A stretch of DNA of 64,000 bases from a virus. Shown piece by piece: positions 1 to 64,000 of the stretch; positions within the stretch are counted from its first letter, which is position 1; each line of letters begins with the position of its first letter. The notes beneath the pieces were generated by a model. The model saw only the letters and a list, made by a program, of their open reading frames with translations, had not been told where the DNA came from and searched no databases. The position numbers and the translations under genes are program-made. The stretch covers positions 32,001 to 96,000 of IMG/VR virus record IMGVR_UViG_3300017917_003565; one strand, given 5' to 3'.

Positions 1-103
1 CAGCTGTGGTTGCAAAAGCCTTGACATTGGCAAAATTTACATCAAGCTGACTTAAAGGAATCTGTCCAACTTCGTCGGCAAATATGTATGGTACTACTGG
101 CAT
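1..103 (-). CDS. 5' part of a probable virion structural protein (runs off the window)
   Basis: ATG at 103 after an AAAGGA RBS and TAAATA at 135-140; MPVVPYIFADEVGQIPLSQLDVNF resembles phage tail/baseplate N-termini. Confidence 0.55.
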   Translation of the reverse strand, partial: MPVVPYIFADEVGQIPLSQLDVNFANVKAFATTA

Positions 104-143
104 CTCTGTGGTCCTTTAAGTGATAAACTGATCATATTTAGAT

Positions 144-2465
144 TCATTCTAAAATGTTGCGCTTGGGGAATACCAAATATTTATCGTACTCATTGGTGTT
201 AGAGTACATGTCAACTGGTGCTATAAACTGCAGGCTGCCATGATCGAAAATGGTTGCGTTTTCTCCAGTGTAACCACCAGATTCCCAATCAATCACATCG
301 AGATTGCTGTTGATCCACTGCACTGTCTGTGGAACATCGTTTTGCCATGTCGCTATGCTTGATTTGATGTCAAATGTGGTCAAGGATGGCGGAGTTGGAT
401 TCCATTGTTGGGTGTCACGGTCCCAGTTCTTGGTCAACAAGTTGTCAAGTTCATATCTATCAACTTCAAAGTCTACTAGATTTAACTGGCTGGTAAACTG
501 AGTCTGTATGTTATAGGCTATTTGACCGCCAAATCCGGGCTTGGCGTAGGCTATGACCCAGGCTGGAGTAAATCCCAACACAGTGCCATTGGATTGACGC
601 GACAGCATCCAGCGTGGTAGTACACGACTGACCTGGCCCACTGTGTCAATGACTTGATCGCGCATGTTTTCCAAACTGTTGGGATACACGCTGTCTATTT
701 CTTGTGGTGTGTTAGCGTCTATAGGAAAGGCCAATGGCACTTCTTTGTCTACACTCTGCCCTTGATTGTTAACTAGATCGTCCTGTATGGCGCTGTAAAC
801 CACTTCATAGATTACATTGCCTGCATCGTCTACGGCTCGGGCTGTGCGTATTTCTCCCAGTACAAGATTTTTCCAGTAGTGATTCAGATCAAGGCTGGCC
901 ACATACTCGTCAAGAGTGGCCGCTACCAGGCCATAGGCATGATAATAGATCACGCGGCGAGATACACCAAAGTTAAGATCGTCTCCTCGATAGATCAATT
1001 CTGGAGGAAAGATTGTGGGATCTTGTAACAGGTTAGCCAAGAGATCTCGATCATCTTTAGGAGGCATAGCCTGTATGTATAGATTGTCAAAGGGCTCTTC
1101 ATAGCGTCTGACCACAGTTATGCTGAAAGTCTTGTTTACACTGACCAAACCGTTGATGCTGTAGGCGTTGACAGTGAACACGGCGGTCATATCAAACGTG
1201 GTGGGTTGATCTACGGTGTTGAGGCCCACATCAAACACTGTGGTACCACCATCCAGTGCAAAAGTATCAAAGCTCACACGCCCTGCTATGTTGCCAGATG
1301 GTAAAAGTTGTAATCCTTGCGGTAGTCGGCTGTCACTACCCGACAACAATCGATATTGCAATGGTATGCCGCTGACATTTTGCGCCTCTACATAGAATGT
1401 GCTAGTAGCACCATTGTCGATCAATCCTAGATCCGATGGAGTTAACCAGATCACATCCGAGCTTACAGGTCCTGCTATGGTCAGGCTATACTGATAGATA
1501 TTGCTGATGATGCTGGGGTTGTCCAGTAATCGTATGCGTATACCAAAGTTATAAGTGTCGGATAACACCCCACCGAAAGGAATGAATCCATAGATCCATC
1601 CCGAAAGAGGATCCAAGGTCAACCCCGGAGGCAACGCCGTAGCAGCCACAAACTCAACCGCATCTCCTGTGACATCTAGTCCTTGGAACTGGAATGCATA
1701 AAAGTTGTCACTGCGAGTAGTTCCGATACTGCCCGTTGGGGTGGTTATGATCGGTATCTGGTAAGGCATGATGTCAGCAGTGATAAAAGTATTATCAGCA
1801 GTAACATAAGTGTTGTCCGCAGTCATTGCAGCTCGAGCATAGACCTTGATGTTGAATGTGCGGACATCAGAACTAAATCCGTTGGTGATTGATAGAGTGA
1901 ATGAGTAGGTCACTGACGGAATCGTGGTGCTGGGATTGGGCAACAGATAACCATTAATCACCCCTGTGCTGGATATGGTCAGCCCGGGCGGGAGAGCGCC
2001 CGATACCAAGGTCACGACAATGACAGAGTTGGGATCTGGATCTGAATACTGTACTTGCAAATCAGTGATCTGCTCACCATCAAACGCTGTCAATATAGTG
2101 CCTGCTGATGTGGTCCAAGTCACTAAACTTTGTCCAGTGACTGTGAGAGTAAAAGTTCGATCGGCCAACCCGGTGATCACAGTCACTCCGTTTACCACAG
2201 TCTTGGTATAGGCTCGGACCGCAAACTTGCTAGTGGTATCCAAGACCACATTGGATGGAATACCTTGTATTTCAGTGACAGTAGACTGAGGATTCCCAGC
2301 CAGCATGCCTGCTTGATCTATCTGTATTCCCGGTGGCAGTCGACCGGCTATGAGAGAATAAAAGACCTGGCTGTCCGCTGTGGCTACCAATGGTGTGCTG
2401 TAAAAAACACCTTCGGGTATGGTTGCTAGTGCGCCTGCTGGCGTGACCCAAGTTGGGATTGACAT
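144..2465 (-). CDS. Baseplate-wedge-like structural protein with putative Ig-like repeats
   Basis: 773 aa; repeated 'G.LPPGL.(L/I)...G.I.G' He_PIG-type motifs; lies among structural genes. Confidence 0.7.
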   Translation of the reverse strand: MSIPTWVTPAGALATIPEGVFYSTPLVATADSQVFYSLIAGRLPPGIQIDQAGMLAGNPQSTVTEIQGIPSNVVLDTTSKFAVRAYTKTVVNGVTVITGLADRTFTLTVTGQSLVTWTTSAGTILTAFDGEQITDLQVQYSDPDPNSVIVVTLVSGALPPGLTISSTGVINGYLLPNPSTTIPSVTYSFTLSITNGFSSDVRTFNIKVYARAAMTADNTYVTADNTFITADIMPYQIPIITTPTGSIGTTRSDNFYAFQFQGLDVTGDAVEFVAATALPPGLTLDPLSGWIYGFIPFGGVLSDTYNFGIRIRLLDNPSIISNIYQYSLTIAGPVSSDVIWLTPSDLGLIDNGATSTFYVEAQNVSGIPLQYRLLSGSDSRLPQGLQLLPSGNIAGRVSFDTFALDGGTTVFDVGLNTVDQPTTFDMTAVFTVNAYSINGLVSVNKTFSITVVRRYEEPFDNLYIQAMPPKDDRDLLANLLQDPTIFPPELIYRGDDLNFGVSRRVIYYHAYGLVAATLDEYVASLDLNHYWKNLVLGEIRTARAVDDAGNVIYEVVYSAIQDDLVNNQGQSVDKEVPLAFPIDANTPQEIDSVYPNSLENMRDQVIDTVGQVSRVLPRWMLSRQSNGTVLGFTPAWVIAYAKPGFGGQIAYNIQTQFTSQLNLVDFEVDRYELDNLLTKNWDRDTQQWNPTPPSLTTFDIKSSIATWQNDVPQTVQWINSNLDVIDWESGGYTGENATIFDHGSLQFIAPVDMYSNTNEYDKYLVFPKRNILE

Positions 2466-2466
2466 A

Positions 2467-4527
2467 TCACAATATCACCGCTTCAATAATCTTTTGACCC
2501 GGATCAAGATTGGTTTCTAAAGATTTAGCAAACACTGCCTGTCCATAGGTACGATCCAATCCTATGCTCTTGGCACTACCAGGTATAGAATCCGTGACTA
2601 GACCATCGCCTTTGGTCACTGGTCCCATCACATTGACCTTCACACGCCCACGCAGGGCTACGGGTATACCGTCAGCCCCGGCATTCATTAAGTGTGCTGG
2701 TTTGTCACTGATAACTCCAGCTACTCTAGCATCAGCGAATTCTGTGCAGATGGTTATTTCGGCATCTCCGCCAAATATCACTACCACTCCTGGCGCATAG
2801 GCCTGATCTGGCAGATAGTTTTCTGCAAGGTCTGCATACACCGCACTGGTGGACTGCGCAAACACTGTGTTAAAATAGTTGGTATCACTACCTATGTTAC
2901 CAATGGCATTACCATTGGCATTGATAATGTTGCCCAGAGTCACTGTGCCAGTGCCTACATTGAGATTGCCCACAGTGGCATTGCCTGTGGCAGTGATAGA
3001 TCCGGAGGTTTCTAAGTTGCCCACAGTGGTATTGCCTGTGGCAGTGATAGATCCGGAGGTTTCTAAGTTGCCCACTGTAGCATTACCTGTGGCCGATAGG
3101 ATGGCCGACACTACGTTACCAGTCACTGACAACGAAGTACCAGTCATGATGCCACCCGACACTGATATTGCTGAGACTGCTCCAGTCACCAAAAGATTAC
3201 CAATCACATCTTGACCCAAAGGTGTGAACAAAGCAACAGGAGCGATGCCATTGACATTGACTGATATATTACCGGCACTGCCGCCGATCAATACATTGGA
3301 GTTGCCATTTTGCAAAGTAGATACATTGACATCGGTCAGTAGGCTACCGTTGCCTATGATGTAGTTTCCAATGATGTTGCCTGTGGCCGAAACACGACCT
3401 CCGGTGTTGATATTACCCCCGGTGATGTTGGCAGTGGCAGCCACTGTAACTCCGGTGTAGTTGGCAGCAGAAATGTCACCACCTACATTGACATCCTGTA
3501 TCACGTTTAAGAATCCAGTGGTGCGTATGTTGCCTGTGGCCGAAATCTGGCCACCAGTGATGATATTGCCGCCGGTGATGTTGCCAATAGCCACCACTCG
3601 AGCCAAACTGTTGATGTTGTTGCCTACCACATTGCCAGCAGCATAGACAATATCATTGGAGTTGACATTGCCAGCTACCACGTTGGCGGTAGTGAACACA
3701 AACCCTGTGGTTCGCAGATTGCCAGCGTCTACGTTGCCTGTGGCGCTGACTGCGCCCAGGATGTTGAGAACATTGGGTCCACTGTTGTCAAATACCAGAC
3801 CTGCGGTAGCAGCCACGTTGCCGGCTCCATCATTGAATACCACTGCACCACCAGGCCCAGGAATGTTGGTGATGTTGGCCACGATGTTGCCAGTGAAGTT
3901 ACCAACAAAAAATCCTGCAGTCACGATGTTGCCCGTGGCACTGACTGTGCCGACGGTATCTATGTTGGCACCATTGACATTGCCGGCTGAGATATTGCCG
4001 TTGGTAGAGATGGTGTTACTGCCAAACGAGGACAACAATGTGACTACGTTGGCATCAGTATAAGTAGCCGGTAACCCTGTGAGTTGGCTACCGTTGCCCA
4101 AGATATAGTCTCCGGTGACGTTGCCGGTGGCTGATACTACACCATCCACATACTGTCCAGTAGTACTCACCACTACCACGTTGCTTAGTCCGCCCACACT
4201 CATGGTAATAGGAGCACCAAGGTCATCAATGCTGACGTTGCTAGTACCCAATGATATACTGGTAACCGAGATGTTACCAGTCTGGGCCAGTTGCCCCCAG
4301 ATCACTGTGCTGCCGTCATAGTCAGCAAAACAATAGTAAAAAAAGCTGGAATCATAGGCATACATACCGGCGGTGTCACCAAAAGTACCCACTAACGAAA
4401 TCGGGGGATCTGTTTGTACACGGCTGTAGAGCTCGCTGAAGTTGCTGTTGCAATAGTTAAATGCAGTGGCTAGGGGTGTTCCGTCACCGGAATTTTGTGG
4501 TGTGGTTACGATGGTAAGTTGAGCCAT
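2467..4527 (-). CDS. Tail fibre / baseplate-attached fibre protein
   Basis: N-terminal GDGTPLATAF..CNSNF (T4 gp9/gp10-like attachment motif), many '(S/T)ATGN(I/V)..GN' repeats, C-terminal 'YADLAENY...GVIS..PA..MN...VALRGRV' domain; TAAATA at 4549-4554. Confidence 0.8.
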   Translation of the reverse strand: MAQLTIVTTPQNSGDGTPLATAFNYCNSNFSELYSRVQTDPPISLVGTFGDTAGMYAYDSSFFYYCFADYDGSTVIWGQLAQTGNISVTSISLGTSNVSIDDLGAPITMSVGGLSNVVVVSTTGQYVDGVVSATGNVTGDYILGNGSQLTGLPATYTDANVVTLLSSFGSNTISTNGNISAGNVNGANIDTVGTVSATGNIVTAGFFVGNFTGNIVANITNIPGPGGAVVFNDGAGNVAATAGLVFDNSGPNVLNILGAVSATGNVDAGNLRTTGFVFTTANVVAGNVNSNDIVYAAGNVVGNNINSLARVVAIGNITGGNIITGGQISATGNIRTTGFLNVIQDVNVGGDISAANYTGVTVAATANITGGNINTGGRVSATGNIIGNYIIGNGSLLTDVNVSTLQNGNSNVLIGGSAGNISVNVNGIAPVALFTPLGQDVIGNLLVTGAVSAISVSGGIMTGTSLSVTGNVVSAILSATGNATVGNLETSGSITATGNTTVGNLETSGSITATGNATVGNLNVGTGTVTLGNIINANGNAIGNIGSDTNYFNTVFAQSTSAVYADLAENYLPDQAYAPGVVVIFGGDAEITICTEFADARVAGVISDKPAHLMNAGADGIPVALRGRVKVNVMGPVTKGDGLVTDSIPGSAKSIGLDRTYGQAVFAKSLETNLDPGQKIIEAVIL
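2966..3098. repeat. In-frame 51-bp tandem repeat (about 2.6 copies) in the fibre gene
   Basis: Units start at 2966, 3017 and 3068 and encode (A/T)TVGNLETSGSITATGN. Confidence 0.9.
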
Positions 4528-4583
4528 AGATCTATATCCTCTGGTATGTATTTACCAGAACCCTGGTTCAGGGAGATAACCGC

Positions 4584-4910
4584 TCAGTAAGGGCTAAAAC
4601 TTGATCCGCAACCGCAGGTGGTCTGCGCAGAGGGATTTCGTATGGTAAAACTGCTACCGTATTGGTCTTCTCGGTAGTCTACTTCAGCGCCTTGCAAATA
4701 GCCGCCGCTCATGGAATCTACCAATATTTTAACACCCGAGACTTCGAGATCCCAGTCGTCTTCGTTTTGTTGCTCGTCCAAGGTGAATCCATACTGAAAA
4801 CCGGAACAACCACCACCCTGCACGAACACGCGAAGTTTGAGCTCAGGGTTGTTTTCTTCTGCTAGGATGTCTTGCAGTTTGGCCACTGCGGATTCAGTCA
4901 CAGTGATCAT
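4584..4910 (-). CDS. erpA: Iron-sulfur cluster insertion protein ErpA (HesB/IscA family)
   Basis: [17 protein letters not shown] and TCGCGSSF motifs; ATGA overlap with the SOD stop. Confidence 0.93.
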
Positions 4911-5467
4911 AGCCGCTCGTTGCAAACATCCCAATCAATGATTTTCCAGATGTTATCTAGGTAACGTTCTTTGTCGCTTTGATAATCTAGGGCCCAGGCA
5001 TGTTCCCACCAATCAATAAGCACGCATATATCTGTACGCACAGCATGGTTGCGTATAGTCTTGATTTCGCCCGTGGTCGAAAGATACACCCAACCTGACC
5101 CTTGGATCTTCATGGCCACATCCTTTATGGCTTCTTTGAAATCTTCATAGGTCTTGAATTTGCTTTCAATCAGTTCCAGCACAGCACCACGAGGTTTGTT
5201 AGCACCTTTTGGCGGTTTGAGCTGTGGGAAAAACTTGTTGTGCAAGAAACTGCCAGCGCGATTAAAATCAGGATCTCCTTCACCACTGTTGTATCTTTTT
5301 GCATAGCCCTTGGCCAAATGATCATAGTGATAGTCCATGGTTTCTTTTGACATCACAGGATATAGATCACCGGGTCCGTAGGGCAAAGGTGTGGTTTCCA
5401 GCTTGGCCGGACGAGTGGTAGCTTCTAAGAGATCGATATGTTCTCGCAGATGTGGTAAAAAATCCAT
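4907..5467 (-). CDS. sod: Fe/Mn superoxide dismutase
   Basis: LPY..L.P.MS.ET..YH..H, LHN.FF, QGSGW and DWWEHA metal-ligand motifs. Confidence 0.92.
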
Positions 5468-5895
5468 TAGGTTTGCCTCACTACTAATCCACCGGAGTTG
5501 TTGTAATACACCTGTCCTATAGACACACCGCCTGCAGCGGCGGTGGAATCATTGCTGAAAGGTCCTGCAAAAGAGAATCCTGTACCTGTTTCAAAGTTGG
5601 CCACTGTATTGGCCACTGAGTCCAGAGCGGCCTGGACATTGGATACTGCTGTGGGCCAATCTCCTGGGTTGGTTTCGGTATAGCTTACAGTATTGGCGCT
5701 TACGTTTCCGCCAAAACTCACTGCTACTCCGTTGGCATAACGATAGCCATCAGTTAAAATATTGGCAGTGTTGATATTGCCACTGATGGTGATGGTGTTA
5801 AAACTTACTGCATCAAGGTCAGCATCACCAATACTACCTTCTAAGGGGTTTTTGATCGAACGGGCTTTGCCGTCGTTGCCTTTTACAAATCCCAT
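5467..5895 (-). CDS. Hypothetical virion-like protein
   Basis: Start moved to MGFVKG (AAAGGA RBS, TAAATA at 5912-5917); C-terminal 'ND..AAAGGV..GQVYY' motif is common in phage structural proteins. Confidence 0.55.
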   Translation of the reverse strand: MGFVKGNDGKARSIKNPLEGSIGDADLDAVSFNTITISGNINTANILTDGYRYANGVAVSFGGNVSANTVSYTETNPGDWPTAVSNVQAALDSVANTVANFETGTGFSFAGPFSNDSTAAAGGVSIGQVYYNNSGGLVVRQT

Positions 5896-5914
5896 AAAAT
5901 ATCCTTTATGGTAT

Positions 5915-6133
5915 TTATCGGCGCCGGGTAATACGTCCGCGGGTGAGATCATACGGGCTGAACTCGATTTCTACAACATCGCCCAACAACACTCGTATAT
6001 GATTCATGCGCATGCGGCCAGAAAGGCTGGCTAAAACGGGTTTTTCAAACTGTTCAAGTTGCACACGGTACATGGTATTTGGTAACACGTCTGACACGAC
6101 GCCTTCCATTTTGATCACATCATCTTTGCTCAA
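5915..6133 (-). CDS. infA: Translation initiation factor IF-1
   Basis: MSKDDVIKMEG.V...LPN..YRV...SGRMR.N.IRVL.GD.V..E.SPYDLTRGRI..R. Confidence 0.96.
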   Translation of the reverse strand: MSKDDVIKMEGVVSDVLPNTMYRVQLEQFEKPVLASLSGRMRMNHIRVLLGDVVEIEFSPYDLTRGRITRRR

Positions 6134-6142
6134 AGTATTGTA

Positions 6143-6547
6143 TTATCTCCTCATTTTACTTATATCTTGAGCTTCTTGATCAGAAAAGATTGGCACAGCA
6201 TTTGATTTGTGCATGGTACCAATGCCTTTGATTTTAGTACCGGTATAGACCTTGTCTGCAGGACGAGCCGCTACTGCACCTGGAGTATCTGGAATACTGG
6301 GAATATGTTGCTGAGGCTCACGCCCAGGCGGATACTGCGGGCTCAAACGCACGATTTTGGTCACAGCAGGTCTTGCTTTGTTTGATGAAAAATGTGGAGC
6401 CAGATCGGCCCATTCACGTTGGTGTTGTTCCCATTGGGCCTGTAGATCACGTGCCTTTCTTGCGGCATCAGCCGACGCATACTTGCGGCGTTTTGATTTT
6501 ACCTTGCCTGTGGTTGTTAACCAAGGGCCTTCGAGATGCATGGTCAT
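6143..6547 (-). CDS. Conserved phage hypothetical protein
   Basis: C-terminal YTG..IKGIGTMHKSNAVPIF motif typical of T4-like phages. Confidence 0.65.
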   Translation of the reverse strand: MTMHLEGPWLTTTGKVKSKRRKYASADAARKARDLQAQWEQHQREWADLAPHFSSNKARPAVTKIVRLSPQYPPGREPQQHIPSIPDTPGAVAARPADKVYTGTKIKGIGTMHKSNAVPIFSDQEAQDISKMRR

Positions 6548-6548
6548 G

Positions 6549-6650
6549 TTATACGCTACCCATCATGTTGCCAATAAAAAAACATACTACGCCAACCAAT
6601 GCTATAAAACCCCACTTGATATATACCCATTTGGATTTGATATCTACCAT
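6549..6650 (-). CDS. Small membrane peptide (33 aa), not in the ORF track
   Basis: AAGGAG RBS; MVDIKSKWVYIKWGFIALVGVVCFFIGNMMGSV. Confidence 0.55.
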   Translation of the reverse strand: MVDIKSKWVYIKWGFIALVGVVCFFIGNMMGSV

Positions 6651-6669
6651 ATTTTTCTCCTTTTGATTT

Positions 6670-6903
6670 TTATTGTGGTTGTTGCAGTTGTTCCCACATG
6701 TATTCCGAATCTTTGATCCAGGCTTCGGTAGAAATCCAACCTTTGCTTATGGCCAACTGAACAATCTTTTGCACATCAGCAGGGCACGATGATTCAATGG
6801 TGATGGCCGCACGTGGGTAATAGGCAAACCCTGAAACGATACAAAAGTCTTCGTCTTTGGCTGTTAGTCTACGCAACTGCGGATTGTCATATCTCAAGTT
6901 CAA
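6670..6903 (-). CDS. Hypothetical protein
   Basis: TTG start after an AGGAG RBS, downstream of the promoter at 6932-6960. Confidence 0.6.
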   Translation of the reverse strand: MNLRYDNPQLRRLTAKDEDFCIVSGFAYYPRAAITIESSCPADVQKIVQLAISKGWISTEAWIKDSEYMWEQLQQPQ

Positions 6904-6931
6904 AATAAAACTCCTATTTTACTATACCAAT

Positions 6932-6960
6932 ATTATAGCACGATAGGAGTTTTTGGTCAA
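6932..6960 (-). promoter_or_regulatory. Sigma70-type early promoter
   Basis: TTGACC-17-TATAAT. Confidence 0.8.
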
Positions 6961-6965
6961 CCATA

Positions 6966-7280
6966 TTATTTGAACAGTATCATGGCCATGATCACGGCCT
7001 GTAGTATAAACCCAAGCCCAATAGTGATGACATTCAGCATGTCTTTGAGCACTACGGCCCGGAAAAACAACAGGATTAGGCCAGTCCACATGAACAACAC
7101 AATGTCCAGATTGGGTACCGTGTCGCTAAGTCCAGTCAACAGTGCAAGAAGCGTGGGCACGGTGGCACAGTGTATGACCACCACGGCCAACCAGCCCAGG
7201 GTTTCAGCACTTACTTTGGGCAAGTGTTGTTCTAACCAAGTTCTTGCAGATTTCAAATAAGCGTCTAATTTTTCGATCAT
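6966..7280 (-). CDS. Three-TM membrane protein
   Basis: Hydrophobic helices; coupled to the SleB gene. Confidence 0.65.
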   Translation of the reverse strand: MIEKLDAYLKSARTWLEQHLPKVSAETLGWLAVVVIHCATVPTLLALLTGLSDTVPNLDIVLFMWTGLILLFFRAVVLKDMLNVITIGLGFILQAVIMAMILFK

Positions 7281-7837
7281 AGTTTTTCCGCATAAAAGAT
7301 GTGTCTCCCAAACTTGGCCACTTGAGGTTTACCCCATTGTGGTTTTATATAATCCGCATGGAAATACAGCGCATTCTTCACGCTGGGCAAGCGGAAGCCC
7401 TCTAGCAGGACTTTTTTGGCCACTTCTTCGGCTTCGCGCCAGTGAGCTGCATAAATGGGCCGGACACGGCTGGTGCCATCACAGAACCATGAGAACTGGC
7501 AGACCACTCGATCATAGACCACATTTTTTTGATACACAACGCCGCAGATGTCCGGAGCAAATCTGCCAGACTCCACGCGATTGATAGTGACCTGGGCCAC
7601 GGCTACTTTGCCTTCAAAGGGCTCAGTGGCGGCTTCCCAGTAGATGTTGCGTGTCAAACAGTCCAGTTGTTTGGTACGATCTGCCACGCTGATGAACCCT
7701 TGACGGGCGGCTTCATTGGTGCTTTTGAGGGCATCCAGTTTGGAATCAGTCACAGCGGTCACTGCGATGATCACGGCCAAGAAGCTGGCCAGTTTTACTG
7801 CTATGCTACCTAGATTGGACTTTGAAGAGATCTTCAA
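7277..7837 (-). CDS. Cell wall hydrolase, SleB/Hydrolase_2 family
   Basis: CL..NIYWEA..E...G..AVAQV..NRV, ICGVVYQ, CQFSW, ALYFHA.Y..P.W, GRHIFY; TTG start after AAGGAG; N-terminal TM. Confidence 0.9.
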   Translation of the reverse strand: MKISSKSNLGSIAVKLASFLAVIIAVTAVTDSKLDALKSTNEAARQGFISVADRTKQLDCLTRNIYWEAATEPFEGKVAVAQVTINRVESGRFAPDICGVVYQKNVVYDRVVCQFSWFCDGTSRVRPIYAAHWREAEEVAKKVLLEGFRLPSVKNALYFHADYIKPQWGKPQVAKFGRHIFYAEKL

Positions 7838-7844
7838 TGTTTTC

Positions 7845-8122
7845 TCCTTCGGGCTCAAGTGGGCCGTTTCACCGGAGGTCCAGGATGGACACATTGACAG
7901 AAGCGTGGGCTAAAGAAAAGACCTCGGGCCTTCTTTGGCATACTGTCCTGGCGCGGTTTTGTCTTTCCCCGGGCCTGTACCATTTGTCAATGAAGAGGAT
8001 TTCCGAAGTCCTCTTGTAAAAGTGACCAGCTTCCCGGCACTGGTCGATCCGTTTTGGAGTAGATCTAGATTGTAATCTTCCGCTGATCGAATCAACGACA
8101 GCCGGATTGTTTTTTCTACTCT
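7845..8122 (-). ncRNA. Candidate structured RNA / long structured leader upstream of the SleB gene
   Basis: At least 6 stems plus a CCAGGA/TCCTGG pseudoknot; begins just after TAAGTA (8129-8134). Confidence 0.55.
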
Positions 8123-8200
8123 CTAAAATACTTAGTTTGTCATGAAAATCAGGCTCAAATAACCATGATTTTTCCAGCGTTTTTACCATAATATACAGCT

Positions 8201-8230
8201 ATTATAGCGCATCGCCGGTACGGTTGTCAA
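8201..8230 (-). promoter_or_regulatory. Sigma70-type promoter
   Basis: TTGACA-18-TATAAT. Confidence 0.7.
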
Positions 8231-8751
8231 TCCACATTGGGCGGAGGCATGGCCTTTAGTTTATCCCACACTGATTGTTTTTCTTTGATGTGTTTTTCCA
8301 AAGCTCGATAGCGATCACCCAGTTCTCGCAGTTCCTGCCATTCAGATTCCAGAGCTGGATTTACGGTCAACAGATTCAATCTTTCTCGAATTTCGCGTAT
8401 GGAGCCCATGAGACTTTCGCCATTGATTTCGATGTCAGCATCTTCACCGTTGACTTGTAGTTTGGCACCGGTGGGATTGCTGGTAATCCAGGGAGCCACG
8501 GTAGCTGTCCCTGTGTTGGTCCAAACATTGGGATAAGCATACCCGTTGGTCCCACTGACGTTATTGATCGCAGTAAGATCGCTGATGGTCAGAGTGGGCA
8601 CCGTGCCGCTGGCAGTGTAATAATCACCATCACCACTGTAGGAACCAATATGGCTGAAATCGAGCGTGATGCTGTTATTGTCATTGATGATGATGCTGTC
8701 ATCCATGGTTTGAGAGGCTGTGCCCGGAGGCACATTTATTGTAAGTGACAT
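8227..8751 (-). CDS. Hypothetical protein
   Basis: 174 aa; Thr-rich N-terminus, coiled-coil C-terminus. Confidence 0.65.
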   Translation of the reverse strand: MSLTINVPPGTASQTMDDSIIINDNNSITLDFSHIGSYSGDGDYYTASGTVPTLTISDLTAINNVSGTNGYAYPNVWTNTGTATVAPWITSNPTGAKLQVNGEDADIEINGESLMGSIREIRERLNLLTVNPALESEWQELRELGDRYRALEKHIKEKQSVWDKLKAMPPPNVD

Positions 8752-9839
8752 TAGGCTTTCCTTTCGAACTCACGCATGAATTCCACCAGTGCTTGTACGC
8801 CTGCCACAGGCATGGCGTTGTAGATGCAGGCACGCATACCGCCGGCCAGTTTGTGCCCACGCAGAGCTATCAGCCCTGCTTCGGTTGATTGGGTCAAAAA
8901 CTTTTCATTCAATCCTTCATCTTTGAGATAAAACGTCACATTGGCCCGAGAACGGCACTCCGGACTGACCCGATTTTCATACAGCGAACTGGAATCAATG
9001 TAGTCGTACAACAAAGATGACTTGATTTTGCCAAGCCGTTCCATTTCTGCCACTCCGCCTTGGCGTTTGAGCCATTTCAACACCAGTCCAGAAACATAGA
9101 TTGCAAAAGTAGGTGGAGTGTTTACCCAAGGCACAGTATTTTTGGCCCAGTCCCAAATGGTCGGAGTTATGGGCATGGCGTGTCCCAACAGATCCCGGCG
9201 AACTATGACCACAGTGACTCCGGCTGGCCCTATGTTTTTTTGTGCTGCAGCAAACAACACTCCGCACTTACTGACGTCCATGTGCCTTGATAGGATATTG
9301 CTAGAGACATCAGCCACTAATGGCACTCCCGCGGTATCAGGAAAATCTTCAAACTCCACTCCGCCTACAGTTTCGTTGGAACAGATATGCACATAAGCTG
9401 CATCTTGAGAGAGATTCCATTGATCGCGATCTGGAATGCTGGTAAACTGACCATTGGATGGACAAGCCACGATGTTTGCCTGCCCATATTTTTGTGCTTC
9501 TTGGGCCGACATCTCAGACCAGATACCAGTGACAACAAAATCAGCTGTGCGATTCTTGGACAATGGCAAGAGATTCATGGGTATGGCTGCATTTTGTCCA
9601 ATACCTCCTCCCTGCAACATCAATATTTCATAGTCATCGGGAATCGCCATCAACTCACGTAGGTCAGCCAATGTTTCATAATAGACTTCTAAGAACTCCT
9701 GGCTACGATGGTTGAGTTCCATCATGCTGGTGCCTACACCGTTCCAGTTCAACATTTCGTCGGCGACCTGTTGTAGGACTTCTTCAGGTAGAGCCGACGG
9801 TCCGGGAGTGAAGTTGTAAACCCGATGATCAAACTTCAT
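8751..9839 (-). CDS. serC: Phosphoserine aminotransferase
   Basis: YNF.PGP..LP, HRS, LQGGG, CSNET..G, DVSS, AQKNIGPAG (PLP Lys), NTPPTF, GH...GG.RA..YNA. Confidence 0.95.
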   Translation of the reverse strand: MKFDHRVYNFTPGPSALPEEVLQQVADEMLNWNGVGTSMMELNHRSQEFLEVYYETLADLRELMAIPDDYEILMLQGGGIGQNAAIPMNLLPLSKNRTADFVVTGIWSEMSAQEAQKYGQANIVACPSNGQFTSIPDRDQWNLSQDAAYVHICSNETVGGVEFEDFPDTAGVPLVADVSSNILSRHMDVSKCGVLFAAAQKNIGPAGVTVVIVRRDLLGHAMPITPTIWDWAKNTVPWVNTPPTFAIYVSGLVLKWLKRQGGVAEMERLGKIKSSLLYDYIDSSSLYENRVSPECRSRANVTFYLKDEGLNEKFLTQSTEAGLIALRGHKLAGGMRACIYNAMPVAGVQALVEFMREFERKA

Positions 9840-9844
9840 GATGA

Positions 9845-10033
9845 TTAGGTTTTTTGAGCCAGGGCTTCTTTTTCTGCGGTGATTTCTTTACGGCGTTCTT
9901 TGATGGCCTTGCTCATTTCTTGCAGAGCTTTGCGGGCGCGGGCAGCCGAGGCTTTGACGCCTTTGCCGGAGAACTTGTCATTTTCAGCCAAGTAGGTTTC
10001 GAATGCTGTTTTGATTGCTTCGTGATTGCTCAT
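9845..10033 (-). CDS. Histone H1-like Hc1 family small basic protein
   Basis: ENDKF..KG.KASAARARKALQEM......RRKEI. Confidence 0.7.
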   Translation of the reverse strand: MSNHEAIKTAFETYLAENDKFSGKGVKASAARARKALQEMSKAIKERRKEITAEKEALAQKT

Positions 10034-10095
10034 TTGATTTCCTTAGGTTGGTGTGCAGAGCGCACCTATTAATTATACTGCACAAATCCCAGCTG

Positions 10096-10338
10096 TCAAA
10101 TATTTAGATGCCGTTTTAACCAAGGATCCCAAATCATCACATTGTCCCAATCATGGGGCCATGTCATGAGAAAAAGGTTGAATGTGTTGTGATCAAAGAT
10201 GTGCATACGGTTGTCCTCTACCTTGGCCTGTATGCTTTTGCTGGTGCTGGTCCAAGCGATCAAGCGTCCGCGGGCCGCGGGATCACGATGGATCACGGTA
10301 TACAAGGGTTCTGAGGTGCGATACTGGGGTATAGTCAT
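10096..10338 (-). CDS. Hypothetical protein
   Basis: Promoter TTGACA-16-TATAAT at 10072-10099 overlaps its end; gene packing. Confidence 0.6.
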   Translation of the reverse strand: MTIPQYRTSEPLYTVIHRDPAARGRLIAWTSTSKSIQAKVEDNRMHIFDHNTFNLFLMTWPHDWDNVMIWDPWLKRHLNI

Positions 10339-10575
10339 CTAGTGTAGAACTTGATCAACAGGTCTAGGCTCGTTGACTTGCTCTACATATTTAACGAATT
10401 CGTCGTCAATAATCAGTCTCTCGTCGTCGTGGGCCTGTGCCTGCTCGTCTGGCACTCCCAAAATCCTCATGAGGCCGCCAACATGAACTTCGGTTATACC
10501 ACAGTCATGCAATACCACGCAGAGATTTAGAATCGACAGGCGTATGGCCTGATCAACAGGAAGATCGTCCAGCAT
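10339..10575 (-). CDS. Hypothetical protein
   Basis: ATG 6 nt after TAAGTA. Confidence 0.6.
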   Translation of the reverse strand: MLDDLPVDQAIRLSILNLCVVLHDCGITEVHVGGLMRILGVPDEQAQAHDDERLIIDDEFVKYVEQVNEPRPVDQVLH

Positions 10576-10589
10576 AACACATACTTATG

Positions 10590-10868
10590 CTATCGGTATC
10601 GGCTTTCAATTTCTTGGGGTGATGATGGAACCACGCCTGTGGTCACTGTGTGTATTTTAACGATGCCGGATTCTTGGCACACAGGCTCGTCGGCAAATGC
10701 CCGGCTCACACGACAATCTTTGTTGTTTACGGCACTAACAGCATGGTCAGTTACTGTGCGTCCAGTAGTTTCACTCACAGCCACACTGCCTATGCCCAGT
10801 CCGGTGAGTACCATGGGAGTAGCACAACCCGACAATGCTACGGTACAGATCAACAGACAGCGGATCAT
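10590..10868 (-). CDS. Putative lipoprotein
   Basis: Signal peptide with lipobox LSGC; AGGAG RBS. Confidence 0.7.
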   Translation of the reverse strand: MIRCLLICTVALSGCATPMVLTGLGIGSVAVSETTGRTVTDHAVSAVNNKDCRVSRAFADEPVCQESGIVKIHTVTTGVVPSSPQEIESRYR

Positions 10869-10879
10869 GAGCTCTCCTA

Positions 10880-11190
10880 TGTAAGTGCCCGGCTACCTTA
10901 TGTCACAGGCCCCGGGCTGGAATAATACCAATTCGATGTGCTGTTTACTATCCCGCCGCAGTCGGTGTGGCCAAGTTTAAGGACTCACTACCACCAACCC
11001 GCACCACTAAGGCTGGTGCGCCGCCCTTCATTTGCCCCGAAGCCGGGTTGACATAGGTTTTGCTACTGGACTATTTGCTAGACCTCAACGGCTTTACTCG
11101 AGTTTACGGTTTATTGATCTAGTTAGTCAGGCTTGATCCGGTCCATCGCTTCCAATAGCAAAACCTATATCAGGGGGCGAACCCCCTGTG
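10880..11190 (-). ncRNA. Candidate structured ncRNA cluster
   Basis: About 310 nt without an ORF; UUCG hairpin, 21-bp closing stem around a three-way junction, further hairpins; G-U pairs work only on the minus strand. Confidence 0.6.
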
Positions 11191-11193
11191 GTA

Positions 11194-11517
11194 TTAGGCT
11201 ACTTCTTTAACTGCAGATTTTGCAGATGCTTTAGTTGCCTTGACCTTGACTTCACCGCGCTTGGCGATCTTGGTCTTCTCAGCCAGTTTGTTGGCTACTG
11301 CATAGCCAGCGTCGCCAGTCATGCCCAAAGTCTGCAAGTGCTGGAGAGCTTCTAACTTGGTCATTGCCTTGGGCAATTCGATCAAGTTAATGTTGGTGCA
11401 ACCTGCTTTGTTGAGGATCTTGATACGAGCTACCAAGTCATTGGCGAAACGAGCTTTGACAGTACCGTTAGGGTTCTGTGCCGTACCTGCTACTGTGAAT
11501 AACTTTTCTGCTGCCAT
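11194..11517 (-). CDS. Conserved basic hypothetical protein
   Basis: FTVAG....G.VKARFAND...RIKIL.K.G...I.L.ELP..MTK; own promoter TTGACA-17-TATAAT at 11580-11608. Confidence 0.7.
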   Translation of the reverse strand: MAAEKLFTVAGTAQNPNGTVKARFANDLVARIKILNKAGCTNINLIELPKAMTKLEALQHLQTLGMTGDAGYAVANKLAEKTKIAKRGEVKVKATKASAKSAVKEVA

Positions 11518-11637
11518 TTTGTGTTGCCTTTCTAAGTTGCCTTACTAGTTGATAAAAGTTTACTGCTACTACAATGACCATTATACTTGAAATCGAAATC
11601 AATGTCAACCATAATAGTCATATCTGGTTTACCAAAA

Positions 11638-11769
11638 TCACTTGTTTTGGTCTAAGATATTGGTAACCACACTGTTGGTAGTGTCCACAGCCTGTGCCAA
11701 AAGACTCTTGGTCACGGCCGGGTGTAACACCGCCAGGGTCACTAGGATACCAAAAATAAATCCTTTCAT
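11638..11769 (-). CDS. Small membrane protein (43 aa)
   Basis: GGAGG RBS; MKGFIFGILVTLAVLHP... Confidence 0.6.
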   Translation of the reverse strand: MKGFIFGILVTLAVLHPAVTKSLLAQAVDTTNSVVTNILDQNK

Positions 11770-11942
11770 CTGGAACCTCCAGTCATTTTGTCACGGGTCC
11801 ATTCTGACGCAGATGTCACGTCTTTGCCCAGACCGGCCACTGTGCCGCAACCCGTGATCATGAATACTGCTACCATGATCAAGGCCACCACACCCAGCGT
11901 AGGGCCATTCAGGGCCAACCATGCTACAAGTCGATCTTTCAT
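11766..11942 (-). CDS. Entericidin EcnA/B-like lipoprotein (58 aa)
   Basis: Hydrophobic leader then ITGC-GTVAGLGKDV; ATGA coupling on both sides. Confidence 0.7.
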   Translation of the reverse strand: MKDRLVAWLALNGPTLGVVALIMVAVFMITGCGTVAGLGKDVTSASEWTRDKMTGGSR

Positions 11943-12607
11943 GCTGCCTCCTGCTTGATGAGTTTGACACGACTGAGTTGGGTGGCTCGGTCAGCGTGTC
12001 GTTTGACACGGCCACTGAATCCTATGTTAGTGCCACAAGGCACAGCCTCACGATAGGCAAAAAACACCTGATGATTGCTGTCTGTAATCACTGTGACATA
12101 GAAAGTATTGTATTTGGCGCTGTAGTTGCATCGCACTACTTCACCCGATGTTGAAATCAGTTGATTGATTGGACCCAAGAGATCTGATTCGCAAAAGGCC
12201 AATCTGTTGTCAATTTTTTCACGATCCAAATTTTGTGCATGACTTTTAGGCATAGCCGCGATGACTGCGACCTCATATTCTGTGGTCACGGTTTCCAGAG
12301 AAGCCATCTTGGCTGACAGTAGATTCCATTCGCTGGCTTGCAGTTTCAGCGCCGCCATGGTAGCCGTGTTCAACAGATCTTGTCGGCATGCACGAGCCTG
12401 TTGATAGTCTGTTGCAGTGATAAACTGATGGCTAGAATCAGCCAGGTACAGTTGTACCAACTCGCGATTGCTGGGCCGAGTGATACGGCCTTCGGCTGAG
12501 ATCTCTGGGTATTTGAAATATCCGCCATTGATGCGATATGCGGCACTGGCCGCTGCCCAGACTAGATCTGCTGGATAGTTGAATTCAGATGGTTTACGCT
12601 TAGGCAT
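11939..12607 (-). CDS. Hypothetical protein with C-terminal OB-fold-like segment
   Basis: C-terminal 'GRVKRH...TQLSRVK' pattern. Confidence 0.55.
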   Translation of the reverse strand: MPKRKPSEFNYPADLVWAAASAAYRINGGYFKYPEISAEGRITRPSNRELVQLYLADSSHQFITATDYQQARACRQDLLNTATMAALKLQASEWNLLSAKMASLETVTTEYEVAVIAAMPKSHAQNLDREKIDNRLAFCESDLLGPINQLISTSGEVVRCNYSAKYNTFYVTVITDSNHQVFFAYREAVPCGTNIGFSGRVKRHADRATQLSRVKLIKQEAA

Positions 12608-12794
12608 ATTTGGCCCGTTGATTAAAATCCTGCATAAGATCCAGTTTTTGATAATACTGGTTCATGATGTGCTCCAGGATACCAGTCTGATCCATGCGTC
12701 CGGCACGCTCGCGAAGTAGCTCTAACACTTCGCGATCGGCATCAGTAATAGTGATGCTGATGGTCACATCCGGGTTAGGATCGTGGATGCTCAT
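12600..12794 (-). CDS. Hypothetical protein (possible ribbon-helix-helix)
   Basis: Alternating VTISITIT strand followed by helices. Confidence 0.45.
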   Translation of the reverse strand: MSIHDPNPDVTISITITDADREVLELLRERAGRMDQTGILEHIMNQYYQKLDLMQDFNQRAKYA

Positions 12795-12943
12795 TGTTGA
12801 GTTTCCTGAGATTGGAGTCGCAGATACTCTTGATTGAGTTCAGCGATGCGCCGCTCATTCTTTGCGTTGGTTTCAAGGTCTAGTTCACCCCGCACTTCGC
12901 ACAAGTAGATCAGTTCTTCAATGACATCGTTCAAGGTTCTCAT
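12791..12943 (-). CDS. Hypothetical protein (50 aa)
   Basis: GAGGAG RBS; ATGA overlaps. Confidence 0.6.
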   Translation of the reverse strand: MRTLNDVIEELIYLCEVRGELDLETNAKNERRIAELNQEYLRLQSQETQQ

Positions 12944-13113
12944 TCTTCAGTCTCCTCGTCAAAATCAAAATAACCATTGCCTTCGCTCATGTCCTTGACA
13001 TCGTCTTCGCTCATGTAGTTCATGCAATCACGAGCGATCTGTTCCCAACACAACACACCTTGTTCGGCCAACTCAATGACCCGACGGGTGGCACGACGGC
13101 TTTCGTTGGCCAT
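12940..13113 (-). CDS. Hypothetical protein (57 aa)
   Basis: TAATG coupling; 'C.NYMSEDDV.DM' phage motif. Confidence 0.6.
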   Translation of the reverse strand: MANESRRATRRVIELAEQGVLCWEQIARDCMNYMSEDDVKDMSEGNGYFDFDEETEE

Positions 13114-13451
13114 TAGTCTAACCTCGAATCAGCGTAGGCGTCAATACCAAACTGTTTGAGCACCGCGGCGTAGGCCACAGCACCATGCTCGGCTGCGTCT
13201 ACACTCTGTCCGGGCCACCAACGGTTCCATAGTTGCAACCCACCACGGTATGATTTGCGGAATCCAACTTCTTTGAGAGAACGGCCCAGTTTGGTGTTGC
13301 CTTTTTCAAGCACCGTGACCCAAGCGAACCCACAAGGGCCACCGTCGCGGCCGTTGAAATGTTTGTCGGCAAAGTTCTTGGAAGCCTGTTGAGCGGCTTC
13401 CATAGCGGTATTGTGTATGCTTTGGATATTGTCTATGGCTAACATATTCAT
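13113..13451 (-). CDS. Conserved phage hypothetical protein
   Basis: GPCGFAWV ... QS ... A.AYA.VL...GI.AYA.SRLD; AAGGAGCA RBS. Confidence 0.7.
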   Translation of the reverse strand: MNMLAIDNIQSIHNTAMEAAQQASKNFADKHFNGRDGGPCGFAWVTVLEKGNTKLGRSLKEVGFRKSYRGGLQLWNRWWPGQSVDAAEHGAVAYAAVLKQFGIDAYADSRLD

Positions 13452-13480
13452 TTCTGCTCCTTATTTTTTACTATACCTAT

Positions 13481-13546
13481 ATTATAACCGAAAATGCCAT
13501 TTCTGGTCAACCTGGGCGCAACCCGCTTGGTTAGTGCCCACTTACC
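13481..13546 (-). promoter_or_regulatory. Early promoter plus upstream palindromic box
   Basis: TTGACC-18-TATAAT; GGTTAGTGCCCACTTACC at 13529-13546. Confidence 0.75.
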
Positions 13547-13808
13547 TAAAATACACCGCGAAACGGTCAGCATCTTGCTTCCATACAGTGCTCTGGCCGA
13601 TGTATCGATTTTTACGACCACGATACATAATGTAGGTCTTGAAGCCAGACAATCGTTCCATCCTGCGGATGGTTGCCCGAGCCTGCGGCAGTACGCTCAT
13701 GGGCACATCTTTGACTATGCTGGCTTCACCAGCCGGGCTGGCGAACGCTGTGAAGAACTGCTGATCTTCTCGACTGAGATTGAAATGTGTCCAACGATCC
13801 AGTTTCAT
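13542..13808 (-). CDS. Hypothetical protein
   Basis: YRG.....K.DA.RFAVY motif; TAATG coupling. Confidence 0.6.
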   Translation of the reverse strand: MKLDRWTHFNLSREDQQFFTAFASPAGEASIVKDVPMSVLPQARATIRRMERLSGFKTYIMYRGRKNRYIGQSTVWKQDADRFAVYFR

Positions 13809-14086
13809 TACATGCTCCAGTAGGATTCGCTGGCTGGTGAGCAGAAGTTAGGTGTGTTCACATCTTCTTGATATTCTTTGCCCGACATTAAATTCTTACG
13901 AGTAACCATGCGTGGTCGATAATCTCGAGTGTGGGTGATCTCAAACTCGTTGCCCGTCCAACCGGCCTTTTTGATCAGTCGAGTGATGGTAGCCTTGGCG
14001 GCACTTTCGGTGCGATAGGCACGGGTGCGATTTGGACCATCTGACATGATGAGTCCGGTGGCTTTGACTATGATGTAGTATGACAT
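13808..14086 (-). CDS. Conserved phage hypothetical protein
   Basis: KNLMSGK....D.NTP..CSPASESYWSM; AAGGAGCA RBS. Confidence 0.7.
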   Translation of the reverse strand: MSYYIIVKATGLIMSDGPNRTRAYRTESAAKATITRLIKKAGWTGNEFEITHTRDYRPRMVTRKNLMSGKEYQEDVNTPNFCSPASESYWSM

Positions 14087-14112
14087 ATCTGCTCCTTTTT
14101 TTTAATATTGGG

Positions 14113-14186
14113 TGGGGTGTAGAGTTGGCCTGCACTTAGTTGACTCTACATTAAGGCGTTTACCGGTATTGCCAGTCGCCGCCCCA
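14113..14186 (-). ncRNA. Structured 5' leader (three-way junction)
   Basis: TGGGG/CCCCA, GGCG+ACTGG/CCGGT+CGCC, TGTAGAGT/ACTCTACA. Confidence 0.5.
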
Positions 14187-14201
14187 TAAACTTAACTATA
14201 A

Positions 14202-14237
14202 CTATATTATAACCGAAATGGGTATTTCTGGTCAACC
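14202..14237 (-). promoter_or_regulatory. Early promoter, identical 36-bp copy also at 14795-14830
   Basis: TTGACC-AGAAATACCCATTTCGGT-TATAAT. Confidence 0.85.
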
Positions 14238-14265
14238 ACTGCTAAACTGCGTGGTTGGCATGCAC

Positions 14266-14496
14266 TTACCTAGTGAAAAATAGCCCTACCAAGTAGATGC
14301 ACAGTAAACCCAGATTTACAGTAATCATGGCCAGTTCACGAATACGCAAGGCCCAGATCACGAACACCAAACTGCCCAGGTTCAAGAGATACACATTGAG
14401 TGGATCGATCCTTAGGCTAGTACACAAGGCACCAGCCAAGGTGATGATAGTGCCGGCCCATTTCAGGGCCCAGGTCAGTCTATCGTTGCGGTTCAA
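14266..14496 (-). CDS. Small membrane protein (paralogue of 23262-23492)
   Basis: KW.GT...L.GA..T.....P.N.YL.NLG...W......A...VN.GLL..Y..GL. Confidence 0.7.
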   Translation of the reverse strand: MNRNDRLTWALKWAGTIITLAGALCTSLRIDPLNVYLLNLGSLVFVIWALRIRELAMITVNLGLLCIYLVGLFFTR

Positions 14497-14771
14497 ACAA
14501 CCTCCAAGAGATTGGCCGGAACACGATACACACCTCGCTGGGTGCTGACTGTGATGTTCTTGATCTTGACATCTTTGACCGGCCCCTGCAAATCTAGGCC
14601 CAGTTTAGGATGATAGAACTTAACGGTATCGCCTACACGGATCGACCGTTTGACTTCTTGACCGATCTGTCTGCGCCGAAACTGTATGGCCTGGGCGATG
14701 GCATTGAGTTGATCATTGGTAAAGTTACCTTGCATGATCTCATGGTTGATTTCTGAAATCGTGGGCATCAT
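14493..14771 (-). CDS. Hypothetical protein with SH3/KOW-like C-terminus
   Basis: IRVGD.VKF ... G.V..V..KN..V.....YRVPANLL; AAGGAGCA RBS. Confidence 0.65.
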   Translation of the reverse strand: MMPTISEINHEIMQGNFTNDQLNAIAQAIQFRRRQIGQEVKRSIRVGDTVKFYHPKLGLDLQGPVKDVKIKNITVSTQRGVYRVPANLLEVV

Positions 14772-14794
14772 TGCTCCTTGATTGTTTATGATAT

Positions 14795-14852
14795 CTATAT
14801 TATAACCGAAATGGGTATTTCTGGTCAACCTTTGAAGTTAGTGCGCACTTAT
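14795..14852 (-). promoter_or_regulatory. Early promoter (second copy) plus palindromic box
   Basis: Same 36-mer as 14202-14237; GTTAGTGCGCACTTAT at 14837-14852. Confidence 0.85.
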
Positions 14853-14856
14853 CAAT

Positions 14857-14884
14857 AAAAAACCCTACTAGGAGTAGGGTTTTT
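14857..14884 (-). terminator. Intrinsic terminator after ahpD
   Basis: AAAACCCTACT-CCT-AGTAGGGTTTTTT; T-runs on both strands. Confidence 0.85.
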
Positions 14885-14908
14885 GGTGTGGTTTTTAGAC
14901 AACAGTGT

Positions 14909-15430
14909 TTAGCTGTTGAGTATTTTAGCCACGGAGTTGATCACCGAAGCAATACGTCCAATATCACGAAGTTGCTCCACAGTGTATCCTTCTTTTTTCA
15001 GTGTGTCATAGTGAGCTTTCACACAGAAATGACATTTGCCCACGATGCTGGCTGCCAGGCTGTAGGCTTCAAAACGTGCTTTGGTGGTGCCACCGTGAGT
15101 GGTGATGGCATTCATGCGCAGTTGTGCAGGCAAGCCACTTAGATTGGCATCGTCAGCCATTTCCACAAATGGATACCAAGTGTTGGTCATGGTCATCAGA
15201 CTTGATGCTGTCATGGCTGCATCACGTTCGGTCACGTGTCCTTCGGATTCTAAGTTGCCCGAGATAAACGTAATCAGTTTGCCATTGCCGGTGCTCATGG
15301 CGGCTGCCAATGCGCAGGCCTGTGCTTCTACTGGATCCAGCGTGGATCGTTTAATCACTGCCTCGATGTTAAGACGTGTATCCTTAGCATAGTCCGGAAT
15401 ACTTTCTTTGAGTTGGTCTACCCATTGCAT
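14909..15430 (-). CDS. ahpD: Alkyl hydroperoxide reductase AhpD
   Basis: IPDYAKD.RLN, LRMN, E.YSLAAS..GKCHFCV..H. Confidence 0.93.
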   Translation of the reverse strand: MQWVDQLKESIPDYAKDTRLNIEAVIKRSTLDPVEAQACALAAAMSTGNGKLITFISGNLESEGHVTERDAAMTASSLMTMTNTWYPFVEMADDANLSGLPAQLRMNAITTHGGTTKARFEAYSLAASIVGKCHFCVKAHYDTLKKEGYTVEQLRDIGRIASVINSVAKILNS

Positions 15431-15572
15431 GTTGATTGTTCCTCTAATGTTTGATAAGCGCCAGGTGCAGGGAGATCACTATAGTGATCCCACTCTGAAT
15501 GGTCAACTGTAGTTTCAAAAAATTCTTGTTGGGTCACGGCAAATACTTGGTCCCAGATTTTTTCAAAACTGT

Positions 15573-16106
15573 TCACAGTGTCTCACCGCCCACAGCACGA
15601 TTACATGCACACTTCTCACCGGTCTGCAGGGCATCCAATATACGAAGAGTTTCATCGGAACTGCGACCAACGTTCAAGTTGTTGACTGTAACGTGCTGGA
15701 TAACACCTTCTGGATCCACAATGAATGTTGCACGGAGTGCAGCGCCTGCTGGTGAGTAGAACACACCCAGTTGATCAATCAAGCTCAACTCACCACGTTG
15801 GGTGTCAGCGAACTGGATGTGGCGGATCTTCTTGAGATCTTCATGTGCGGATTGCCATGCCAACTTACAGAACTCATTGTCTGTTGACCCTGTGAGCAGA
15901 ACGGCGTCGCGGTCCGCAAAATCCTGGAATAACTTGTCGTAGGCCACGATCTCTGTGGGGCATACGAATGTAAAGTCCTTGGGGTAGTACACAATGACTT
16001 TCCACTTGCCAGCGAACGATTCGTCGGTGATGGTAAAGAAATCGTCTTTGCCTGGATTCACGCCGGTCACGGCAAACTTGGTGATTTTATCTCCTACTGT
16101 TTTCAT
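15573..16106 (-). CDS. ahpC: Peroxiredoxin AhpC
   Basis: YPKDFTFVCPTEI, RATFIVDP.G.I, C-terminal CAC. Confidence 0.95.
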   Translation of the reverse strand: MKTVGDKITKFAVTGVNPGKDDFFTITDESFAGKWKVIVYYPKDFTFVCPTEIVAYDKLFQDFADRDAVLLTGSTDNEFCKLAWQSAHEDLKKIRHIQFADTQRGELSLIDQLGVFYSPAGAALRATFIVDPEGVIQHVTVNNLNVGRSSDETLRILDALQTGEKCACNRAVGGETL

Positions 16107-16161
16107 GCTTTCTCCTTGAAGTTTAGAAATGGTACTCAGTGTTTTTACTGAGCATGTGCAT

Positions 16162-16250
16162 ATTATATATCCTAAAAAAACCTATTGTCAACAGATTTTC
16201 ATAGGTTTTTTCTATTGTATTTTTTAATGACTGATATTAGGAAAATCTAT
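16162..16250 (-). promoter_or_regulatory. ahpC promoter with OxyR-like boxes
   Basis: TTGACA-18-TATAAT; ATAG-N7-CTAT at 16201-16215 and ATTA-N7-CTAT at 16236-16250. Confidence 0.6.
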
Positions 16251-16263
16251 AAGTCTCAAGAGA

Positions 16264-17706
16264 TCAAAACTTGGGTCGAGGATTAGGTCGGTAGAGATCC
16301 ATCTTGCCTTCGACCAGTTCGGACAAGATATTCATAACTTTGAAACTGATGGCAGTGTGAGAAGTGATGCCCTGTTGATGCATCTTGCCCAACACATATT
16401 GATGCCAAGCTGGACCATCGGGGTGATGATTTAAGTTGTTGGGGATCTTGAGTATTTCTGGATTGATTTTGTCTGCATGGAACATAACCGAACTCAAATC
16501 ATCGGCTTCGCGTCCATCAAATGTGATGAATTCATCCAGCTCGGTCCCTACATTGATGTGCATGATATCTCGTGCCAGCTTGGCATCCAGTAAATATTCC
16601 CATCCGATGTCACGCCAGTGCAATCTGCGCATGTCTTCAGACGTGTCTTCGTCCATGAGAGGATGATAAAATTTTACCGGCCGCTGATTCAGAGCAAATC
16701 GATTCCTTGCTATATGGTGTTTGTAATCCAAAGGAACTCTGGGTCTTTCTAGACTGATTTCCGGTCTCCACTGCTCGGTAACATGCTCTCGAGCATAGAT
16801 TGGATAGCGAGTCATTTCTTCAAACTCTGCATAGTCATGTCCGGCCAACAATAGGTCATCCATGAACAAAATCCAATGCAACAGGCTTTCATTGCCTAGG
16901 TGTCCGCCAATGTGTGCTCCGTCTGGATATTTGACCAACATGTCAGCTGTGCTGTAGCACTGAACAAACTCGAACTCATAATGGTTAAACAATCGAAGAT
17001 AATCTTCAAGAGTTACAGTTTCTTCAATGATGCCTCCTACTCTACCGGCCATGTGTTTCCATAAAGCTTCACGTGCTTGTATTTTTTCTGGATTCAAAAA
17101 TGCCTGATTAGGACGCCACAATGGTGAAACTTCTGGTAGGTTTCTAAAATACAACAGAGTGGTCTTTTTTTCGTAGCCCAGTTTCATAATAAAACTCAAG
17201 CATACCAAGCTGTCAATGCCGCCGCTGTAGTGCAGATACACTTTGTCATGCATGGCATATATCTTGTGAAACTCCTCGATACAGCGTTTGTACATCCGCT
17301 CAGTGTATTCGTCTAGGCTGAGATTTTTTTCAATCAAACTGACTTCGATGTGTTCATGTGTGACTAAGAATCTATAGCTGGCTGTGGGTATAACCCAGTC
17401 TCTAAAAACAGTGCCAGTGCGGTAGTCAAACGACACTATCAGTGGAAAGTTGGCTGCGCTGAAATACATGCATCTTTCAATGCGCTCGTTCTTTAACTTG
17501 CGGAAATCGTTGGTGAGATACAGATCATCTCCATCTACTCGAGCAAAAATCTTGTCACCACGTGTCAGATCATAGTTCTGGTACAGACCAGGTGGAACAT
17601 TGGCTGCATTACGATATTTTTGCAGTTTGAGTGCTTGGTGCCGCATGGGTTTTGGCGGCCGACATTTAGGCTTCCATTGGTAGCTTGGATCGATTAAATC
17701 AGACAC
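16264..17706 (-). CDS. PP-loop (adenine nucleotide alpha-hydrolase / asparagine-synthase-like) protein
   Basis: VYLHYSGGIDS PP-loop; G..GNE motif; TAAATA at 17734-17739. Confidence 0.6.
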   Translation of the reverse strand: MSDLIDPSYQWKPKCRPPKPMRHQALKLQKYRNAANVPPGLYQNYDLTRGDKIFARVDGDDLYLTNDFRKLKNERIERCMYFSAANFPLIVSFDYRTGTVFRDWVIPTASYRFLVTHEHIEVSLIEKNLSLDEYTERMYKRCIEEFHKIYAMHDKVYLHYSGGIDSLVCLSFIMKLGYEKKTTLLYFRNLPEVSPLWRPNQAFLNPEKIQAREALWKHMAGRVGGIIEETVTLEDYLRLFNHYEFEFVQCYSTADMLVKYPDGAHIGGHLGNESLLHWILFMDDLLLAGHDYAEFEEMTRYPIYAREHVTEQWRPEISLERPRVPLDYKHHIARNRFALNQRPVKFYHPLMDEDTSEDMRRLHWRDIGWEYLLDAKLARDIMHINVGTELDEFITFDGREADDLSSVMFHADKINPEILKIPNNLNHHPDGPAWHQYVLGKMHQQGITSHTAISFKVMNILSELVEGKMDLYRPNPRPKF

Positions 17707-17764
17707 AGTGGGGGATTCTCCGGATTGCGTTGGTATTTAACTTTTGTTGCCGCCCGGACAAAAA

Positions 17765-18832
17765 TTACTGTTTGGGTCGGCCAATGTATTCGTGGCTATA
17801 GCACACTCGATGAGCATCACGAGCCGTAGTGGTGCCACCATAGCCGGGCATGGCTCGTACAGTGCCGTCTTTTTTGATGTAACTGGCTGCACGGCTTTTA
17901 CGATTGGTCGAAGTCGGCCGCCATAGAGGTGAATGCTCTCGGTGCTCGCCAAAGCTGGGATGAGCAGTTTTTGAAAAATATCTAAGGCCACGATCCACAT
18001 ATATCTGAGCAATGGCATCACTGAAAGCAGTACCTATTCCCATACCTTGGAACTCAGGTAGCACAACTGTTCTATGACCGCGCCAGTATGAGTGTATGTC
18101 TCTGTTGGTGGAATGTATGGCAGCATGGAAGGCCACAGGTTTGTCGCCAATAAGTCCCACATAGCAATGGACTGATCGACTCATTCTAGTATCTAGATAG
18201 TGATATTTTGAGAAATATCGCCAATAGTCCGGAGTTGTGCTTCGGATGGTGAGTGTGATCTTTGGTCGCCCCAATCGAAGAAGTGACCTCCGATTATCTA
18301 ATACCTGTAGGTCGGTATCATACACCCAGTCTGGATCCAGCCAGTCTATTATGTCTCTGTGACAACTAGCGATATACAACACGCCAGGATTGCGGTCAAA
18401 ATACTTACGAACGCTTAATGCCAAACTTTTGGCAGTATCACGATCAACCACCGATGTAAACTCGTCAATGATCGTGTGTCCTTGATCCAGGCCCATGGCG
18501 ATTTCAAATCTATGAAACTCACCATTGCTCAGAGTACTGGGTTTACGGAACCAAGCAGGTATGGTTCTCAGACCACAAGCAAGTAACAGTTCTTCGCCAC
18601 GTTCAGGTGTACTAAAGTTTTCAATAACTGTTTTATCATAATCAATATCAAAGTCAACATCAAAAGGCTTTGGATTATCTACAGTTCGAAGAATTGTAGT
18701 CTTGCCTGACCCCGAAGTTCCTACGATCAACACAATGCCTTGGGTAGGTAACTTGGGAATGACTATGTTGGGTTCAACATAGTCCTTGATATCATAGCGT
18801 TGTTTGATTTCGTCAAGATAGTTGCCAGGCAT
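17765..18832 (-). CDS. ABC-type ATPase fused to a GNAT acetyltransferase
   Basis: Walker A GTSGSGKT, signature LSNGE, Walker B IIDEFTSVVDR, SCH; C-terminal FSKYHYL and RTVVLPEFQGMGIG acetyl-CoA motif. Confidence 0.85.
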   Translation of the reverse strand: MPGNYLDEIKQRYDIKDYVEPNIVIPKLPTQGIVLIVGTSGSGKTTILRTVDNPKPFDVDFDIDYDKTVIENFSTPERGEELLLACGLRTIPAWFRKPSTLSNGEFHRFEIAMGLDQGHTIIDEFTSVVDRDTAKSLALSVRKYFDRNPGVLYIASCHRDIIDWLDPDWVYDTDLQVLDNRRSLLRLGRPKITLTIRSTTPDYWRYFSKYHYLDTRMSRSVHCYVGLIGDKPVAFHAAIHSTNRDIHSYWRGHRTVVLPEFQGMGIGTAFSDAIAQIYVDRGLRYFSKTAHPSFGEHREHSPLWRPTSTNRKSRAASYIKKDGTVRAMPGYGGTTTARDAHRVCYSHEYIGRPKQ

Positions 18833-19766
18833 CCGAATATTCCATTATGCTGTCAAAGGTGTTTTTGGGAGTGGGCATGATGCTGGGACTATACAACAAA
18901 ATTTCTTGTGCGGACTTGGCGGTGCGCACTGTTTTATCATCTTTCTCTTCCGTGGCTCTGCGTCCAGCAGTGTACTTGATGTCGTAGTAGTTGATTGATA
19001 AATGCCCTCGGTTGGAGGTATAAAACGTGTCGGTGTCTCCGGCCATGCGATTGCAATACATGACCAGGTGTCCGGCTAAATCTGCTGATTTGCAAAAATC
19101 TATGAGCTTGACATGTGCCGTGTCATCAAACGTGGTACCGTACTGTGTGAAACTGTCTCGATATGGTGGATCAAAAAAGTAAAACGCACGGCCTGGAACT
19201 TGATCCACACAACTTTCCCAGGATCCGCTGTGTATAGTCACTCGTTGCAAGAAAGCATGCCATTCCATGACATTGGCTCGATCATACACTGATCCGCGAT
19301 GATTCAACAGGCCCGATGGGGTACAGAAACGACCTTTGGCTTCTTTGGTGCTTTGCCATATGCCGTTGAATGCTGTTTTCATAAGGAAGTATAAACATGC
19401 GCTCTGGCGAGTGGGCGACCAGCTGGCCCAGTCAGTGATGTATTCTTTGCGTATCTGATAGTAGTAGGCCTTGCGGGCGTTGGCATCCATGGGCAGATAG
19501 GTGTTGCAATAGGCATCACATTCTTGTAGGAACACAGCCACATCGTTGCGTATGGCACGATACAGACCCACAATCTCTTCATTGATGTCATTGAGAACAA
19601 AGTTTTGAACCGTGGGATTGTTTTCATATACATGGATCATCATGGCACCGCCGCCAAAGAATGGTTCCACGTAGGTGTCGTATCCGCTGAGAGGTAGCCC
19701 TGGGGCTTCCTGATACTTGGGTATCATTTTGCTCTTGCCGCCGGCCCACATGTACAATGGTTTCAT
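18813..19766 (-). CDS. DNA adenine methyltransferase, Dam/D12 family
   Basis: W.GGK, YVEPFFGGG, LNDIN, FNG, FFDPPY, ..QY. Confidence 0.92.
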   Translation of the reverse strand: MKPLYMWAGGKSKMIPKYQEAPGLPLSGYDTYVEPFFGGGAMMIHVYENNPTVQNFVLNDINEEIVGLYRAIRNDVAVFLQECDAYCNTYLPMDANARKAYYYQIRKEYITDWASWSPTRQSACLYFLMKTAFNGIWQSTKEAKGRFCTPSGLLNHRGSVYDRANVMEWHAFLQRVTIHSGSWESCVDQVPGRAFYFFDPPYRDSFTQYGTTFDDTAHVKLIDFCKSADLAGHLVMYCNRMAGDTDTFYTSNRGHLSINYYDIKYTAGRRATEEKDDKTVRTAKSAQEILLYSPSIMPTPKNTFDSIMEYSDAWQLS

Positions 19767-20647
19767 TAGGTATTTAATCTAGGGTTTACTGTGAGAATAA
19801 AATTGCTTTCATAGGCCTCGGCTATGTCTTTGGTAGAGTAGGCATTGGCCAACATGTCAAGAGCTAGATCCTTGGCTTCTGGCTTGTCCTCTCTACTGAC
19901 TCGCACCCAGGCCTGTGCCAATGGATCACGCTTGTTTTGCAAGATTTCCATGAATTGATCATCGATGCTGTTGAGCTTTTGTTTGACCAGAATATCTGCC
20001 ATGATCTGCTCAGGAGTGAGAGTTTCTTCAAACAGTGACAAGAAATGATTGGTGCGAACCTTGCTGTCAAGATAGGGCTTGATATCATTGAATTTGAGAT
20101 CGTCTAGTTTCAGTGTGGACCTCATGATTTCAAAGATTTGTTCTTGACTGAATCCGTCGGGTGCATAATGCCATTTGACATTTGAGCCATGGATGATTTC
20201 CATGTTGGTACCATGTCTGTGCAACACTTCTCCTTGGGCCGCACCAGCACCGGTGGCAAAGGTCACATATTCGCAATCAGGGTTGATCGCGGTACAAATG
20301 TCATGATTGGTGCCCCAGCGTTCAATAGCATTGCCACCGGTGCCTTGATGCTTGGCTTCAAACACACATTTGAGTCGACGGTTTTTCACTGTTCTATCAC
20401 CATCAAACCACATGCCGCCGTCGGGCACACAGCCTAACGTGATGCCCATGGACACCAGTTCTGGCAATCCAGCACGATCTCTCACGCTTTCGCTGATACG
20501 GTCACTGGTGAGATTCCTATGACCTTGTTCATAATGATATCGTTTTTGGGCCAAGGCAATGGCCTGCGAAACCACTCGGACATCGCCGTCGAGTTTTTTG
20601 GATTCTGCGCTGCCTGCTTCGGTACCTTTTTGTATGCCACCTGCCAT
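19766..20647 (-). CDS. EcoRI-family restriction-endonuclease-like protein
   Basis: PDGG ... EAKHQG ... GNAIER matches the EcoRI catalytic (PD..EAK) and recognition (GNAIER) motifs. Confidence 0.75.
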   Translation of the reverse strand: MAGGIQKGTEAGSAESKKLDGDVRVVSQAIALAQKRYHYEQGHRNLTSDRISESVRDRAGLPELVSMGITLGCVPDGGMWFDGDRTVKNRRLKCVFEAKHQGTGGNAIERWGTNHDICTAINPDCEYVTFATGAGAAQGEVLHRHGTNMEIIHGSNVKWHYAPDGFSQEQIFEIMRSTLKLDDLKFNDIKPYLDSKVRTNHFLSLFEETLTPEQIMADILVKQKLNSIDDQFMEILQNKRDPLAQAWVRVSREDKPEAKDLALDMLANAYSTKDIAEAYESNFILTVNPRLNT

Positions 20648-20673
20648 AAATCACCCTTTATAGTCTTTCTGCT

Positions 20674-20702
20674 AGTTTAACACAGAGTGATTTTTTGGTC
20701 AA
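20674..20702 (-). promoter_or_regulatory. Promoter of the nuclease-methylase operon
   Basis: TTGACC-17-TAAACT. Confidence 0.55.
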
Positions 20703-20944
20703 CCACCATATTTCAGCAGACACAACGTGTATTTCTGGGAATCAATGATTTCGGGTTCCCCAGTAATACCACCATCCTCGTCATAGATCGGTCGGAATCC
20801 ATGTTGAGCTTCGCACCAATCCCAAAAGTTCCAATCAGTAGGATGATCTAACATGACCTTGCCTAGCATAGCCCAGTAGGCTTTACTATCGCCCACTACG
20901 GTGTCTAATCGTGCCGCCCGGTCTCGATAGAGATCATCGTTCAT
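20699..20944 (-). CDS. Hypothetical protein
   Basis: Coupled ORF; ends YTLCLLKYG. Confidence 0.6.
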   Translation of the reverse strand: MNDDLYRDRAARLDTVVGDSKAYWAMLGKVMLDHPTDWNFWDWCEAQHGFRPIYDEDGGITGEPEIIDSQKYTLCLLKYGG

Positions 20945-21254
20945 TGGGCCACCTTAGTTGAAAGAAGTTGAGTTCCTTGTCGGTGGCCAAGAAAAAATAA
21001 AATAGGTTATATTTGCTAGGATTGTCCCATGCCCAGTGTGGGTTTACTGTGTAACCATGATGTTCTAGGTAACCATGGTAACGTGCCTCGCAACTGTGTC
21101 CCCAGGTATCTGTGCACCAATTTTTCATGCGACGATACAGGTCTATCTTGGCAGGAAAATCTCGTAACTCGCCATCGTTGATGTGTATGCGATACCGAGC
21201 AAAATGACTTCCTGTGTATCTGCGATCTATAAGTTTGATATCGTAGTTTTTCAT
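20934..21254 (-). CDS. Hypothetical protein ('F.L(R/K)W' family)
   Basis: WC..TWG ... ELNFFQLRW. Confidence 0.65.
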   Translation of the reverse strand: MKNYDIKLIDRRYTGSHFARYRIHINDGELRDFPAKIDLYRRMKNWCTDTWGHSCEARYHGYLEHHGYTVNPHWAWDNPSKYNLFYFFLATDKELNFFQLRWPNER

Positions 21255-21264
21255 TTTGTTCACA

Positions 21265-21495
21265 TGCTCTGCCAGGGCCGGCGGTTACTATAGAAGCAAT
21301 CTGTGCCACAACCAGTTGGTGGCACGTCTTGGTTGCCCGATGGGGCTCAGCAAGACAGGATTAACAACCTCGCCATCCGCTTCACGGCGCCCTGCGTTAT
21401 CGTATTGCCAACGCCAGTTGGGTTTGACTGGGACCACCCGTAGTTCGCTAAAACCACTATCATGCGGGTCACACTAGACAGGCGCTACCTGTCAC
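21265..21495 (-). ncRNA. Candidate structured ncRNA (about 230 nt)
   Basis: No credible ORF; about 9 consecutive stems. Confidence 0.6.
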
Positions 21496-21501
21496 GAACC
21501 A

Positions 21502-21696
21502 TTAGTGGAGAGTGTCTCCACCATCCACACCCCAAAATACCGATCCACCAGCATCATGAAGATCCTGCATTTTTTTGTTCATTACGGCTTCCTGTACTCT
21601 TAGTAATACTTCATCTATCTCGTCCTGTGTCAACATGCTTTCCGGCAACTTGCCTTCTAACACTGCCCAAATAATCATTTCTCTATCTTCGGTCAT
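21502..21696 (-). CDS. Hypothetical protein
   Basis: AGGA RBS; gene packing. Confidence 0.6.
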   Translation of the reverse strand: MTEDREMIIWAVLEGKLPESMLTQDEIDEVLLRVQEAVMNKKMQDLHDAGGSVFWGVDGGDTLH

Positions 21697-21704
21697 GCCA
21701 GTTC

Positions 21705-22121
21705 CTATCTACAATCACATTTCATCAATCGTTGGTCTCGATGTCTGCGCCAGACAGCATCCAGATCATCTGCACGGAATATCTTGTCAAACAATCGGTC
21801 AGTAATGCCTTCTACACCAGCATAGACGATTTCTTGTGTGCCTTCCCACCATTCGTAGTCAAGATTCCACTTTGGTATCAGAGACCCACGGGCGTCGCTG
21901 TCATGCATGGGCACTATGTTGCGCCACTGTAGCATGAGGCGGTCCAAGGTTTCCTGCCAATACCAACGGCTCCATTCCGAACTAGCACGGCCCAGAGCTT
22001 CTCGGGCCGCATCCAATCTCAAACCAAGATTTTCCATTTCCAAGCCTATCATGCGCCAGTTACGCAGATCTGCTTGCACAGCCACAAACTCTATAGGGGT
22101 TGACTTGGCAAATAGGTTCAT
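21705..22121 (-). CDS. Hypothetical protein
   Basis: Downstream of TTGACC (22152-22157). Confidence 0.6.
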   Translation of the reverse strand: MNLFAKSTPIEFVAVQADLRNWRMIGLEMENLGLRLDAAREALGRASSEWSRWYWQETLDRLMLQWRNIVPMHDSDARGSLIPKWNLDYEWWEGTQEIVYAGVEGITDRLFDKIFRADDLDAVWRRHRDQRLMKCDCR

Positions 22122-22157
22122 GATTTTAGTTTACTATACACAGTGGTTCCTGGTCAA

Positions 22158-22424
22158 TCAAGACCATTTCATTACGAATGCCAGACAATCTCTTTCATCG
22201 TCAAAGAAAAAACAGTAGCGTCCGGGTTTGATGTCTGAACTCATTTCTATCAACTGCCAGCGCCATTCACCAATGATTTCGCTTTTGCACCAGCTCAGCA
22301 CAGTTTCTATCGCGCCAAAAGGTTTGATGATTTCTTGTGCATAGCGGAAACTGTCACGATCTCTGACCCAATCCATCGGTGGCATCTGTGGATCGGGCTT
22401 GACTTTGCTTTTAAGCTGGGTCAT
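22158..22424 (-). CDS. Hypothetical protein ('F.L(R/K)W' family)
   Basis: WC......W.W ... Y.FFF.DERD..AF.MKW. Confidence 0.65.
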   Translation of the reverse strand: MTQLKSKVKPDPQMPPMDWVRDRDSFRYAQEIIKPFGAIETVLSWCKSEIIGEWRWQLIEMSSDIKPGRYCFFFDDERDCLAFVMKWS

Positions 22425-22812
22425 AGATCAATCTATTGACGTGTTGCTTGGGTATACCCCAGAAATCATAGCTGTCTATGATGTCACGCACATAACCAGA
22501 ACTAGGTGTGCCAGTTTTTGGATCATTCATTTCATAGAAGAAAAACTGTATGCCATCTTGTATCCAGGTACGTTTAACATAATAATATGGAAAACCTTCA
22601 AAATGATCCAGAGACTGTTCACAATCACGAGTAAGGCTCCACAACACACCCGGGCATTCGGCACCTGGCCGAGGTTCAATGGTGGCATGGCAGTAAAACT
22701 TCAGTTCCCAATCACGCAACATAAACGCACCCTTGGCTTGAGCTTGTGGGCATCTCCAATGCATCTGTCCTGGATGCATGTTAGCACCATAGGCAAAATA
22801 TAAGTTTTCCAT
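22411..22812 (-). CDS. Gamma-glutamylcyclotransferase family protein
   Basis: YFAYGANM...QM..RCP, GVLW, LD.FEG.P..Y, PS..Y. Confidence 0.85.
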   Translation of the reverse strand: MENLYFAYGANMHPGQMHWRCPQAQAKGAFMLRDWELKFYCHATIEPRPGAECPGVLWSLTRDCEQSLDHFEGFPYYYVKRTWIQDGIQFFFYEMNDPKTGTPSSGYVRDIIDSYDFWGIPKQHVNRLIYDPA

Positions 22813-23051
22813 CAGCGTACGACCTCTCCAAACTTCAATCTAAAAAGCACAGCATCACGATCAGATCTGAAACTATAGATCATGCGATGTTCATCTATGT
22901 CAGTGATGTACCTGTCGCCAGGTAAACCAAACAACTCCAGGGCCTGGGCAGTCATTTCATTCCAGTTGTGCCAAGTTGTGCTCCAAGGCACGCAACAATG
23001 ATGAACATATTCAGGATCGCGCAAGATATGTTTTTTTGATATAGTCATCAC
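22812..23051 (-). CDS. Hypothetical protein ('F.L(R/K)W'-like family)
   Basis: FGLPGDRY ... F....DAVLFRLKF. Confidence 0.6.
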   Translation of the reverse strand: MMTISKKHILRDPEYVHHCCVPWSTTWHNWNEMTAQALELFGLPGDRYITDIDEHRMIYSFRSDRDAVLFRLKFGEVVR

Positions 23052-23262
23052 ACCAATCTATTCCCCCCGGAGCATAATACAGATGATTGTCAGTGATGTT
23101 GAAATGATTGCAAAAGCTCTGTCCGTATCTAATGCCATGCAGGGCTTCCCAGGTGTAATCCTTCTTCCACTGCTCAAAGTCTTCAAGATCTATGGGCGCA
23201 CGTGGTACACCTGATCGATCGGAAAAGGCCACAAACTGTTCAAAAACTTTTGCTCCGGTCAT
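23011..23262 (-). CDS. Hypothetical protein
   Basis: RYGQSFCN.F motif; TAATG coupling. Confidence 0.6.
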   Translation of the reverse strand: MTGAKVFEQFVAFSDRSGVPRAPIDLEDFEQWKKDYTWEALHGIRYGQSFCNHFNITDNHLYYAPGGIDWCDDYIKKTYLARS

Positions 23263-23492
23263 TACAATATCCTTAGTAAACCATAAAAGTATGCCAACAA
23301 CAATCCAGCATTGACTACGACCAAACTCCATTCACGCCATACTATAGCGGTGATCAGCCAACACACTAGTCCAAGATTCCACAGATAAATGCTGGCAGGA
23401 TACAAGCCCTCCACAATGGTCAATGCTGCCATCAGTGTTACAGCAGTACTGAACCATTTCATTTTTTCTGTCACAGACAGATCTGTATTCAT
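23262..23492 (-). CDS. Small membrane protein (paralogue of 14266-14496)
   Basis: KW.ST...L ... NLG...W...A..WRE.SL.VVN.GLL..Y. Confidence 0.7.
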   Translation of the reverse strand: MNTDLSVTEKMKWFSTAVTLMAALTIVEGLYPASIYLWNLGLVCWLITAIVWREWSLVVVNAGLLLAYFYGLLRIL

Positions 23493-23983
23493 TATACTAC
23501 AGGATCCCCATTGTTGTCAACTTCAATCCAAGTGTAATCTCCCAACCATTTGACCCTAGCTATGTATTGATAGTGATCCGGGGCACCTGTGCTCCATTGT
23601 GTAGGACCAAGATGCGTGAGTATAGTCGCTCCTAGTTTGTTGTCGTATGCCAACCAATAGATCTGATTATGATATACCTGGAACTGGTATCGAGCGGCAT
23701 GGACAGCATCAGTTATCTCAAGCCTGCGCCGTATACTATTGGCCTGTTTTTGCAAAACAGCCACCAAAGACATGATCCTATCGTATTCTTGCTGAGCGTG
23801 TAAACGGGCCACGTTAAGCATGATGTCTTTTTGTTTTTCAACTGGTACCAGATCAAAAGCCGGAGCACCAACCTCCACAGGATAAGGCGTAGATGTACGG
23901 TTGATGAACTCCACCAGACTATTGCCCATGGTGGCATCGAAACTGGTGCGACCTTTGGCACGATTGCTAGATTCTTCACTCAA
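23492..23983 (-). CDS. DUF2452-like protein
   Basis: PYP.EVG.P.F, coiled coil, A.Y.F......IY.L, D.TW. Confidence 0.65.
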   Translation of the reverse strand: MSEESSNRAKGRTSFDATMGNSLVEFINRTSTPYPVEVGAPAFDLVPVEKQKDIMLNVARLHAQQEYDRIMSLVAVLQKQANSIRRRLEITDAVHAARYQFQVYHNQIYWLAYDNKLGATILTHLGPTQWSTGAPDHYQYIARVKWLGDYTWIEVDNNGDPVV

Positions 23984-24680
23984 AAGTCAACTCCGGTCGA
24001 ACCACCTTCCAGAAATAAAAGTCATTCTGGCGATCATGCCCCAGTAGCCATTGCCCATTAAGCCGTAGTGTAGATTTAGTGTCCCACACATGTTCTACTA
24101 CGCTACGCAAGGGATTGTCGTAGGCCACAGACCACTGCACAGGATGTCCTGATGTTTCATCATGGAACCAATATTCCATGACTTCTCGACCTCGTCGGCT
24201 GTGGAAGATACGGCTGTGTTTACGGAGTTGTTTGGTGTGCCCTTCACGTAGGATAGACGGCGTGGCATCATTCAGTGTGGGTTGGATCAAGGTCTGTTCG
24301 ATCAAGGTAATCCGCTGAATATCTTCTACATAGAAGTAAGGCAAGCGATAGATCATGCCACGATGGCATTCTCTCATGATACCACCGTTGCAGATGTCAT
24401 AAAGATCACGACTAAACTGGCTAGGCTCGGTGTTGGATTTCAGTGCTCGTACGGCCAACTTGTTGCGATAATATTTACGAGTTGCATCAGCCATTTCTCG
24501 ATCATGATCATGAGCTTCAATATCAGACCAGTCTACCCAACGCCGGTTGGGAAACTTGGTCCACACATGATATGCCGCCCACGACAACGCCAAGGGATCG
24601 GCTTTTTCAGTCAAGGGCCTGCGATCTTGTGCTCGTTGCTGTATCTCGTATTCTTCCAAAAAAGTTTCTGTATCTGCCAT
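23976..24680 (-). CDS. Hypothetical protein
   Basis: YY..KL...L......S.F...L ... G...RLPYFY.ED. Confidence 0.65.
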   Translation of the reverse strand: MADTETFLEEYEIQQRAQDRRPLTEKADPLALSWAAYHVWTKFPNRRWVDWSDIEAHDHDREMADATRKYYRNKLAVRALKSNTEPSQFSRDLYDICNGGIMRECHRGMIYRLPYFYVEDIQRITLIEQTLIQPTLNDATPSILREGHTKQLRKHSRIFHSRRGREVMEYWFHDETSGHPVQWSVAYDNPLRSVVEHVWDTKSTLRLNGQWLLGHDRQNDFYFWKVVRPELTFE

Positions 24681-24681
24681 A

Positions 24682-25407
24682 TCAGTCCCACAATCCTTCG
24701 TAGTATTTGCCAAACAGTCGGAATCCGTTAGAGATGCGTTTTTGCACAGCCTCCATGCCTTCACGATCCCAATAACTGGTGTCGTTTGGACCTCGCTTCA
24801 TTTCGTAATACTTGTGTTCGCCCTTGGGCACTTCGTTGCCATCCTTGTCCACCGGAATCCACAGCAGGTCGATTTCACCTGAATGGAATTCGCTTTGCCA
24901 GTCGTCCTCGTTTTTCTTTTCAAAGGCAAAAATCATTTCGTCCAGGACCCAGTCCCAGCGCAGGAAGTGATTATCATCTGTGTCGTATTCGTTTTCCTTG
25001 GGTGGCGCGGCTGTGCTACGCAAGTGTTCGGGCACATCCTCGTCGTCTACCATAGGAGCGCCATGCTTGGTCGCTTTGAGTTGTCGCAACATGGGCAACA
25101 CGATGGAAGCCAAGGTCGAATCCATTGACCAGGTATCCCAGCGATCGATACGGACATATTCGACACGAGGATGGATCGTGTCTAGAACGCGGTTGATAAA
25201 CCCAGATACGGGCGTTAACCGGTCGGCCCAGCGATCTACCCACTCAGGATGATCCACCCATTGGCTTTTTTCTCGCTTTTCATCTTCTAGAGTTTGTGTC
25301 AAAGTCCATCGACCGCACTTGCTCCAGTCTGTCCAAAAGAATACGCATTCGATGATCTTATAAGGCGAGATCCAGTGATTGCGGTAGTTTGATTTATAAA
25401 CTTTCAT
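24682..25407 (-). CDS. Conserved T4-like phage protein
   Basis: IDRWDTWSMD.TL..I..PML.QLK..KHGAP.VD.EDVP ... RW.WVLDEMIFAF ... GF.LFGKYY..LWD. Confidence 0.75.
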   Translation of the reverse strand: MKVYKSNYRNHWISPYKIIECVFFWTDWSKCGRWTLTQTLEDEKREKSQWVDHPEWVDRWADRLTPVSGFINRVLDTIHPRVEYVRIDRWDTWSMDSTLASIVLPMLRQLKATKHGAPMVDDEDVPEHLRSTAAPPKENEYDTDDNHFLRWDWVLDEMIFAFEKKNEDDWQSEFHSGEIDLLWIPVDKDGNEVPKGEHKYYEMKRGPNDTSYWDREGMEAVQKRISNGFRLFGKYYEGLWD

Positions 25408-25787
25408 TGTAATCCTTTTTGTTCTAGGCCTTGTTGATACCACTCGATGAATCTATTGCCTTCGGTCTGTTTCAAATCTATCATGCAACCATCTTTAAAC
25501 AAGGCTTCATACTCAATCCAGGCATTGGCTGAATAGCCACCTTGTTCCTGATTTTCTCTATAAAATCTTAGAGATCCAGAAAAATCATCGCACCACTTCC
25601 AGTGATGATTCTTTGTATCTAAATACATGCCAAATAAATGGCTAGCATCATTGATCCATTCTGCATCATATTCTTCAACCCACAAACGTCCTAACTCATC
25701 TATTTTGTATTGATCCAACATCTGACGAGGAGTGTCTTTGCTTTGATACTTGTTGCCTTCAAACTCTACCCAGTCAAACATACCCAT
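25404..25787 (-). CDS. Conserved phage hypothetical protein
   Basis: MGMFD ... YQSKD ... F.G...FY ... EY.A.F.DG. Confidence 0.7.
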   Translation of the reverse strand: MGMFDWVEFEGNKYQSKDTPRQMLDQYKIDELGRLWVEEYDAEWINDASHLFGMYLDTKNHHWKWCDDFSGSLRFYRENQEQGGYSANAWIEYEALFKDGCMIDLKQTEGNRFIEWYQQGLEQKGLQ

Positions 25788-26020
25788 TACTTGATTCCTA
25801 AAGTCAGAGGACTATGATCAAGATCACAAATATCTCGACCATTGATTGTGCCTTCGTAAAAATGTGCATCGGCGTCAATGATCTTGATTCTCATGTCACA
25901 ATGTTTGATGTCGTAGTCTGTGAAGTTGTATTGTGCATCATAGACTCTAAACACAAATTTATTCGAGGCATGGCAATAGATCAAATCTCCAACTTCACCA
26001 TTAGCAGTTCGGCTCTTCAT
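25787..26020 (-). CDS. Hypothetical protein
   Basis: FRVY.....F.DY.I.H.D ... LDHSP.TLG; TAATG coupling. Confidence 0.6.
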   Translation of the reverse strand: MKSRTANGEVGDLIYCHASNKFVFRVYDAQYNFTDYDIKHCDMRIKIIDADAHFYEGTINGRDICDLDHSPLTLGIK

Positions 26021-26202
26021 TACCACGATCCATCGTCCTTCCATATTCGTATTGTCAAAAACAACCAACCCAGGCTCACAGTCTGTGAGTGTGGGCCAGC
26101 CCATTCATCTTGGTAACGGTTGATCCAGGGTATCCATCGCCAATGCAAAGGATTCACAGTCACGATCAAGGACAGGCCGCTATACCGTAACCAGTTAAAC
26201 AC
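26020..26202 (-). CDS. Hypothetical Trp-rich protein
   Basis: NP.HW ... WLFL..R.W.DDGSW. Confidence 0.6.
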   Translation of the reverse strand: MFNWLRYSGLSLIVTVNPLHWRWIPWINRYQDEWAGPHSQTVSLGWLFLTIRIWKDDGSW

Positions 26203-26566
26203 TTTTGACTCCTTGTTCCACCCATTGTGCTAGAGCGTCATATTGCAGAGTGTCCCACTTGGTGTGCTCATCCATTATGTCGATCTGGATGTCTCGTTCT
26301 TTGGCCTGACACAACAAGTTGTTTAACACGGCCTGTCCATACCCATTGGTACCATATCCACCGTGACGACAACGATACACTGATCCTGAAGAACCATCAA
26401 AATCCCAAAATGAATCCTGCCACGTGGCACGCACTATGCCCGAGTTCAGTTTCCATGCGTCAGAACCTGTGTAACCTCCGGACCATGACGCAAATACCTT
26501 GTAGATGATTTCTTTGGGGGTGTGTATGCGCAACACCATCCAGCGATCTGGAACATACTCACTCAT
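26195..26566 (-). CDS. Conserved phage hypothetical protein
   Basis: PD.W ... YKVF..W.GGY...D.W.LNSGI ... F.G.SGS.Y.C. Confidence 0.75.
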   Translation of the reverse strand: MSEYVPDRWMVLRIHTPKEIIYKVFASWSGGYTGSDAWKLNSGIVRATWQDSFWDFDGSSGSVYRCRHGGYGTNGYGQAVLNNLLCQAKERDIQIDIMDEHTKWDTLQYDALAQWVEQGVKSV

Positions 26567-26772
26567 CAGCTACCTCCTCCGACATAGACATGATGCATCA
26601 AATAGTTGATCACTTGATCAGACCCCAGTACCCACTGTTGTTCTGGTGTGCGTCCATCAAAAGCACGATTAGGACTGCACCACCATTTTGGTGCCAAATC
26701 TGATCCTACCATGGCTGTGACCAAACGATCGGCAATGTACCGGAATTCTTTTTGAGTATCAACAGAGCTCAT
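26566..26772 (-). CDS. Stand-alone Xre/MbcA/ParS antitoxin-like (DUF2384) domain
   Basis: WW.SPNRAFDGRTP ... V.NYL; own promoter TTGATC-17-TATAAT at 26779-26807. Confidence 0.6.
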   Translation of the reverse strand: MSSVDTQKEFRYIADRLVTAMVGSDLAPKWWCSPNRAFDGRTPEQQWVLGSDQVINYLMHHVYVGGGS

Positions 26773-26803
26773 ATGCATATTATAACTGATCTATGATTTT
26801 TGA

Positions 26804-27622
26804 TCAATCGAGATCTAAGTACTGTAACTCAAAATGATTGGCTTGAGACTCATGCCCTACGTAACCTCTAGGGTTGCATACCACACGAGTGGTTCCAATA
26901 TGGTAGTCACTATTGTTGTGCATGTGACCATGACAAACCAGTTTGATCTGTGGACGGTCCAACAAAAACTCCGAAAGATCGGTGTAGAAGTTACCGTTCA
27001 TCAAAGTATCAGATTTGTAGCATTCGGCCACACTGAGCTCAGATGGTGCATGATGCACTACCAACACAAACTTTTCATCCGGTCGGCCTTCGGTCACGAT
27101 ACGGATATAATCCAGCATGGCCCGATGATCGGCCAAGGTATCTTCGGGTTGTAATCGGCTGGCATAACCGCCACCGCTGACACCGCGCCCGCTGTTACGA
27201 CACACTCGGTAATCATTCATGCTCTTGCTGGCATTCCACATGGTCAAAGGATCTTCGTTGTTAAAGTCAGTCCAGAGTGTTCCGCCTACAAAGGTCACAC
27301 CTTTGATGTCAATGGTGTTCTTGTCCAGCATGTGCAAGTTGGAACACTTCTGATTGTCTAGCATGGCCCGGAGGCGATGACGACTACGGGCAAAATCACC
27401 GCTGTAGTGTTCGTGGTTGCCTAGCACATATACAACCTTTTCAAACCGATCGCATACACGACGGAAAAAGGTCTGTACCCTACGACCCATAGGAGTGTCG
27501 TTGGTGGCATCTACCGCTTGGCAGATATCTCCAGCCAACACTAACACATCAGCTGCCTGTTCATTGAACAGCTCGATATCACCGAACTCTAGATGGATGT
27601 CAGACGCCAACGCCAGTTTCAT
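26804..27622 (-). CDS. Calcineurin-like metallophosphoesterase
   Basis: SDIHLE, LAGD, GNHE, TLWTD, HHAP, HGH.H, NPRGY. Confidence 0.9.
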   Translation of the reverse strand: MKLALASDIHLEFGDIELFNEQAADVLVLAGDICQAVDATNDTPMGRRVQTFFRRVCDRFEKVVYVLGNHEHYSGDFARSRHRLRAMLDNQKCSNLHMLDKNTIDIKGVTFVGGTLWTDFNNEDPLTMWNASKSMNDYRVCRNSGRGVSGGGYASRLQPEDTLADHRAMLDYIRIVTEGRPDEKFVLVVHHAPSELSVAECYKSDTLMNGNFYTDLSEFLLDRPQIKLVCHGHMHNNSDYHIGTTRVVCNPRGYVGHESQANHFELQYLDLD

Positions 27623-27992
27623 TTGTTTCCTGTTTTTTAAGATTAGCCAGTTCGGCCTTGAGTCGCTCGATTAGATCTGGATCGCCACCACTGAGATATG
27701 CAATCTTGTCAGGATACAGTTCAGCGAATCGTTTGCGTATTTCGGCTAGGTCAGATCCTTGACACAGGAACTGACGATCGTTTTCACGATAAAAATACAG
27801 TTGTCCATTGTGTTCTTCTACCAACACACCCAACATCTGTTTTTCTACCTCTTGGGCAGCTTCACGTGCTAGATCACGGATCTGCACTTCAAACCGCCCA
27901 ATGGCGCGGCGCACCAGATAAACCAGCAACAACACGCTGATGCCCATGCCGATCATGATACCAGCTATAAGATTTAGAGTACTACTTTCCAT
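27600..27992 (-). CDS. Membrane-anchored hypothetical protein
   Basis: N-terminal TM; FLCQG motif. Confidence 0.6.
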   Translation of the reverse strand: MESSTLNLIAGIMIGMGISVLLLVYLVRRAIGRFEVQIRDLAREAAQEVEKQMLGVLVEEHNGQLYFYRENDRQFLCQGSDLAEIRKRFAELYPDKIAYLSGGDPDLIERLKAELANLKKQETNETGVGV

Positions 27993-28021
27993 GTTTCACT
28001 CCAGGTTGATTAACACAGTGT

Positions 28022-28540
28022 TTATTTTAGTCCTTTGGCTTCTACACCTTCTTTGTACCACTCAGTCAAAGGTTCTGGTTCTTCATCTTCAACATAGCCA
28101 AACGCTTCTTCGGCCATGGCCAGATACCCTTCACGATCAGAATTTGCGTCACGATGATCATCATCCAGGTATTCGCCATCCCAGATTACCCGGCCCACAA
28201 AGGCCATTCCGGGTTCCCAATATTCCAAGGTAAACTGCATCTGACTGTTTTGTTGCGCCCAGGTGTAAAAGGCTTCCACACAAGGACCCCAGGCCGTACT
28301 GAACTCAAATGTGACAGAATCTTCTTCGGGTTGATGCTCAAAATACACATCCGATATTTCCCATTTGGTACCCCAGTTGGCCACACGCCACGAATACCAA
28401 TCTTGGTCAGTTTCGTACTTGGGCTCGGGCACCATCCAGGCCAGCAACGGTGTGTCTTCATGATTGAGGATTTCAGTGATTTCCTGGATCACCGACGCAG
28501 GACCTGAAATAGTTGCACGGTTGGAACACCAGTTGGGCAT
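28022..28540 (-). CDS. YubB/DUF1281-like ferredoxin-fold protein
   Basis: MPNWC.N ... WY.WR..NWGTKW ... F.TAW.P ... Y.EPG..F.G; promoter TTGACC-17-TATAAT at 28569-28597. Confidence 0.75.
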   Translation of the reverse strand: MPNWCSNRATISGPASVIQEITEILNHEDTPLLAWMVPEPKYETDQDWYSWRVANWGTKWEISDVYFEHQPEEDSVTFEFSTAWGPCVEAFYTWAQQNSQMQFTLEYWEPGMAFVGRVIWDGEYLDDDHRDANSDREGYLAMAEEAFGYVEDEEPEPLTEWYKEGVEAKGLK

Positions 28541-28602
28541 GATATACCTTTATTTACTGTAAAACTACATTATACAGCAAATGCCATTATTGGTCAACCA
28601 AA

Positions 28603-28631
28603 GAAAAAGCCCTGGTATTGCGCCAGGGCTT
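28603..28631 (-). terminator. Intrinsic terminator
   Basis: AGCCCTGG-CGCAATA-CCAGGGCT-TTTTC. Confidence 0.8.
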
Positions 28632-28670
28632 GGGCTCAGTGCTCGGTCTGAATCGAGCAGCGGGTGGGTA

Positions 28671-28934
28671 TTAGATACCCAATGCAAGAGCACGGTAGCC
28701 AGCGGCTACCAACTTACGGCTGGGTTTGCCAAGCACATATTCTGTGACTTGTACGCCATTGCCTGCTTTGCGGCTGTTGGTGTAAACGGCAAAACCGTGG
28801 TTACGGATGCGGCTTACTTCAGCTGACAAATTCTTAACACCCATCTTTGATGCTTGGCTGGCTGTTAAGGCTTTACCACTTTGCAGTGCTTGGAAGACGC
28901 GGAAGGTCTTGGTTTCTGGATTGATAAACTTCAT
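28671..28934 (-). CDS. Small winged-HTH DNA-binding protein
   Basis: AL.SG..LT......GV.N..A.VS.IR..G..VY.N ... Y.LG.PSR. Confidence 0.65.
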   Translation of the reverse strand: MKFINPETKTFRVFQALQSGKALTASQASKMGVKNLSAEVSRIRNHGFAVYTNSRKAGNGVQVTEYVLGKPSRKLVAAGYRALALGI

Positions 28935-29063
28935 TTGTGTTACCTTTCATGATAGTTCACTGTTTTTACACAGCGTAGGCTTAGTATAGCATGCGCTGAC
29001 TTGCTAAACAACCTTGTTTGGTAAGCATTTAGCCATAAATAACAAAAAAGGCTGAATCCACAC

Positions 29064-32000
29064 ATGACCCAATATGTTATCAACATCGGAGCCTTGCCCA
29101 ATGATGGCACGGGCGATCCGCTTAGAACCGCTTTTAACGAAGTAAATCTCAACTTTGACCAGGTTTTCGCCGCGGGTCCGGTACTGAGCAATATTCGGAT
29201 AGCCAACAACACCATACTCACTACCAACACCAATGGAAACTTGGTTTTGGCACCCAATGGCATAGGCCTAGTGCAATCCAATGTCAGCATCGTGCCTAAC
29301 TCGGCCAACATACGCAATCTAGGAAGCGCAGATCGTCGTTGGAGCACGGTGTACACACAGTATCTGGACGTTTCGGCCAATCTCACCATCAGCGGAAACA
29401 TCATCTACAACGGCGACCTAAATGTGGCCGGAAATCTCACAGTCAATGGCGATCTTATCGAAGTCGGCAACATCGTCACAGACAGTAAAACCATACAGTT
29501 AGCCAACACCGCAGGTACTACCGCCGCTGCCAACGGGTCGGGTATCACTGTGGGGGCCAACGATCTTATAGCCACTTACCTTTTTGACAGCTCAGCTGAT
29601 GCCTGGACCACCAATATCGGCATTACGGCCGTGGGCAATATAGCAGCACCTTATTTCTTGGGCAACGGTAGCCAGCTTTCCGGCGTACGAGCAGATACCT
29701 TGGTCGGCAACACCCTGAGTTCCAATGTGTTGTTCTCCAGCCTAACTTCCGTGGGCACCTTGACTGCGCTAAATGTAACTGGCAATGTTTCAGCCACGGG
29801 CAACATCATTGGTGGCAATGTTGAAACCACAGGACTGATCACAGCCACGGGCAACATTATTGGCGGCAACATCACTACCACAGGCAATGTGTCTGCAGAT
29901 TATGTCATAGTAGCCGGAGGAATCGTAGCCGAAGCATCGGCCAGTCCGGCTCCTAGCTTATCAGGATTTGGCAATATCACTAGCGGTAATCTTATCACCA
30001 CAGGGATGGTAACAGCCACTGGCAATGTCACAGGTGGCAATGTTGCCAGCGGTAACCTGATCACTGGTGTAACTCTGCAGGTGTCTGATGCCACTGTGTA
30101 TGGCAACGTTGACAGTGTCATGGTCAATGCCACGGGCAACGTAGTCGCAGGACAATATTTTATTGGTGACGGTAGTTTACTCACAGGCATTGGTGCCAGC
30201 TACAACGATGCTGACGTAGCCAACTTGTTGGCGGCATTCGGTGCTAATATTATCAACAGCACTGGCAACATCACCACCACTGCCAATGTGTCCGGCGGTT
30301 ACATACTAGGAGATGGTAGCCAGCTTACCAACTTGCCAGTACAACCCGGCACTTATGGTGACTCCAACGTAGTCACATTGTTGGGTGCATTTGGCAGCAA
30401 CAATGTATCGACCACGGGCAACATCACAGCCGGATTGTTGATAGGCAATGGATCGGTTCTAACTGACATCACTGGAGCCAACGTCACAGGAACTGTGGCA
30501 AATGCGTCCTACGCCACTTCGGCAGGTTCCGCGACTACTGCCACTTCGGCCACTACTGCTAACACAGTGACTGACGCAGCACAACCCAATATCACAAGTG
30601 TAGGCACATTGACCAGTGTGACCAGCTCGGGTAACGTACAAGGCGGTAACTTGTTGACTGGCGGACTAATTTCGGCCGCTGGTAATGTTACAGGTGCTTA
30701 TATATTTGGTAACGGTAGCCAACTCACTGACATCAATGCCGTCACGATAGATATAACCGATACCAACGGGTTGACCACCGTATACTACCCAACTTTTGTA
30801 GAGAACAGAAGCACAGGACAGATCGCCCGTGCCGATGTGGACCTTTCATATCGCACAGACACCAATACGTTGACCGTGGGCAATCTATCAGCCACTGGCA
30901 ACGTCACAGGCACATTTATACTTGGCAACGGATCACAACTTACTGGCATCATTAGTAGCTATGGCGATTCCAATGTGGCCACATTGTTGGCCAACTTTGG
31001 TTCCAACGCAGTATCAACCACAGGCAACGTGACCAGTGGTAATCTAACAACTTCTGGTACTGTGTCAGCCACAGGCAATGTCAACAGCAACGAAATCAAT
31101 GCCAATCGAGCGGTACTAGGAAACATTGGTGGTAGTAGTATTTCTGCCGATGGTCGTATTTTCACCAGCGGCAATGTGGTTGCAGGAAACGTAAACTCAA
31201 ACGGTATACTTTTTTCCACAGGCAACATCGTTGGTCCACATGTCAATGTCACTGGAAATGTAGTAGCTGGCAATGTCAACTCCAATGGCTTGTTGTTTGC
31301 TGTCGGCAACATCGTTGGTGCTAACTTAGATTCTTATGGTATTATCACAGCGATTGGTAATGTCACTACCAATGCCAACGTCAATGCCAACAACTTGCAT
31401 GCATCAAATCGACTCAGTGTTACCGGTAACATAGTAGCCGGCAATGTCAACTCCAATGGCTTGTTGTTTGCTACAGGTAACGTAGTGGGCGGCAATGTCA
31501 ACTCCAATGGTAGAATTTTTGCGTCAGGCAATATACAAGGTGCTAACATTGACACCACTGGATCAATTTCAGCTGTGGGTAATGTGATTGGTGATTACTT
31601 CTTTGGTAACGGTAGCCAACTTACTGGCATTGTAGTTTCTGGAGGAACTTCCATAGACAATGGCATATCAAATGTGAGCATAGCTTCTGCTAATGGTCCA
31701 ATCACTGTGTCATACAATGGCAGCGGCAATACCTGGACATTTGGCAATACAAGTGTTCCACAAGCTCTGTATTGGCCGGATGGATCATTCCAGGCCACAG
31801 CCTTTGTGGGCCAGGCCACAGACTTGGTCAGTACAGGTAATGCCACAATCACCAGCGATGCGCTTGGTGTATCATATGTATGGACCTTTGACGATATTGG
31901 AAATCTCACTCTGCCTACCAACGGTAGTATTGTTGTAGATGGCGGCGATGGTGCGATTGGCCCGGTCAGCGACGACTTAGTTATCTCATGGGACAACGAG

Positions 32001-33218
32001 GAAATCCGCTTGGTTTCTGTTCAAGGCAGCATTGAAATGCAGGCTGACAACGCATTCCGTGTACAGACCAGTTATGACGGTCCCAATGTCATATATGGCA
32101 GCCGCTGGGAATTCAGCAACAACGAAATCGTCAACATCACCGGTGATTTTGGCATTGTGTCTGAAGTAGGAAACCTCACCCTGTCGGGCGGACGTGATGG
32201 TGTCAACAGCGGCAATACCACAGTGCGAGCAGTTAATGTTGGCGTGTTGGTTGCTGACTGGGTATTTGACAACACTGGCAATCTTACAGCACCCGGAAAT
32301 ATCATCACTACTGCCAATGTGTACGGTGATGTAGGATTGTTCAATGACATCAATCTTAATAATGCCGGCACTAACCGTATGCTCTATGTTGATGGTGATC
32401 GCAACATCTACGACACTGATTTCTCTTATGATTCAGCTAACAGTGTTATATCTGGCACCGGCAACATCATAGCTGGTTATTTCATTGGTGACGGTAGTCA
32501 ACTTACAGGGTTGTCATCAAGTTATGGCAATGCCAACGTAGACGTTTACCTTAGCAGTGGCACCATGTCAGCTAATATCATTACCACAGGTAATGTAGAT
32601 AGTGCCAATGTCAACACCAGCAGAATGGTTATAGGCAATATTGGTGGTAGCAGTATTTCTGCCGATGGTCGTATTTTCACCAGCGGCAACGTAGTAGCTG
32701 GCAATGTCAACTCCAATGGCATACTGTTTTCAACCGGCAATATCGTTGGTCCACATGTCAATGTCACTGGCAACGTAGTGGCCGGCAATGTCAACTCCAA
32801 TGGCGTTATTTTTGCCACTGGTAATATTACTGCCGTGGGTAATATTATTACTTCGGCCAACGTAGTGGGCAACACCTCGGGCTACACCATTGGTTACAGA
32901 GATATACCACAGGTGGCTTTTTCAGCCAATACTACCGCAGCTCTTATTGACGCTGGTAAACATTATTATTCCACTACAGCAGGTAACTTGAATCTAACTT
33001 TGCCCGATGATTCATCGGTGACATTCCCAGATGGCGCTACATTGACCATTGTACTCAATGCCGCAGGTAATGTCTTGGTCAGCCAAGGAACAGGTGTTAC
33101 CCTGTACCAAGCCGGTAGCGCAACTACAGGAAATCGAGTGGTAGGAGCCTATGGACTGGCCACAGTGATGAAAGTGTCTGCCAATACCTGGGTGATCAAC
33201 GGAACAGGAGTGTACTAA
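29064..33218 (+). CDS. Long tail fibre-like protein (1384 aa)
   Basis: NIG..PNDGTGDPLRTAF...N.NF N-terminus; dozens of TGN(V/I)..GN repeats; C-terminal IGYRDIPQ ... W.I.G domain; TAAATA at 29036-29041. Confidence 0.85.
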   Translation: MTQYVINIGALPNDGTGDPLRTAFNEVNLNFDQVFAAGPVLSNIRIANNTILTTNTNGNLVLAPNGIGLVQSNVSIVPNSANIRNLGSADRRWSTVYTQYLDVSANLTISGNIIYNGDLNVAGNLTVNGDLIEVGNIVTDSKTIQLANTAGTTAAANGSGITVGANDLIATYLFDSSADAWTTNIGITAVGNIAAPYFLGNGSQLSGVRADTLVGNTLSSNVLFSSLTSVGTLTALNVTGNVSATGNIIGGNVETTGLITATGNIIGGNITTTGNVSADYVIVAGGIVAEASASPAPSLSGFGNITSGNLITTGMVTATGNVTGGNVASGNLITGVTLQVSDATVYGNVDSVMVNATGNVVAGQYFIGDGSLLTGIGASYNDADVANLLAAFGANIINSTGNITTTANVSGGYILGDGSQLTNLPVQPGTYGDSNVVTLLGAFGSNNVSTTGNITAGLLIGNGSVLTDITGANVTGTVANASYATSAGSATTATSATTANTVTDAAQPNITSVGTLTSVTSSGNVQGGNLLTGGLISAAGNVTGAYIFGNGSQLTDINAVTIDITDTNGLTTVYYPTFVENRSTGQIARADVDLSYRTDTNTLTVGNLSATGNVTGTFILGNGSQLTGIISSYGDSNVATLLANFGSNAVSTTGNVTSGNLTTSGTVSATGNVNSNEINANRAVLGNIGGSSISADGRIFTSGNVVAGNVNSNGILFSTGNIVGPHVNVTGNVVAGNVNSNGLLFAVGNIVGANLDSYGIITAIGNVTTNANVNANNLHASNRLSVTGNIVAGNVNSNGLLFATGNVVGGNVNSNGRIFASGNIQGANIDTTGSISAVGNVIGDYFFGNGSQLTGIVVSGGTSIDNGISNVSIASANGPITVSYNGSGNTWTFGNTSVPQALYWPDGSFQATAFVGQATDLVSTGNATITSDALGVSYVWTFDDIGNLTLPTNGSIVVDGGDGAIGPVSDDLVISWDNEEIRLVSVQGSIEMQADNAFRVQTSYDGPNVIYGSRWEFSNNEIVNITGDFGIVSEVGNLTLSGGRDGVNSGNTTVRAVNVGVLVADWVFDNTGNLTAPGNIITTANVYGDVGLFNDINLNNAGTNRMLYVDGDRNIYDTDFSYDSANSVISGTGNIIAGYFIGDGSQLTGLSSSYGNANVDVYLSSGTMSANIITTGNVDSANVNTSRMVIGNIGGSSISADGRIFTSGNVVAGNVNSNGILFSTGNIVGPHVNVTGNVVAGNVNSNGVIFATGNITAVGNIITSANVVGNTSGYTIGYRDIPQVAFSANTTAALIDAGKHYYSTTAGNLNLTLPDDSSVTFPDGATLTIVLNAAGNVLVSQGTGVTLYQAGSATTGNRVVGAYGLATVMKVSANTWVINGTGVY
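31119..32804 (+). repeat. 171-bp direct repeat pair within the fibre gene (31119-31289 and 32634-32804)
   Basis: Both copies encode GNIGGSSISADGRIFTSGNVVAGNVNSNGILFSTGNIVGPHVNVTGNVVAGNVNSNG. Confidence 0.9.
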
Positions 33219-33943
33219 TGGCCGGTGCCTTGGGCATTATGGTTGCCCAGCCCGGGCAGATCATCACAAATGGATTGCAACTGTGGTTGGATCCTGCCCT
33301 TTCGTCTAGTTATCCGGGCACAGGAACGTCGGTATATGATCTAAGTCCAAATCGTTACACCGCAACTTTGGTCAATGGTGTGACCTACAGCACCGCACGA
33401 GCACCCAGTTTTGGCTTCAACGGTGCCACCAACTACAGATATATCAACACCGGACAGTATCTGAGTTCTGAAACCTTTACCTTGAGCTCATGGTTCAAAA
33501 GTTCCGTTACTACCACTTACCAGATGTTGTTTTCAAAAGAACAAGTGGGTGGCAGTCCGTGGAACTATCGTTTGTATTTGGGTATAACAGATGGTCGTAT
33601 CTATGCTGACATGACCAATGGGACAACTGCATCATTGGCCGGATCTACCAATCTCTGTAACGGAGTGTGGCACAATGCTGTGTTTGTGCGTAGCGTGGCC
33701 TTGGATACCTTGTATCTTTATGTGGATGGAGCCTTGATTACTTCTATCACTGATGGCACCACAGGTGCCATGAGCAACAATCAAAATGTCTGGATTGGTT
33801 TGAGTGCTTTTACAGGTGCTAGTCCTACAGGCAGCTACCCTGTGAATGGACAGATAGGCCAGAGCTTGATTTACAACGTGGCTTTGACTGCGACGCAGGT
33901 CCAGCAAAACTTCAAAGCGATGAAATCAATCTACGGAGTCTAA
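33218..33943 (+). CDS. LamG / concanavalin-A-like lectin domain virion protein
   Basis: GL.L.LD.....SYPG.GT...DLS, FT...W, WH.....R, LYVDG, G.I.....YN.ALT..QV.QNF. Confidence 0.85.
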   Translation: MAGALGIMVAQPGQIITNGLQLWLDPALSSSYPGTGTSVYDLSPNRYTATLVNGVTYSTARAPSFGFNGATNYRYINTGQYLSSETFTLSSWFKSSVTTTYQMLFSKEQVGGSPWNYRLYLGITDGRIYADMTNGTTASLAGSTNLCNGVWHNAVFVRSVALDTLYLYVDGALITSITDGTTGAMSNNQNVWIGLSAFTGASPTGSYPVNGQIGQSLIYNVALTATQVQQNFKAMKSIYGV

Positions 33944-34291
33944 CTGTAGAGTTGTAATATGCCGGCATTGGCCGCGAAACTTGAATCCTGAACAAGTACA
34001 AGTCCAAGATCCTTGATTTTCATTCACAGTATAAACATCACCTTTTGAACCAGTGATGTTCCATACCCGGCCCTGCGGCTGTTCGGGCTTGACCATCTTG
34101 AACTTCCAACGATTAGCCACTTCCACGAACTTGCGCCTGCGGCGATCTATAGTAGTAGGGCGATCAAAATATTCAGGTTTGCTTTCACCCCAACGACTAT
34201 AGGCATAGATTTTATCACCATCCATGAGATACACATGATTGGGTTGACGATATTCGACATCCCACTTGGTGACTTCTTGCATGATTTTCAT
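33926..34291 (-). CDS. SWIM zinc-finger protein
   Basis: GSKG..Y.V ... CTC.GF.FR..CRH. Confidence 0.75.
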   Translation of the reverse strand: MKIMQEVTKWDVEYRQPNHVYLMDGDKIYAYSRWGESKPEYFDRPTTIDRRRRKFVEVANRWKFKMVKPEQPQGRVWNITGSKGDVYTVNENQGSWTCTCSGFKFRGQCRHITTLQLDSVD

Positions 34292-34308
34292 TATGGAATC
34301 CTAAACGA

Positions 34309-34581
34309 TCAGCGTGATAGGTTGATTACACGACCTTGATATTCCATGAAACTTACACGCCATGGAATGAAAAAGACATGCCCCACTCGGCTGTGTTTAT
34401 CGGTTTGCTCGTCACCGCCAAACACATCACGGGTGACTTCGACCTTGTAGGCTTGATAACCCATGTCTTGATTGTGGGCGTCAATCACACGACCTTCAAT
34501 GAAACTGTCACCACGCCCTACCATGGGTTTGAAATCGTAACCGCGGATCACATCACCTACCTGGACATTTAATGCAACCAT
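34309..34581 (-). CDS. Hypothetical protein
   Basis: AGGAGCG RBS; promoter TTGACT-17-TATAAT at 34613-34641. Confidence 0.7.
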   Translation of the reverse strand: MVALNVQVGDVIRGYDFKPMVGRGDSFIEGRVIDAHNQDMGYQAYKVEVTRDVFGGDEQTDKHSRVGHVFFIPWRVSFMEYQGRVINLSR

Positions 34582-34672
34582 TTTCGCTCCTGTTATCTAA
34601 CTGTATAACAATATTATAGCAAAATGGGTTTTTTTAGTCAACCAAAATAGCCAGGATTTTAGGTGATATAAC

Positions 34673-34837
34673 TCACTGATTTTTAAGTGATTTTTCGTGT
34701 GTTTCTTGGGATCTATCGAAACAATGTGGCGCCCAGCCACAGAATGCCACAGTCCAAGCCGTGGCCTCAGGAGAGCCCCAGGTCAGGAGAGTCATAGCGC
34801 CGGCGGCACCGGCTATCAAGATTGCGATGATTTTCAT
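34673..34837 (-). CDS. Small membrane protein (54 aa)
   Basis: TAATG coupling; hydrophobic N-terminus. Confidence 0.5.
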   Translation of the reverse strand: MKIIAILIAGAAGAMTLLTWGSPEATAWTVAFCGWAPHCFDRSQETHEKSLKNQ

Positions 34838-35091
34838 TAGGATTTCCTTTTGAGTTCACGTTCAGTATTTTGTTTTTCCATCTCATAGATGCTGTAACTA
34901 AAACGAAACCAGGCCCTAGCTGCATCACCAAGTACCACGATCAGTCCTACTGCGGTCAGAATCTGAGGCCACGGTGAAGGGCACCCTGCGATCAAGGCCA
35001 CGACGGCCAACATAGTGAGACTGAATCCATAAAAACTAGGGCTAGTCAGCGTGCCTTCAAACTGCCAGCGTAAATAACCTCGAATATTCAT
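34837..35091 (-). CDS. Membrane protein
   Basis: Two TM helices; promoter TTGACT-17-TACAAT at 35122-35150. Confidence 0.6.
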   Translation of the reverse strand: MNIRGYLRWQFEGTLTSPSFYGFSLTMLAVVALIAGCPSPWPQILTAVGLIVVLGDAARAWFRFSYSIYEMEKQNTERELKRKS

Positions 35092-35136
35092 TGTTTGCTC
35101 CTAGAGAATTGATAATGTCATATTGTAACAAAAGAT

Positions 35137-35523
35137 TTATTTTGAGTCAACCACTGGATGCCACCCCAACTGAGCCAAATCCCAACGTATTTCATCAGTG
35201 ATCATGCCCTCGGGCACATAGCGTTTTTCAGATTCGGTAGGAGTGTAACCATCGCGATCGTGCCATACTCCCGACCCCGAACAGTACCAGTCCAGATAAT
35301 CGCCATGGCCACGGATCTCGGCCACAATAGCACCAGCACTACGCCAGGAACAGGACCAAGTCTGATCTCTTAGAATCTCCCACACATCCTCTTCCTGCCA
35401 TTCTTGATTGCACAAGGCCGCATAGAAGTTCTGGGCATAGGCATCGTCATTGCGAATTTTGTCCACAATCCAGTCGCATTGACACACATCCATGTCCAAA
35501 TGATGGGTGTGTTGTATGGTCAT
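35137..35523 (-). CDS. Conserved phage hypothetical protein
   Basis: YAQN.YAALCN ... WSCSWR.AG.IVA......DY.DWYCSG ... V.EG..T.EI..DL..LGW. Confidence 0.75.
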   Translation of the reverse strand: MTIQHTHHLDMDVCQCDWIVDKIRNDDAYAQNFYAALCNQEWQEEDVWEILRDQTWSCSWRSAGAIVAEIRGHGDYLDWYCSGSGVWHDRDGYTPTESEKRYVPEGMITDEIRWDLAQLGWHPVVDSK

Positions 35524-35870
35524 CTTTTCTGTGGGGGTTTAGGCAGTTGTGGGAGATTTTTCCAGTGTTCGATCCACCGTTGCTGATCCTCTAACTGGCG
35601 TTGTTGTGCTTCGTTCATCCGGCGTAATTCGTTGACATGATCTCGCTGTTCGTGTTGTGCCTGTGCCACGCGATCGATCTTTTGGTCCATGTAGTTTACA
35701 CGCTGTTCCATAAGACCCAGGCGCTCTTTGAAATAATCTACATCGTGACCGCGGCTGGCTGCTATAGCGTACAGTATCACCACCATTGCCAACAACATGG
35801 TACACAACATCCAGGCCACTTGAGCTCGCTCATCCGCAGTCATGTCAGACCATACACGAAAAGGGTTCAT
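35520..35870 (-). CDS. Membrane-anchored coiled-coil protein
   Basis: One TM helix followed by a coiled coil. Confidence 0.6.
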   Translation of the reverse strand: MNPFRVWSDMTADERAQVAWMLCTMLLAMVVILYAIAASRGHDVDYFKERLGLMEQRVNYMDQKIDRVAQAQHEQRDHVNELRRMNEAQQRQLEDQQRWIEHWKNLPQLPKPPQKR

Positions 35871-36028
35871 GCTCTGGGCCTCGCTTCACACCATACCAGG
35901 TATCGGCTACCACTCTGCCGGGCCGCGGCATTGTAGATACGCACCTTATCTTCACACTGCGCTTGGGTGACAAAAGTATCAACATCTATGGCCCAGCCGT
36001 TCATGAACAAGACGAATATCCAGGCCAC
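35867..36028 (-). CDS. Small protein (53 aa)
   Basis: GTG start after GGAGG; F.T...CE ... WC. Confidence 0.5.
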   Translation of the reverse strand: MAWIFVLFMNGWAIDVDTFVTQAQCEDKVRIYNAAARQSGSRYLVWCEARPRA

Positions 36029-36864
36029 TACATCCTCCAATCCAGATCCAGGTCGGCGATCTGGCCATCGGGTATGTGGTTTATCATCAGGCTCCGTGCT
36101 TCTTCTATCCTGGCCTGCTTGGTGCGAGATCCCAGGACCACTATGACGAATATCTGGCGATCGCGTTCCACTACCATGGCCACGCACCAGCCCGCGGGAG
36201 TAGTGTATCCGGTCTTGGATACCACGATGCTATCAAACTCTAGCAATAGGTTTCGATTGGTGTTGGGCAGTTCTATGGTACGGATCTTCTGCCCGTGATG
36301 TGTTTCGAATGTGGCCTGGCGTGCTGTGCTTGCTTCACGGATCAAGGGATAAGTGGCCGCGGCCAAGATCATTTCCGTGACTTCGCCGGCCGTGCTGACA
36401 TTACCCGAACTCAAGCCCGAGGGATCCACGAACTTGGTGGTCGATAATTTTAGTGCTCGTGCCCGGCTATTCATGGCCTTAATAAATGCCTCTCTGCCTC
36501 CGGGGTAATCTGCGGCCAGTGTCTCTGCGGCCGCATTGTCCGAGCGTACCAGCATGGCTGCCAGTAAATCTCTGCGGCTGTATTCTTGCCGAGGAAGGTT
36601 ACTTTTCACAGGAGTTATCAACCGTACCTTGGTATTCAAATATCGATGGTAGTCCAAGTACACCATAGCCGTCATGATCTTGGTTATCGATGCTATGGAC
36701 CGCTGTTGCGTGATATTGTTGCCCATGACTATATCGTCACTGCTCTTATTATACACTATCACGGCGCCCGCAGGTGTTTTTTGCCCCACAGTCAAAGCGG
36801 CCATAGTTCCAGGGTTGGCCCAGGCCGCGGTCGTGAACAAAAAGAAAGCGATAAAAATACGCAT
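36028..36864 (-). CDS. D-alanyl-D-alanine endo/carboxypeptidase (peptidase S11, PBP7-like)
   Basis: Signal peptide; SITK, SDN and KTG catalytic motifs; F.DPSGL. Confidence 0.9.
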   Translation of the reverse strand: MRIFIAFFLFTTAAWANPGTMAALTVGQKTPAGAVIVYNKSSDDIVMGNNITQQRSIASITKIMTAMVYLDYHRYLNTKVRLITPVKSNLPRQEYSRRDLLAAMLVRSDNAAAETLAADYPGGREAFIKAMNSRARALKLSTTKFVDPSGLSSGNVSTAGEVTEMILAAATYPLIREASTARQATFETHHGQKIRTIELPNTNRNLLLEFDSIVVSKTGYTTPAGWCVAMVVERDRQIFVIVVLGSRTKQARIEEARSLMINHIPDGQIADLDLDWRM

Positions 36865-36962
36865 CTGTTACTTATTCAAAAGTTAAGCCTCACCTTTCCT
36901 ACAAATCATTATTTCACTCCTAGTTTATTCTTAGCCATCCATTCAACATAAATCCGTCCCGT

Positions 36963-37307
36963 TCATGCTGCCGTCCTTTCACGCACATCGGTGTTCAAGT
37001 TAGGCCGCAGTTCGCGGATCAGAGCACGCTCGACCTGATGTGCCGCACTCTTGCCACGCACCACTGACACGATGCTGTAAGCGAAAGCACCAGGGCCACG
37101 ATCACGCAGGGCTTCGTACAGGGCCCAACTCTTGTCTTCGGTGCGTGAGCGATACAGATGTTTATTCATACGCACACGGACTGACTTCAGCACCGTGGAT
37201 TCGGTCTTGGCAGTGACGCCGATGTAGAAATCTGTGCCCGACACGATCTTGTAAACGATGTGGGTACGATCTACTCGTTTTTTGCGGGATGTTTTTTTAC
37301 TATGCAT
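36963..37307 (-). CDS. GIY-YIG-like endonuclease
   Basis: IVY.I.....FYIG.T ... R...H ... E..LI....P.LN. Confidence 0.7.
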
Positions 37308-37313
37308 ACCCAT

Positions 37314-37400
37314 ATTATAGCAAAATGGGTTTTTTTGGTCAATCTGGACAGGTAAATGCTCACTAACCTATTGTTTTTGCTAAGTTAGTGCTTGCTTACC
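37314..37400 (-). promoter_or_regulatory. Early promoter plus two palindromic boxes
   Basis: TTGACC-17-TATAAT; GGTAAATGCTCACTAACC (37351-37368) and AGTTAGTGCTTGCTTACC (37383-37400). Confidence 0.75.
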
Positions 37401-37864
37401 TAACTGTAAATCCAGCCCAGATTTTGTATTTTGTGTATCCACGTAAACACCGGAACATCAAATGTCAAGGTCCACTTACCGTTCCACCCCAGGTAACTTT
37501 GATTGGTCAACTGTTGCTGAAGTGCGACTCCACGTGATCGTTGCTCTTGGATCCAGAGTTTAGGATATCGAGGTTCATATACTCCGGCCCACACAAACTT
37601 GGGATCACTGATGCCAAAGAAACTCACGTTGTTGATAATCACAGCCTTGTCAAGATTGTGTTCTGGCACGGTGTCGTGATCGCGTTTGTTCAAAAACTCC
37701 ACTGTGAGATCACAGGGTTTATCGGATTCGAATTCAAACTCCAATGTGGCAGGTCTTGTGAGATCTCTTTCGCGCCGATCATCATTTACTGCCACACATA
37801 TACGAGGTGGTTCGGAATGCCAAACCGGCACAAGAGTGATTGCAAGTTTAACTGGATGTTTCAT
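37400..37864 (-). CDS. Hypothetical protein
   Basis: YLGWNG.W.L.F..PVF.W.H motif; overlaps the radical SAM gene. Confidence 0.6.
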   Translation of the reverse strand: MKHPVKLAITLVPVWHSEPPRICVAVNDDRRERDLTRPATLEFEFESDKPCDLTVEFLNKRDHDTVPEHNLDKAVIINNVSFFGISDPKFVWAGVYEPRYPKLWIQEQRSRGVALQQQLTNQSYLGWNGKWTLTFDVPVFTWIHKIQNLGWIYS

Positions 37865-39173
37865 AGTTGTATTTTTGCAACAACTCATGGAATTCTGGAT
37901 ACAGCGTCCTGGCATTATAGCCATACACGCGATCCCAACGTTCACAATGACGTACCATGGTTTCGAGTTGTGTTTCACTGTCTGGGGGTGTTGGAGTGGT
38001 CAAAACATTCACGCACATCTCGATCTGTTGTTTGATTACCTGTTGATAGTTATTAGGATCGCTGGCATTGTAATCGCCCACAGAAGTCACAGCAGACAGT
38101 CTGTGTTGCAACTTCGAATATTTCTGTAGGTATTGTTTCTTTATGGACTCGGGCAAGATTTCTGCAGACAAAAATCTCGGGTTATAACAGAGATTGCTCT
38201 TCACTATCAACTGTTGGGTGAGAGCAAAATCCAACAGACCCGGATAATATCCAATGGTCAGTAGACTGGGCGCCGGACGCAGAGTCACTGTAATATTGGA
38301 ACCATTGCAATGGGCTTGATATTGTTGTATATTAGACAGTACCAAAGCAGTATCAGTGCCTTGACGTTGGTAGGCATTGTGCTCATCCACGGTCTCTATA
38401 CTGATCTCCATGCCCACTCTGCGAAATCGTTTGAGTTTTTCAATCAACTGAGGACGAAACACTGTACCATTGGTCACAAAACTAAAACAAAGGTCGAATC
38501 TTTCATGCTGAATCATGAAATCTATCAAATCTTCAAGTCTAGGAGTCAACAAGGTTTCACCGCCCATGAAATGAATGTTGTTGAGGCCAGGTAGATCTAA
38601 TAACTGTTGTTTGAAACTGTTCCACACTTCGAGATTCTGTGTCCAGTCAGTGCCTAGATATTCGCGACTGGCATCAATGCCCCAACGTACCTCTTGACTG
38701 GCTATCACGCTGCTGGCTTGGGCATTACACATCTTACAGGCTAGATTACAGTAGTTGCCAAGATCGATGTGCAGGTCAATAGGTGTAGTAGTGGTGTATC
38801 CGTGATTGTTGGCGCTGTAAACAAACTTGGCGTGCCCGGGACTCTGTTGGAAACTGTCATTGAATGCAGACCTAGTGAAGATCACACTTTTCTGATTACT
38901 TTTGTGTCGACGACTGTTGCCATCGTGCGATTCTTCAATGTAACACCGTTGACACAACGACAATGGTGTGGTCGCCAGTATATTGGTTCTGAAATCACGC
39001 ACAGGTTCACTGTTAAACCAATCCTGTATGCTCATACGAGCAATATTGTACTGAGTGTGGCCAGGCTGATACAACTTATGTGCTTCTTGGCAACAAATCC
39101 CTAGGTCACCGTTCCAATAAATGTGTAACTCGTACCAGGGTGTGTTGCAAAATATGTGTTGATTAGGCGTCAC
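37848..39173 (-). CDS. Radical SAM protein with N-terminal SPASM/twitch-like Cys cluster
   Basis: [16 protein letters not shown]; N-terminal FCNTPW ... CC ... CQRC. Confidence 0.88.
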
Positions 39174-39759
39174 GCTTGGATATCACTCGGTCCGCCAGGC
39201 CATAGGTCACAGCTTCCTCTGCGCTCATGAAAAAATCACGTTCCATGTCACGAGCAAAATCATCATAGGTTTTGCCTGCGGTGTTATGTGTGACATAGAT
39301 TTCTGTGAGATAACGTTTCATTTTCAAGATTTCTCGGGCTTGGATTTCAATATCAGTGGCCTGTCCTTCGGCACCACCACTGGGTTGATGGATCATATTG
39401 CGTGAGTGCGGCAACATAAATCTCTTGCCTGCGGCACCGGCTGTGGCCAGCAATGACCCCATGCTACAGGCCTGCCCCATAACGATAGTTGACACATCGC
39501 AACGAACATATTGCATGGTATCATAGATGCTCATACCTGCGGTGACTGATCCTCCAGGACTATTGATGTAAAACAAGATATCGCGATCAGGATCTTCGGC
39601 CTCCAAAAACAGCATCTGTGCCACTATCAAACTGGCGCTGTGATTGTTGACATCCGAATCTAGCATAACGATACGGTCACGCAAAAGTCTGCTGTAGATA
39701 TCATAACTGCGTTCACCTTTTGAGGTCTGTTCTACGACCATGGGGATTAGACTGGGCAC
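39163..39759 (-). CDS. clpP: ATP-dependent Clp protease proteolytic subunit
   Basis: [24 protein letters not shown] (catalytic Ser), MIHQP, ERD.FMSA.EA..YGL.D. Confidence 0.97.
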
Positions 39760-39767
39760 AGGGTTCC

Positions 39768-39965
39768 TTATTTTGTAGGGTTAAAACTGCGCACCACTGA
39801 TTCAGTGATGCTAAGACATACATTTGCTGCAGAATGATAGAACTGGGTCTGAGCATCAATGAGCTTGAGCACTTCTTGTTGCACAGTTTCATCTTTGATC
39901 ATGGATACGACAGCATTGTGTTTGAGTTTTTGCCAGCTGTCAATGTAATAGTGTGGGCCAAACAT
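39768..39965 (-). CDS. Small helical protein, possibly phasin-like
   Basis: IDS.Q..K......IKDE........IDAQT.F; AAGGAG RBS. Confidence 0.45.
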
Positions 39966-40019
39966 AACTTCTCCTTTGTGGGTTAATGATAAGTATACTA
40001 TATATTCAAAGCAGATACA

Positions 40020-41591
40020 ATGAGAAACTTAATCAATCTAATCACAAAATCCACCCTGACTGAAACATCTCGGGGACTATTGTATCGCTCAAAAGGCGAT
40101 GGATTTTTCCAAGGTTCCAAAGACAATCCCACAGCCGAAATCGTGTTTGACCGAGTGGATTATTTTCCTGGGCAACCCGGAGCCTATGCCAACTATGAAG
40201 AAATGTCTCGGGTTGGACAAGAACTGTTCCGCCAATATCCCAATGTGATCTGGAGCAACAAGCCCACCAATGCCAGCAAGGCCTTTGCTATATTGACGTT
40301 TGATGGTCCTGGCCCAGGACAAAAAACCTATTTTGGTAGATTTTTTTCAGAAATCAAACAGAACATGGCTGGTCTGTGGAAAAACAATGAGTTGCCGGGT
40401 GGGTGGCAACTCAACAAGCAGGTCAGCCTCAAAGGTTCATACTACAAACTCAAGCCCGTGGATCTGTTTCCACAAAACTCAACCTTTGCTACACCAGCTG
40501 ATGCAGTAGCGGCCATGGGCACCAGACCCGGAACCACACCAGACGAGTTGTCCAACATCAACAAGATACGTCCCGGCATGGACCAGTTACTGGGCGGCAA
40601 GTTGCCTACATTTGACAACGTAGGCGAAATGGCCACAGCAGTACGTGATGATCTAGGCGAAACCATTGGACCTATTGCACTGATTCAAGGCATGATCAAC
40701 TCCGGTGGTGCTGAAGCTGCCAGAAAAGATATACTAGGCGACCGTGGAAGTTTTTCAGGTAGCGCCATAAACTTTCCAGCGGCCAAAAACAACGGCCTAG
40801 TAGACAGTTATCTGTTGCATCCGTCGGGCATAGAAATTGGTATTTCTAGCAAAGGCGAAAAAGGTGCATCTGCATCAGTCAAAAACATTGCCGATGGTAT
40901 CGCGACCGCAAGAGAAAAGGGCATGAACAAACTGTTAAAACAGTATGCTCCACAGGTGGATGTGATTGAGAAAGTAGGAACCTTGGGGTCCGTGGACTTT
41001 CCTCTGGAGTTTGGTATTGAACAAGGACTGATTGATCCAGCCACAGCCAATACCATCAAACAGTTAATCAAATCAGGTGCCACCACCACAGACAATCCGG
41101 CGGTGTTGGATCTAATGAAAGATATCAAGGCCAAGACTGACAATCCCCGATACAATGCTGGATATCACGCCCTGGCAAGTCTGGCACGCAAAGTAGCGGT
41201 CAACATCAACTCAGATCCCAAGTTTGGCGAAGCTGCGTTGAAGTTCTTGAATACCAGTCCGATTATACAACTTCACCTCAATGGCACCGACAAAGGCGGC
41301 AACTACACTGTAACTGGGTTCACTTCAAAGTATCCTCCAGATTTTAAAGGTACTGTGGGCCTAGATGCTTCAAAAGTCTACGCTGCTACAGGAACCATTG
41401 GACGGGTGAGTTTCAGCTACAACGGTGGCGGTGACAAAGACACAGATGTCGATATTGATATCTCTCCAGCTCGAACTAAAACTCAAGACCTAGATGTAGT
41501 GAGCCAACAAAGAAGCAAGATCAAAGCGGCTCCTGCAGAACCAGAAAAACTAGGAACAGAAAAAACACTAGGACGCAAGCGCCAGCGTTAG
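40020..41591 (+). CDS. Late-expressed hypothetical protein (possible head/internal protein)
   Basis: TAAGTA at 39990-39995; MRNLINLI..STLTE N-terminus; LVDS..ISSK (PD-(D/E)xK-like). Confidence 0.6.
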   Translation: MRNLINLITKSTLTETSRGLLYRSKGDGFFQGSKDNPTAEIVFDRVDYFPGQPGAYANYEEMSRVGQELFRQYPNVIWSNKPTNASKAFAILTFDGPGPGQKTYFGRFFSEIKQNMAGLWKNNELPGGWQLNKQVSLKGSYYKLKPVDLFPQNSTFATPADAVAAMGTRPGTTPDELSNINKIRPGMDQLLGGKLPTFDNVGEMATAVRDDLGETIGPIALIQGMINSGGAEAARKDILGDRGSFSGSAINFPAAKNNGLVDSYLLHPSGIEIGISSKGEKGASASVKNIADGIATAREKGMNKLLKQYAPQVDVIEKVGTLGSVDFPLEFGIEQGLIDPATANTIKQLIKSGATTTDNPAVLDLMKDIKAKTDNPRYNAGYHALASLARKVAVNINSDPKFGEAALKFLNTSPIIQLHLNGTDKGGNYTVTGFTSKYPPDFKGTVGLDASKVYAATGTIGRVSFSYNGGGDKDTDVDIDISPARTKTQDLDVVSQQRSKIKAAPAEPEKLGTEKTLGRKRQR

Positions 41592-42316
41592 TAGGTCAGG
41601 TGTGTGGTGGTCTTGAATGGCCGGCCAATGGCAGCATATTCCAGTTGCTTGATTATTTTCTTCTTCATCTTCTTGACTCGAGCATGGTCATGATCCCAGT
41701 CAAAGGCTTTCAGAAACTTGTGATAACTGGTTTTTTTATGGCGCTTGGATTGCATGCTGTCCATGTAGCGTTTTATGCTTTGTGGTTCATGTCCAAATCT
41801 GTCCACTAGCTCGCAGGCGATGTTGAAACTGAATGCTCCCATTTCATCCCTGTGACCATAGTATTCTTGATCCATGCGTTGTTTGCGATAGTGAGCGGTG
41901 CTTTCATAGCCCGGAATGCATTTGAAGTTACGGCTGCGATACTGGCGCATGTGTATGATCTCGTGCAAGATGGTGTCCGAGAACAACTGGCACAATCGAG
42001 TCCAACGATATTCGGTTAGACGTATTTTTTCATCCAAAGGATGATAGCACAGCAGTATTTCAATGAATCGTGATGTCTGATTGGAATCATAGTCGGCATA
42101 GTAGGTGCCGCCTAGATATATGCACCCTCTTTGTTGCGTGTAGTCGTTTTGTCTACGAACCACTCGCACCGGTAGATGAGATTTTATGTGACGGCTGAGG
42201 ATCTTTTGCAGATCTTTGACAGCCATACGCTTGCCAACCACATCACGCCCTGCTGAATAGAGCATGCTGTAGAGGTTTTCGCGATCTAGTAGACTCCAGT
42301 TAAAGTCCGGGCGCAT
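41588..42316 (-). CDS. HEXXH zincin-like protein
   Basis: ILHEIIH.RQ ... YY...DE..A; TAAATA at 42340-42345. Confidence 0.6.
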   Translation of the reverse strand: MRPDFNWSLLDRENLYSMLYSAGRDVVGKRMAVKDLQKILSRHIKSHLPVRVVRRQNDYTQQRGCIYLGGTYYADYDSNQTSRFIEILLCYHPLDEKIRLTEYRWTRLCQLFSDTILHEIIHMRQYRSRNFKCIPGYESTAHYRKQRMDQEYYGHRDEMGAFSFNIACELVDRFGHEPQSIKRYMDSMQSKRHKKTSYHKFLKAFDWDHDHARVKKMKKKIIKQLEYAAIGRPFKTTTHLTY

Positions 42317-42359
42317 TTCGGGTCTCCGATTGTACCCAGTATTTAGCGCAAAAAGTCGT

Positions 42360-42386
42360 AAAAAAGCCCGGAAAACTCCGGGCTGG
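42360..42386 (-). terminator. Intrinsic terminator
   Basis: AGCCCGG-AGTTTT-CCGGGCT-TTTTT. Confidence 0.8.
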
Positions 42387-42404
42387 GTGCTGACGCGGTG
42401 TAGA

Positions 42405-42671
42405 TTACACAGCCGCTTTGGCAGCTTTTTGTACAGACTTGACAAATGCTTCTGTGGAGTCTTTGGTTACTTTTTCCACGGTCTGGGCATATTCAGTCAC
42501 GCTGGCAGCAGTAGCACGTACAAAGCCAAACTGTGCCTTGCTGATGGTCTGAGCGGAATCACGCACTTGCTCGGGCAAATAAGTGATCAAGCTGGTAGCA
42601 CCTTTTTCCATGTTGTCGATAGCCACGGTAAGGTCAAATAGTTTTGTGAAGTCGATTTTGTTGAAATCCAT
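42405..42671 (-). CDS. Phasin-like amphipathic protein
   Basis: 88 aa; MDFNK.DF.K.FD N-terminus, Ala/Lys-rich C-terminus; ROSE-like leader and TTGC-AAC-GCAA box upstream. Confidence 0.5.
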   Translation of the reverse strand: MDFNKIDFTKLFDLTVAIDNMEKGATSLITYLPEQVRDSAQTISKAQFGFVRATAASVTEYAQTVEKVTKDSTEAFVKSVQKAAKAAV

Positions 42672-42788
42672 TTTAGTTTCCTTTTCAAATAAGCGAAATT
42701 TAAAGTTTCTACTGCCCGGCCTATCCAGCACAGTATTTCTTTAACAACTTTATTTATCAAGTTTAACAGATTTTATATTGCAACGCAA
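42672..42788 (-). promoter_or_regulatory. ROSE-like leader, late promoter and PhaR-like box
   Basis: TTCGCTT..AAAGGA; hairpin TACTGTGCTGG..CCGGGCAGTA; TAAATA at 42751-42756; TTGCAACGCAA at 42778-42788. Confidence 0.55.
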
Positions 42789-42810
42789 CATTTTTTAGTA
42801 CCTTTTTAGG

Positions 42811-43527
42811 CTATTTTGGAGAAATTGACCTTGGTCGAGCCAGCCCAAAAAACTCTAGTATGCGTATGTACATCCATCCTATATCAAATTCTCCTGGGCG
42901 TTTGCTGAACTTGGCGCTGGCGCCATCGCCGTGATGATTGTTATGCAGTTCTTCTCCACCAATCCATACAGCCCAAGGCCATAGATTGCGACTAGTATCT
43001 TTAACATCATAGTTGCGATAACCCCACCAATGTGCAGCACCATTGATAACTCCTGCTGCCCAGAACGGAATCCAGATCATCTGCACCAACCAGATCCAAA
43101 ATCCCCAACCACCAAAAACGGCTAAGTTTATGGCCAACATCAAAAATATACCCATGCGGCTGTGAGGTGTATAAAGTTTTTCTTCGATCCAGTCTGTGGG
43201 TGTGCCGTGCCCTAGTTCCTGTATCATGATCCTGTTGCGTGATGCTTTGATATACAAAAACGTTCCACCAAACAGCACACGCCATATTCCGTGCTGTTTG
43301 GGACTGTGCGGATCTGCTTCTGTGTCAGCAGCCTGATGATGTTTGCGATGTATGGCCACCCACTCACGGGTGATCATGCCAGTGGTCAGCCATAGCCAAA
43401 AACGCATGAAATGTGTTACCGCAGGATGGAAGCTCACTGCACGATGCGCCTGGCTACGGTGTAGATACAGTGTAACACAAGCTATGGTGATTTGAACCAT
43501 CACCAGGGTATAGATTAATTCAGTCAT
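42811..43527 (-). CDS. desA: Acyl-CoA/lipid delta-9 fatty acid desaturase
   Basis: His boxes LHRSQAH, HRKHH, ELHNNHH; DPHSP; EFDIGW. Confidence 0.92.
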   Translation of the reverse strand: MTELIYTLVMVQITIACVTLYLHRSQAHRAVSFHPAVTHFMRFWLWLTTGMITREWVAIHRKHHQAADTEADPHSPKQHGIWRVLFGGTFLYIKASRNRIMIQELGHGTPTDWIEEKLYTPHSRMGIFLMLAINLAVFGGWGFWIWLVQMIWIPFWAAGVINGAAHWWGYRNYDVKDTSRNLWPWAVWIGGEELHNNHHGDGASAKFSKRPGEFDIGWMYIRILEFFGLARPRSISPK

Positions 43528-43530
43528 ATA

Positions 43531-44082
43531 TTACTTAGCTGGGATCCAGTTGGCGGACAACAGCCGTGTCCAAATATTGCGATTGACTGTCACAAACTCT
43601 TTGCCCACAGAAATCACCGATGGTGGCGGCAACGGTACGTCTACCTCGCCAGATCCTTGATAATGTTGCACTTCTAGTCCGTATTTTTGGCATAGATGTT
43701 TCACTGGTTGATTCCAGCTCAAACAATGCAGATACAGCCTACGATAACCACGATTTTGTACCCAGGTCACAGATTCGTCCATGAGACGGTCTGCGATGCC
43801 TTGCCCTCGATATGCTGGATCTACTATGATGCCAAACTCCACATCAGACTCTCCATGGGTGGCCATGTGCAACACCCCTACCCAACGATCATTGTGATCG
43901 CTAGCCACCAAAAAATAGTGTCGATCTGGCGTCTGGAGTATGCGTGACACTAGATTCTTGATAAATCCTTGAGATGCCAGCACTCCAAAATAGTTTTTCA
44001 GCGTGTCCGCGCTCTGCCGAGACAACCAGGTCTCATACTCCTGGTAACGGTCCTGAGGCAACAACATCGTAGTGACTACCAT
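43531..44082 (-). CDS. GNAT family acetyltransferase
   Basis: EFG..V...YRGQGIA, L.LHCL..N..V.HL..K.G. Confidence 0.85.
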   Translation of the reverse strand: MVVTTMLLPQDRYQEYETWLSRQSADTLKNYFGVLASQGFIKNLVSRILQTPDRHYFLVASDHNDRWVGVLHMATHGESDVEFGIIVDPAYRGQGIADRLMDESVTWVQNRGYRRLYLHCLSWNQPVKHLCQKYGLEVQHYQGSGEVDVPLPPPSVISVGKEFVTVNRNIWTRLLSANWIPAK

Positions 44083-44210
44083 TATTTTTTATAATGATCC
44101 TGGGCTCGTTTCCATTGCTGGTTGCGTGCCAGGTGTGCTGCATAGCTGGCATGGGTCAACATCTCCATGAAATCCAAAATACCCTTGATTGTTTTCTTTA
44201 AAACTGTCAT
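44082..44210 (-). CDS. Small protein (42 aa)
   Basis: AAGGA RBS; ...ASYAAHLARNQQWKRA; leader hairpin 44229-44257; TATAAATA at 44257-44264; TGC-N4-GCA box at 44268-44277. Confidence 0.6.
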   Translation of the reverse strand: MTVLKKTIKGILDFMEMLTHASYAAHLARNQQWKRAQDHYKK

Positions 44211-44328
44211 GTTTGTTCCTTGTTGTTCGGTAGAAACCTCTCATGGTTTCTACTGATATTTATATGTTGCACCCGCACATAATAACGAAACATAACGATG
44301 GCCGCGATAAATACCACACAAGGAGATC

Positions 44329-44502
44329 ATGATGTTATCATTTCTTAAAAAGTTTTTTGGTACTAAACCTTCGGTAAATCCCTGCGGTGATGCACCTTAC
44401 AAGGTAGAAACTGTGGAAGCTAAACCTGTTGCGCCCAAAAAGTCCCCAGCCAAACCCCGCTCAACCCAGAAACCTCGTAGTTCAAAAACTAAGAAACAAT
44501 AA
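44329..44502 (+). CDS. Small Lys/Pro-rich protein (57 aa)
   Basis: TAAATA at 44308-44313, AAGGAG RBS; MLSFLKKFFG...APYKVE..PKK.PAKPR. Confidence 0.65.
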   Translation: MMLSFLKKFFGTKPSVNPCGDAPYKVETVEAKPVAPKKSPAKPRSTQKPRSSKTKKQ

Positions 44503-44791
44503 AATATCGTATCAGGCCAATACTGTCGATAATGACCAAGAACACAGCATTGGCCAGCAATCCAAAACTCCTGCGAGTCCAACAGGCATAGGCGCTGCAT
44601 ACACACCCAGTGATAAAAATACTGTAGAGTGGTACCACAGGAATGTGTGGCACAGTGATAGCAAATATGATGGCGGATATCACGCTACAGGCCCAGGCTG
44701 TGACTTCCAAACAAAATCTCAAGCGGTTGGATGCCCAGTCGTGACGTACATAAGTGCAGATGTTTTGCACTACTGTTCCAACAAAATCCAT
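44489..44791 (-). CDS. Membrane protein
   Basis: Three TM helices; RF.LE..AW..S ... TR.SFG..AN. Confidence 0.65.
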   Translation of the reverse strand: MDFVGTVVQNICTYVRHDWASNRLRFCLEVTAWACSVISAIIFAITVPHIPVVPLYSIFITGCVCSAYACWTRRSFGLLANAVFLVIIDSIGLIRYFIVS

Positions 44792-45828
44792 TACATCAGC
44801 CCTAGTTCTACCGCACGTTCATAGACCTGCTGGCTGGCAAGATTTTTACCTTTGGCTTCGACCTGAATGTCAAACTCGGAACTAAACGACAAGGCCCAGT
44901 CATTGACCTGTGTGTTCCACATAAAGTCCGAGTGGGCACGCAGTTTTTGTTTTTTTAGACCCTGGTCAAGAAGTGTTGCAAGATCAGGTCTAGTTCGGGT
45001 ACAATGATCCACAACAACATCTTCGCGACTAACACTGTAATGCATAGCAGGGCGCACACCACGCCAACTGTCAATAACCCGCTTCGTACGATCATCCTGG
45101 GCAGTGATATATTCACCGGTGTTGATCCAGTGGTGATGTATATCCAATACAAGAGCAACATGCTCGCCCACAGCAAGAGTAGTGTCAAGACCATTTGATA
45201 TTTCGTCGTTTTCTATAGTTATGAGGTTGCGAGCCTCGGGGCTAAGTTTGCCCAGAGTCTGCAGGAACTTGGTGGCACCGCCCTTGCCTGACAAGTGTAC
45301 ATTGATCTTGAATCCAGAATCATGCCATTCGGCGCCATAGCCCATCCAGCGGGCCATGTCTGCATGGTATTCAAACTCTAAGATACTGCGTTCTACGATG
45401 CCGTCATTTTCTGACGCCAGCACACAAAACTGTCCTGGATGAAAACTTAATCGCACATCCAGTCTGCGAGCTGTTTCACCGATGGGTGCAAAAATCCGTT
45501 CCAAATGACGCTGGATGTCGGGTTGTTGCCACCAGTCGATCCATGATGGTTCTGTGTAGCCCTGTAGCATTTCACTACCCAAGCGAACCATTCTGCGTTC
45601 TGGGGGTAACGTAGCCACACGTTCAATCAGGCGCACAGCAGCCGCGGCATTGTGATTCATGATGTCCCACTGACGCTGTTCAGCTTCATCTTTGTGTTCG
45701 CGTAACCAACGCATTGTAGTTGAACGCCCGTTAAGGTCCCGATCTTTTGCGTTGACTTTCATGCCGCCACATTCTGAGGGGTCATTGAGCCATTTGCAGC
45801 AGAAGCCAATGCGTTTGAGTGTTGTCAT
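44791..45828 (-). CDS. uvsE: UV damage endonuclease UvsE/UVDE
   Basis: RIGF.C, RLSFHPGQF.VL.S, INVH, IENDE, LDIHHH, HYS.SR, AHSD, VEAK.K. Confidence 0.9.
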   Translation of the reverse strand: MTTLKRIGFCCKWLNDPSECGGMKVNAKDRDLNGRSTTMRWLREHKDEAEQRQWDIMNHNAAAAVRLIERVATLPPERRMVRLGSEMLQGYTEPSWIDWWQQPDIQRHLERIFAPIGETARRLDVRLSFHPGQFCVLASENDGIVERSILEFEYHADMARWMGYGAEWHDSGFKINVHLSGKGGATKFLQTLGKLSPEARNLITIENDEISNGLDTTLAVGEHVALVLDIHHHWINTGEYITAQDDRTKRVIDSWRGVRPAMHYSVSREDVVVDHCTRTRPDLATLLDQGLKKQKLRAHSDFMWNTQVNDWALSFSSEFDIQVEAKGKNLASQQVYERAVELGLM

Positions 45829-45919
45829 AGTCGCGATTGTTGAGTGTATAAATAGTTATTATAGCATCATTTGATTAAAATATCAAGAGAATGCGAACGA
45901 CTGCAAAAGGAGACCCAAA

Positions 45920-46216
45920 ATGGCAGACACAATCCGAACTATCAGCAGATATTCTTGCCCTCTTATAAACAATCCTAACAACAAGGATGTGCCCGGAGTA
46001 CAGGATTGGTTTGATTATATCGGTCCAAAACTGGACCAAATGGTAGCCGAAGGCAAAACTACCATGCGTAACGCCATTCTAGGACCGCAGGGACCCACTG
46101 AGTGGGAATATATCCGCACCTGGAGAGACGAAGCAGCGGCACAGGAGTTCTGTGATTATGCTGATCTCAAACGAGGACATAGATTGATCTCTCGTACCAT
46201 TGAACCCATAGTATAA
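45920..46216 (+). CDS. Hypothetical protein, tandem paralogue A
   Basis: TATAAATA at 45846-45853; AAGGAG RBS. Confidence 0.75.
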   Translation: MADTIRTISRYSCPLINNPNNKDVPGVQDWFDYIGPKLDQMVAEGKTTMRNAILGPQGPTEWEYIRTWRDEAAAQEFCDYADLKRGHRLISRTIEPIV

Positions 46217-46224
46217 GGACACCC

Positions 46225-46509
46225 ATGGCCGATACCATAAGAACCATCAGCAGATATTCCTGCCCGTTGATAGATTTGTGTAAACCAGGAGTACAGGATT
46301 GGTATGACTACATTGGACCCAAACTGGACCAAATGGTAGCCGAAGGTAAAACCGAACGACGCAACGCCATACTAGGTGAACAAGGGCCCACCGAGTGGGA
46401 ATATATCCGCACCTGGAGAGACGAAGCAGCAGCTCAAGAATTTTGTGACTTTGCTGATCTCAAACGAGGTCATAGATTGATCTCGCGCAGGATCGAACCC
46501 ATAACCTAG
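46225..46509 (+). CDS. Hypothetical protein, tandem paralogue B
   Basis: Nearly identical protein to 45920-46216; AAGGA RBS. Confidence 0.75.
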   Translation: MADTIRTISRYSCPLIDLCKPGVQDWYDYIGPKLDQMVAEGKTERRNAILGEQGPTEWEYIRTWRDEAAAQEFCDFADLKRGHRLISRRIEPIT

Positions 46510-47066
46510 TCTGTTTTTAACAATGCCAGGACACCCTGCAGGGTGTCTTGGGTAAAGTTTGGTACACCTTCCAACTCTTTCATAGGATCTCCAAGATGAT
46601 CCACCAAGACCCATTGTACCTGGGTGTTTTCTGTCATGACTTGTCTGATCAAGGTGCGATAGTTCTGCGCAGCATGTTCCTGTAGACGATCAGGATTTTT
46701 AGCCCGAACTCTCCAGTCAAACCCCAGCAACAACACGATATCACTTTGGCTGCTGGCCAGGTGCATGGCAATGATTTCTTCTTTGTTGTCCAGATCCAGC
46801 ACTGTGGTAGCACCATATAGTTTCACAGGCGAAGGTCGATCCAGTGTTTGGAACAATGATTCAGGAATATAAAAGTTACAATGATCCTGGAATCGTCGAG
46901 CTGTCAACGATTGCGCTCGATCCAAATCATTGCAGATCACATTGTCGGTGCCGCAGGCTCGCCAGGTCTGCCAGCCTCCCCAGAACGACCCAATGGCTTT
47001 CAACTGACTAAGATCAACCATGGGGTCTGGTATGTAATGATTGGCCAACACCCAGCTTATATTCAT
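46506..47066 (-). CDS. Hypothetical protein, weakly GT-D/MAF(DUF115)-like
   Basis: N-terminal WVLAN, 'AMHLA....D.VLLLGFD' motif; ATGA coupling. Confidence 0.45.
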   Translation of the reverse strand: MNISWVLANHYIPDPMVDLSQLKAIGSFWGGWQTWRACGTDNVICNDLDRAQSLTARRFQDHCNFYIPESLFQTLDRPSPVKLYGATTVLDLDNKEEIIAMHLASSQSDIVLLLGFDWRVRAKNPDRLQEHAAQNYRTLIRQVMTENTQVQWVLVDHLGDPMKELEGVPNFTQDTLQGVLALLKTD

Positions 47067-48343
47067 TCTGCGCTCTTGAGTGTTTGCCACTTGAAGGCGC
47101 CCAAGCATACCCAGGCAAACACACGATCATTTGCTGGATTGGCGTTAAACACTATGTCTCCACGAGTACCGGACCATCCTGGAACCTGGGCCGAATGGCT
47201 GATACGATGTTGTCCTACCTGCAGTTGTTTGATCGTGGTCAACCCAGTGACAGCAACCTCTATTTGTGGTTCACGGTTCACTCCTATGACCAGGCTTTGA
47301 TCTCTGTTGGTACCCATATAGGCCTGGTTGAGTTTGTGTTTACCGATCACTATGCTGACTTCTTCATCCCAGATGCCTAGAGCTTTTTCTGGAGTGTCGT
47401 TGTTGATGCCCACACGCTTGTTTAACACAGTCATGGTGGTGTTGTTAAATCTGGCTTCACCTTGCACACGTAAACTACGGAGTCTGCCCACAGATTGCAG
47501 ATTACTGTCGACCACGGTGTCTGTGAGTCGGTTGCCTTCGATCACCGGATCATCTCCCAGTCGTATCTGTTCAAACTTGATGCCTTGGCTTTGTATCTGC
47601 TCAGTGACTTCCTGTACCAAGCGGCCGTTCCATTCTGCGGTCAACTTGTCCAGAGTCTGCTGGCTAATATGACTAGACAATGCAGACCAGGAATCGTTGT
47701 CGGTGTTAATGCTGCCGGTGACCACGAGATTTTGTACCTGCAGTGATTCCTGTGCCTGTATATTTTTAGCATGTAACACATTTTCTATCACCACTGCATC
47801 ATCCATCACAGTGAGTTCACACTGTCCCGCACGATCTACGATGCCAGAACTGGTAAAGTTTTCTAGTAGTCCTGTGGTGAATCGTTGCATGTAATCTTCC
47901 ACATACTGTTTGATCGACGGACCAAGATCTATGTTTCCTAGTCGCGCAAGAGTTTCTTGCGCCACGGCTTGGGTTATCAATCTTTCTACCTGGGCTTGCC
48001 AGGCAGGGTCTTGCCCAAATTGGTCCACAGATGACTGTATTATTTGTTCTACCGCTGAATCCACAGAGTGTTTGATCTTGTTGTGATCCACAAACTGTTG
48101 TACGCCCGGGATCAACCCGGCTTCAAACATTTCATTTACACTGGTCTTGACTGCTTGTATGATTTCCGGCATGGTCTCGCTGTTGGCAAACTTGGCCAGG
48201 ATTCGATCTTGGGTGTATTGCAAGATCTTTTGTTCTAGAGATTCTATCCATTGATCAGAAGTCAACACGTCCAGTACCTGTTGGTTGACTTCCGTGGCAA
48301 TCTGTTTTTGTATCATGTCAGTGATGGCTTGTGTATCAAGCAT
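47063..48343 (-). CDS. Hypothetical, likely structural protein
   Basis: Coiled N-terminus; V..SNL.SVG.L, RVGIN...P, GDIVFN..P......W.C. Confidence 0.6.
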   Translation of the reverse strand: MLDTQAITDMIQKQIATEVNQQVLDVLTSDQWIESLEQKILQYTQDRILAKFANSETMPEIIQAVKTSVNEMFEAGLIPGVQQFVDHNKIKHSVDSAVEQIIQSSVDQFGQDPAWQAQVERLITQAVAQETLARLGNIDLGPSIKQYVEDYMQRFTTGLLENFTSSGIVDRAGQCELTVMDDAVVIENVLHAKNIQAQESLQVQNLVVTGSINTDNDSWSALSSHISQQTLDKLTAEWNGRLVQEVTEQIQSQGIKFEQIRLGDDPVIEGNRLTDTVVDSNLQSVGRLRSLRVQGEARFNNTTMTVLNKRVGINNDTPEKALGIWDEEVSIVIGKHKLNQAYMGTNRDQSLVIGVNREPQIEVAVTGLTTIKQLQVGQHRISHSAQVPGWSGTRGDIVFNANPANDRVFAWVCLGAFKWQTLKSAE

Positions 48344-49259
48344 GTTGTCTCCTGGTATCCAAGGTCACACAATGAAATCCACCGCCCAAGGTGCGGCTGT
48401 GACTCAAAGTCAATGGTATAACATCAAAACGGTGTTGCTTCAATCGATCAATGAGTTGTGTCTGCGCCGCATCCATGATCACTGTTTCCGGATCCAGTAC
48501 CAGCATGTTCATGGCTATCCATTTTGACGCATAGGGATATTGATAAAAACTCTGCGGCACTATCATATCATCAGTGACCCAGATCTTTTCCCAATGATCA
48601 AATGCCTTGGGACAGTTGTCGGGCGTTACTCGATTGGCATTGAGCAGGACCAGGCCTTGCCGCAAAGGTACTATGGTCGAATCAATATGTACCCCTGAAT
48701 AAAAGTTACAGAGTTCGATGTTGATGTGAGGGAACTGGGCACATAACCACTCATAGGCTGCACGATTGCCTGACGCAGACTCCAGGAACAACCATGTGTT
48801 TCCCAGTCTGCACACATTGGCTGCATCTAATATCATCCCCTGATCTCTCGGCATGCGTATCACAGTTCGGGCATCTTCCAATAATCTGCTGTAGTTTTGG
48901 ATCTCTTGATCGCGGCAAGGATACATCATGTTGACATCCACTACTACATCACCATGTATCAGCAGTCGATCTCGAGGACAATAGTTGTACATGCCTTGAG
49001 TCTGTACAAAATCCATGAGACGCGGTCTGTACACTGTGGCACCATAGCGTGCCAGTGTTTCGCATAGGCCGTCTAGCTCTCGATTGGTTTGATCTATGAT
49101 ATGCCCGGGAACAGGACCCGATGGAACCGGTGATTCAGTCCAGGTAGTCTTTGAACCTTCGTTAGCAAACACCGGATCAGTGCTGGGCCAGTTGGCCGCT
49201 GTGGCCGATCCTACTATGATGGACTGCAACGGATCCCATTCATTGCGAGTATCAACCAT
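48336..49259 (-). CDS. Amidinotransferase (glycine/inosamine amidinotransferase family)
   Basis: NEWDPL...IVG, CPRD, DAAN, HIDST, GGGFHC.T.D (Cys-His-Asp triad). Confidence 0.9.
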   Translation of the reverse strand: MVDTRNEWDPLQSIIVGSATAANWPSTDPVFANEGSKTTWTESPVPSGPVPGHIIDQTNRELDGLCETLARYGATVYRPRLMDFVQTQGMYNYCPRDRLLIHGDVVVDVNMMYPCRDQEIQNYSRLLEDARTVIRMPRDQGMILDAANVCRLGNTWLFLESASGNRAAYEWLCAQFPHINIELCNFYSGVHIDSTIVPLRQGLVLLNANRVTPDNCPKAFDHWEKIWVTDDMIVPQSFYQYPYASKWIAMNMLVLDPETVIMDAAQTQLIDRLKQHRFDVIPLTLSHSRTLGGGFHCVTLDTRRQHA

Positions 49260-49791
49260 CTACATGTCCTGTGATCTGTAGAGTATATCTGGGAGCCAGT
49301 CCTAGGTTGGCTGCCATGTGAGGAGTATCGTAGGCCCATTCTACCACAGCACCTGCTCGCCAGTCCACAAAAGCTCGATCTTGGTATTCAGCATAGTGGC
49401 CAGGTTGCCAGTCTTCTAAAAATATCACGGCTCTACGGATGGTATGTTCAAGACCTTGTAGATCAAAAAGTTCAATATACTTTTTATAGAGATCACTGTG
49501 AGTGGGCAATATGGTGCCGGGCCCCATACGATAATAACTGGTCCCAACATCACGCCACCCTTGGCCTTCGAAGATTTCTATGAATCGATTATTCCAGGCA
49601 GGTTGAGGACTGCGCATGTCACACATGGCCCCGGTAAAGTTATTGCCGTATCCTTGGTTCAACCAGATTTCCACCTGGTCTGGATCGTTGAATGCTTCAG
49701 TAATATACTCCAACGATTTGTAAGATTCATCCCAAAAAGGATACAGTTGATACCTGTGTGTTTGGTGTTTTTTAGTAGGTGTAGACTGCAT
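49252..49791 (-). CDS. 2OG-Fe(II)/cupin oxygenase-like protein
   Basis: PG.ILP.HSD, R..IFLEDW.PGH, H.AAN.G...RYTLQITG. Confidence 0.7.
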   Translation of the reverse strand: MQSTPTKKHQTHRYQLYPFWDESYKSLEYITEAFNDPDQVEIWLNQGYGNNFTGAMCDMRSPQPAWNNRFIEIFEGQGWRDVGTSYYRMGPGTILPTHSDLYKKYIELFDLQGLEHTIRRAVIFLEDWQPGHYAEYQDRAFVDWRAGAVVEWAYDTPHMAANLGLAPRYTLQITGHVDG

Positions 49792-49807
49792 CAATAAATA
49801 TTTTCCT

Positions 49808-51112
49808 ATGACTGTTCCTTTAGATTTGATGTATCATTACATACACGACGTTGCCTGTAAAATCTATGGAGGTAACACGTTAATTTATCGTTTCTGGCCA
49901 CACGGAAGTAAAAATATAACCAATCTGGCTCTCATGGGCAAGCACGATATCCTAACACGAGTGACCAGTCCACAGATCTGGTGCAACGATCAAGAACCTC
50001 TAGATCATGAATATTATCGTATTAATCTGCACAACGAGTTTACCGAAAAGCATCTGCGTTCCATACTGGTATTGAAATCTATTGCACAGTATCGTCAGCG
50101 TATCAATCTCAACTATGCCTACAATGCTTTTACCAAAAGTATCTTGTTACACAGCGAGCGCAGATCCGCAGAAGTAGAAAAATACATCCGTGACGGCGAA
50201 CTGATTCCTGTATACTATTGGAATCATGCTATAGTGGCACTTGATTGGTATCGTTATGCGCAGTACACTACATTTGCCAAACTGCCGCAGACCAAGAAGT
50301 TTTTGATCTACAATCGAGCCTGGAGCGGTACTAGAGAATATCGCATCAAGTTTGCAGATCTTTTACAACATCATGATCTAGTTAGACAGTGCCAGACCAC
50401 GTTCAACTCAGTCGATCCTGAGTCAGGATCGCGCTATCAAGATCATGTGTTCCGAAATCCCCAATGGAAACCTGTGCATCAGTTGGAAGATTGTTTTGAA
50501 TCTAATGCCACACCCAGCACGGCCAGTGCGGACTTTGTGGCCGAGGACTACAATGGCACCGATATTGAAGTGGTATTAGAAACCCTGTTCGACGATGGTC
50601 GTTTGCACCTCACAGAAAAAAGCCTGCGGCCCATGGCCTGCGGTCAGCCTTTTATATTGGCAGCTCCTCATGGTAGCCTGCAATATCTACGTGACTATGG
50701 ATTTCGGACCTTTGATACAGTATGGAACGAAGACTACGACACTATTGAAGATCCTGAGCAAAGGTTACAGGCCATTGTAGATTTAATGTGTGAAATCACC
50801 ACCTGGACACCTGCAGTGAGACAGCAAAAGTTGGCCCAGGCCCAGGCTATCGCAGATCACAATCGAGCTTGGTTTTTTGATCCGGTATTTGGTCGTACAA
50901 TCGAAAACGAACTAGAAACCAACATGCGAGCTGGCATAGAAGAGCTAAAATCTGCAGGTCTCAATGCCAACTACATCGCACACTGGCCCGTGGCATTATC
51001 ATATCCGGAGGTTGCTGCCTGGTATCATGAACTGGGTGTGCCTACGGATCATCATCGTTTCCTTGGGCAGTTAAACAACCGTATCAAAGAACTCAAACAA
51101 AAGATATCCTAA
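49808..51112 (+). CDS. Glycosyltransferase-like phage protein
   Basis: VV.ET ... LTEK..RP....QPF ... L...GF.TF...W.E.YD.I.D...R motif. Confidence 0.55.
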   Translation: MTVPLDLMYHYIHDVACKIYGGNTLIYRFWPHGSKNITNLALMGKHDILTRVTSPQIWCNDQEPLDHEYYRINLHNEFTEKHLRSILVLKSIAQYRQRINLNYAYNAFTKSILLHSERRSAEVEKYIRDGELIPVYYWNHAIVALDWYRYAQYTTFAKLPQTKKFLIYNRAWSGTREYRIKFADLLQHHDLVRQCQTTFNSVDPESGSRYQDHVFRNPQWKPVHQLEDCFESNATPSTASADFVAEDYNGTDIEVVLETLFDDGRLHLTEKSLRPMACGQPFILAAPHGSLQYLRDYGFRTFDTVWNEDYDTIEDPEQRLQAIVDLMCEITTWTPAVRQQKLAQAQAIADHNRAWFFDPVFGRTIENELETNMRAGIEELKSAGLNANYIAHWPVALSYPEVAAWYHELGVPTDHHRFLGQLNNRIKELKQKIS

Positions 51113-51324
51113 TCAGCTTTGATACCATTCATAGTCACATGAGTCAACCATCGGTTGGTTTCTGATTGCACTTCTGGCAATCGAGATGGCATGTACCAGA
51201 GATTCAAAAAAGTATAGACCCAGCAATCAAACATCCAGTTACAATAGCTGTTGACTGGTTGCAACACGAATGCCAGATTGGGATCTTCTGCTGCTTGTTG
51301 CCAATGATCAGCCCAGGGCATCAT
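51109..51324 (-). CDS. Hypothetical protein
   Basis: ATGA coupling to 51321-51530. Confidence 0.45.
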   Translation of the reverse strand: MMPWADHWQQAAEDPNLAFVLQPVNSYCNWMFDCWVYTFLNLWYMPSRLPEVQSETNRWLTHVTMNGIKAD

Positions 51325-51530
51325 TGTGGTCTGCTCTGGATGAATGCCTGCGACAACCCGTATTCTGCAAACACAAAGAAAACAACACACAGTATCAGGA
51401 GTCCCAGCAGGGATTTGCCAGATCCTAGCACAGACTTGACGCATAGGTATAAAAACCCATACAAAAAAGCCAACAATATCACTATACACACAAATGCCAA
51501 CATAGGTCTATCTCCTAACCAGCAGTACAT
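51321..51530 (-). CDS. Two-TM membrane protein
   Basis: TAAATA at 51548-51553. Confidence 0.6.
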   Translation of the reverse strand: MYCWLGDRPMLAFVCIVILLAFLYGFLYLCVKSVLGSGKSLLGLLILCVVFFVFAEYGLSQAFIQSRPQ

Positions 51531-51570
51531 TTTTTTCTATCGTTATGTATTTAACTTAAATATCTACCTT

Positions 51571-51921
51571 ATGTATTGGGGATATCACTTACTGCTTGAC
51601 TGTTCAGGATGCACGGGTATAGACAGTCGCGACAACATCTACCGTTTTGTCAAAGATCTGGTGGCACGCATAGACATGACCGCACACGGAGAACCCATTA
51701 TCGAGTACTTGTTACCCGGAGATCCCAAACAAGGTTATAGTCTCATGCAGTTGATCACCACTTCGAATATTGCTGGGCATTTCATGGAACTGGATGGCAC
51801 AGCCTATTTTGATATATTTTCGTGCAAAGAGTTTGATATTGAAGTGGCTAAGCAAGTGGTGCGTGATTATTTTGCACCCGATCGTATGCGTGTGAATTTC
51901 CTGACACGTCATGCCGATTGA
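51571..51921 (+). CDS. speD: S-adenosylmethionine decarboxylase proenzyme (class 1B-like)
   Basis: GYHLLLD..GC, G.S..QLI.TS.I..H, Y.DIFSCK.FD; start corrected to MYWG. Confidence 0.8.
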   Translation: MYWGYHLLLDCSGCTGIDSRDNIYRFVKDLVARIDMTAHGEPIIEYLLPGDPKQGYSLMQLITTSNIAGHFMELDGTAYFDIFSCKEFDIEVAKQVVRDYFAPDRMRVNFLTRHAD

Positions 51922-52660
51922 GTTTCCGATACGTGTGCCTTACACCACTGCACCCCACATGGTGCGCAACACTGGTGCTATATTTCGTAGAGATCCCAGA
52001 CCTCGGTACCTACGCCAGAAAAAACAAGAACTAGAAAAGTACGACACTGACCTCTGGGCCGATATGCCAAAATCTCGCGAGTTGATACAACAAGCTACCC
52101 GAGAGTTGGGTCTGGTACAAACTTCCAACATCGTGAACTTTGCTCTGCAGATTGAAGAAGATGTAGCCATCATGCATCAAGGGCACCTAGTGGCTATATG
52201 TTTTTGTTTTCCTAGTTCGTGGATTCCGCGAGAACGCATAGGAATGTCATTAACTGATATTCATACACCTGTGGCTGACGGAGATCGATTGAGAACCATG
52301 AGCCAAAGAATAGCCGAAACCATGGCTGATCCCAAATCGGGCAGTTTTCTCAGACATGTGTGGACTGTTGCTACTTCAGGCGAGCTCAGTCAACATCCTT
52401 CCAACAAATCCGATCTTGTACCCAACAGCATTGACGATCTTTGGTTTAGATTAGAAACACAGACCACCATGCCTTTGGGTGATGGAGAGAGCAGTGTATT
52501 TTTTGTTCATGTGGAAACAGAACCGTTGTCTAACAGTTGGTCGCAACCAGACCGTCGTGCCCTGTTAATTGATAGTGTCAACTCAATGACTGATGCTGTG
52601 TTAGAGTATAAAAATCTACACACCATTAAAGAAATTTTCAACAAAAAAAAGACCCCGTAA
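51911..52660 (+). CDS. DUF3445 / haem-dependent oxidative N-demethylase alpha-subunit-like protein
   Basis: IEEDVAI, CFPSSW...E.IG.....IH.PV, R..W, R.E.QT. Confidence 0.75.
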   Translation: MPIEFPIRVPYTTAPHMVRNTGAIFRRDPRPRYLRQKKQELEKYDTDLWADMPKSRELIQQATRELGLVQTSNIVNFALQIEEDVAIMHQGHLVAICFCFPSSWIPRERIGMSLTDIHTPVADGDRLRTMSQRIAETMADPKSGSFLRHVWTVATSGELSQHPSNKSDLVPNSIDDLWFRLETQTTMPLGDGESSVFFVHVETEPLSNSWSQPDRRALLIDSVNSMTDAVLEYKNLHTIKEIFNKKKTP

Positions 52661-52667
52661 CGGGGCC
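52643..52667 (-). terminator. Intrinsic terminator (part of a larger two-state structure)
   Basis: GGCCCC-GTTAC-GGGGTC-TTTTTTTT. Confidence 0.75.
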
Positions 52668-52759
52668 TCAAATGTGTTACGGGGTCGACTCCTTGTAGTT
52701 GTAATGTCGACCCTGTATTTAAGAATGCATCTTAAAAAACATTTCTACTCAGTTTACTA

Positions 52760-52918
52760 CTACACTCTAGAGCGAACATCTGATTGCCAATGTTTGCCAC
52801 AGGTCTTTAGATATGAAGTCTGTCCTTTGATGTTTCTGTTTTCATAAATCTGCGAAGGGCGCGAACACCCGGGCCAGATGCACCAGGGTGCCGGAGTGTT
52901 GGGCACCGGTGTACTCAT
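52760..52918 (-). CDS. Small zinc-finger protein (52 aa)
   Basis: C-x4-C ... C-x2-H (CIWPGC...TCGKH); ATGA coupling. Confidence 0.55.
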   Translation of the reverse strand: MSTPVPNTPAPWCIWPGCSRPSQIYENRNIKGQTSYLKTCGKHWQSDVRSRV

Positions 52919-53076
52919 CTAGATTCAACTCTCCACATAGATTCCCGATGATCTTGTTCAACACCGTTGGTATCTTGTTCATCGTCTTGATATTCTTCCA
53001 GATGCTCAAGACTGGAACGATCTTTGCGCAGTTTTACTATGTACTCGGACAAGGTTCTAATGGTGTGCCCTTCCAT
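52915..53076 (-). CDS. Small acidic protein (53 aa)
   Basis: GAGGAG RBS. Confidence 0.55.
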   Translation of the reverse strand: MEGHTIRTLSEYIVKLRKDRSSLEHLEEYQDDEQDTNGVEQDHRESMWRVESR

Positions 53077-53099
53077 GATTTCTCCTCTAACACACCTAT

Positions 53100-53582
53100 T
53101 TATTTCCCTCCAGCCAAGGGATTGTCCAACGCCTTTTGTATTTTAACATCAACTTCTTTGCGTACCGCTCTAATGTCTTGCTCGGTCTCTCGACTGAGTT
53201 GTTTGCCATCGCGTTCCACTTGCTCTACCACCTTTTCCAATCTACGGATGTCTGCTTTGAGATCATTCTTGATGTCCTGTGTATATTGAACTGACTTCTC
53301 TGAGTTCTGCATGGTGATTTCCATCTTTTTGTTCAACTCGCTCAGATCTGGTGCCACATACTCGGCAATCTTTTTCTTCATGCCTTGGTAGTCCTTGTAC
53401 ACTTCAAAGGCTCCATACAATCCGCCCAAGGTAGAACTTATGATAGTTGCTGCTACCATGAGCTTGGCAGGTGTAAACTCGTAACCACCTATGCTGATCA
53501 CGGTGTCCTTGCTCATGTATTTTTTGGCCGCGGCTTCGAGCTCATCGACCTTGCTGTTTACGTCTTTTATTTCTGTAGCCAT
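53100..53582 (-). CDS. Membrane-anchored coiled-coil protein
   Basis: TLGG.LYG.FE.YKDY..M ... IQKAL.NPLA. Confidence 0.7.
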   Translation of the reverse strand: MATEIKDVNSKVDELEAAAKKYMSKDTVISIGGYEFTPAKLMVAATIISSTLGGLYGAFEVYKDYQGMKKKIAEYVAPDLSELNKKMEITMQNSEKSVQYTQDIKNDLKADIRRLEKVVEQVERDGKQLSRETEQDIRAVRKEVDVKIQKALDNPLAGGK

Positions 53583-53704
53583 TTTAATAATCCTTTAATC
53601 ATGCTGGGTTTACGCTCACGAACTTCTGCATCATGCAGATCCATGTAGCGTTGGATGTATTTTGTGTTGTTAAGAATGTAATCCATTCTTTGTTGTGTGT
53701 TCAT
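53567..53704 (-). CDS. Small hypothetical protein (45 aa)
   Basis: AAGGAG RBS. Confidence 0.5.
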   Translation of the reverse strand: MNTQQRMDYILNNTKYIQRYMDLHDAEVRERKPSMIKGLLKWLQK

Positions 53705-53723
53705 ATGATTCTCCTTGTTTTGA

Positions 53724-53927
53724 TTATTTTTTATCCAACCACGGATCCTTGCCGCCGGACCTTTTTATCTGCTGTGCCAATAAATCAATCTGTTGCTGTA
53801 GTTCCGTGTTTTTTCTTTCTATCGCACTCATGCGATGTTTGTCTGCATCTTGATCCCATTTGACCCATAAACACACAAAAGCTGATACAAGGCTTATGGT
53901 ATAGATAGCAAATATGATACCGTCCAT
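53724..53927 (-). CDS. Small membrane protein
   Basis: TM helix followed by a coiled coil. Confidence 0.55.
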   Translation of the reverse strand: MDGIIFAIYTISLVSAFVCLWVKWDQDADKHRMSAIERKNTELQQQIDLLAQQIKRSGGKDPWLDKK

Positions 53928-54091
53928 TATCGTCGCCCTATCATGAGTCTGTTGAGATACTGGTGATATTCCAGTTCATCCTTAAGATCGCATATTCGGA
54001 TGTAACAGTATACGATGCTTACTGAGCACGCCATCCACCATACCATAAACAAGTATTCAGCTAGGGTGTGTCCTAAATACAATTCATTCAT
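53927..54091 (-). CDS. Small membrane protein (54 aa)
   Basis: AGGAGCAG RBS; TAATG coupling. Confidence 0.55.
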   Translation of the reverse strand: MNELYLGHTLAEYLFMVWWMACSVSIVYCYIRICDLKDELEYHQYLNRLMIGRR

Positions 54092-54099
54092 GTCTGCTC

Positions 54100-56316
54100 C
54101 TATCTATTTTTATATTGTGCATCCACCATCTCTGTGTGCAATCTGTCAGATCCTGTCATGAATCTACGTCCAGCTGGATTGTCTATATTACGCTGACCTT
54201 TGTAGATCTCAAATGGTCGGTAACCCACGGCATCTGGCAGAACTGCTTTGCCATAGGCGTCAAATCCCGGAGTGAATCCCATGGCTTGGATTACTACATT
54301 CTGCACAGCCACTTGAGCTTCTATAGTTGCAGCCTCGCCCATCTTGCTGGCAAGATTTTTGCCTTCTTCTACGGCTTTGGTACGTGCGGCTTCTAATCTG
54401 CGTTCGGCCAAGGCTTGACGTGTGGTCTTAGGTTGATCAGTAGAGGATGAACTGGCACTGGTTTTTGGTGCTGATGAATCTTTTGAATCTACAGTCTTGG
54501 TTTCTTCTTTCTTTTCTTCTTTGGTTGCTACTACTGTGGCAATCACCGGTTGTGGTGCAGGCACCAATGGAACCGTGGCAGTGGTTGCTTGAGCTGGACT
54601 GGCCGAAGTAGCAGTAGCGGTTACTGTTTGATTGACCACCGGGTCTGCTATCACTGGTGGGTTGCTACTTTGATTGGTGGTGGTGGCCACCACCACTGTT
54701 TCTTGCACTGGAGTAGACACGGTTGGTGTTGATGATCCTATGTTAAGGATATTTTTCTTGGCATAGGCCTCGGCATAGTTGGGACATTGATTGCTGTACA
54801 ACCCATCAAGATTACATTGTTGTGCAAAATATGCCTGGGCATACCCAGTGCATCCTGTGTCATACAGAGGGTTGGCAGTACATTGTTGCACATAATAGGC
54901 ATCAGCATATCCTGGACATTGACTGTTGTACAAAGGATTCAAACTGCACTGTTGTGAAAAATAGGCCTGAGTATACCCAGGGCAGTTAGGAGAATACAAA
55001 GGATTAGCTGTGCATTGATAAACGAAATATGCGGCGGCATAGCCCGGGCATTGGGTATTATACAGGGCCGAGATGGTGCATTGTTGTGCGAAGTAAGCCT
55101 CGGCATACCCAGGGCAGGCAGGATTAGTCAGAGGATTAGAACAGTCAGTGGCCTGCGTGGAGTTAAGGCTCCAATCGGCAACCGATTTTCCAGGTATGCC
55201 AAAAAACTGATGTGTCTTTTCTCCCAAAGCCAGATTACCGATGGTTCCAATGGTCACTGTCTGCTGTGAATTTATGGAAGTATAGTTAGCTCCAATGTAG
55301 CCAGTGGGTCTCAGTTCTAGATTAAATGTGTTGAGGTTGGCACCATTGCTGATGTCTCCAATGTTTTTCCAGTGATAGCGTATGTGATTGGCATCTTTGG
55401 TGGTGTAGAATTCTGATGTTGGACCGGGATAGAGATCAGTCCAAAATGGTGCTATCAAGTAGTTGATCCTACTGCCAAGGCTGGCAGTATTTTGACCAAG
55501 GTCGGGCCCGCCACAGCAATAGGCCCACCCACCATCATTGGGTTCAATGAGGCTGAGAGGATCTAGAAAACTGACCACACCATTGCTGTGCATCCAGGAG
55601 TTGGTAAACACCCGGCCATAGAAAGGAAATCCAAATGGCAAAGGCACATGAGCATAAGAATCATCACCAAATGTATAGTAGGTTTTGTAACCCGGGCACG
55701 ATGGCGACGATTGTGGGTTGACCACACAAGGATCTACACTATAGTTTAATCCCACATTGACGTTGCGTATCTGAGGACCGTAGTATCCTCCCCAGAATTT
55801 GTTATCCTGTCCGGAGAAACTGACTTCGAGATTGCCCACTGAAGCCAGGCCATAGGATTGGCTGAAATTCTGTGTGCCACTCTGTGTATACCATTGATTG
55901 CCTTGCACAGGCATGGAATAGTTATAGGTCTGCAAGGCCGACCCTGTGGGGCTGGTCAGTCGGATCTGTCCAGTGAGTGATCCCTGACTTTCACCAAAGT
56001 TGTAATATTGCCAAGAGTAGTTATAACCACTGATCTGTATGCCTGTGCCACTGAGTGCTTGATTGATGGCTATGGCCTGCGCCACTGTGCCAGACTGCCA
56101 GGAAAAATAAATGGTATTGTTGGAAGAATTATAACCCGGAGGCCCACCTTCTCCTGGAGCACCGCCACCGGTGCCGGTGTAAGGTACCGCACCAGACCAG
56201 GTATTGTTTATAAGATTGGGTGTGGTAGATGTCTGTGCTCGTACTGGTGCACTGAGCCATACATAAAACAGGCACAGGTACATAACCAGAAGAAAACGAG
56301 CAAACAGTCGCATCAC
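54100..56316 (-). CDS. Secreted protein with NIDO-like domain and Cys repeats
   Basis: Signal peptide; DD....V.LPF.FPFYG..F......SNG..SF, IAPFWTDL; about six 22-aa QC..(N/S/D).LY...C(P/T)GYA.AY repeats. Confidence 0.7.
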   Translation of the reverse strand: MMRLFARFLLVMYLCLFYVWLSAPVRAQTSTTPNLINNTWSGAVPYTGTGGGAPGEGGPPGYNSSNNTIYFSWQSGTVAQAIAINQALSGTGIQISGYNYSWQYYNFGESQGSLTGQIRLTSPTGSALQTYNYSMPVQGNQWYTQSGTQNFSQSYGLASVGNLEVSFSGQDNKFWGGYYGPQIRNVNVGLNYSVDPCVVNPQSSPSCPGYKTYYTFGDDSYAHVPLPFGFPFYGRVFTNSWMHSNGVVSFLDPLSLIEPNDGGWAYCCGGPDLGQNTASLGSRINYLIAPFWTDLYPGPTSEFYTTKDANHIRYHWKNIGDISNGANLNTFNLELRPTGYIGANYTSINSQQTVTIGTIGNLALGEKTHQFFGIPGKSVADWSLNSTQATDCSNPLTNPACPGYAEAYFAQQCTISALYNTQCPGYAAAYFVYQCTANPLYSPNCPGYTQAYFSQQCSLNPLYNSQCPGYADAYYVQQCTANPLYDTGCTGYAQAYFAQQCNLDGLYSNQCPNYAEAYAKKNILNIGSSTPTVSTPVQETVVVATTTNQSSNPPVIADPVVNQTVTATATSASPAQATTATVPLVPAPQPVIATVVATKEEKKEETKTVDSKDSSAPKTSASSSSTDQPKTTRQALAERRLEAARTKAVEEGKNLASKMGEAATIEAQVAVQNVVIQAMGFTPGFDAYGKAVLPDAVGYRPFEIYKGQRNIDNPAGRRFMTGSDRLHTEMVDAQYKNR

Positions 56317-56849
56317 TGTTTCTCAGTAGGCCGATCAGGAATAACCGCTGGTGATTTAGTAGCGTAATGCCCTACATTCTCTTTTTTGGCCGAATCTAAC
56401 ACACCACGGCGTTCCCATTCTGTGCGAGCATCGGTGCCGATTTTGCCCTCCACTGGGCAGGGCGTGCCAGCCGCCATCATGGCAGTGAATATACGATCAT
56501 CTTGACAAAGCGTGGCCACAGCAGCCACTTTCATGCCCATGTCGTAGAGATTTTTACTGAGTTTGATGCGCTCGCAGTTCATGTCTCGCATGGTTCCTCC
56601 CACGGAGATACCCAAGATCTGTGTTTGAACTGCACCTGATGCTGCCACAGCACACACATCATTGTTGATGGTGGTCACGGCAGGTGCCACAGCCGTGGGC
56701 GGCGGCGACTTGACCGTGGTTTCGCTGGTGTTGTGAGTGGTGCTACGCGAGGTTGAATCAGTGACGATTGGTTGTGCTTGTACTGGCAGTACAAGCAAGG
56801 AAGCGGATATCACGGCCCATCCGCCAAGGCTTGCAAGTTTTTTGAACAT
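56313..56849 (-). CDS. Conserved secreted phage protein
   Basis: Signal peptide; SPPP.A.AP, C....SGAVQTQ..G.S, D.NCER.KL...L...GMKVAAV..LCQD, AGTPCP..G.IG. Confidence 0.75.
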   Translation of the reverse strand: MFKKLASLGGWAVISASLLVLPVQAQPIVTDSTSRSTTHNTSETTVKSPPPTAVAPAVTTINNDVCAVAASGAVQTQILGISVGGTMRDMNCERIKLSKNLYDMGMKVAAVATLCQDDRIFTAMMAAGTPCPVEGKIGTDARTEWERRGVLDSAKKENVGHYATKSPAVIPDRPTEKQ

Positions 56850-56947
56850 TTTTCATTGGATTGGTTTTGCCAATCTTCTCCACGTGTTCCTCTTAGTGGG
56901 AACATCGCATGTATTTAACTCAAAATGTCCTGCAAAAAATGCTGGTA

Positions 56948-57502
56948 TTAAATGGTTATAGGCAACCACAGCCATATGGCCTGGCTCATGAGTAACATGG
57001 CCAAAGAACCTACCGCGATACTGGCCTTGTACATCTTGGTATTCACTGCCAATATACTGGCAGTCAACAACACGATGGCTATTTGAAACAAACTGCCAGC
57101 ATAGGTATACCAGGGGCTGCGATTTTTAGCTTCAGAGCGCACAGCTTCATGAGCTCGAGCTTTGGCCATGAGTTCTTGTTTGCCCTCGCCAGATTTAGGA
57201 TCTGACTCATAGCGATCAATCTTGGCCTGTAGATCTGAAGCCTTGCGCTTGTCACCGGCACGCACAGCATCTTCTTGTGCCATTTCGGCCAAAGTCTGCT
57301 TGATTGATTTGGCTTGATAGAATGCCCAGGTGTTGTTAGCGTCTATGGTGTTGTTTAATATTTTGCTTGAATTAGCACCACCCATAAGTGTGTTGATAGC
57401 CAACATGGCAGCCAGTACTGTGATTACCCAACCAGCTTTATCTTTGATCTGTGCTTCACGTTCACTGCGGCTCAGTGGTTTGACTTCTTTGACTTCGCTC
57501 AT
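56948..57502 (-). CDS. DUF4337-like membrane protein
   Basis: A...W.FYQAKSIKQ, QIAIVL..ASIL. Confidence 0.75.
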   Translation of the reverse strand: MSEVKEVKPLSRSEREAQIKDKAGWVITVLAAMLAINTLMGGANSSKILNNTIDANNTWAFYQAKSIKQTLAEMAQEDAVRAGDKRKASDLQAKIDRYESDPKSGEGKQELMAKARAHEAVRSEAKNRSPWYTYAGSLFQIAIVLLTASILAVNTKMYKASIAVGSLAMLLMSQAIWLWLPITI

Positions 57503-57542
57503 TGTAGGCTCCTATTGTTTTAATAATAGGAGTATTTAGCGT

Positions 57543-57890
57543 TTATTTTCGTATGACCGGGGACCAGTCGCTGGGAAGATCCTGTGTTTTCAATCGTTGG
57601 ATTCGTGCACCAAACTCCGCATAAAATGAATCTAGTTCATTGCCCCATTTGCCTGTGAGATGTCCAATGGCCTGTTCACAGAAGTCCCAGTTTTTTTCTG
57701 CATAGTTTTTGATCAACTTGGCATGTAGTTCTTTGTTGGCATCCAGATTGGTCAACTCAGCAATGGGCACGTTTTCTACCACGCAGTAAGCGGTGTGTTT
57801 GTTGCCATCCGCCAACAGCAGAGTGTCTAACTCTAAAATGGTGTACTTGTCTTGATCTTCGGGCAGTGCTTCTTTGAATATTATGTTCAT
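57543..57890 (-). CDS. Hypothetical protein resembling the C-terminal helical tail of class III adenylate cyclases
   Basis: LELD ... Y....W.......L.G.....L..FY.....RI........DW. Confidence 0.5.
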   Translation of the reverse strand: MNIIFKEALPEDQDKYTILELDTLLLADGNKHTAYCVVENVPIAELTNLDANKELHAKLIKNYAEKNWDFCEQAIGHLTGKWGNELDSFYAEFGARIQRLKTQDLPSDWSPVIRK

Positions 57891-57916
57891 GGTATAAACC
57901 TCTGTAAATAGTTATC

Positions 57917-58711
57917 ATGCAGTTAGCCTTTGATTTAATTTCTGACTTACATGTTGAAACCTGGCCCGAAGATTTTGATTGGTCGTCTCAGGCTACCAGT
58001 GCTTATTGTGTAGTAGCTGGTGATGTATGCCGAGACCGAGATCTCTTGGTTCGTGCCCTTACCAATCTGGGACAGAGTTATCCTGGTGGAGTGTTCTACA
58101 TCGACGGCAATGATGAGCATCGTAACCATTTGGAAGACCTCGGTAACAGTTATCTTGACCTAGATCATTTGGTCAGACCCATAGACAACTTGGTGTACCT
58201 ACAGGACAATGTGGTGATCATCAATGGTGTAGCGTTCCTTGGAGCCAACGGTTGGTGGAACTTTGAGTTTGGCAGTGATATTGACGCTGAACAAACACAG
58301 ATGTGGTATCAACACAAACTAGGATTATCGGATCAGGCAATCGCAAGCATTGTTAGTTGCGCCAACGGTGACGCAGCTTATTTGATCAACAGCGTGAAGA
58401 AACTGCAAACACACAAAGAAGTTCATGCCATAGTCATGATCAGTCACACTGTGCCATCACCAGAGTTGGTGGCTCATGATCCTGAGTTGGCTGATACCTA
58501 TAGATTCAACTGTGTTGGCAACAATCTGCTGCTACATGCCTTGGCAGCAGATTCAGAAAAAAAGATCAATACCTGGTGCTTTGGACACTATCACAGCGCA
58601 GTGGATCAACTACACAATGGTATACGCTGGGTCAACAACTGCCGAGGCCGTGGGGATTCTCCTTGGCGGCAACACACTTATTTTCCCAAAAGAATCGAGA
58701 TCAACTACTAG
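57917..58711 (+). CDS. Metallophosphoesterase (second)
   Basis: SDLH, VAGD, GNDEH, SH.VP, W.FGH.H, NNCRG. Confidence 0.85.
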   Translation: MQLAFDLISDLHVETWPEDFDWSSQATSAYCVVAGDVCRDRDLLVRALTNLGQSYPGGVFYIDGNDEHRNHLEDLGNSYLDLDHLVRPIDNLVYLQDNVVIINGVAFLGANGWWNFEFGSDIDAEQTQMWYQHKLGLSDQAIASIVSCANGDAAYLINSVKKLQTHKEVHAIVMISHTVPSPELVAHDPELADTYRFNCVGNNLLLHALAADSEKKINTWCFGHYHSAVDQLHNGIRWVNNCRGRGDSPWRQHTYFPKRIEINY

Positions 58712-59016
58712 GAGATTTCAGGTTCTAGTTTAACCTGGAGAGGATAGTTGTTGGTACGAGCCTGTACCGTGACTTCAATGCCTTTTTGTTCGGCGATTTC
58801 ATAGGGCAACACGGCTACCACTGCAGATCCTTCTTCGTGTATGTCATAGGTGATTTTGACTGCGGTCTGTTCGGTATAATCAAAGCTGGATACCAGCGTT
58901 TCTATCACAAACTCCATGGGGGTGGCATTGTCGTTGAGATATATGACCTTGAACATGGGCGGTTCTGCTAGACCATGATTGGTTTTAACTTTTGTAGCGG
59001 TATCTGCCTGAGACAT
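58708..59016 (-). CDS. clpS: Clp protease adaptor ClpS
   Basis: PPMFKVI.LND..TPMEFV, IH..G.A.V...P.EIAE.K, YPL. Confidence 0.92.
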   Translation of the reverse strand: MSQADTATKVKTNHGLAEPPMFKVIYLNDNATPMEFVIETLVSSFDYTEQTAVKITYDIHEEGSAVVAVLPYEIAEQKGIEVTVQARTNNYPLQVKLEPEIS

Positions 59017-59075
59017 AAAGAGTCCTTGATTGTAGTGGAGAGCAACATGCCCTCCACTGTATTTACTATATTATA

Positions 59076-59516
59076 CTATTTTGTGTACGAGATCGCAATG
59101 GTCTTTGGCTTGGCAGCTTCAGGCACACGACGCTCAAGACGCACGGTCAAGATACCATTTGTGCATTCTGCGCTGACTACTTCCACATAGTCGGCCATGG
59201 TAAATGTGCGTACAAAACGACGAGCACTGATTCCTTGATGCAGATACTCTGTGCCTAAAACCATGGCTTCAGGTTGCTTCTCACCGGTGATCACTAGTTC
59301 TCCATCCTTGACAGAAACTTCGATCTCACCATCCACAAAGCCGGCTACGGCTACCTGTATTTCAAAGGTATCGTCACCTGTTTTAAGTATGTTATAGGGC
59401 GGATAGTTGGTTCCACTGGCATGATCGATTTGATCCATGATACGACCAAACAAACGATCTACACCAATGCTGTTGCGATAAAATGGAGTAAGATCCATAG
59501 CTGTGATTTTTGTCAT
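59076..59516 (-). CDS. Small heat shock protein Hsp20 (IbpA-like)
   Basis: NYPPYNI, AVAGF, YLHQGIS.R.F.R.F, A...NG.L.V.L.R.VPE..KP..I.I. Confidence 0.95.
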   Translation of the reverse strand: MTKITAMDLTPFYRNSIGVDRLFGRIMDQIDHASGTNYPPYNILKTGDDTFEIQVAVAGFVDGEIEVSVKDGELVITGEKQPEAMVLGTEYLHQGISARRFVRTFTMADYVEVVSAECTNGILTVRLERRVPEAAKPKTIAISYTK

Positions 59517-59590
59517 AATATTCTCCTTTCATTAAGCAAGTTATGACTGTAGTGTAGACCCGACCATCGGCGTCTACACTACTATTTATA
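59517..59590 (-). promoter_or_regulatory. ROSE-like RNA thermometer leader of hsp20
   Basis: TATAAATA, GTAGTGTAGACGCCG..CGGGTCTACACTAC hairpin, CTTGCTT..AAGGAG. Confidence 0.7.
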
Positions 59591-59606
59591 ACAGATTATC
59601 TCTGTT

Positions 59607-61531
<1,925 letters not shown>

Positions 61532-61615
61532 AGTTAATCCTTGTAAAGTAAAGCACACCACTGATCAGGATGGTCAGCGGTAATCTTGATAGGTTGTTTG
61601 GAAGTTGACGCTAGG

Positions 61616-61729
61616 TCAGAAGATATATTGCATTGACATGTTATTCCTCCTTAATCTAAGCAAGTAATAGTGTAGACCCATTGGGCGTCTACAAAACATA
61701 TTTATAACACTTTTTCCTGGATCTGTCAA
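61616..61729 (-). promoter_or_regulatory. groES leader: promoters, ROSE-like hairpins and a 7-aa uORF (61616-61639)
   Basis: TTGACA-17-TATAAA overlapping TATAAATA; TGTAGACGCCC..GGGTCTACA; CTTGCTT..AAGGAGG; then ATG TCA ATG CAA TAT ATC TTC TGA. Confidence 0.6.
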
Positions 61730-61756
61730 TATGACAATGACAGTTTTGGAAAGATA

Positions 61757-61978
61757 TCAGTAGAGTTTTTTAGGCAACTGTTGGTCACGCAGTTTGCGCA
61801 ACCATCTTGCTCGGGCAGCGCCCTTTTTGCGTTTGCGCACAGTCGTGGGTTTTTCGTAGGTTTCACGGCTTCGTAGTTCATCTAGTAGGCCAGATTCCTG
61901 CACCTTTTTCTTAAACTTACGTAGAGCTTTTTCTACGTTGCCATCTTTGACAATCACACCCTTGCGATATTCTTTCAC
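61757..61978 (-). CDS. rpsU: Ribosomal protein bS21
   Basis: [13 protein letters not shown]...G.L.E.R.RE.YEKPT..RKRKK.AA..R ... LY. Confidence 0.93.
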
Positions 61979-63171
61979 GTATTTTCCTGTACCAGTGTCA
62001 TGGGTGTATTTACCTGGGTTTTATTGATAACCACACGCAGAATATTGTTGCGGGCGTACCTGGACAGATCAAACATGTGCGGCAACAATACTCTCTCCAG
62101 CTCGCTGTGCAGGCCTCGGGCACCAGTATGAGTGTTTAATGTTCGTTCTGCTATCTGTTCCAGGCTTTCCTGATCAAACTCCAGTTCCACGCCATCGGCG
62201 CTAAACAAGGTCTGATATTGTTTGACAAAGTTTCCTCGTACCTGTGTCAAAATACTGATCAACTGTGCCTTGTCGAGATCGTGTAGATTTACATAGGTAC
62301 CAAATCTACCCACAAACTCAGGAATCATACCATACTTGACTAAGTCATCTGGAATCACTGTTTCCATAGGTATTGCTCGGTCACTTAGTTGTGCTCCAAA
62401 TCCAATAGCAGTACCTCGGATCCTGTTTTGTATGATCTTGTCAAGACCCACAAATGCGCCTCCGGCTATGAATAAGATATTGGTAGTATCGATCTCTACA
62501 GTTTCTCCTGCGGAAGTTTTTCTGGTACCCATAGCAGGTATGCGACACTTGGTGCCTTCGATAAGTTTTAACAAGGCCTGTTGTACTCCTTCTCCCGACA
62601 CATCTCTGCTGACTGTGGCACTTTCACTTTTCCTGGCGATTTTGTCAATCTCATCTAAAAAAACTATGCCTCTTTGGCATGCGTCAATGTCTCCGTTGGC
62701 CGCTGTGTACAATCTTGAGATCATGCTTTCTACATCATCGCCCACATACCCTGCTTCAGTCAAGCAAGTGGCATCTGCTATCACAAACGGCACTTCAAGA
62801 TATCGAGCCACGGTGCGGGCCATCAAGGTCTTGCCAGTTCCTGTGGGTCCAATCATCAGTAGATTGGCCTTTTGTATCTCCATGCCTGGGCGGTTGATAC
62901 GTTTGTAGTGATTGGCCACGGCCACGCTCAGCACGACCTTGGCTTGGTCCTGACCTACCACACACTGATCTAGATAATCACGTATGTCATGCGGATCCGG
63001 AATCTTTATGGCCGTGGATTTTTTCTGTGCAGTGGTTTTGGTGTCTCTCAGCAGAGTGCTACAAAGATCCACACATTCGTTGCAGATTGCTACTTTATGA
63101 CTGACAATGAGTTTGTTGACTTGATCCTTGTGTTTGTCACAAAAACTGCAATGATCATTGTTCACGGTCAT
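61975..63171 (-). CDS. clpX: Clp protease ATP-binding subunit ClpX
   Basis: CSFC..C..C zinc domain, [41 protein letters not shown] loop, GARGL. Confidence 0.97.
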
Positions 63172-63172
63172 G

Positions 63173-64000
63173 TTATGCTGATCCTTGTTGGTTGGTCAAC
63201 TTTCTTTCAATGCTGTCACGTTCGGCGTCGCTGAGTAGATCTGGATCGTATTCGCCAGATTCAATCTTGGCTATGAGATGATCAATGTAGGCATCATCAT
63301 AGGCATAGATGTCGGTCAAAGCCTTGTCTACTTCTACCCAGAGATTTCCATTGAACTTGTACAAGGTGCTGGGCAACTGATCCACACGCAGGAACATATC
63401 ACCTTTCTTGGGATTAAATGGAAAACTGGTTCCAAATCCTTTGACTTCTCCTTTGAGTCCTGTGGGTGCATTATCAGCTTCTAATCCCTGTGTGGCCATT
63501 ACACGGGCCTGGAACTCGGAATCTTGCCAGGGCAACTGTTGTATGGCTCCTGAAGCCAGGAGATATCGTTGGCGTTTGAGAGTGTCATCAGGATTTTCAA
63601 CCTTCCAGGCACGTTCAGCCAGTTTTTCTGGTGTGTTGATGTTTTCATCCGTGGATTCGTCGGGCAGTGTAGGGGTATTGAGAGGGGCATGCTCGGCTTC
63701 GGAGTCACGTATGACCAATCGCTTGGCATTGGCCCACATGCTGTCAAGGCCTTCAAATATGGACTTTTTCTTGATGGGTTCTTCGACGGGTGGTTCATAT
63801 GTACCTGTGTCGATGGACTGAGCCACATTCCGAGCTCGATCAAAAAACACTGTGGTGTCTGTATCTACCTTAGCTTCTTGAAGTTGAGCATTGAGTTGAT
63901 TTATCTGGTCGTCGCTGAGCGAGTTGTTGTCCGGCTCGTAATCAGTGCGTCGTTTACCTGTGGCAAATATGTTTACACCCTGTTCCCATTCCAAGGTCTT
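63173..64000 (-). CDS. Hypothetical protein, 5' end outside the window
   Basis: Frame is open to the window edge; FG..FP..P.KGD.F.RVD.LP..L.KF.G..W.EVDK. Confidence 0.7.
   Translation of the reverse strand, partial: KTLEWEQGVNIFATGKRRTDYEPDNNSLSDDQINQLNAQLQEAKVDTDTTVFFDRARNVAQSIDTGTYEPPVEEPIKKKSIFEGLDSMWANAKRLVIRDSEAEHAPLNTPTLPDESTDENINTPEKLAERAWKVENPDDTLKRQRYLLASGAIQQLPWQDSEFQARVMATQGLEADNAPTGLKGEVKGFGTSFPFNPKKGDMFLRVDQLPSTLYKFNGNLWVEVDKALTDIYAYDDAYIDHLIAKIESGEYDPDLLSDAERDSIERKLTNQQGSA

Follow-up and report, generated by a model that had tools for sequence, protein, structure and literature searches.

A conserved, pseudoknotted RNA, most likely a cis-acting translational leader, precedes the SleB-type endolysin gene of jumbo phages

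The stretch of DNA analysed here (hereafter the window, 64 kb) comprises bases 32001–96000 of a 112-kb IMG/VR record. CheckV estimated the completeness of this record at only 33%, which, for 112 kb of sequence, points to a jumbo phage as its source. The locus of interest lies on the minus strand and is composed of the following features:

6966–7280, minus strand: gene for a 104-aa protein with three hydrophobic segments, its ATG overlapping the hydrolase stop codon (ATGA)
7277–7837, minus strand: SleB-type (Hydrolase_2) cell-wall hydrolase gene, 186 aa, with an N-terminal membrane anchor
7822–7837, minus strand: small hairpin UUGAAG/CUUCAA containing the TTG start codon of the hydrolase (7837–7835), from predicted folds
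7844–7848, minus strand: hydrolase Shine-Dalgarno (SD) sequence AGGAG (within AAGGAG), as read from the sequence
7829–8134, minus strand: core conserved RNA, from TAAGTA to 9 nt inside the hydrolase gene (covariance model R1, 303 bits, E = 1.7e-119)
7869–8189, minus strand: leader open reading frame (ORF) of 106 codons (ATG 8189–8187, TGA 7871–7869), spanning the whole fold
8135–8186, minus strand: 5′ extension of the leader with A-runs (GGYAAAAA .. AAAAT .. TTATTTG) and a variable hairpin before CTAAGTA, present in all classes
8188–8205, no strand assigned: inverted repeat ATAATA (8205–8200)/TATTAT (8193–8188), spanning the -10 box and the leader ATG
8201–8230, minus strand: sigma-70-type promoter, TTGACA (8230–8225), 18-nt spacer, TATAAT (8206–8201), 12/12 consensus matches

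The hydrolase was assigned to Hydrolase_2 in Pfam (E = 2.3e-24) and to the endolysins in PHROG (E = 4.7e-19), and is a probable signal-anchor-release (SAR) endolysin. Hundreds of relatives, aligned from residue 1, were present in IMG/VR, while no cultivated relative was found (identity to cultivated isolates ≤ ~41%). The 104-aa protein had no family match in Pfam or PHROG; it is considered holin-like, with a presumed holin role, and in 61 of 93 loci a homologue of it lies downstream of the hydrolase gene. Together, the two genes constitute a lysis cassette. On the other side of the leader, a 174-aa gene (minus strand, no assigned function) ends at 8227, so that its stop codon overlaps the -35 box of the leader promoter. 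The window also encodes an IF-1 homologue (5915–6133), 1.1 kb away. The small hairpin at the hydrolase start is a recurrent feature: of the 38 relatives with a TTG start, 26 have the start region followed by a 5-bp complement, vs. 19% in shuffles.

Transcription would start near 8194, approximately 5 nt before the leader ATG at 8189, which is located 12 nt from the TATAAT box. This ATG has no SD sequence and, given the ~5 nt inferred in front of it, is not strictly leaderless. From the promoter to the hydrolase TTG there are about 360–365 nt, ~300 nt of which are occupied by the conserved fold. A TATAAT box 72 nt upstream of TAAGTA was also found in most relatives, and conservation begins at the promoter, i.e., further 5′ than TAAGTA; the earlier reading of this locus (sequence-only reading) had let the element begin just after TAAGTA, but the unit as a whole extends 5′ to the promoter (8230–8201). 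Judging from its sequence, the inverted repeat at 8188–8205 could be an operator, and different palindromes occupy its position in the L082 and L088 classes. The arms of the hairpin before CTAAGTA vary in sequence and keep their complementarity (by eye, uncounted). CTAAGTA itself stands at the 5′ edge of the fold in every class. It was considered as a general promoter motif and dropped because only a single exact copy is present in the 64-kb window, where near-matches occur at chance level; CTAAGTATTT has no further copy elsewhere in the window.

The core RNA belongs to a conserved family, from which 93 copies were recovered from IMG/VR and lake metagenomes. Homologues were retrieved with an invariant 23-nt motif, which matched 49 viral loci and at least 120 metagenome contigs (read as lake samples from the contig names), while in genome bins it was found on two tiny contigs only. 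In the closest relatives of the hydrolase, the upstream region shows 73–83% nucleotide identity. The covariance model R1 has a single match in the window as well as in the whole 112-kb record, and five phage records, one of them a complete genome of 337 kb with terminal repeats, contain exactly one copy each. A hydrolase homologue is situated directly downstream of the RNA in 90 of the 93 loci, the remaining three being contig ends, and the minus-strand sequence leading from the RNA to the hydrolase ribosome-binding site (RBS) showed nothing resembling a terminator. The RNA thus has a fixed 5′ UTR position before one gene class with no intervening terminator, as is characteristic of a cis-regulatory leader.

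No RNA family in Rfam accounts for this element. Rfam 15, which includes RNase P, tmRNA, SRP, 6S, and group I/II introns, as well as T-box, ydaO/c-di-AMP, preQ1, SAM-II, GOLLD, ROOL, HEARO, and self-cleaving ribozymes, gave no match in the 64-kb window at the gathering score and none in the region 7600–8400 at E-values up to 10, confirming the sequence-only reading, which had recognized no RNase P, tmRNA, SRP, or intron hallmarks. No family was hit when 10 related loci were searched against Rfam either, the three sub-threshold chance matches being located elsewhere. Likewise, blastn of the region found no match among 50,697 phage records, and no description of the motif was found by text searches of the literature.

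The fold was derived by comparison of the relatives. The curated structure comprises 12 helices as well as two pseudoknots; its elements are listed here together with a possible anti-SD sequence:

8057–8121, minus strand: P1 (8121–8115/8063–8057), enclosing P1a (8102–8096/8089–8082), from covariation
7873–8051, minus strand: P2, long-range closing helix CGGA (8051–8048)/UCCG (7876–7873), 91–100% paired
8025–8044, minus strand: P3, hairpin with a conserved GCCGYAAA loop, double changes in 6/6 pairs
7993–8015, minus strand: P4, hairpin AAGAGGA/UCCUCUU with loop CUUCGGAAA, 99.8% paired
7922–8008, minus strand: PK1, pseudoknot of the P4 loop CUUCGG (8008–8003) with CCGAGG (7927–7922), 99.1% paired
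7892–7992, minus strand: P5, long-range helix CAUUGACA (7992–7985)/UGUCAAUG (7899–7892), 94% paired
7950–7975, minus strand: P6, hairpin with a conserved GAAACAAA-type loop, double changes in 6/6 pairs, 95% paired
7928–7939, minus strand: P7, weak 3-bp hairpin GCC/GGC, 72–79% paired
7878–7890, minus strand: P8, hairpin GUCCA/UGGAC (consensus GYCCA/UGGRC), 92.5% paired, containing TCCTGG
7851–7872, minus strand: 3′ H-type pseudoknot, S1 (7872–7870/7861–7859) and S2 (7866–7862/7855–7851), ending 3 nt before the SD
7877–7874, minus strand: possible anti-SD CUCC, overlapping the P2 3′ strand, pairing with GGAG of the SD

Two alignments were used in order to evaluate this structure. In the first one (A2, plain MAFFT, 24 sequences), the RNAalifold consensus had compensatory changes in 25 of 61 pairs, and the curated structure was 95.2% paired, with double changes in 26 pairs vs. 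≤ 8 in slid controls. The covariance model R1 was then built from A2 and the 93 copies (92 distinct sequences) were aligned to it. In this second alignment 93.8% of the cells were paired, double changes occurred in 43 of 60 pairs, and the covariation score was 0.366 vs. ≤ 0.056 in controls; being fitted to the model, it leans towards the structure, and the independent MAFFT result agrees with it. The fold is real and under selection at the RNA level: its conserved secondary structure is backed by covariation. A single sequence is not stabler than its shuffles (z = – 0.89 for the stability of the fold, z = – 0.17 for the 3′ domain, i.e., no excess in either case), and the evidence for the fold is therefore comparative and not thermodynamic.

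Individual helices differ in how strongly they vary. For instance, double changes were seen at all pairs of P1 and P1a among the 92 sequences (e.g., GC/AU 35/31; AU/UA/GC 32/27/10), the two inner pairs of P4 switch from GC to AU (67/23) and from AU to CG (61/25), one pair of PK1 appears as UG 62, CG 17, GU 6, AU 2, and UA 1, one pair of P5 as AU 61, GC 25, and GU 6, and the second pair of P8 as CG 53, UA 18, and UG 6. In the 3′ pseudoknot, S1 covaries (CG 68, GC 20) and S2 has double changes in 5/5 pairs with 90% pairing, the window itself having only three good pairs in S2. Variation in P2 is limited (CG 69, UG 16, GC 2), making it the weakest long-range helix, and P7, whose register slips between GCC/GGC and GGC/GCC, is not firmly supported. 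Natural deletion variants keep P4–P9 intact, and L093 and L111 among them retain the core from P4 to S2. A UAGAGAGUA-like motif is present twice, and many invariant unpaired nucleotides are found in junctions and loops beside the covarying stems.

Part of what had been proposed from the window alone is borne out by these relatives. Sequence, strand, and coordinates are as described, and compensatory changes were found in GAGTAGA/TCTACTC (P1), in its inner GCTG../..CAGC arm (P1a), in GACCAG/CTGGTC (which holds as ACCAG/CTGGT, P3), in AAGAGGA/TCCTCTT (P4), and in CATTGACA/TGTCAATG (P5, 7992–7985/7899–7892). The claim that G-U pairs single out one strand was correct as well: one P3 pair is U-G in 24/24 sequences and one PK1 pair is U-G in 62/92, and the many G-U pairs fix the strand as minus. 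Three other pairings did not survive the comparison. Over 24 relatives, pairing in the 10-bp stem GGGGAAAGAC/GTCTTTTCTT and in the CCG-GTGAAA-CGG hairpin amounted to 66% and did not surpass that of shuffled columns, the central G-C pair being confined to the window. The CCAGGA/TCCTGG pseudoknot, also 66% paired, was at or below the slid controls, and TCCTGG is part of P8 instead. P6, P8, PK1, and the S1/S2 pseudoknot replace these elements on the basis of comparative data. The overall proposal of a complex, pseudoknotted element that acts at the RNA level, on the minus strand, before a SleB-like hydrolase is upheld by the covariation, which includes both pseudoknots. Three further ideas were dropped as no covariation was observed by eye: pairing of the 5′ CUAAG with an internal CUUAG, CUAAG/UAUGG as an 11-nt tetraloop receptor, and the internal GAGAGUA as an alternative partner of the P1 3′ strand.

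An ORF without a codon pattern runs through the fold. In the window its stop codon lies within S1, 32 nt before the hydrolase start. Among 40 relatives that have the distal promoter and the ATG, 37 had no in-frame stop over ~315 nt, vs. 4–10 stops in each of the other frames. The length of the ORF in relatives is 93–129 codons, and it ends between ~70 nt before and ~30 nt after the hydrolase start, the stop overlapping the start as TTGA in 11 of 50 distinct cases; an upstream frame that ends near the downstream start is what translational coupling demands. All 38 real class-1 sequences with a long ORF were open vs. 11% of column-shuffled and 23–32% of block-shuffled chimeras, a comparison that ignores kinship. 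Presence of the ATG and openness were associated (38/10 vs. 0/12, Fisher p = 4.6e-7, 60 distinct class-1 sequences, kinship again ignored). A long ORF also exists in the divergent L082, L088, and L118 classes and is retained in the deletion variants L093, L206, and L143.

The peptide, in contrast to the frame, shows no sign of conservation. Entropies by codon position were 0.45/0.56/0.47 for the leader ORF vs. 0.68/0.55/1.28 for the hydrolase, the peptide had no Pfam or PHROG match, and neither the codon-position pattern nor the conserved frame or peptide expected of a coding sequence was found. From the ATG to P5 the frame is constant in 49 of 50 sequences, the window being the exception (frame-shifted at P4–P5), and three frames are in use at P7 (32/11/7) as well as at P8 (21/10/7). 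The open frame, the lack of codon periodicity, and the frame switching together imply that openness is selected and not the peptide; on sequence evidence, the structured RNA is probably also translated through in most lineages. The long ORF is missing in 22 of the 60 distinct class-1 sequences, which have an 8-codon ORF or none; in most of them ATG is replaced by ACG, or codon 9 is a stop. These sequences often carry a second TATAAT 8 nt before TAAGTA, and all helices and invariant junctions are retained in them. The fold is hence the universal feature and the long ORF a frequent companion. The description of the region as a non-coding insert was accordingly too simple, as most lineages keep a frame open through the fold. 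Frameshifting or readthrough as a means of joining the leader ORF to the hydrolase was rejected, as the frame relation varies among relatives and no slippery site was seen.

We tentatively favor, at a little short of an even chance, that this RNA is the 5′ leader of the endolysin mRNA and acts in cis as a translational gate that would be opened, at least partly, by the transit of ribosomes. In this scenario, the consensus host-type promoter would cause the leader-endolysin mRNA to be made early; as such a promoter stands before a lysis gene, restraint must act after transcription. The folded leader would keep the hydrolase start poorly accessible in three ways: TTG is a weak start codon and lies in a predicted hairpin, a compact pseudoknot adjoins the SD, and CUCC could act as an anti-SD. 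The centroid fold of the 3′ domain of the window contains the CUCC:GGAG pairing, as do the folds predicted for most relatives shown. This helix has only 4 bp and is weaker in relatives with AUCCG; since both of its sides are invariant, covariation is uninformative on it. The predicted accessibility of the SD is intermediate (mean unpaired probability 0.38). As CUCC overlaps the P2 3′ strand, formation of P2 and masking of the SD would be mutually exclusive, which in this model suggests the logic of an expression platform: whenever P2 opens, CUCC would be free to pair with GGAG.

A ribosome starting on the near-leaderless ORF would melt the fold, including P2, S1, and S2, and terminate at 7871–7869, where its footprint would expose the SD, located 22 nt further downstream. 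The freed SD could then support initiation or re-initiation on the hydrolase (coupling by unmasking or by re-initiation). With 22 of 60 sequences lacking the long ORF, ribosome transit cannot be the universal mechanism, and in those lineages the gate may be opened by another trigger, e.g., a ligand, a protein, or RNA processing. A third of the relatives have no long ORF and yet the full fold, so that the fold must have a partner or activity of its own; the elaborate, sequence-invariant core, exceeding the needs of simple masking, also points to an additional partner or activity. A more doubtful extension is that the fold is a sensor (riboswitch or allosteric ribozyme) and part of a lysis clock in which a late-infection signal and ribosome traffic on the peptide-less ORF would act together.

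Other explanations share parts of this evidence. The leader could be a ligand-sensing riboswitch with the core as aptamer for a small molecule that marks, e.g., late infection, in which the ligand would stabilize P2 and the pseudoknots and thereby set the accessibility of the SD, the leader ORF being secondary. The invariant unpaired junction and loop nucleotides beside covarying stems, the pseudoknot abutting the SD, and the predicted exclusivity of P2 and CUCC:GGAG would all be expected of such an RNA, as would the persistence of the fold in lineages without the long ORF and of P4–P9 in the deletion variants. We nevertheless regard it as rather unlikely, given that the only associated gene encodes a lysis enzyme and not a metabolic or transport function (there is no regulon hinting at a ligand), that 300 nt is at the upper limit for riboswitches, that no known riboswitch model matches, and that selection for translation straight through an aptamer would be unusual. 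The riboswitch-like controller suggested by the sequence-only reading is in this sense still a live proposal. The same fold could instead be an operator or processing signal, in which a phage or host RNA-binding protein (repressor, activator, or RNase) recognizes the structure or CUAAGUA/AGAGAGUA, and its binding sets the time of endolysin translation or of mRNA processing. CTAAGTA is kept in every class, even in L017 with its leader of only ~50 nt, the UAGAGAGUA-like motif occurs twice, pseudoknots adjacent to the SD are classical protein operators (T4 gene 32, rpsO), and the phage has its own IF-1 homologue 1.1 kb away. Against this, no candidate protein was identified and CTAAGTATTT is not repeated elsewhere in the window, and we consider an operator unlikely.

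Two further readings explain less of the data. A self-cleaving or trans-acting RNA, i.e., a ribozyme or stand-alone ncRNA that is merely co-transcribed with the hydrolase, would agree with the size and complexity of the element, which are typical of ribozymes and large ncRNAs, with the invariant sequence of its core, and with a 5′ boundary fixed at TAAGTA while promoters stand at two distances. It is very unlikely in view of the strict hydrolase linkage (90/93 loci), the lack of a terminator or gap before the RBS, the leader ORF running through the RNA, and the absence of any Rfam ribozyme or ncRNA even at E = 10; this part of the earlier proposal lost ground. That the region is simply a protein-coding gene (small, basic, 106 aa, 7869–8189) with incidental RNA structure is nearly excluded. 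Conservation of this protein with synonymous variation but no covariation had been named in advance as an observation that would overturn an RNA element, and the frame is indeed open in most lineages and constant from the ATG to P5 in 49/50. However, no third-position excess was observed, three frames are used in the 3′ third (with the window frame-shifted at P4–P5), 22 of 60 relatives lost the ORF and kept the fold, the stems are maintained by strong compensatory change, and the protein has no family match.

Of the known systems, the leader of the T4 lysozyme gene e comes close in function. As described in section 29 of PMC3014915, which reviews McPheeters et al. 1986, the structure of that leader RNA silences early transcripts and so prevents premature lysis. 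The likeness would consist in a leader structure of a phage endolysin gene that blocks translation from upstream or early promoters, with the SD and start codon held in a helix (PMC3014915). According to the same section, the T4 structure is one short hairpin, relieved by late promoters inside the hairpin that give shorter transcripts (PMC3014915), whereas the leader studied here has ~300 nt, 12 helices, and two pseudoknots. Within 8134–7838, neither a TATAAATA-type nor any other promoter-like site was seen that would correspond to the internal late promoters of gene e, and the second TATAAT of some relatives precedes the whole fold. In addition, a leader ORF crosses the fold here, and no sequence relationship to gene e was detected.

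Smaller regulatory pseudoknots offer a second point of comparison. The T4 gene 32 leader and E. coli rpsO/S15 have SD-adjacent pseudoknot operators of less than 100 nt, which are bound by the gene's own product. They share with our element a compact pseudoknot just 5′ of the SD, at which the 30S subunit might be trapped or kept out, or protein binding nucleated; here, in contrast, a much larger fold has the pseudoknot as its final module. The preQ1-I/II, SAM-II/V, and fluoride riboswitches similarly have H-type pseudoknots by the RBS and exclusive pairing as a possible expression platform. They differ in that the SD is inside their pseudoknot while here it is 3 nt beyond, and in being aptamers of 35–60 nt before metabolic genes, with no Rfam match obtained for our sequence. 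In the MS2 coat-lysis system, structure masks the start of the lysis gene, and ribosomes gain access to it after terminating in an upstream frame nearby. A lysis gene translationally coupled to an upstream reading frame is what we propose for the present locus as well, but the upstream frame of MS2 encodes a real protein (coat), whereas here no peptide is conserved and the frame coincides with a conserved tertiary-type fold. In function, the leader is thus closest to the T4 gene e leader, the SD-adjacent pseudoknot operators, and MS2-type coupling; it belongs to none of them: its size and architecture are different, no internal late promoter was seen, and its ORF is peptide-less. As to kind, it is most likely a cis-acting translational leader.

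To our knowledge, the timing of lysis in giant phages is largely unknown. Few cis-acting leaders seen in phage appear to match this one in size and intricacy; it belongs to a family that is abundant (at least 120 metagenome contigs) and new to Rfam, and it combines, in a way that is rare, a covarying tertiary-type fold with an open frame selected without a conserved peptide. It offers a testable model in which ribosome transit vs. RNA folding sets the timing of a gene, and a compact candidate for structure determination as well as for engineered control of lysis. Should the fold be a lysis-clock sensor, no earlier RNA sensor with control over phage lysis would be known, and a fold of aptamer size under selection for being translated through would be a rarity.

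The R1 RNA is not the only leader found before such hydrolases. R1 detected nothing in 28 other hydrolase loci, and all its scores against Goslar were below 9 bits. The more distant hydrolase loci without the R1 RNA have other leaders instead, a class of ~100 nt and another class of ~300 nt that looks structured, neither of which is in Rfam. Class B and C leaders have the same position before a Hydrolase_2 lysis gene, are likewise long and conserved, in some cases with small ORFs, and are not homologous to the leader described here, as R1 finds nothing in them. Non-homologous leaders before the same gene in related phages suggest that gating of SleB-type endolysins at the RNA level may be a general solution among jumbo phages.

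Distant relatives of the same SleB-type hydrolase carry different conserved leaders, placed behind sigma-70-like promoters (loci L013-L031; L032-L034 and L038), and these fall into two classes.

Leader classes of the distant hydrolase relatives
L013-L031 (e.g., L014:2800-3010), about 100 nt, GTTATAGTAGT ... ACTACA
L032-L034 and L038 (e.g., L033:2700-3010), about 300 nt, starting with AAGATAGTAG, structured in appearance

Neither class was matched by R1, the covariance model of the pseudoknotted leader RNA, or by Rfam. An outer helix of the AGUAG...CUAC type is common to all these hydrolase leaders, and close to the RBS they all have a CUCC or ACCU that resembles an anti-SD. In L017 (2850-2925) the leader is just about 50 nt long, yet CTAAGTAT is retained at its 5' edge. 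The motif may not belong to the fold but mark a start, a site of processing or a site where a protein binds. GU|AUU agrees with the preference of RNase E.

Among 185,579 species genomes, matches were restricted to L131 and L132, contigs of 3.5 kb and 2.4 kb binned into a Bdellovibrionales MAG and a Dehalococcoidia MAG, respectively. These are probably mis-binned phage fragments and give no clue to the host.

Features around the lysis cassette in the window
5915-6133, minus strand, phage-encoded 72-aa homologue of translation initiation factor IF-1 (Pfam PF01176, E = 3.6e-21)
6932-6960, minus strand, second near-consensus sigma-70 promoter (TTGACC, 17 nt, TATAAT, with TG; 11/12)
8188-8205, inverted repeat ATAATA/TATTAT, overlapping both the -10 box and the start of the transcript
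8751-9839, minus strand, phage-encoded class-V aminotransferase, SerC-like (Pfam PF00266, E = 6.8e-48)
10880-11190, minus strand, GC-rich intergenic block without an ORF, before a lipoprotein-like gene

The inverted repeat has counterparts at the same position in loci of the divergent L082 and L088 classes (CATTAAC/GTTAATG and GTTATAATA/TATTATAAC). It resembles an operator to which a dimeric regulator would bind, and therefore transcription may be controlled too. The aminotransferase gene is positioned just upstream of the 174-aa gene that precedes the leader promoter, and the GC-rich block had no R1 match. The second sigma-70-like promoter immediately follows the holin-like gene. The gene for the IF-1 homologue is downstream of the lysis cassette, at a distance of 1.1 kb, and its product may have a role in initiation on the near-leaderless ORF that runs through the leader fold.

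Follow-up and report, generated by a model that had tools for sequence, protein, structure and literature searches.

The locus lies in a 64-kb stretch of viral DNA (hereafter called the window), which is part of a 112-kb virus record that is estimated to be 33% complete. The window contains several auxiliary genes of the giant phage, i.e., those for a class-V aminotransferase (8751-9839), an Hc1 histone H1-like protein (9845-10033), a radical SAM/SPASM protein (37848-39173), a GroEL-type chaperonin (59607-61232), and a ClpX-like ATPase (61975-63171). The features of the locus itself are all located on the minus strand, and their coordinates are given in that direction. A consensus sigma-70-type promoter at 11608-11580, with TTGACA and TATAAT boxes separated by 17 nt (12 of 12 consensus matches), is located upstream of an open reading frame (ORF) for a 107-aa protein (11517-11194, with the stop codon at 11196-11194). 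In the 3' untranslated region of this gene, a GC-rich hairpin, CAGGGGG-UUCG-CCCCCUG (11188-11171), abuts P1, the closing stem of an RNA element of 122 nt (11171-11050), which is recognized with 110.6 bits by the covariance model R1 described below. The element is followed by a separate 3' module of local hairpins (11049-10881) and then by a lipoprotein-like ORF of 92 aa (10868-10590), which has a ribosome-binding site, GGAG, at 10877-10874 and encodes a signal peptide ending in ...LSGC. The transcript with the RNA element probably starts from this promoter. Since its boxes match the consensus completely and terminator prediction yielded no terminator-like site ahead of the lipoprotein gene in the window, co-transcription of the region from this promoter, as proposed in the original prediction, is plausible.

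The 107-aa protein represents a strongly conserved, phage-only family. Its relatives were found at 137 viral loci in IMG/VR, on contigs with a length of up to 364 kb, and identity amounts to 70-92% among the 80 loci that were kept. Pfam, PHROG, PDB, and Atlas gave no lead to this protein, nor was a lead to its fold obtained. The GC-rich hairpin behind the gene, which had been noticed before, received no intrinsic-terminator score in a terminator scan. A stem of the CAGGGG...CCCCUG type also follows the 107-aa gene in several relatives that lack the RNA element (e.g., L002, L003, L005, and L047), and the hairpin therefore belongs to the 3' end of this gene and not to the RNA element.

A variable hot spot is formed by the spacer that separates the 107-aa gene from a conserved gene for a 78-aa protein (10340-11200 in the window; around 3300-4100 in the loci L002-L081). 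In the various relatives, it contains no insert, a terminator only, the lipoprotein gene, a DUF805-like membrane ORF (MSKPVFEDLFKF...GRRNRQSY), the RNA element, the 3' module, or several of these together. A search of the 80 fetched loci with the spacer of the window revealed the RNA element in L006, L007, L009, L012, and L013/L024, and the 3' part in L003, L006, L008, and L022. A canonical terminator is present directly 3' of the element in L012 and L009, in which the 107-aa gene has the element as its 3' untranslated region. Thirteen related loci have the lipoprotein gene, some together with the RNA element and others without it. It is an optional gene of the variable spacer without a link to the RNA element, and the connection between the two that was originally suggested is not borne out by the family at large either, since the element is mostly located in tRNA arrays without a downstream ORF.

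At the site of the element, two relatives carry another interior within a long stem whose base is the same (GATATTG.../...CAATGTC), i.e., L003 (3040-3180), where the interior is a structured insert of ~40 nt, and L004 (3285-3420), where it is an 8-nt loop. These stems suggest interior swapping or decay, and they would fit with an exchange of cassettes.

The 3' module consists of hairpins at 11047-11036, 11020-11000, and 10917-10887, and it is known from six sequences, i.e., the window and five close relatives. The second hairpin (CGCACCA/UGGUGCG) and the third (GCCCGG..GCCU/AGGU..CCGGGC) had been predicted and do exist. However, the assumption that the ~310 nt constitute a single block of tandem domains had to be abandoned, as the RNA element and the 3' module occur independently in relatives. 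Two small hairpins of the module show a few compensatory changes, the covariation in these six sequences being weak. The last hairpin, of 31 nt (GCCCGGGGCCU...AGGUAGCCGGGC), does not vary among the six loci, which are otherwise diverged, and the start codon that follows it, be it that of the lipoprotein gene or that of the 78-aa gene, is always ~20 nt away. It may act as a 5' stabilizer or as an operator.

Fold of the RNA element and its family

The RNA element is organized as a three-way junction, which is closed by P1 and has the hairpin P2 and the arm P3-P4 as its branches. In P1, the 21-nt 5' arm (11171-11151) pairs with the 3' arm (11070-11050), ahead of which lies the conserved junction strand CAAAUAG (11077-11071). 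This stem contains two U-G pairs on the minus strand, and it ranks first among the inverted repeats of the whole window. P2 (11147-11126) is formed by an outer pair, G11147-C11126, and a stem of 11145-11141 with 11132-11128, and its 8-nt loop (11140-11133) contains the palindrome GAUC at 11138-11135. The P3-P4 arm (11122-11078) is composed of P3 (11122-11116 with 11084-11078), an internal loop with AAUAA (11115-11111) opposite UGA (11087-11085), and P4 (11110-11106 with 11092-11088), which is capped by a 13-nt loop (11105-11093) with the palindrome CUCGAG at 11102-11097. In the copy of the window, P2 is interrupted by one A-C mismatch and P4 by one C-C mismatch. When the 328-nt spacer was compared with its own shuffles, it folded better on the minus strand (z = -3.1) and not on the plus strand (z = -0.9), and the region contains only chance-sized ORFs.

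Homologues of the element were collected from IMG/VR with pattern scans and the covariance model R1. A search pattern for the family is GTAA-N7-TAAAGC-N(3-5)-TGA-N(5-9)-GCANANAGT; the loop bases were fixed in one earlier scan and left free in two IMG/VR scans. A variant of the pattern with 8 rather than 7 free bases between GTAA and TAAAGC retrieved six true variants with a 14-nt loop from IMG/VR. With R1 at E <= 0.001 as the threshold for membership, the family comprises 74 copies, 65 of which are distinct, in uncultured phage contigs, with R1 scores of 54-150 bits. The pattern matches in L088, L106, L108, L109, L125, L160, L163, L164, L175, L177, and L178 failed this threshold and are chance or coding matches, and the match in L092 is confined to the P4 region.

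The members are ~105-127 nt long, mostly 120-127 nt, and follow a consensus order of P1, an AGC junction, P2, a UAA junction, P3, the AAUAA/UGA internal loop, P4 with a loop of 13-14 nt, and a CA(A/U)A(U/C)AG junction. In the R1 alignment, standard pairs occupy 92.8% of the pair cells, as compared with 70.4% after shuffling and 34-41% when the partners were slid, although, with sequences related by descent, such cell counts suggest more independent events than there were. Compensatory changes affecting both sides of a pair were found at 35 of the 40 base pairs; the observed values were reached in none of 500 shuffles, and an independent MAFFT alignment gave the same covariation result. Such changes are present at 21 of the 22 modelled pairs of P1, the length of which is 19-22 bp, i.e., about two helical turns, in 62 of the 65 copies. 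G-U pairs account for 120 of the 1345 P1 pairs (9%), which identifies the minus strand of the window as the RNA strand. Approximately 35 unpaired or junction bases are invariant or nearly so across the family, and such a large number of invariant junction bases would also fit with a catalytic or ligand-binding core.

Judged from its sequence, the segment 11171-11050 on the minus strand is a real gene for a folded RNA and belongs to an uncatalogued family found in large, T4-like phages from freshwater (lakes). The original prediction is upheld in its long stem with two U-G pairs, its choice of strand, the absence of an ORF, and its outline of a discrete, strand-specific structured RNA of ~120 nt, predicted at 11051-11171, in which a long stem encloses a compact conserved core. 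The inner helices have to be redrawn, since the covariation over 65 distinct homologues supports P2, P3, and P4 instead of UGGACC/GGUCUA, GAUC/GAUC, and CUCGA/UUGAG. GAUC and CUCGAG are not intramolecular helices but unpaired loop palindromes, and it is the covariation of these palindromic loops, the key feature of the RNA, that had been overlooked.

A divergent member is located in L136 (6233-6365, minus strand; 53.8 bits), outside any tRNA array, on a contig of 30.6 kb that is 81% complete. It has kept the P4 palindrome CAGCUG, and its P2 loop is the GNRA-like CGCAA instead of a palindrome.

The family is absent from Rfam 15. None of the 4227 models of this release matched anywhere in the window at the gathering score, and a search with three members of the family at E <= 10 returned only noise (MEG8_3, DnaX, MIR7993, and RAGATH-7 at 8.7 bits vs. 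111.8 needed). Blastn searches of GenBank phages at the "distant" setting gave no match for the region in the window or for a typical member. The family may nevertheless be listed without a name among 10,006 candidate viral RNAs published earlier (PMC10690425).

Genomic surroundings of the family

Within arrays of 2-45 tRNA genes, 58 of the 65 distinct copies are found, and every tRNA of these arrays is on the same strand as the RNA element. The array copies usually fill one inter-tRNA slot. In 31 copies, the first 2-4 nt of P1 lie within the CCA end of the preceding tRNA, which most often is a tRNA-Glu, and the next tRNA begins -3 to +13 nt from the end of P1 in 39 copies. Since the element fits such a slot exactly, the processing of the tRNA ends would free an RNA with paired ends. 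The copy in the window is not part of a tRNA array and follows the 107-aa gene; ARAGORN detected no tRNA in the window or in its record. In the relative G003, six tRNAs are located ~100 kb away from the RNA element.

The element is present in one copy per genome. It is missing from three relatives that are 93-100% complete and, thus, is dispensable. A T4 gp23-type capsid protein is encoded in all five complete carrier genomes tested (164-367 kb), and a distant homologue of the 107-aa protein in only some of the complete carrier genomes.

The same arrays hold other cassettes that are clamped by a near-constant stem of 18-22 bp (ACCATATAAAAACACA.../...TGTGTTTCTATATGGT) and have interiors of 37-96 nt (e.g., L101:770-859, L110:6223-6322, L085:5647-5725, and L153:4304-4405, with coordinates on the tRNA strand); interiors of ~200 nt are found in larger cassettes (L083:647-882, L085:3085-3339, and L122:11013-11254). 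Some of the stem-clamped cassettes directly abut the RNA element, with no tRNA in between. In these cassettes, like in the RNA element, a stem of ~20 bp starting from the CCA of the upstream tRNA clamps a folded interior. However, the stem of the cassettes hardly varies (ACCAUAUAAAAACACA.../...UGUGUUUCUAUAUGGU) and their interiors are many and unrelated, whereas the RNA element combines a constant interior with a freely covarying stem. Putative promoters of the element itself, with a start at P1, were considered upstream of copies of the L113, L121, L128, and L140 type and rejected, as the sequences concerned are the 3' arms of neighbouring stem-clamped cassettes.

GOLLD RNAs (RF02032), located in the tRNA arrays of these freshwater T4-like phages, were found in 8 of 50 carrier contigs and are absent from all three carrier genomes of this set that are at least 90% complete (G003, G019, and G035). 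The model, which covers the conserved 3' domain, matched GOLLD in L095, L097, L118, and L119 as positive controls at 196-223 bits, and the GOLLD RNAs in L119, L118, L097, L095, L096, L102, L151, and L129 scored 191-223 bits, each with an embedded tRNA. Full-length examples are L119:8247-8702, L118:999-1464, L097:407-872, and L095:1132-1594, all on the minus strand. In L095, L096, L097, L102, L118, L119, and L151, the element is located a few nt upstream of a full-length GOLLD on the same strand; these seven copies are ~405-430 nt upstream of the 3' domain of GOLLD, which places them at its 5' edge. No GOLLD was detected in the window or in its 112-kb record, and elsewhere the RNA element lies outside the GOLLD match.

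Other RNA genes were also noticed in element-bearing contigs, i.e., a phage-encoded tmRNA with the tag ANDSVYALAA (L122:11618-11990, minus strand) and a tRNA with a CUA anticodon, i.e., of the amber suppressor type (L102:2618-2694, plus strand).

Palindromic loops and proposed self-association

At one fixed position in the P4 loop, all 65 copies have a 6-nt palindrome, for which nine different hexamers are used (CUCGAG, CACGUG, CGAUCG, CAUAUG, CAAUUG, CAGCUG, CUGCAG, CGGCCG, and UCUAGA). The P2 loop contains a 4-nt palindrome in 64 of the 65 copies, the exception being the divergent member in L136, and seven tetramers are found there (GAUC, GUAC, GGCC, ACGU, GCGC, CUAG, and UGCA). When the mirror positions of the loops are treated as pairs, 97.5% of the cells are complementary vs. 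70.1% after shuffling, although, in members related by descent, counting the different palindromes is a more reliable measure. The covariation score of the mirror positions is 0.607 vs. 0.104 after shuffling and was reached in none of 500 shuffles. The two adjacent columns in the centre of a loop, columns 88-89, switch among CG, AU, GC, and UA.

The switching of palindromes has been presented as evidence for intermolecular kissing bridges in the OLE and GOLLD RNAs (Kretsch et al., Nature 2025, PMC12286853). The pattern on which that conclusion is based, i.e., loop palindromes that switch yet stay palindromic and adjacent bases that covary, is also found in the RNA element. Since neighbouring bases in the same chain are unable to pair, the covariation within the loops points to a symmetric loop-loop pairing between copies. 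This suggests that copies of the RNA may pair via their loops to form a dimer or a larger assembly. Pairing between the P2 and P4 loops within one molecule was considered and rejected, since the combinations GAUC/CUCGAG and GUAC/CGAUCG are not complementary; generally, the two loops of a molecule show no mutual complementarity. A pseudoknot between CUC in the P4 loop and a downstream UGAG was dismissed as well, as the fourth base varies (G, U, or A) and the loop does not vary with it.

The most satisfactory explanation, which we consider probable, is that the element specifies a small, self-associating phage RNA of ~120 nt, which would be excised from the transcripts of tRNA arrays or genes and form a homodimer or homo-oligomer by kissing loops. 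In the phage of the window, the RNA would be made from the consensus promoter as the 3' part of the transcript of the 107-aa gene. In most other phages, it would occupy one slot of the tRNA array, with P1 running from the CCA of the upstream tRNA to the 5' end of the next one, and ordinary tRNA processing would release it with paired and, hence, protected ends. In the folded RNA, P1 would join both ends, P2 would be a short hairpin, and P3-P4 a bent arm. The 6-nt palindrome of the P4 loop and the 4-nt palindrome of the P2 loop would each pair with the same loop of another copy, and such pairing of like with like would produce a symmetric homodimer or a larger homo-oligomer. Presumably, the RNA would then act during infection as a stable assembled particle, as do GOLLD and ROOL, the far larger RNAs of phage tRNA islands. 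Points against this explanation are the mismatches in P2 and P4 of the copy in the window, the position of this copy outside a tRNA array, the three relatives devoid of the element, and the non-palindromic P2 loop in L136.

Tentatively, this proposal may be taken further. With a rigid three-way junction fixing the angle between them, two orthogonal palindromic kissing loops could give rise to closed rings, cages, or filaments rather than to simple dimers, and the fast turnover of the palindromes could then represent an assembly code, a possibility that we consider rather less likely than self-association as such. If true, the RNA would represent a natural unit of minimal size that assembles by itself, comparable at 120 nt to the nanocages of GOLLD and ROOL, and the code would separate the RNAs of co-infecting phages or avoid the restriction sites of the host.

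The role of the RNAs that are kept in phage tRNA islands is an open question. The function of GOLLD and ROOL is, to our knowledge, not known, and we are not aware of an explanation for rnaC and rnaD of phage T4 after some 50 years. With members of only ~120 nt, the family described here is suited to inexpensive synthesis, mutagenesis, native-gel, and structural work, and its loop code lends itself to tests with compensatory mutations. Its spread over tRNA arrays, the vicinity of GOLLD, and the 3' untranslated region of a protein gene would allow for separating its function from tRNA processing. If multimerization is confirmed, RNA-only quaternary assemblies would not be limited to giant ornate RNAs, and a compact natural building block for RNA nanotechnology would become available.

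Alternative explanations and related RNAs

Other explanations differ mainly in what they make of the palindromes. In one of them, which corresponds to the RNase III processing of the original prediction, the RNA is a stem-clamped processing cassette, with P1 serving as a stalk at which RNase III or a similar enzyme cuts the polycistronic transcript, and with the interior acting in trans as a small RNA that pairs with other targets. The length of P1 in 62 of the 65 copies (19-22 bp, about two helical turns) provides the near-perfect duplex of ~20 bp that such an enzyme would need, the same arrays hold further RNAs clamped by stems of 18-22 bp, some of which abut the element, and L003 and L004 carry a long stem with the same base (GAUAUUG/CAAUGUC) around other interiors at this site. 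However, pairing with targets does not require palindromes, yet all nine hexamers are palindromic, and a search for a phage gene for RNase III in five carrier genomes was negative, although the host enzyme might be used. As the excision step is compatible with a self-associating RNA as well, this explanation is a rival only with regard to the role of the loops, and there it seems unlikely. Somewhat less probable again is that the element functions only together with GOLLD, e.g., by docking on or capping its nanocage. Seven contigs have the element a few nt upstream of the 5' domain of GOLLD on the same strand, but GOLLD is present in only 8 of the 50 carrier contigs and is lacking in G003, G019, and G035, each at least 90% complete, as well as in the record of the window. 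Moreover, GOLLD is full length without the element, and R1 gives no second match inside these GOLLD loci.

By analogy, the RNA could be a self-cleaving ribozyme, as also considered in the original prediction, that helps to process the transcripts of tRNA arrays. A preprint describes theta (HDV-like) ribozymes as adjoining phage tRNAs (bioRxiv 10.1101/2023.06.13.544163), and the ~35 unpaired and junction bases that vary little or not at all and the position flush with tRNA ends would be in line with this precedent. However, the three members compared with Rfam at E <= 10 matched no known ribozyme, including hammerhead, twister, twister-sister, pistol, hatchet, and HDV-like ribozymes, nor any other family; P1 closes both ends of the RNA, unlike in the HDV-like topology, and the palindromic loops would be left unexplained, which makes this option highly improbable. 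We attach even less weight to a function at the level of the DNA, such as that of terminal inverted repeats of a miniature mobile element, of an origin, or of palindromic binding or restriction sites. The varied slots and the variable spacer suggest mobility, and the loop hexamers are classical 6-bp palindromes of the restriction type. But the 9% G-U pairs in P1 would be A-C mismatches on the other strand, the array copies are all co-oriented with the tRNAs, four helices covary, and a DNA-binding protein acting as a dimer would have to come in nine different specificities. A cis-regulatory leader of the lipoprotein gene, i.e., a riboswitch or a translational operator, could be imagined from the window alone, where the RNA is located upstream of the ribosome-binding site of this gene. 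It has hardly any chance left, being already contradicted by the distribution of the element: there is no lipoprotein gene at the 58 tRNA-array copies, a terminator directly follows the element in L012 and L009, and most loci with the lipoprotein gene are devoid of the element.

For a self-associating RNA, GOLLD (RF02032) and ROOL (RF03087) are the closest parallels. Like the element, they are structured phage RNAs without a known function, located in or next to tRNA arrays and obtained from freshwater or lake phage material, and they have symmetric kissing loops that switch between palindromes (PMC12286853). Their vicinity to phage tRNA islands is described in the same study. However, they are ornate RNAs of 580-830 nt or longer with pseudoknots, whereas the RNA element has four helices in 120-127 nt, and there is no similarity in sequence or model. 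Also, their multimerization was solved by cryo-EM, whereas that of the element is deduced from sequence comparison.

The small stable RNAs rnaC and rnaD of phage T4 (species 1 and 2; AF158101, 70908-71171), which are 139 and 119 nt long and of unknown function, are located directly after tRNA-Arg in the T4 tRNA cluster and are analogues of the RNA element by position only. The gp23-type capsid is common to the T4-type phage encoding them and the carriers of the element. When the T4 region was searched with R1 with the filters off, rnaC and rnaD were not matched, the best match (E = 0.2) being located elsewhere. Their predicted folds differ from that of the element, and rnaC has a T-arm-like hairpin. 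We know of no palindromic-loop signature in these RNAs.

The dimerization initiation site (DIS) of HIV-1 and the packaging RNA (pRNA) of phage phi29 are examples of identical RNAs that are joined by loop-loop pairing. The DIS loop, a 6-nt palindrome flanked by purines, resembles the P4 loop of the element in both respects. However, the DIS is part of a viral genome and joins two genomes, the pRNA has non-palindromic loops and forms a ring on a protein connector, and, unlike the element, neither is associated with tRNAs. Both RNAs are mentioned in PMC12286853.

Bacterial Y RNAs (YrlA, which acts with Rsr/Ro60) have a long stem between their 5' and 3' ends that closes a multi-helix module, and some are phage-encoded near tRNAs. 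The RNA element shares this end-to-end stem around a multi-helix module. Its identification as a Y RNA was rejected, as it has no tRNA-like T-loop and no match with ARAGORN or with a Y RNA of Rfam. Similarly, a tRNA or tmRNA identity is not supported, since the three-way junction lacks a T-loop motif and ARAGORN found neither in the window or its record. A search for a TROVE/Ro60 gene (PF05731) was negative in five carrier genomes and positive in control genomes; possibly, a Ro60 protein of the host could be used.

A separate observation concerns the record of the window (G000, 112 kb), in which some 6-bp palindromes are strongly avoided. AGCGCT does not occur, against 9.7 occurrences expected, and ACGCGT, CGCGCG, and GCGCGC are also absent; AAGCTT occurs twice, against 12 expected, and GTGCAC four times, against 18.7. 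CTCGAG and GATC, the loop palindromes of the element, are not avoided in this record, which, coming from one genome, is to be taken as a lead.

Follow-up and report, generated by a model that had tools for sequence, protein, structure and literature searches.

The stretch of DNA analysed here (the window, 64,000 nucleotides) corresponds to positions 32,001 to 96,000 of the virus record IMGVR_UViG_3300017917_003565. Within it lie three open reading frames (ORFs) on the minus strand, encoding a predicted nuclease of 293 aa (19766-20647), a predicted D12/Dam-family N6-adenine DNA methyltransferase of 317 aa (18813-19766) and a protein of 355 aa in which an ABC-ATPase (residues ~25-190) is fused to a GNAT acyltransferase (residues ~195-355; 17765-18832). 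The three ORFs are real and overlapping, and their junctions lie where an earlier note on this DNA had placed them. The nuclease stop and the methylase start share the letters TAATG with a 1-nt overlap, and the start of the ABC-GNAT gene is overlapped over 20 nt by the 3' end of the methylase gene. According to the same note one promoter drives all three overlapping genes; the overlap holds, while the promoter is weak. A sigma-70-like candidate with a TG extension (TTGACC-17-TAAACT, minus strand, 20702-20674) is located 5' of the nuclease gene and matches the consensus at 9 of 12 positions. It is plausible but unsupported, since promoter-like sites in the region are not in excess over shuffled sequence (9 vs 10.8 +/- 3.7). 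The downstream neighbour, also on the minus strand, encodes a PP-loop ATPase-like protein of 480 aa with an SGGIDS motif (16264-17706) and is possibly part of one transcript with the upstream genes. It belongs to a rare viral family of only 23 homolog clusters, its profile matches TilS and other PP-loop enzymes at the SGGxDS motif only (E 0.02), and it is present in none of the nuclease or ABC-GNAT loci examined. When the region was compared by megablast with 50,697 phage records, nothing matched.

The predicted nuclease is composed of an N-terminal EcoRI/MunI-like PD-(D/E)XK core (residues 1-182, 20102-20647) and a C-terminal helical extension (residues 183-293, which together with the stop codon occupies 19766-20101). 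The extra helical C-terminus had been noticed before, and the secondary structure of the predicted structure places it at residues ~185-293. Searches of PDB, Pfam, NCBIfam and PADLOC with the single sequence gave no match, so that the kinship with EcoRI becomes visible only through the family profile and the fold. The profile, made from 32 homologs, has EcoRI as its top PDB match at both motif blocks (PDGG..EAKHQG and GNAIER). In line with what had been read from the sequence earlier, the motifs PDGG, EAKHQG and GNAIER are kept; in the alignment they fall on EcoRI residues 90-116 and 139-145. The segment between HQG and GNAIER is indeed missing: EcoRI residues 117-137, which we take to be the 'inner arm', are without counterpart, and HQG is followed directly by TGGNAIER. 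Among 32 diverse homologs the catalytic residues D76, E97 and K99 are invariant, and so are Q101 and G105-N-A-I-E-R110, the residues that read AATT. The catalytic register matches that of EcoRI (PD at 91, E111, K113), and the phage protein has the same sequence as EcoRI at the major-groove elements Q115 and G140-N-A-I-E-R145.

The structural comparison leads to the same family. With an AF2 model of the nuclease (pLDDT 87.8), the top five Foldseek matches were all EcoRI, each with a probability of 1.0. In VIA the model gave a Z of 10.2-10.5 with EcoRI (rmsd 3.3, 144 aa, 25% identity) and of 7.0 with MunI, and the nearest named families in the Atlas were MunI (0.92) and EcoRI (TM 0.73, a structure match to an EcoRI-domain cluster). 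No match to the Pfam models PF02963 (EcoRI) and PF11407 (MunI) was obtained at E<=0.01 and the gathering score was not reached; one member of the family, P0274, attained 19.2 bits with the Pfam EcoRI model, just under the cut-off of 22 bits. Scores below the EcoRI and MunI cut-offs make the nuclease a remote relative outside the curated family. Judged by its modelled fold, it is a true EcoRI/MunI-fold PD-(D/E)XK enzyme.

EcoRI (GAATTC), MunI (CAATTG) and MluCI/Tsp509I (AATT) are Type IIP endonucleases. EcoRI, MunI and MluCI are related to one another (PMC4081073), and the product of M.Tsp509I is A-m6A-TT (PMC3287169). With EcoRI, MunI and MluCI the phage nuclease appears to share the alpha-class PD-(D/E)XK fold and, with the EcoRI group, a predicted N6-adenine methylase as partner; moreover, its presumed AATT core agrees with the avoidance seen in the genome (see below). 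Unlike EcoRI, it has a minimal core of ~175 aa, and its partner is a methylase of the D12/Dam class and not of the M.EcoRI type. A further difference from the EcoRI group is the almost exclusively viral distribution, together with the helical C-terminal domain that is added in the subclade found here. The family (phrog_2400) is without any Pfam, NCBIfam or PADLOC model and comprises 324 clusters, almost all of them viral, with 1 match in 185,579 prokaryotic genomes. Short forms of 165-210 aa are devoid of the C-terminal extension, which is confined to a 'long' subclade. The same C-terminal domain also stands alone (P0360, 86 aa) and also forms the end of an unrelated protein of 418 aa (P0361).

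Concerning the methylase, the cut-offs of both Pfam PF02086 (4.7e-29, 102.3 bits, cut-off 22) and TIGR00571 (9e-43, 146.8 bits, cut-off 114.85) are exceeded, and the DPPY catalytic motif is present in the translation as FDPPYRD. This bears out the earlier assignment of the nuclease partner to the D12/Dam type, and the two models and the motif are shared with Dam, DpnM and T4 Dam. Among solved structures the nearest is DpnM, at an E of only 4.5e-16, EcoDam is matched at 1e-9, and the E. coli Dam equivalog model NF008152 is matched with 51 bits (cut-off 441). Characterised Dam-class methylases mostly recognise GATC. GATC was therefore considered as the target, but the genome shows no avoidance of GATC (O/E 1.08). 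The phage methylase is distant from the solved GATC enzymes, and its linkage and the site avoidance point to AATT.

Nuclease and methylase are a conserved pair. The methylase gene lies directly downstream of the nuclease gene in ~60 of 80 viral loci from IMG/VR and in 16 of 16 metagenome loci, all three carrier genomes of at least 88% completeness encode a methylase, and in one case (L020) the two proteins are naturally fused (472 aa). Nuclease loci with no methylase nearby were considered as a disproof of the pairing and discounted: the sole complete genome among them, G001, encodes an intact methylase at a distance of 18 kb, and the others are genome fragments. The G001 methylase is not a pseudogene either, since the stops reported for it fall outside the intact ORF of 284 aa. 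The pair is carried by the cultured phage S-RIM2. In Syn9 a methylase at the syntenic position came into question as an orphan ortholog and was dismissed, its sequence being unrelated. Among close relatives the pair is patchy and is found at differing genome positions. Some loci of the methylase contain, as its partner, a second putative nuclease that is unrelated to the EcoRI-like one. For this alternative family (290 aa), neither Pfam, PDB and PHROG nor a profile-profile comparison gave a match, and in the Atlas only weak leads to restriction enzymes came up.

The phage's own genome is poor in the word that the conserved nuclease residues are predicted to read. AATT was observed 143 times against 388 expected (z = -15.8), which places it last among the 16 palindromic 4-mers. 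YAATTR is nearly absent, and GAATTC is spared (O/E 0.77). The GAATTC sites that the earlier note had listed at 8778, 10396 and 12581 of the window were all found, and its view that the specificity is probably not GAATTC agrees with a genome in which AATT, and especially YAATTR, has been purged while GAATTC is spared. Pooled over 49 loci from close relatives in which the nuclease is missing, the AATT O/E is 0.94, i.e. there is no depletion. Across loci, the median O/E is 0.40 in 54 carrier loci vs 0.90 in 77 non-carrier loci (Mann-Whitney p = 2.8e-19). The same is seen within a single orthologous gene, the ABC-GNAT gene, which contains one AATT here and, on average, 3.9 in 32 relatives lacking the nuclease, and between the carrier S-RIM2 (O/E 0.34) and the non-carrier Syn9 (0.97), which have a depletion of CCGG, GGCC and AGCT in common. 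Three carriers, G002, G004 and G005, are free of AATT over 112, 74 and 90 kb, respectively; no methylase was found in the assembled 41-63% of each of these genomes. Depletion is likewise seen in loci where the methylase is accompanied by the other, unrelated putative nuclease (O/E 0.34), and not in loci with the methylase only (O/E 0.78). The outer base pair appears unconstrained with the short nuclease forms and is YAATTR-biased here. The YAATTR bias is also present in loci with the unrelated partner nuclease, and it could reflect the preference of the methylase rather than that of the nuclease.

We consider it likely, from sequence and modelled structure, that the products of 19766-20647 and 18813-19766 make up a Type IIP restriction-modification pair, carried by the phage and directed at an AATT core. 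The phage-borne restriction system proposed in the earlier note is thereby supported, as an EcoRI-fold nuclease with a Dam-class methylase. The reading is based on the fold and the residues conserved in it, on the linkage of the two genes, on a distribution almost confined to viruses and on an AATT depletion that goes with carriage of the nuclease. From it we infer cleavage itself, which site exactly is cut, which base is methylated, and the role, be it degradation of host DNA or exclusion of rival phages. The nuclease would most likely act as a homodimer that cuts unmethylated DNA at AATT-core sites, with an apparent preference for YAATTR in this phage, GAATTC being under little pressure. The Dam-class methylase, which is translationally coupled to the nuclease, would most likely methylate adenine of the same sites, so that incoming and replicating phage DNA would be protected and host DNA or that of a co-infecting phage would be cut. 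A second safeguard would be the loss of most AATT sites from the phage's own genome. The general kind of such a pair is already known, as is the ABC-GNAT family; new would be the phage-specific Type II pair with its predicted AATT core. Chlorovirus restriction-modification systems (such as R.CviAII/M.CviAII) are frequent cutters that degrade host DNA, the viral DNA being methylated. The phage pair resembles them as a virus-coded, presumably frequent cutter with a cognate methylase, for which an offensive use on host DNA is proposed. It differs from them in that the carriers are tailed bacteriophages, cyanomyovirus-like ones and jumbo phages of ~340 kb among them, in that the nuclease belongs to a different family, and in that the phage genomes purge the site too.

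It is possible, but not likely, that the main use of the same enzymes is that of a selfish or superinfection-exclusion cassette directed at rival phages, and not the degradation of host DNA to obtain nucleotides. The patchiness of the pair among close relatives would suit a cassette of this kind, the avoidance of AATT would also guard against the same nuclease coming from competitors, and the loci of the isospecific methylase have two unrelated nuclease partners. The evidence presented here does not discriminate between exclusion and host degradation; a frequent 4-bp cutter suits the bulk degradation of host DNA, as in the chloroviruses.

We regard it as improbable that the AATT depletion originates from something other than the nuclease, such as AATT-specific restriction by the host or a mutational bias, with the nuclease serving another purpose, for example homing or nicking, recombination or repair, or a selfish addiction that only stabilises the methylase gene. 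Host systems do make phages purge 4-mers: some AATT-depleted genomes, cyanophage-like records, are also without any CCGG, and these records have few GGCC and AGCT as well. The complete absence of CCGG in some of them indicates that host-driven purging occurs in these phages. Moreover, two carriers with an adjacent methylase (G006 and G007) are barely depleted of AATT (O/E 0.79 and 0.90), so the carriage of the nuclease does not always bring avoidance, and a patchy pair at differing genome positions is reminiscent of mobile or selfish cassettes. Yet AATT depletion follows nuclease carriage in two separate phage clades that are otherwise alike in their 4-mer biases, and the invariant EcoRI/MunI residues read exactly the word that is depleted. 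The search turned up essentially no bacterial homologs that could be a source, and the catalytic triad of the nuclease is invariant, both of which also speak against this alternative.

Provided that the prediction of a phage-borne restriction-modification pair holds, the large, unannotated family phrog_2400 would become identifiable as a phage restriction enzyme for which a site is predicted. Those T4-like cyanophages and freshwater jumbo phages that are without the cytosine-modification trick of T4 would be given a mechanism to tell their own DNA from that of the host and to degrade the latter, and the purged genomes would clearly exemplify how a virus's own weapon drives the avoidance of a site throughout its genome. 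For enzymology, the family could yield an AATT-family endonuclease of very small size (~175 aa), and possibly a new, YAATTR-biased specificity. As S-RIM2 is in culture with the pair, the prediction is feasibly testable. A bolder version, which we put forward as speculation and think rather unlikely, sees in the family virus-exclusive minimal AATT cutters that are used offensively by many aquatic phages, cyanophages and ~340-kb jumbo phages included, against host or rival DNA, and whose carriers would range from protection by methylation alone (G006, G007) over methylation with purging (this phage, S-RIM2, G001) perhaps to purging alone (G002, G004, G005). The lineages of the last three would then possibly represent 'restriction without modification'.

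The third gene had been described in the earlier note as an ABC ATPase fused to a GNAT, and this is confirmed. The motifs GTSGSGKT, LSNGE, IIDEF and CH (Walker A, signature, Walker B and H-loop) are invariant among 20 homologs, as is QGMGIG, the acyl-CoA motif (Q/RxxGxG) of the GNAT; the GNAT part scores 24.7 bits with PF00583 (cut-off 20.7), and an AF2 model of the protein (pLDDT 84.9) matches ABC nucleotide-binding domains in Foldseek with a probability of 1.0. The protein belongs to phrog_11143 (8e-82), has homologs in >5,900 clusters and shows 35.6% identity over 98% of the query with a protein of Tenacibaculum phage pT24 (tblastn, E 1e-49). ABC-ATPase/GNAT fusions have been described as predicted DNA-acylating enzymes of phages, with pT24 as an example (Iyer et al. 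2021, PMC7824862); the original description is that of Iyer, Zhang, Burroughs and Aravind 2013, as summarised in PMC7824862. By sequence, the protein encoded here is another member of this family and differs from it in nothing of kind. A DNA base as the acyl acceptor is a prediction of the literature, with which the context in distant phages, amid genes of replication and nucleotide metabolism, is compatible; in 27 distant loci no neighbour was common to more than 6. The earlier note knew of no description of the three-gene architecture; the fusion in it has been described before (PMC7824862), and the trio does not hold as a functional unit.

That the trio is one system, in which the nuclease restricts and the phage DNA is doubly marked by methylation and acylation, as the earlier note had proposed, is very improbable and already largely refuted by the dissociation of its genes. 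Even though the three genes are overlapping and co-oriented and the ABC-GNAT family is predicted to acylate a DNA base, a nuclease or methylase was found in 0 of 79 ABC-GNAT loci and an ABC-GNAT gene in 0 of 80 nuclease loci. The trio occurs in none of the 159 IMG/VR loci examined and in 1 of 17 metagenome loci, that of a very close relative (L296) in which the gene order is the same, as expected from common descent. The dissociation is double: two complete genomes (G008, G010) and one of 93% completeness (G009) encode the ABC-GNAT protein at 81-86% identity without the nuclease, and G006 and G007 encode nuclease and methylase without ABC-GNAT. Three further relatives (L297-L299) have the pair in the same neighbourhood and no ABC-GNAT within 5 kb. 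Of the two protective marks suggested earlier, an acyl mark may exist, and nothing was found that ties acylation to the nuclease. The ABC-GNAT gene is independent of the pair in evolution and adjoins it only in this lineage; it should not be annotated within the nuclease-methylase system. It is one of the core genes of this jumbo-phage clade, where its conservation is high (67-87% identity), and in relatives AhpC is encoded directly 3' of it.

The source IMG/VR record comprises 112 kb, is estimated to be 33% complete and has phage genomes of 320-344 kb as its close relatives; the window covers its bases 32001-96000. Three co-oriented, overlapping ORFs on the minus strand, noticed earlier from the sequence, are indeed present: an EcoRI-like nuclease of 293 aa (19766-20647), a D12/Dam methylase of 317 aa (18813-19766) and an ABC-ATPase/GNAT protein of 355 aa (17765-18832). 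Nuclease and methylase have one base in common, within TAATG, and the methylase and ABC-GNAT genes overlap by 20 nt. After a gap of 58 nt follows a fourth co-oriented gene (16264-17706, minus strand), encoding a PP-loop ATPase-like protein of 480 aa with the motif HYSGGIDS. Its family is rare and viral (23 clusters, every one "hypothetical"). In the PDB it resembles only PP-loop enzymes such as TilS, and these only within the motif; the protein may be one more enzyme that modifies nucleic acids. This gene is missing in the relatives, where AhpC directly follows ABC-GNAT. The AhpC-like peroxiredoxin gene (15573-16106, minus strand; 79-88% identity kept in relatives) is preceded by a perfect 12/12 sigma-70 consensus promoter (TTGACA-18-TATAAT, 16162-16191, minus strand). 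The single promoter proposed for the trio at 20702-20674 matches at 9/12 positions only, and such matches are not in excess in the region.

Searched as a single sequence, the nuclease had no match in Pfam, NCBIfam, PADLOC or PDB; its sole family match was phrog_2400, listed there with function unknown. A word-indexed search retrieved 107 relatives, nearly all of them unnamed metagenomic proteins; 32 of these, once aligned, show no variation at D76, E97, K99, Q101 and G105-N-A-I-E-R110. The profile of this alignment found EcoRI as its best PDB match (E 0.008), with PDGG...EAKHQG aligned to EcoRI 90-116 and GNAIER to EcoRI 139-145. EcoRI 117-137 has no counterpart, which bears out the earlier reading that the three motifs are kept and the segment between HQG and GNAIER is absent. 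The AlphaFold model (pLDDT 87.8) gave EcoRI for all five best Foldseek matches (probability 1.0), and VIA scored Z 10.5 against EcoRI (144 residues, 25% identity, model residues 18-182) and Z 7.0 against MunI. The ESM Atlas agrees (MunI-family features 0.92; EcoRI-domain cluster, TM 0.73). Conserved counterparts are found of the catalytic residues of EcoRI established by structural work (D91, E111 and K113) and of its readers of the inner AATT (Q115, G140, N141, A142, E144 and R145). EcoRI A142 has been described as a wedge within AATT, EcoRI shows star activity at N/AATTN, and EcoRI, MunI and the AATT cutter MluCI are related (reviewed in PMC4081073).

The extra helical C-terminus of the earlier description is likewise seen in the model (residues ~185-293). 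It is restricted to a small subclade of long nucleases; the family comprises 324 representative clusters, most of 165-210 aa. Because this domain also stands alone (P0360, 86 aa) and ends the otherwise unrelated protein P0361 (418 aa, residues 335-418; no Pfam match), it is a mobile module.

A motif-based scan of 185,579 prokaryotic species, one genome each, yielded a single nuclease match, on a 2.9-kb MAG contig, and among 50,697 phage records the gene was found in Synechococcus phage S-RIM2 isolates only, which makes this an essentially viral family. The nearest ESM Atlas clusters are 100% viral. Judged by its sequence, the methylase truly belongs to the D12/Dam family, with distant kinship only to the GATC enzymes of solved structure. 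A homolog of it lies on the same strand, directly downstream or one gene away, in about 60 of 80 IMG/VR nuclease loci, and in all 16 of the 17 long-subclade metagenome loci that have downstream sequence. In one locus both are fused into a single 472-aa ORF (L020:1881-3296, P0367), the methylase's own Met being kept at the junction. S-RIM2-like phages carry between the two a gene of ~350 aa with weak DUF6551 similarity (S-RIM2 SWTG_00031, L082:4614-5669), and about 15 IMG/VR loci have a nuclease-methylase gap of ~1.3 kb. The one complete genome in which they are apart (G001, 190 kb) has an intact methylase 18 kb from the nuclease. Compared with the Type II systems of EcoRI, MunI and MluCI, the pair is a new, virus-specific variant.

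The conserved residues predict an AATT core, and palindromic 4-mers were therefore counted. In the own genome (112 kb) AATT occurs 143 times versus 388 expected (observed/expected, O/E, 0.37; z -15.8), is the lowest of the 16 palindromic 4-mers and is depleted along the whole genome. Close relatives with an ABC-GNAT of 67-86% identity and no nuclease in the neighbourhood have a pooled AATT O/E of 0.94 (49 loci), and 100-kb samples of three relatives without nuclease (G008, G009, G010) have 0.88-0.99. The orthologous ABC-GNAT gene holds one AATT here, none in L296, a contig of a very close relative, and a mean of 3.9 in 32 non-carrier relatives. The median is 0.40 in 54 loci carrying the nuclease versus 0.90 in 77 non-carrier loci (p 2.8e-19); the carrier S-RIM2 has 0.34 and the non-carrier Syn9 0.97, depletion of CCGG, GGCC and AGCT being common to both. 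Three cyanophage-like records with nuclease (G002, G004, G005; 74-112 kb; loci L173-L176, L202-L213) contain no AATT at all versus 340, 233 and 282 expected; CCGG is also zero, and AGCT and GGCC reach 0.11-0.22 of the expected counts. The assembled 41-63% of each of these genomes yielded no D12 or N6_N4 methylase. Exceptions among carriers are G006 (0.79) and G007 (0.90).

Short-form carriers show all ten NAATTN contexts depleted alike (0.30-0.38). The own genome has hardly any YAATTR left (CAATTG, 1 observed versus 60 expected; CAATTA/TAATTG, 2 versus 73; TAATTA, 1 versus 22); AAATTC/GAATTT (0.61) and GAATTC (24 versus 31) are nearly normal, the latter having been noted before as occurring freely. 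Eighty loci found with the methylase as query were sorted by neighbour gene. AATT is depleted in the 20 with an EcoRI-like nuclease (pooled O/E 0.46) and in 21 where an unrelated protein of ~290 aa abuts the methylase (0.34, YAATTR especially); it is not depleted in the 39 with neither partner, mostly more distant methylases (0.78). Such a distribution would be expected if the methylase clade is AATT-specific and works with either of several nucleases. The ~290-aa protein (L225:6089-6997, L241:6124-6999, L250:6132-7004, L252:6120-7004, L223:8067-8972; alignment A4) has a D...ExK-like motif, the family motifs KGKGxGxGE...SDG...ExKxNGASLKP...DTQAxxDGYVN, no Pfam, PDB or PHROG match and weak Atlas leads to restriction enzymes, and is a candidate alternative restriction endonuclease. 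Since the YAATTR bias is also present with this unrelated partner, it may stem from the methylase subclade, by less effective protection of YAATTR, and not from the nuclease.

The fold, motifs, linkage, distribution and AATT avoidance established here support the earlier proposal of a phage restriction-modification system that is not GAATTC-specific, though not as a unit of three genes. That the nuclease cleaves, which base is methylated and what the pair does for the phage are inferences: most likely, a homodimeric minimal EcoRI-like enzyme would cut unmethylated AATT-core sites, the coupled Dam-class methylase would mark the phage's own sites, and purging of sites would give the phage a second layer of safety.

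The ABC-GNAT gene is independent of the nuclease-methylase pair. None of 79 ABC-GNAT loci contains the nuclease, methylase or PP-loop gene; ABC-GNAT without the nuclease is found in two complete genomes (G008, G010) and in G009 (93% complete), nuclease and methylase without ABC-GNAT in G006 and G007, and the trio recurs only in L296, of 3.7 kb. The fusion itself is sound: 20 homologs keep every ABC motif and the acyl-CoA motif of GNAT unchanged, and PF00583 scores above cut-off; in the AF2 model (pLDDT 84.9) the N-terminal half resembles ABC nucleotide-binding domains. The family, matching phrog_11143, has >5,900 clusters, the top 120 at 79-87% identity. In Burkholderia phage phiE255 (Mu-like; L085, gp29-gp30) a homolog lies behind the tail-fibre genes, where the late genes end, beside a formyltransferase-family gene; in Mu the corresponding place is that of mom. 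Neighbours in distant phages are genes for DNA polymerase B, DnaB, dUTPase-like, DUF1599, UvdE and N6_N4 methylase proteins. The fusion is not novel: GNATs coupled to ABC ATPases have been described with Tenacibaculum phage pT24 as example, and their predicted product is a DNA base with an uncharacterised acyl modification (PMC7824862); pT24 is among the homologs found here, and the window protein is a new member of that family. Its gene context is compatible with the published DNA-acylation prediction, and no proof of it.

Beyond AATT effects, several 6-bp palindromes are much rarer than expected in the whole source record: TTTAAA (6 versus 25.5 expected), GTGCAC (4 versus 18.7), AGCGCT (0 versus 10.4), AAGCTT (2 versus 13.2) and GTTAAC (5 versus 15.4). 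The related jumbo phage G008 (L187-L191) avoids ACGT almost totally (O/E 0.02) and another, G007 (L182-L186), avoids CTAG (0.0) and CGCG (0.06), which points to further, lineage-specific restriction pressures.

Follow-up and report, generated by a model that had tools for sequence, protein, structure and literature searches.

Genomic setting

The window analyzed here is a stretch of 64 000 nt, positions 32 001 to 96 000 of the IMG/VR virus record IMGVR_UViG_3300017917_003565. The record is 112 kb long and estimated to be 33% complete, which implies a jumbo phage of roughly 340 kb, and it contains virion genes. It also encodes, within the window, a GroEL-type chaperonin (59607–61232; phrog_5725, E 1e-177), a radical SAM protein (37848–39173), and a gamma-glutamyl cyclotransferase-like protein (22411–22812). 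A run of small minus-strand genes is broken at window 21264–21501, between the genes that we call p64 and p106 (Table 1), by a gap of 238–247 nt, the longer length applying if p106 starts at the ATG at 21254 and the shorter if it starts at the GTG at 21263. The GC content of the gap is 0.565, compared to 0.44–0.50 in its surroundings, bearing out a first-pass annotation that had described a GC-rich gap in a tightly coupled gene run and had placed in it a densely structured RNA of about 230 nt.

The gene strand of the gap has no ORF of 50 aa or more, and no promoter-like or terminator-like site was recognized in the gap; a possible sigma-54 promoter, TGGCAC...TTGC, was dismissed on visual inspection, its spacing being two bases short. 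ARAGORN finds no tRNA or tmRNA in the window, nor in the 112-kb record, in agreement with the earlier statement that the segment is not a tRNA. The supposition that it belongs to no catalogued family likewise held: none of the 4227 models of Rfam 15 matches anywhere in the window at gathering thresholds, and over window 21000–21800 nothing matches even at E ≤ 10. The element has no tandem repeats, and no internal repeats by blastn.

The first-pass annotation had further grouped the RNA with elements at 7.9, 11.0, and 14.1 kb into a repertoire of phage noncoding RNAs. This grouping found no support: the elements have no sequence in common, and a covariance model, R1, made from the 5′-domain alignment described below, finds a single copy in the 112-kb record, where blastn likewise retrieves no second copy or related sequence. 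The 14.1-kb gap contains a ∼40-nt motif (window 14192–14237) that recurs at 77–98% identity in four to five further places of the same record (record positions 45467, 46791, 66604, 69306, and 107274). The motif, unrelated to the ∼230-nt element, probably serves as a promoter or regulatory box. The 11.0-kb gap (11049–11172) contains a 22-nt inverted repeat (91% match, arms ∼100 nt apart) and has no sequence in common with the element.

Table 1. Features at the locus, in window coordinates; element positions count from window 21500 along the minus strand (window coordinate = 21501 minus position)
Feature	Window	Strand	Element positions	Description
p64	21502..21696	(-)		64-aa ORF 5′ of the element; stop codon 8 nt ahead of H0
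Whole element	21264-21493	(-)		∼230 nt; ten helices in the comparative model
H0	21477..21493	(-)	8-13/19-24	5′ terminal hairpin, 6 bp, GACAGG/CCUGUC; 8 nt past the p64 stop codon
5′ domain	21397..21476	(-)		Opens with near-invariant UAGUGUGACCCG
H1	21467-21470 with 21432-21435	(-)	31-34/66-69	Encloses H2
H2	21440-21457	(-)	44-61	Hairpin inside H1
H3	21414-21431	(-)	70-87	Hairpin; loop CAAACCCA
H4	21401-21413	(-)	88-100	Hairpin; loop UGGCAAU
H5a, H5b, and H6, 5′ strands	21377..21392	(-)		4-nt YGRA bulge; partner 21274-21284
H5a, H5b, and H6, pairing		(-)	H5a 109-111/225-227; H5b 113-116/221-224; H6 121-124/217-220	Long-range
Linker after H6	21357..21376	(-)		First half conserved (AUGGCGAGGUUGU); second half variable in sequence and length
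H7	21326..21356 (with H8)	(-)	145-150/170-175	GUCUUG/CAAGAC; invariant junction strands CUGA and AAC
H8		(-)	155-166	Hairpin enclosed by H7
H9	21303..21325	(-)	176-198	Hairpin; 7 bp, GUGCCAC/GUGGCAC
H10	21285..21299	(-)	202-216	Hairpin; UUGCU/AGUAA; least certain helix
H6, H5b, and H5a, 3′ strands	21274..21284	(-)		Close the 3′ domain
3′ tail	21264..21273	(-)	228-237	GGCAGAGCAU
p106	20934..21254	(-)		106 aa from ATG 21254; GTG 21263 is the alternative start; gene directly downstream
orf49	21288-21437	(-)		Longest sense ORF; 49 aa from GTG at 21437
Antisense ORF	21256-21477	(+)		73 aa

Homologous copies and conservation

Relatives of p106 form five further 90%-identity clusters, 64–69% identical to it, and a metagenome scan with an alignment of these relatives yielded two contigs, L011 and L012. 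In each, a block of ∼213 nt directly 5′ of the p106 homolog aligns with the gap from UAGUGUGACCCG to CAGAGCAU. DNA identity of the element among the window, L011, and L012 is 87–93%; for the adjacent coding DNA it is 66–72% in p106 and 66% in p64. That the element stays ∼90% identical while the adjacent proteins drift to ∼65% argues for strong selection on something that it does. A fourth, diverged copy was retrieved with a 25-mer from the invariant H1–H3 region, in two IMG/VR jumbo-phage records that are identical at the element (L017 and L018; 49.6 and 169.5 kb, the larger estimated to be 48% complete). Identity falls to 77% in the 5′ domain of this copy, whose 3′ domain is rearranged and whose flanks are unrelated. 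The comparison of DNA thus covers four distinct copies (window, L011, L012, and L018), and the covariance model finds exactly one copy per record.

Other searches were negative. The homologs are as foreign to Rfam as the window is, with nothing at E ≤ 5 in L011, L012, and L021. Among GenBank phages, blastn finds nothing for the window region and nothing for the L018 copy; searches of IMG/VR with the single proteins p106 and p138, and with the p106 alignment, gave no relatives; and an exact 30-mer and an exact 23-mer from the element core are absent from IMG/VR. A 20-mer had four matches in 185 579 species genomes, all of which we rejected as chance because none extended past the word. The closest syntenic jumbo phage (L006/G003; 354 kb, 98% complete) has the genes p163, p293, and Dam in common with the window, with different genes between them and the element absent.

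Additional variants were recovered from gene calls that read through the element. These were placed codon by codon on the window, and we kept only the letters fixed by the amino acid, the basis being translations and not DNA. They comprise N-terminally extended p106 entries (P0002, P0160, P0175, P0180, P0182, P0187, and P0189) and “proteins” from the L018-type element (P0156, P0157, P0158, and P0192), and indicate that at least about a dozen distinct variants of the element exist. Gene callers have fused it in frame either to p106, giving “proteins” of 167 aa and 153–156 aa, or to a probable tRNA (e.g. P0175, P0160, P0180, P0156, and P0192); the read-through products are likely annotation artefacts.

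Secondary structure

The element has a 5′ hairpin (H0); a 5′ domain, in which H1 surrounds H2 and is followed by H3 and H4; a 3′ domain, closed by the long-range, GC-rich H5/H6 around H7/H8, H9, and H10; and a single-stranded tail, CAGAGCAU. This part of the tail is invariant in all four DNA copies, where it is followed by 7–10 A/U-rich nt and then the start codon, and by manual reading it is compatible with every back-translated variant. The linker after H6 is the site of indels and of most unpaired substitutions.

Ten stems had been proposed from the window sequence in the first-pass annotation. All ten complementary pairs are indeed present, and eight match helices of the comparative model: GACAGG/CCTGTC is H0, CCAGT/ACTGG is H3, TCTTG/CAAGA is H7, GCCC/GGGC is H8, GTGCCAC/GTGGCAC is H9, and TTGCT/AGTAA is H10, while ACCCG/CGGGT corresponds roughly to H1 and CGTT/AACG roughly to H4. 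The other two, CAGGG/TCCTG and CGCC/GGCG, are not kept in relatives; their 5′ halves belong instead to the long-range H5/H6 helix.

Folding energy of single sequences does not distinguish the element. The minimum free energy of 251 nt is −86.5 kcal/mol, compared to −84.7 ± 5.2 in dinucleotide shuffles (z −0.35); the z-score is −0.14 for the trimmed 230 nt, −0.93 for the opposite strand of the gap, and also about 0 for the L018 copy. Single sequences fold no better than their shuffles, and complementary words in a GC-rich stretch prove nothing alone. Model energies are equal on both strands, such that energy cannot tell the strands apart; the sole strand signal is given by nine G–U cells in conserved helices, which favor the sense strand. 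The above-chance structural signal comes solely from the comparison with relatives, and it is this signal, not stability, that upholds the earlier description of a densely structured RNA.

Covariation had been named as a check on that description, and two-sided changes indeed exceed both shuffled and slid controls. In the three close copies, whose MAFFT alignment is unambiguous, 96.6% of cells pair, with 7 two-sided pairs compared to 2.2 ± 1.3 in shuffles (equaled in 1 of 500) and 0–1 when partners are slid. For the 5′ domain in all four copies (alignment A5), 97.1% of cells are paired and there are 6 two-sided pairs, compared to 2.5 ± 1.1 in shuffles (0 of 500) and 0–2 in slid controls. In a manual four-copy model, 21 of 56 pairs covary and 5 cells are broken; less weight should be given to H0, H2, and H10 of L018, which were positioned by hand in a way that favors the model.

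The substitutions in the stems, as read from the aligned copies, are mostly compensatory. H7 is GUCUUG/CAAGAC in the window and GUUCUG/CAGAAC in L018, two two-sided changes; H4 occurs as CGU/ACG, CGC/GCG, and CCC/GGG; and H2 has four different sequences at one site. An H8 pair is C–G in the window and U–A in L012, and the hairpin has grown to ∼38 nt in L018, while H9 has a C–G to U–A change in L011 and L012 and is missing from L018; such variable-length and optional hairpins are usual in RNA families. H0 is weaker in L011 (5 of 7 pairs), and its site is occupied in other relatives by different hairpins, GAGGGC/GCCUUC in L012 and GCCG/CGGC in L018. The back-translated variants fit nearly every pair and add three more two-sided changes: pair 110–226 is G–C in the window, U–A in L018, and C–G in P0175; pair 122–219 is C–G in the window and U–A in P0175; and the A181–U193 pair of H9 is replaced by G–C or G–U. 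As aligned, one H5b pair and one H10 pair are impossible in these variants. H10 is invariant in the three close copies, and by manual reading a register shifted by 3 nt is possible for it in the back-translated variants.

The H4 loop (GGCAAU) and the H10 5′ strand (AUUGCU) are complementary and may form a pseudoknot; one position is compensated, in L018, and there is conflict with the back-translated variants. The CUGA/AAC junction was also inspected by eye as a possible hammerhead or kink-turn, and both readings were rejected.

Taken on its comparative evidence, the element is very probably a conserved, noncoding, structured RNA of ∼230 nt that lies outside Rfam. In IMG/VR, 8495 candidate structured RNAs of 29–151 nt were predicted in a 2023 survey (PMC10690425), which covers candidate phage leaders. 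We describe the element as an RNA family that is new relative to Rfam 15, with comparative support that is modest but real.

Neighboring genes

In every copy the element lies in the sense of the next gene, and the tail is 7–10 nt from the AUG in all four DNA copies. Upstream, a stop codon precedes the element by 8–12 nt in the window, L012, and L018. In L011, the upstream feature is a perfect TTGACA-17-TATAAT, with 8 nt from the end of the −10 box to H0; with a consensus promoter directly upstream, the element would be a 5′ UTR there. In L018 and L011, a stretch of U comes after the tail (8 U and 5 U, respectively). A 67%-identical homolog of p64 lies upstream of the element in L012, and p64 is absent from L011 and L018. 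Between the p64 homolog and the element, L012 has an insertion of ∼190 nt (557–712) with a small ORF containing a hydrophobic, probably membrane-spanning stretch, and upstream of the p64 homolog it has a heme-oxygenase-like gene (17–364; Pfam PF01126, E 9e-7). In L011 (1–1320), the element and p106 adjoin divergent genes, a bacterial-type TctC-like one and others that are solute-binding-protein-like; this region is either a phage auxiliary region or a prophage/host junction.

The next gene downstream is p106 in the window, L011, and L012; in L018, it is a 572-aa B12-binding radical SAM gene (10016–11734, minus strand), preceded by the diverged RNA copy. Farther along this strand, L018 also has six tRNA genes (Trp, Cys, Gly, Asn, Thr, and Ser; 1358–9845), scattered among ORFs. 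In three L018 relatives (P0156, P0158, and P0192), translation runs past the U-run, and the fixed letters give GGGGUUCGAGUCCCC, matching a T-arm, together with CUGUGAA as an anticodon loop; 20 of 21 cloverleaf pairs are feasible. From these back-translated letters, we consider it quite probable that the downstream feature in these relatives is a tRNA gene, probably for His.

Every member of the p106 subfamily with visible upstream sequence carries the element, while a more distant p106 homolog in a complete relative has no such leader. The wider family comprises 199 representative clusters of phage proteins of roughly 100 aa. An AF2 model of p106 reached pLDDT 93.5 (an earlier model from 6 sequences was poor, at 54). 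With this model, Foldseek finds nothing in the PDB at E ≤ 0.001; the best VIA-align Z is 5.6, among unrelated alpha/beta folds; and BFVD returns only uncharacterized phage proteins. Searched for p106, the ESM Atlas gives only hypothetical viral proteins and Pfam nothing useful.

Genes for a 293-aa protein (phrog_2400) and a D12/Dam-type methyltransferase are adjacent in nine IMG/VR loci and lie at window 17765–20647 (minus strand). Identities are 43–56% and 61–69%, respectively, for the five closer loci and drop to 31% and 43% for the remaining four; a third gene encodes a P-loop ATPase fused to a GNAT domain (phrog_11143), and in L012 the 293-aa gene directly follows p106. The set looks like a mobile restriction-modification-like cassette.

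Comparison with known systems

Phage cis-regulatory leaders and riboswitches include the manA and wcaG motifs and glutamine riboswitches in marine phages, and the translational operator of T4 gene 32. Like these, the element is in sense and directly 5′ of a start codon, contains invariant unpaired nucleotides at a junction of several helices, has stems that covary, and is more conserved in sequence than the gene that would be regulated. Unlike them, it matches none of the 4227 Rfam models, no terminator or helix sequestering a ribosome-binding site was found in it, and the gene downstream is not constant. The HK022 put RNAs, which serve in processive antitermination, offer a further parallel, by description, in that the element is promoter-proximal in L011 and could act in cis whatever gene follows; they are much smaller, two-hairpin elements.

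GOLLD and ROOL, both Rfam families, are large noncoding RNAs of phages and prophages, several hundred nucleotides long, that neighbor tRNA genes. The element shares with them its phage location, high conservation, and ornate structure, and heads a tRNA-rich region in the L018 lineage; it differs in being ∼230 nt long and wedged between protein genes, and in having no covariance-model match. Species 1 and 2 of T4 are small stable RNAs encoded by the phage in a tRNA gene cluster and co-processed with tRNAs, an arrangement resembling that proposed for the L018 relatives; the likeness is one of genomic arrangement, and the 112-kb record of the window lacks tRNA genes. In type III toxin–antitoxin systems (ToxIN-like), too, an RNA lies just 5′ of a small protein gene and the pair moves between contexts, but the antitoxin RNAs consist of tandem repeats with a terminator, neither of which the element has, and p106 shows no match to an endoribonuclease fold. 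By analogy, then, the element resembles a phage leader or riboswitch in position and anatomy, and the phage stable RNAs near tRNAs in the context of one lineage.

Possible roles

Our tentative preference, in which we have somewhat less than even confidence, is that the element is cis-acting, serving as a structured leader or as an intercistronic element. It would be transcribed in the sense of the surrounding genes, within the operon transcript; in L011, a consensus sigma-70 promoter of its own would put it at the transcript's 5′ end. The closing helix and tail would then lie within roughly 10–30 nt of the next start codon, where the 30S subunit must bind, and would control ribosome access, or the fate of the transcript, for the gene 7–10 nt downstream (here p106). 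Which state the fold adopts would depend on the binding of a small molecule or of a protein, the latter possibly p106 itself. The constant orientation and tail-to-AUG distance in the four DNA copies, the promoter that would make the element a 5′ UTR in L011, and its presence before every p106-subfamily gene with visible upstream sequence all point this way. Against these stand the lack of any recognized expression platform, or of a terminator-like or promoter-like site, in the gap; the variety of downstream partners (p106, the radical SAM gene, and probably a tRNA); and the more distant p106 genes that have no leader. Pairing between the linker and the start region is not conserved, the complementarity being significant in L018 alone (z −3.7) and not in the other three copies; a tail-to-linker helix was also seen in L018 only and was rejected. 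Proximity to the AUG may merely reflect genome compaction, since spacing is tight upstream of the element as well as downstream, and about half of the genes have no Shine–Dalgarno-like motif (such a motif is found in 53% of the genes of this phage). A folding energy that is no better than in shuffles and is the same on both strands, and a comparison of only four distinct DNA copies, also weigh on this reading.

We give nearly equal weight to the possibility that the element is the gene of a stable noncoding RNA, cut from the operon transcript and acting in trans, either by itself or in a ribonucleoprotein with p106. Its ends would be protected by H0 and the closing helix, cleavage would fall in the A/U-rich stretch after CAGAGCAU, and the target might be, for example, host machinery or defense. 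Nucleotide conservation well above that of the neighboring protein genes would suit such an RNA, as would the absence of a visible expression platform, and so would its occurrence beside features as unrelated as p106, a radical SAM gene, and probably a tRNA. In L018, it heads a tRNA-rich stretch on the same strand; L011 supplies it with a consensus promoter of its own, and a U-run follows the tail in both. Yet, with 8–12 nt upstream and 7–10 nt downstream, the window, L012, and L018 cannot accommodate a promoter or terminator, the search for an intrinsic terminator was negative, each genome has one copy, and no target was identified for the predicted RNA.

It is improbable that the element is a self-cleaving or processing ribozyme, one that would split a polycistronic phage transcript between the upstream cistron and the gene or tRNA that follows. 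Such a role would explain the intercistronic location, the high conservation of junction nucleotides, and the indifference to the downstream feature, including the probable tRNA, but no known self-cleaving family matches even at E ≤ 10, no cleavage-site signature was recognized, and ∼230 nt exceeds the size of most self-cleaving ribozymes. Less probable still is a site acting at the DNA level, for protein binding, recombination, or replication, with its hairpins formed in single-stranded or cruciform DNA. Equal model energies on both strands, and the presence of the element and p106 in different genomic neighborhoods, would accommodate this; however, the nine G–U cells would become A–C mismatches on the other strand, nested helices ∼100 nt apart and hairpins of variable length are typical of RNA, and orientation relative to the gene is constant.

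Hardly credible is a coding role, in which orf49 or the 73-aa antisense ORF would specify a small protein or the element would be the remnant of a decayed gene. By tblastn, orf49 is 84% identical in translation in L012, and gene callers drew ORFs through the element in several contigs. The frames are nonetheless broken in relatives on both strands: a 1-nt deletion throws orf49 out of frame in L011, and in L012 and L018 its fifth codon is an in-frame UAA; an indel of 1 nt within H2 puts the window and L011/L012 in different frames over the stretch with the highest conservation; and the antisense frame is truncated in L012 and shifted in L011. Substitutions fall 14/11/8 in the three codon phases, with no 3-base periodicity. 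The element ORFs have no Pfam or PHROG matches, and 5.8 billion clustered proteins include just one relative of the antisense ORF. A decayed gene is disfavored because the element is more conserved than its intact neighbors. We rejected a self-splicing intron, as p64 and p106 are not tied to one another (p64 is missing from L011, and both genes from L018) and no intron family matches.

Implications

Jumbo-phage genomes remain largely unexplained, with very few noncoding RNAs known from them. The present candidate comes with exact ends, a helix map based on compensatory pairs, and a candidate protein partner, p106. It is also of immediate use in annotation, in that public gene calls already translate through this RNA, fusing it to p106 or to a probable tRNA. 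Its helices and invariant junctions would suffice for a ligand sensor, a catalyst, or a protein scaffold. A bolder reading, which we regard as rather unlikely, is that it is the founding member of a new class of jumbo-phage functional RNAs, serving as a riboswitch or protein-responsive switch, a ribozyme, or the core of a small ribonucleoprotein with the p106 family, and controlling or working with accessory genes, possibly of defense or counter-defense. Were this true, its target or ligand would be unlike those of the catalogued classes.
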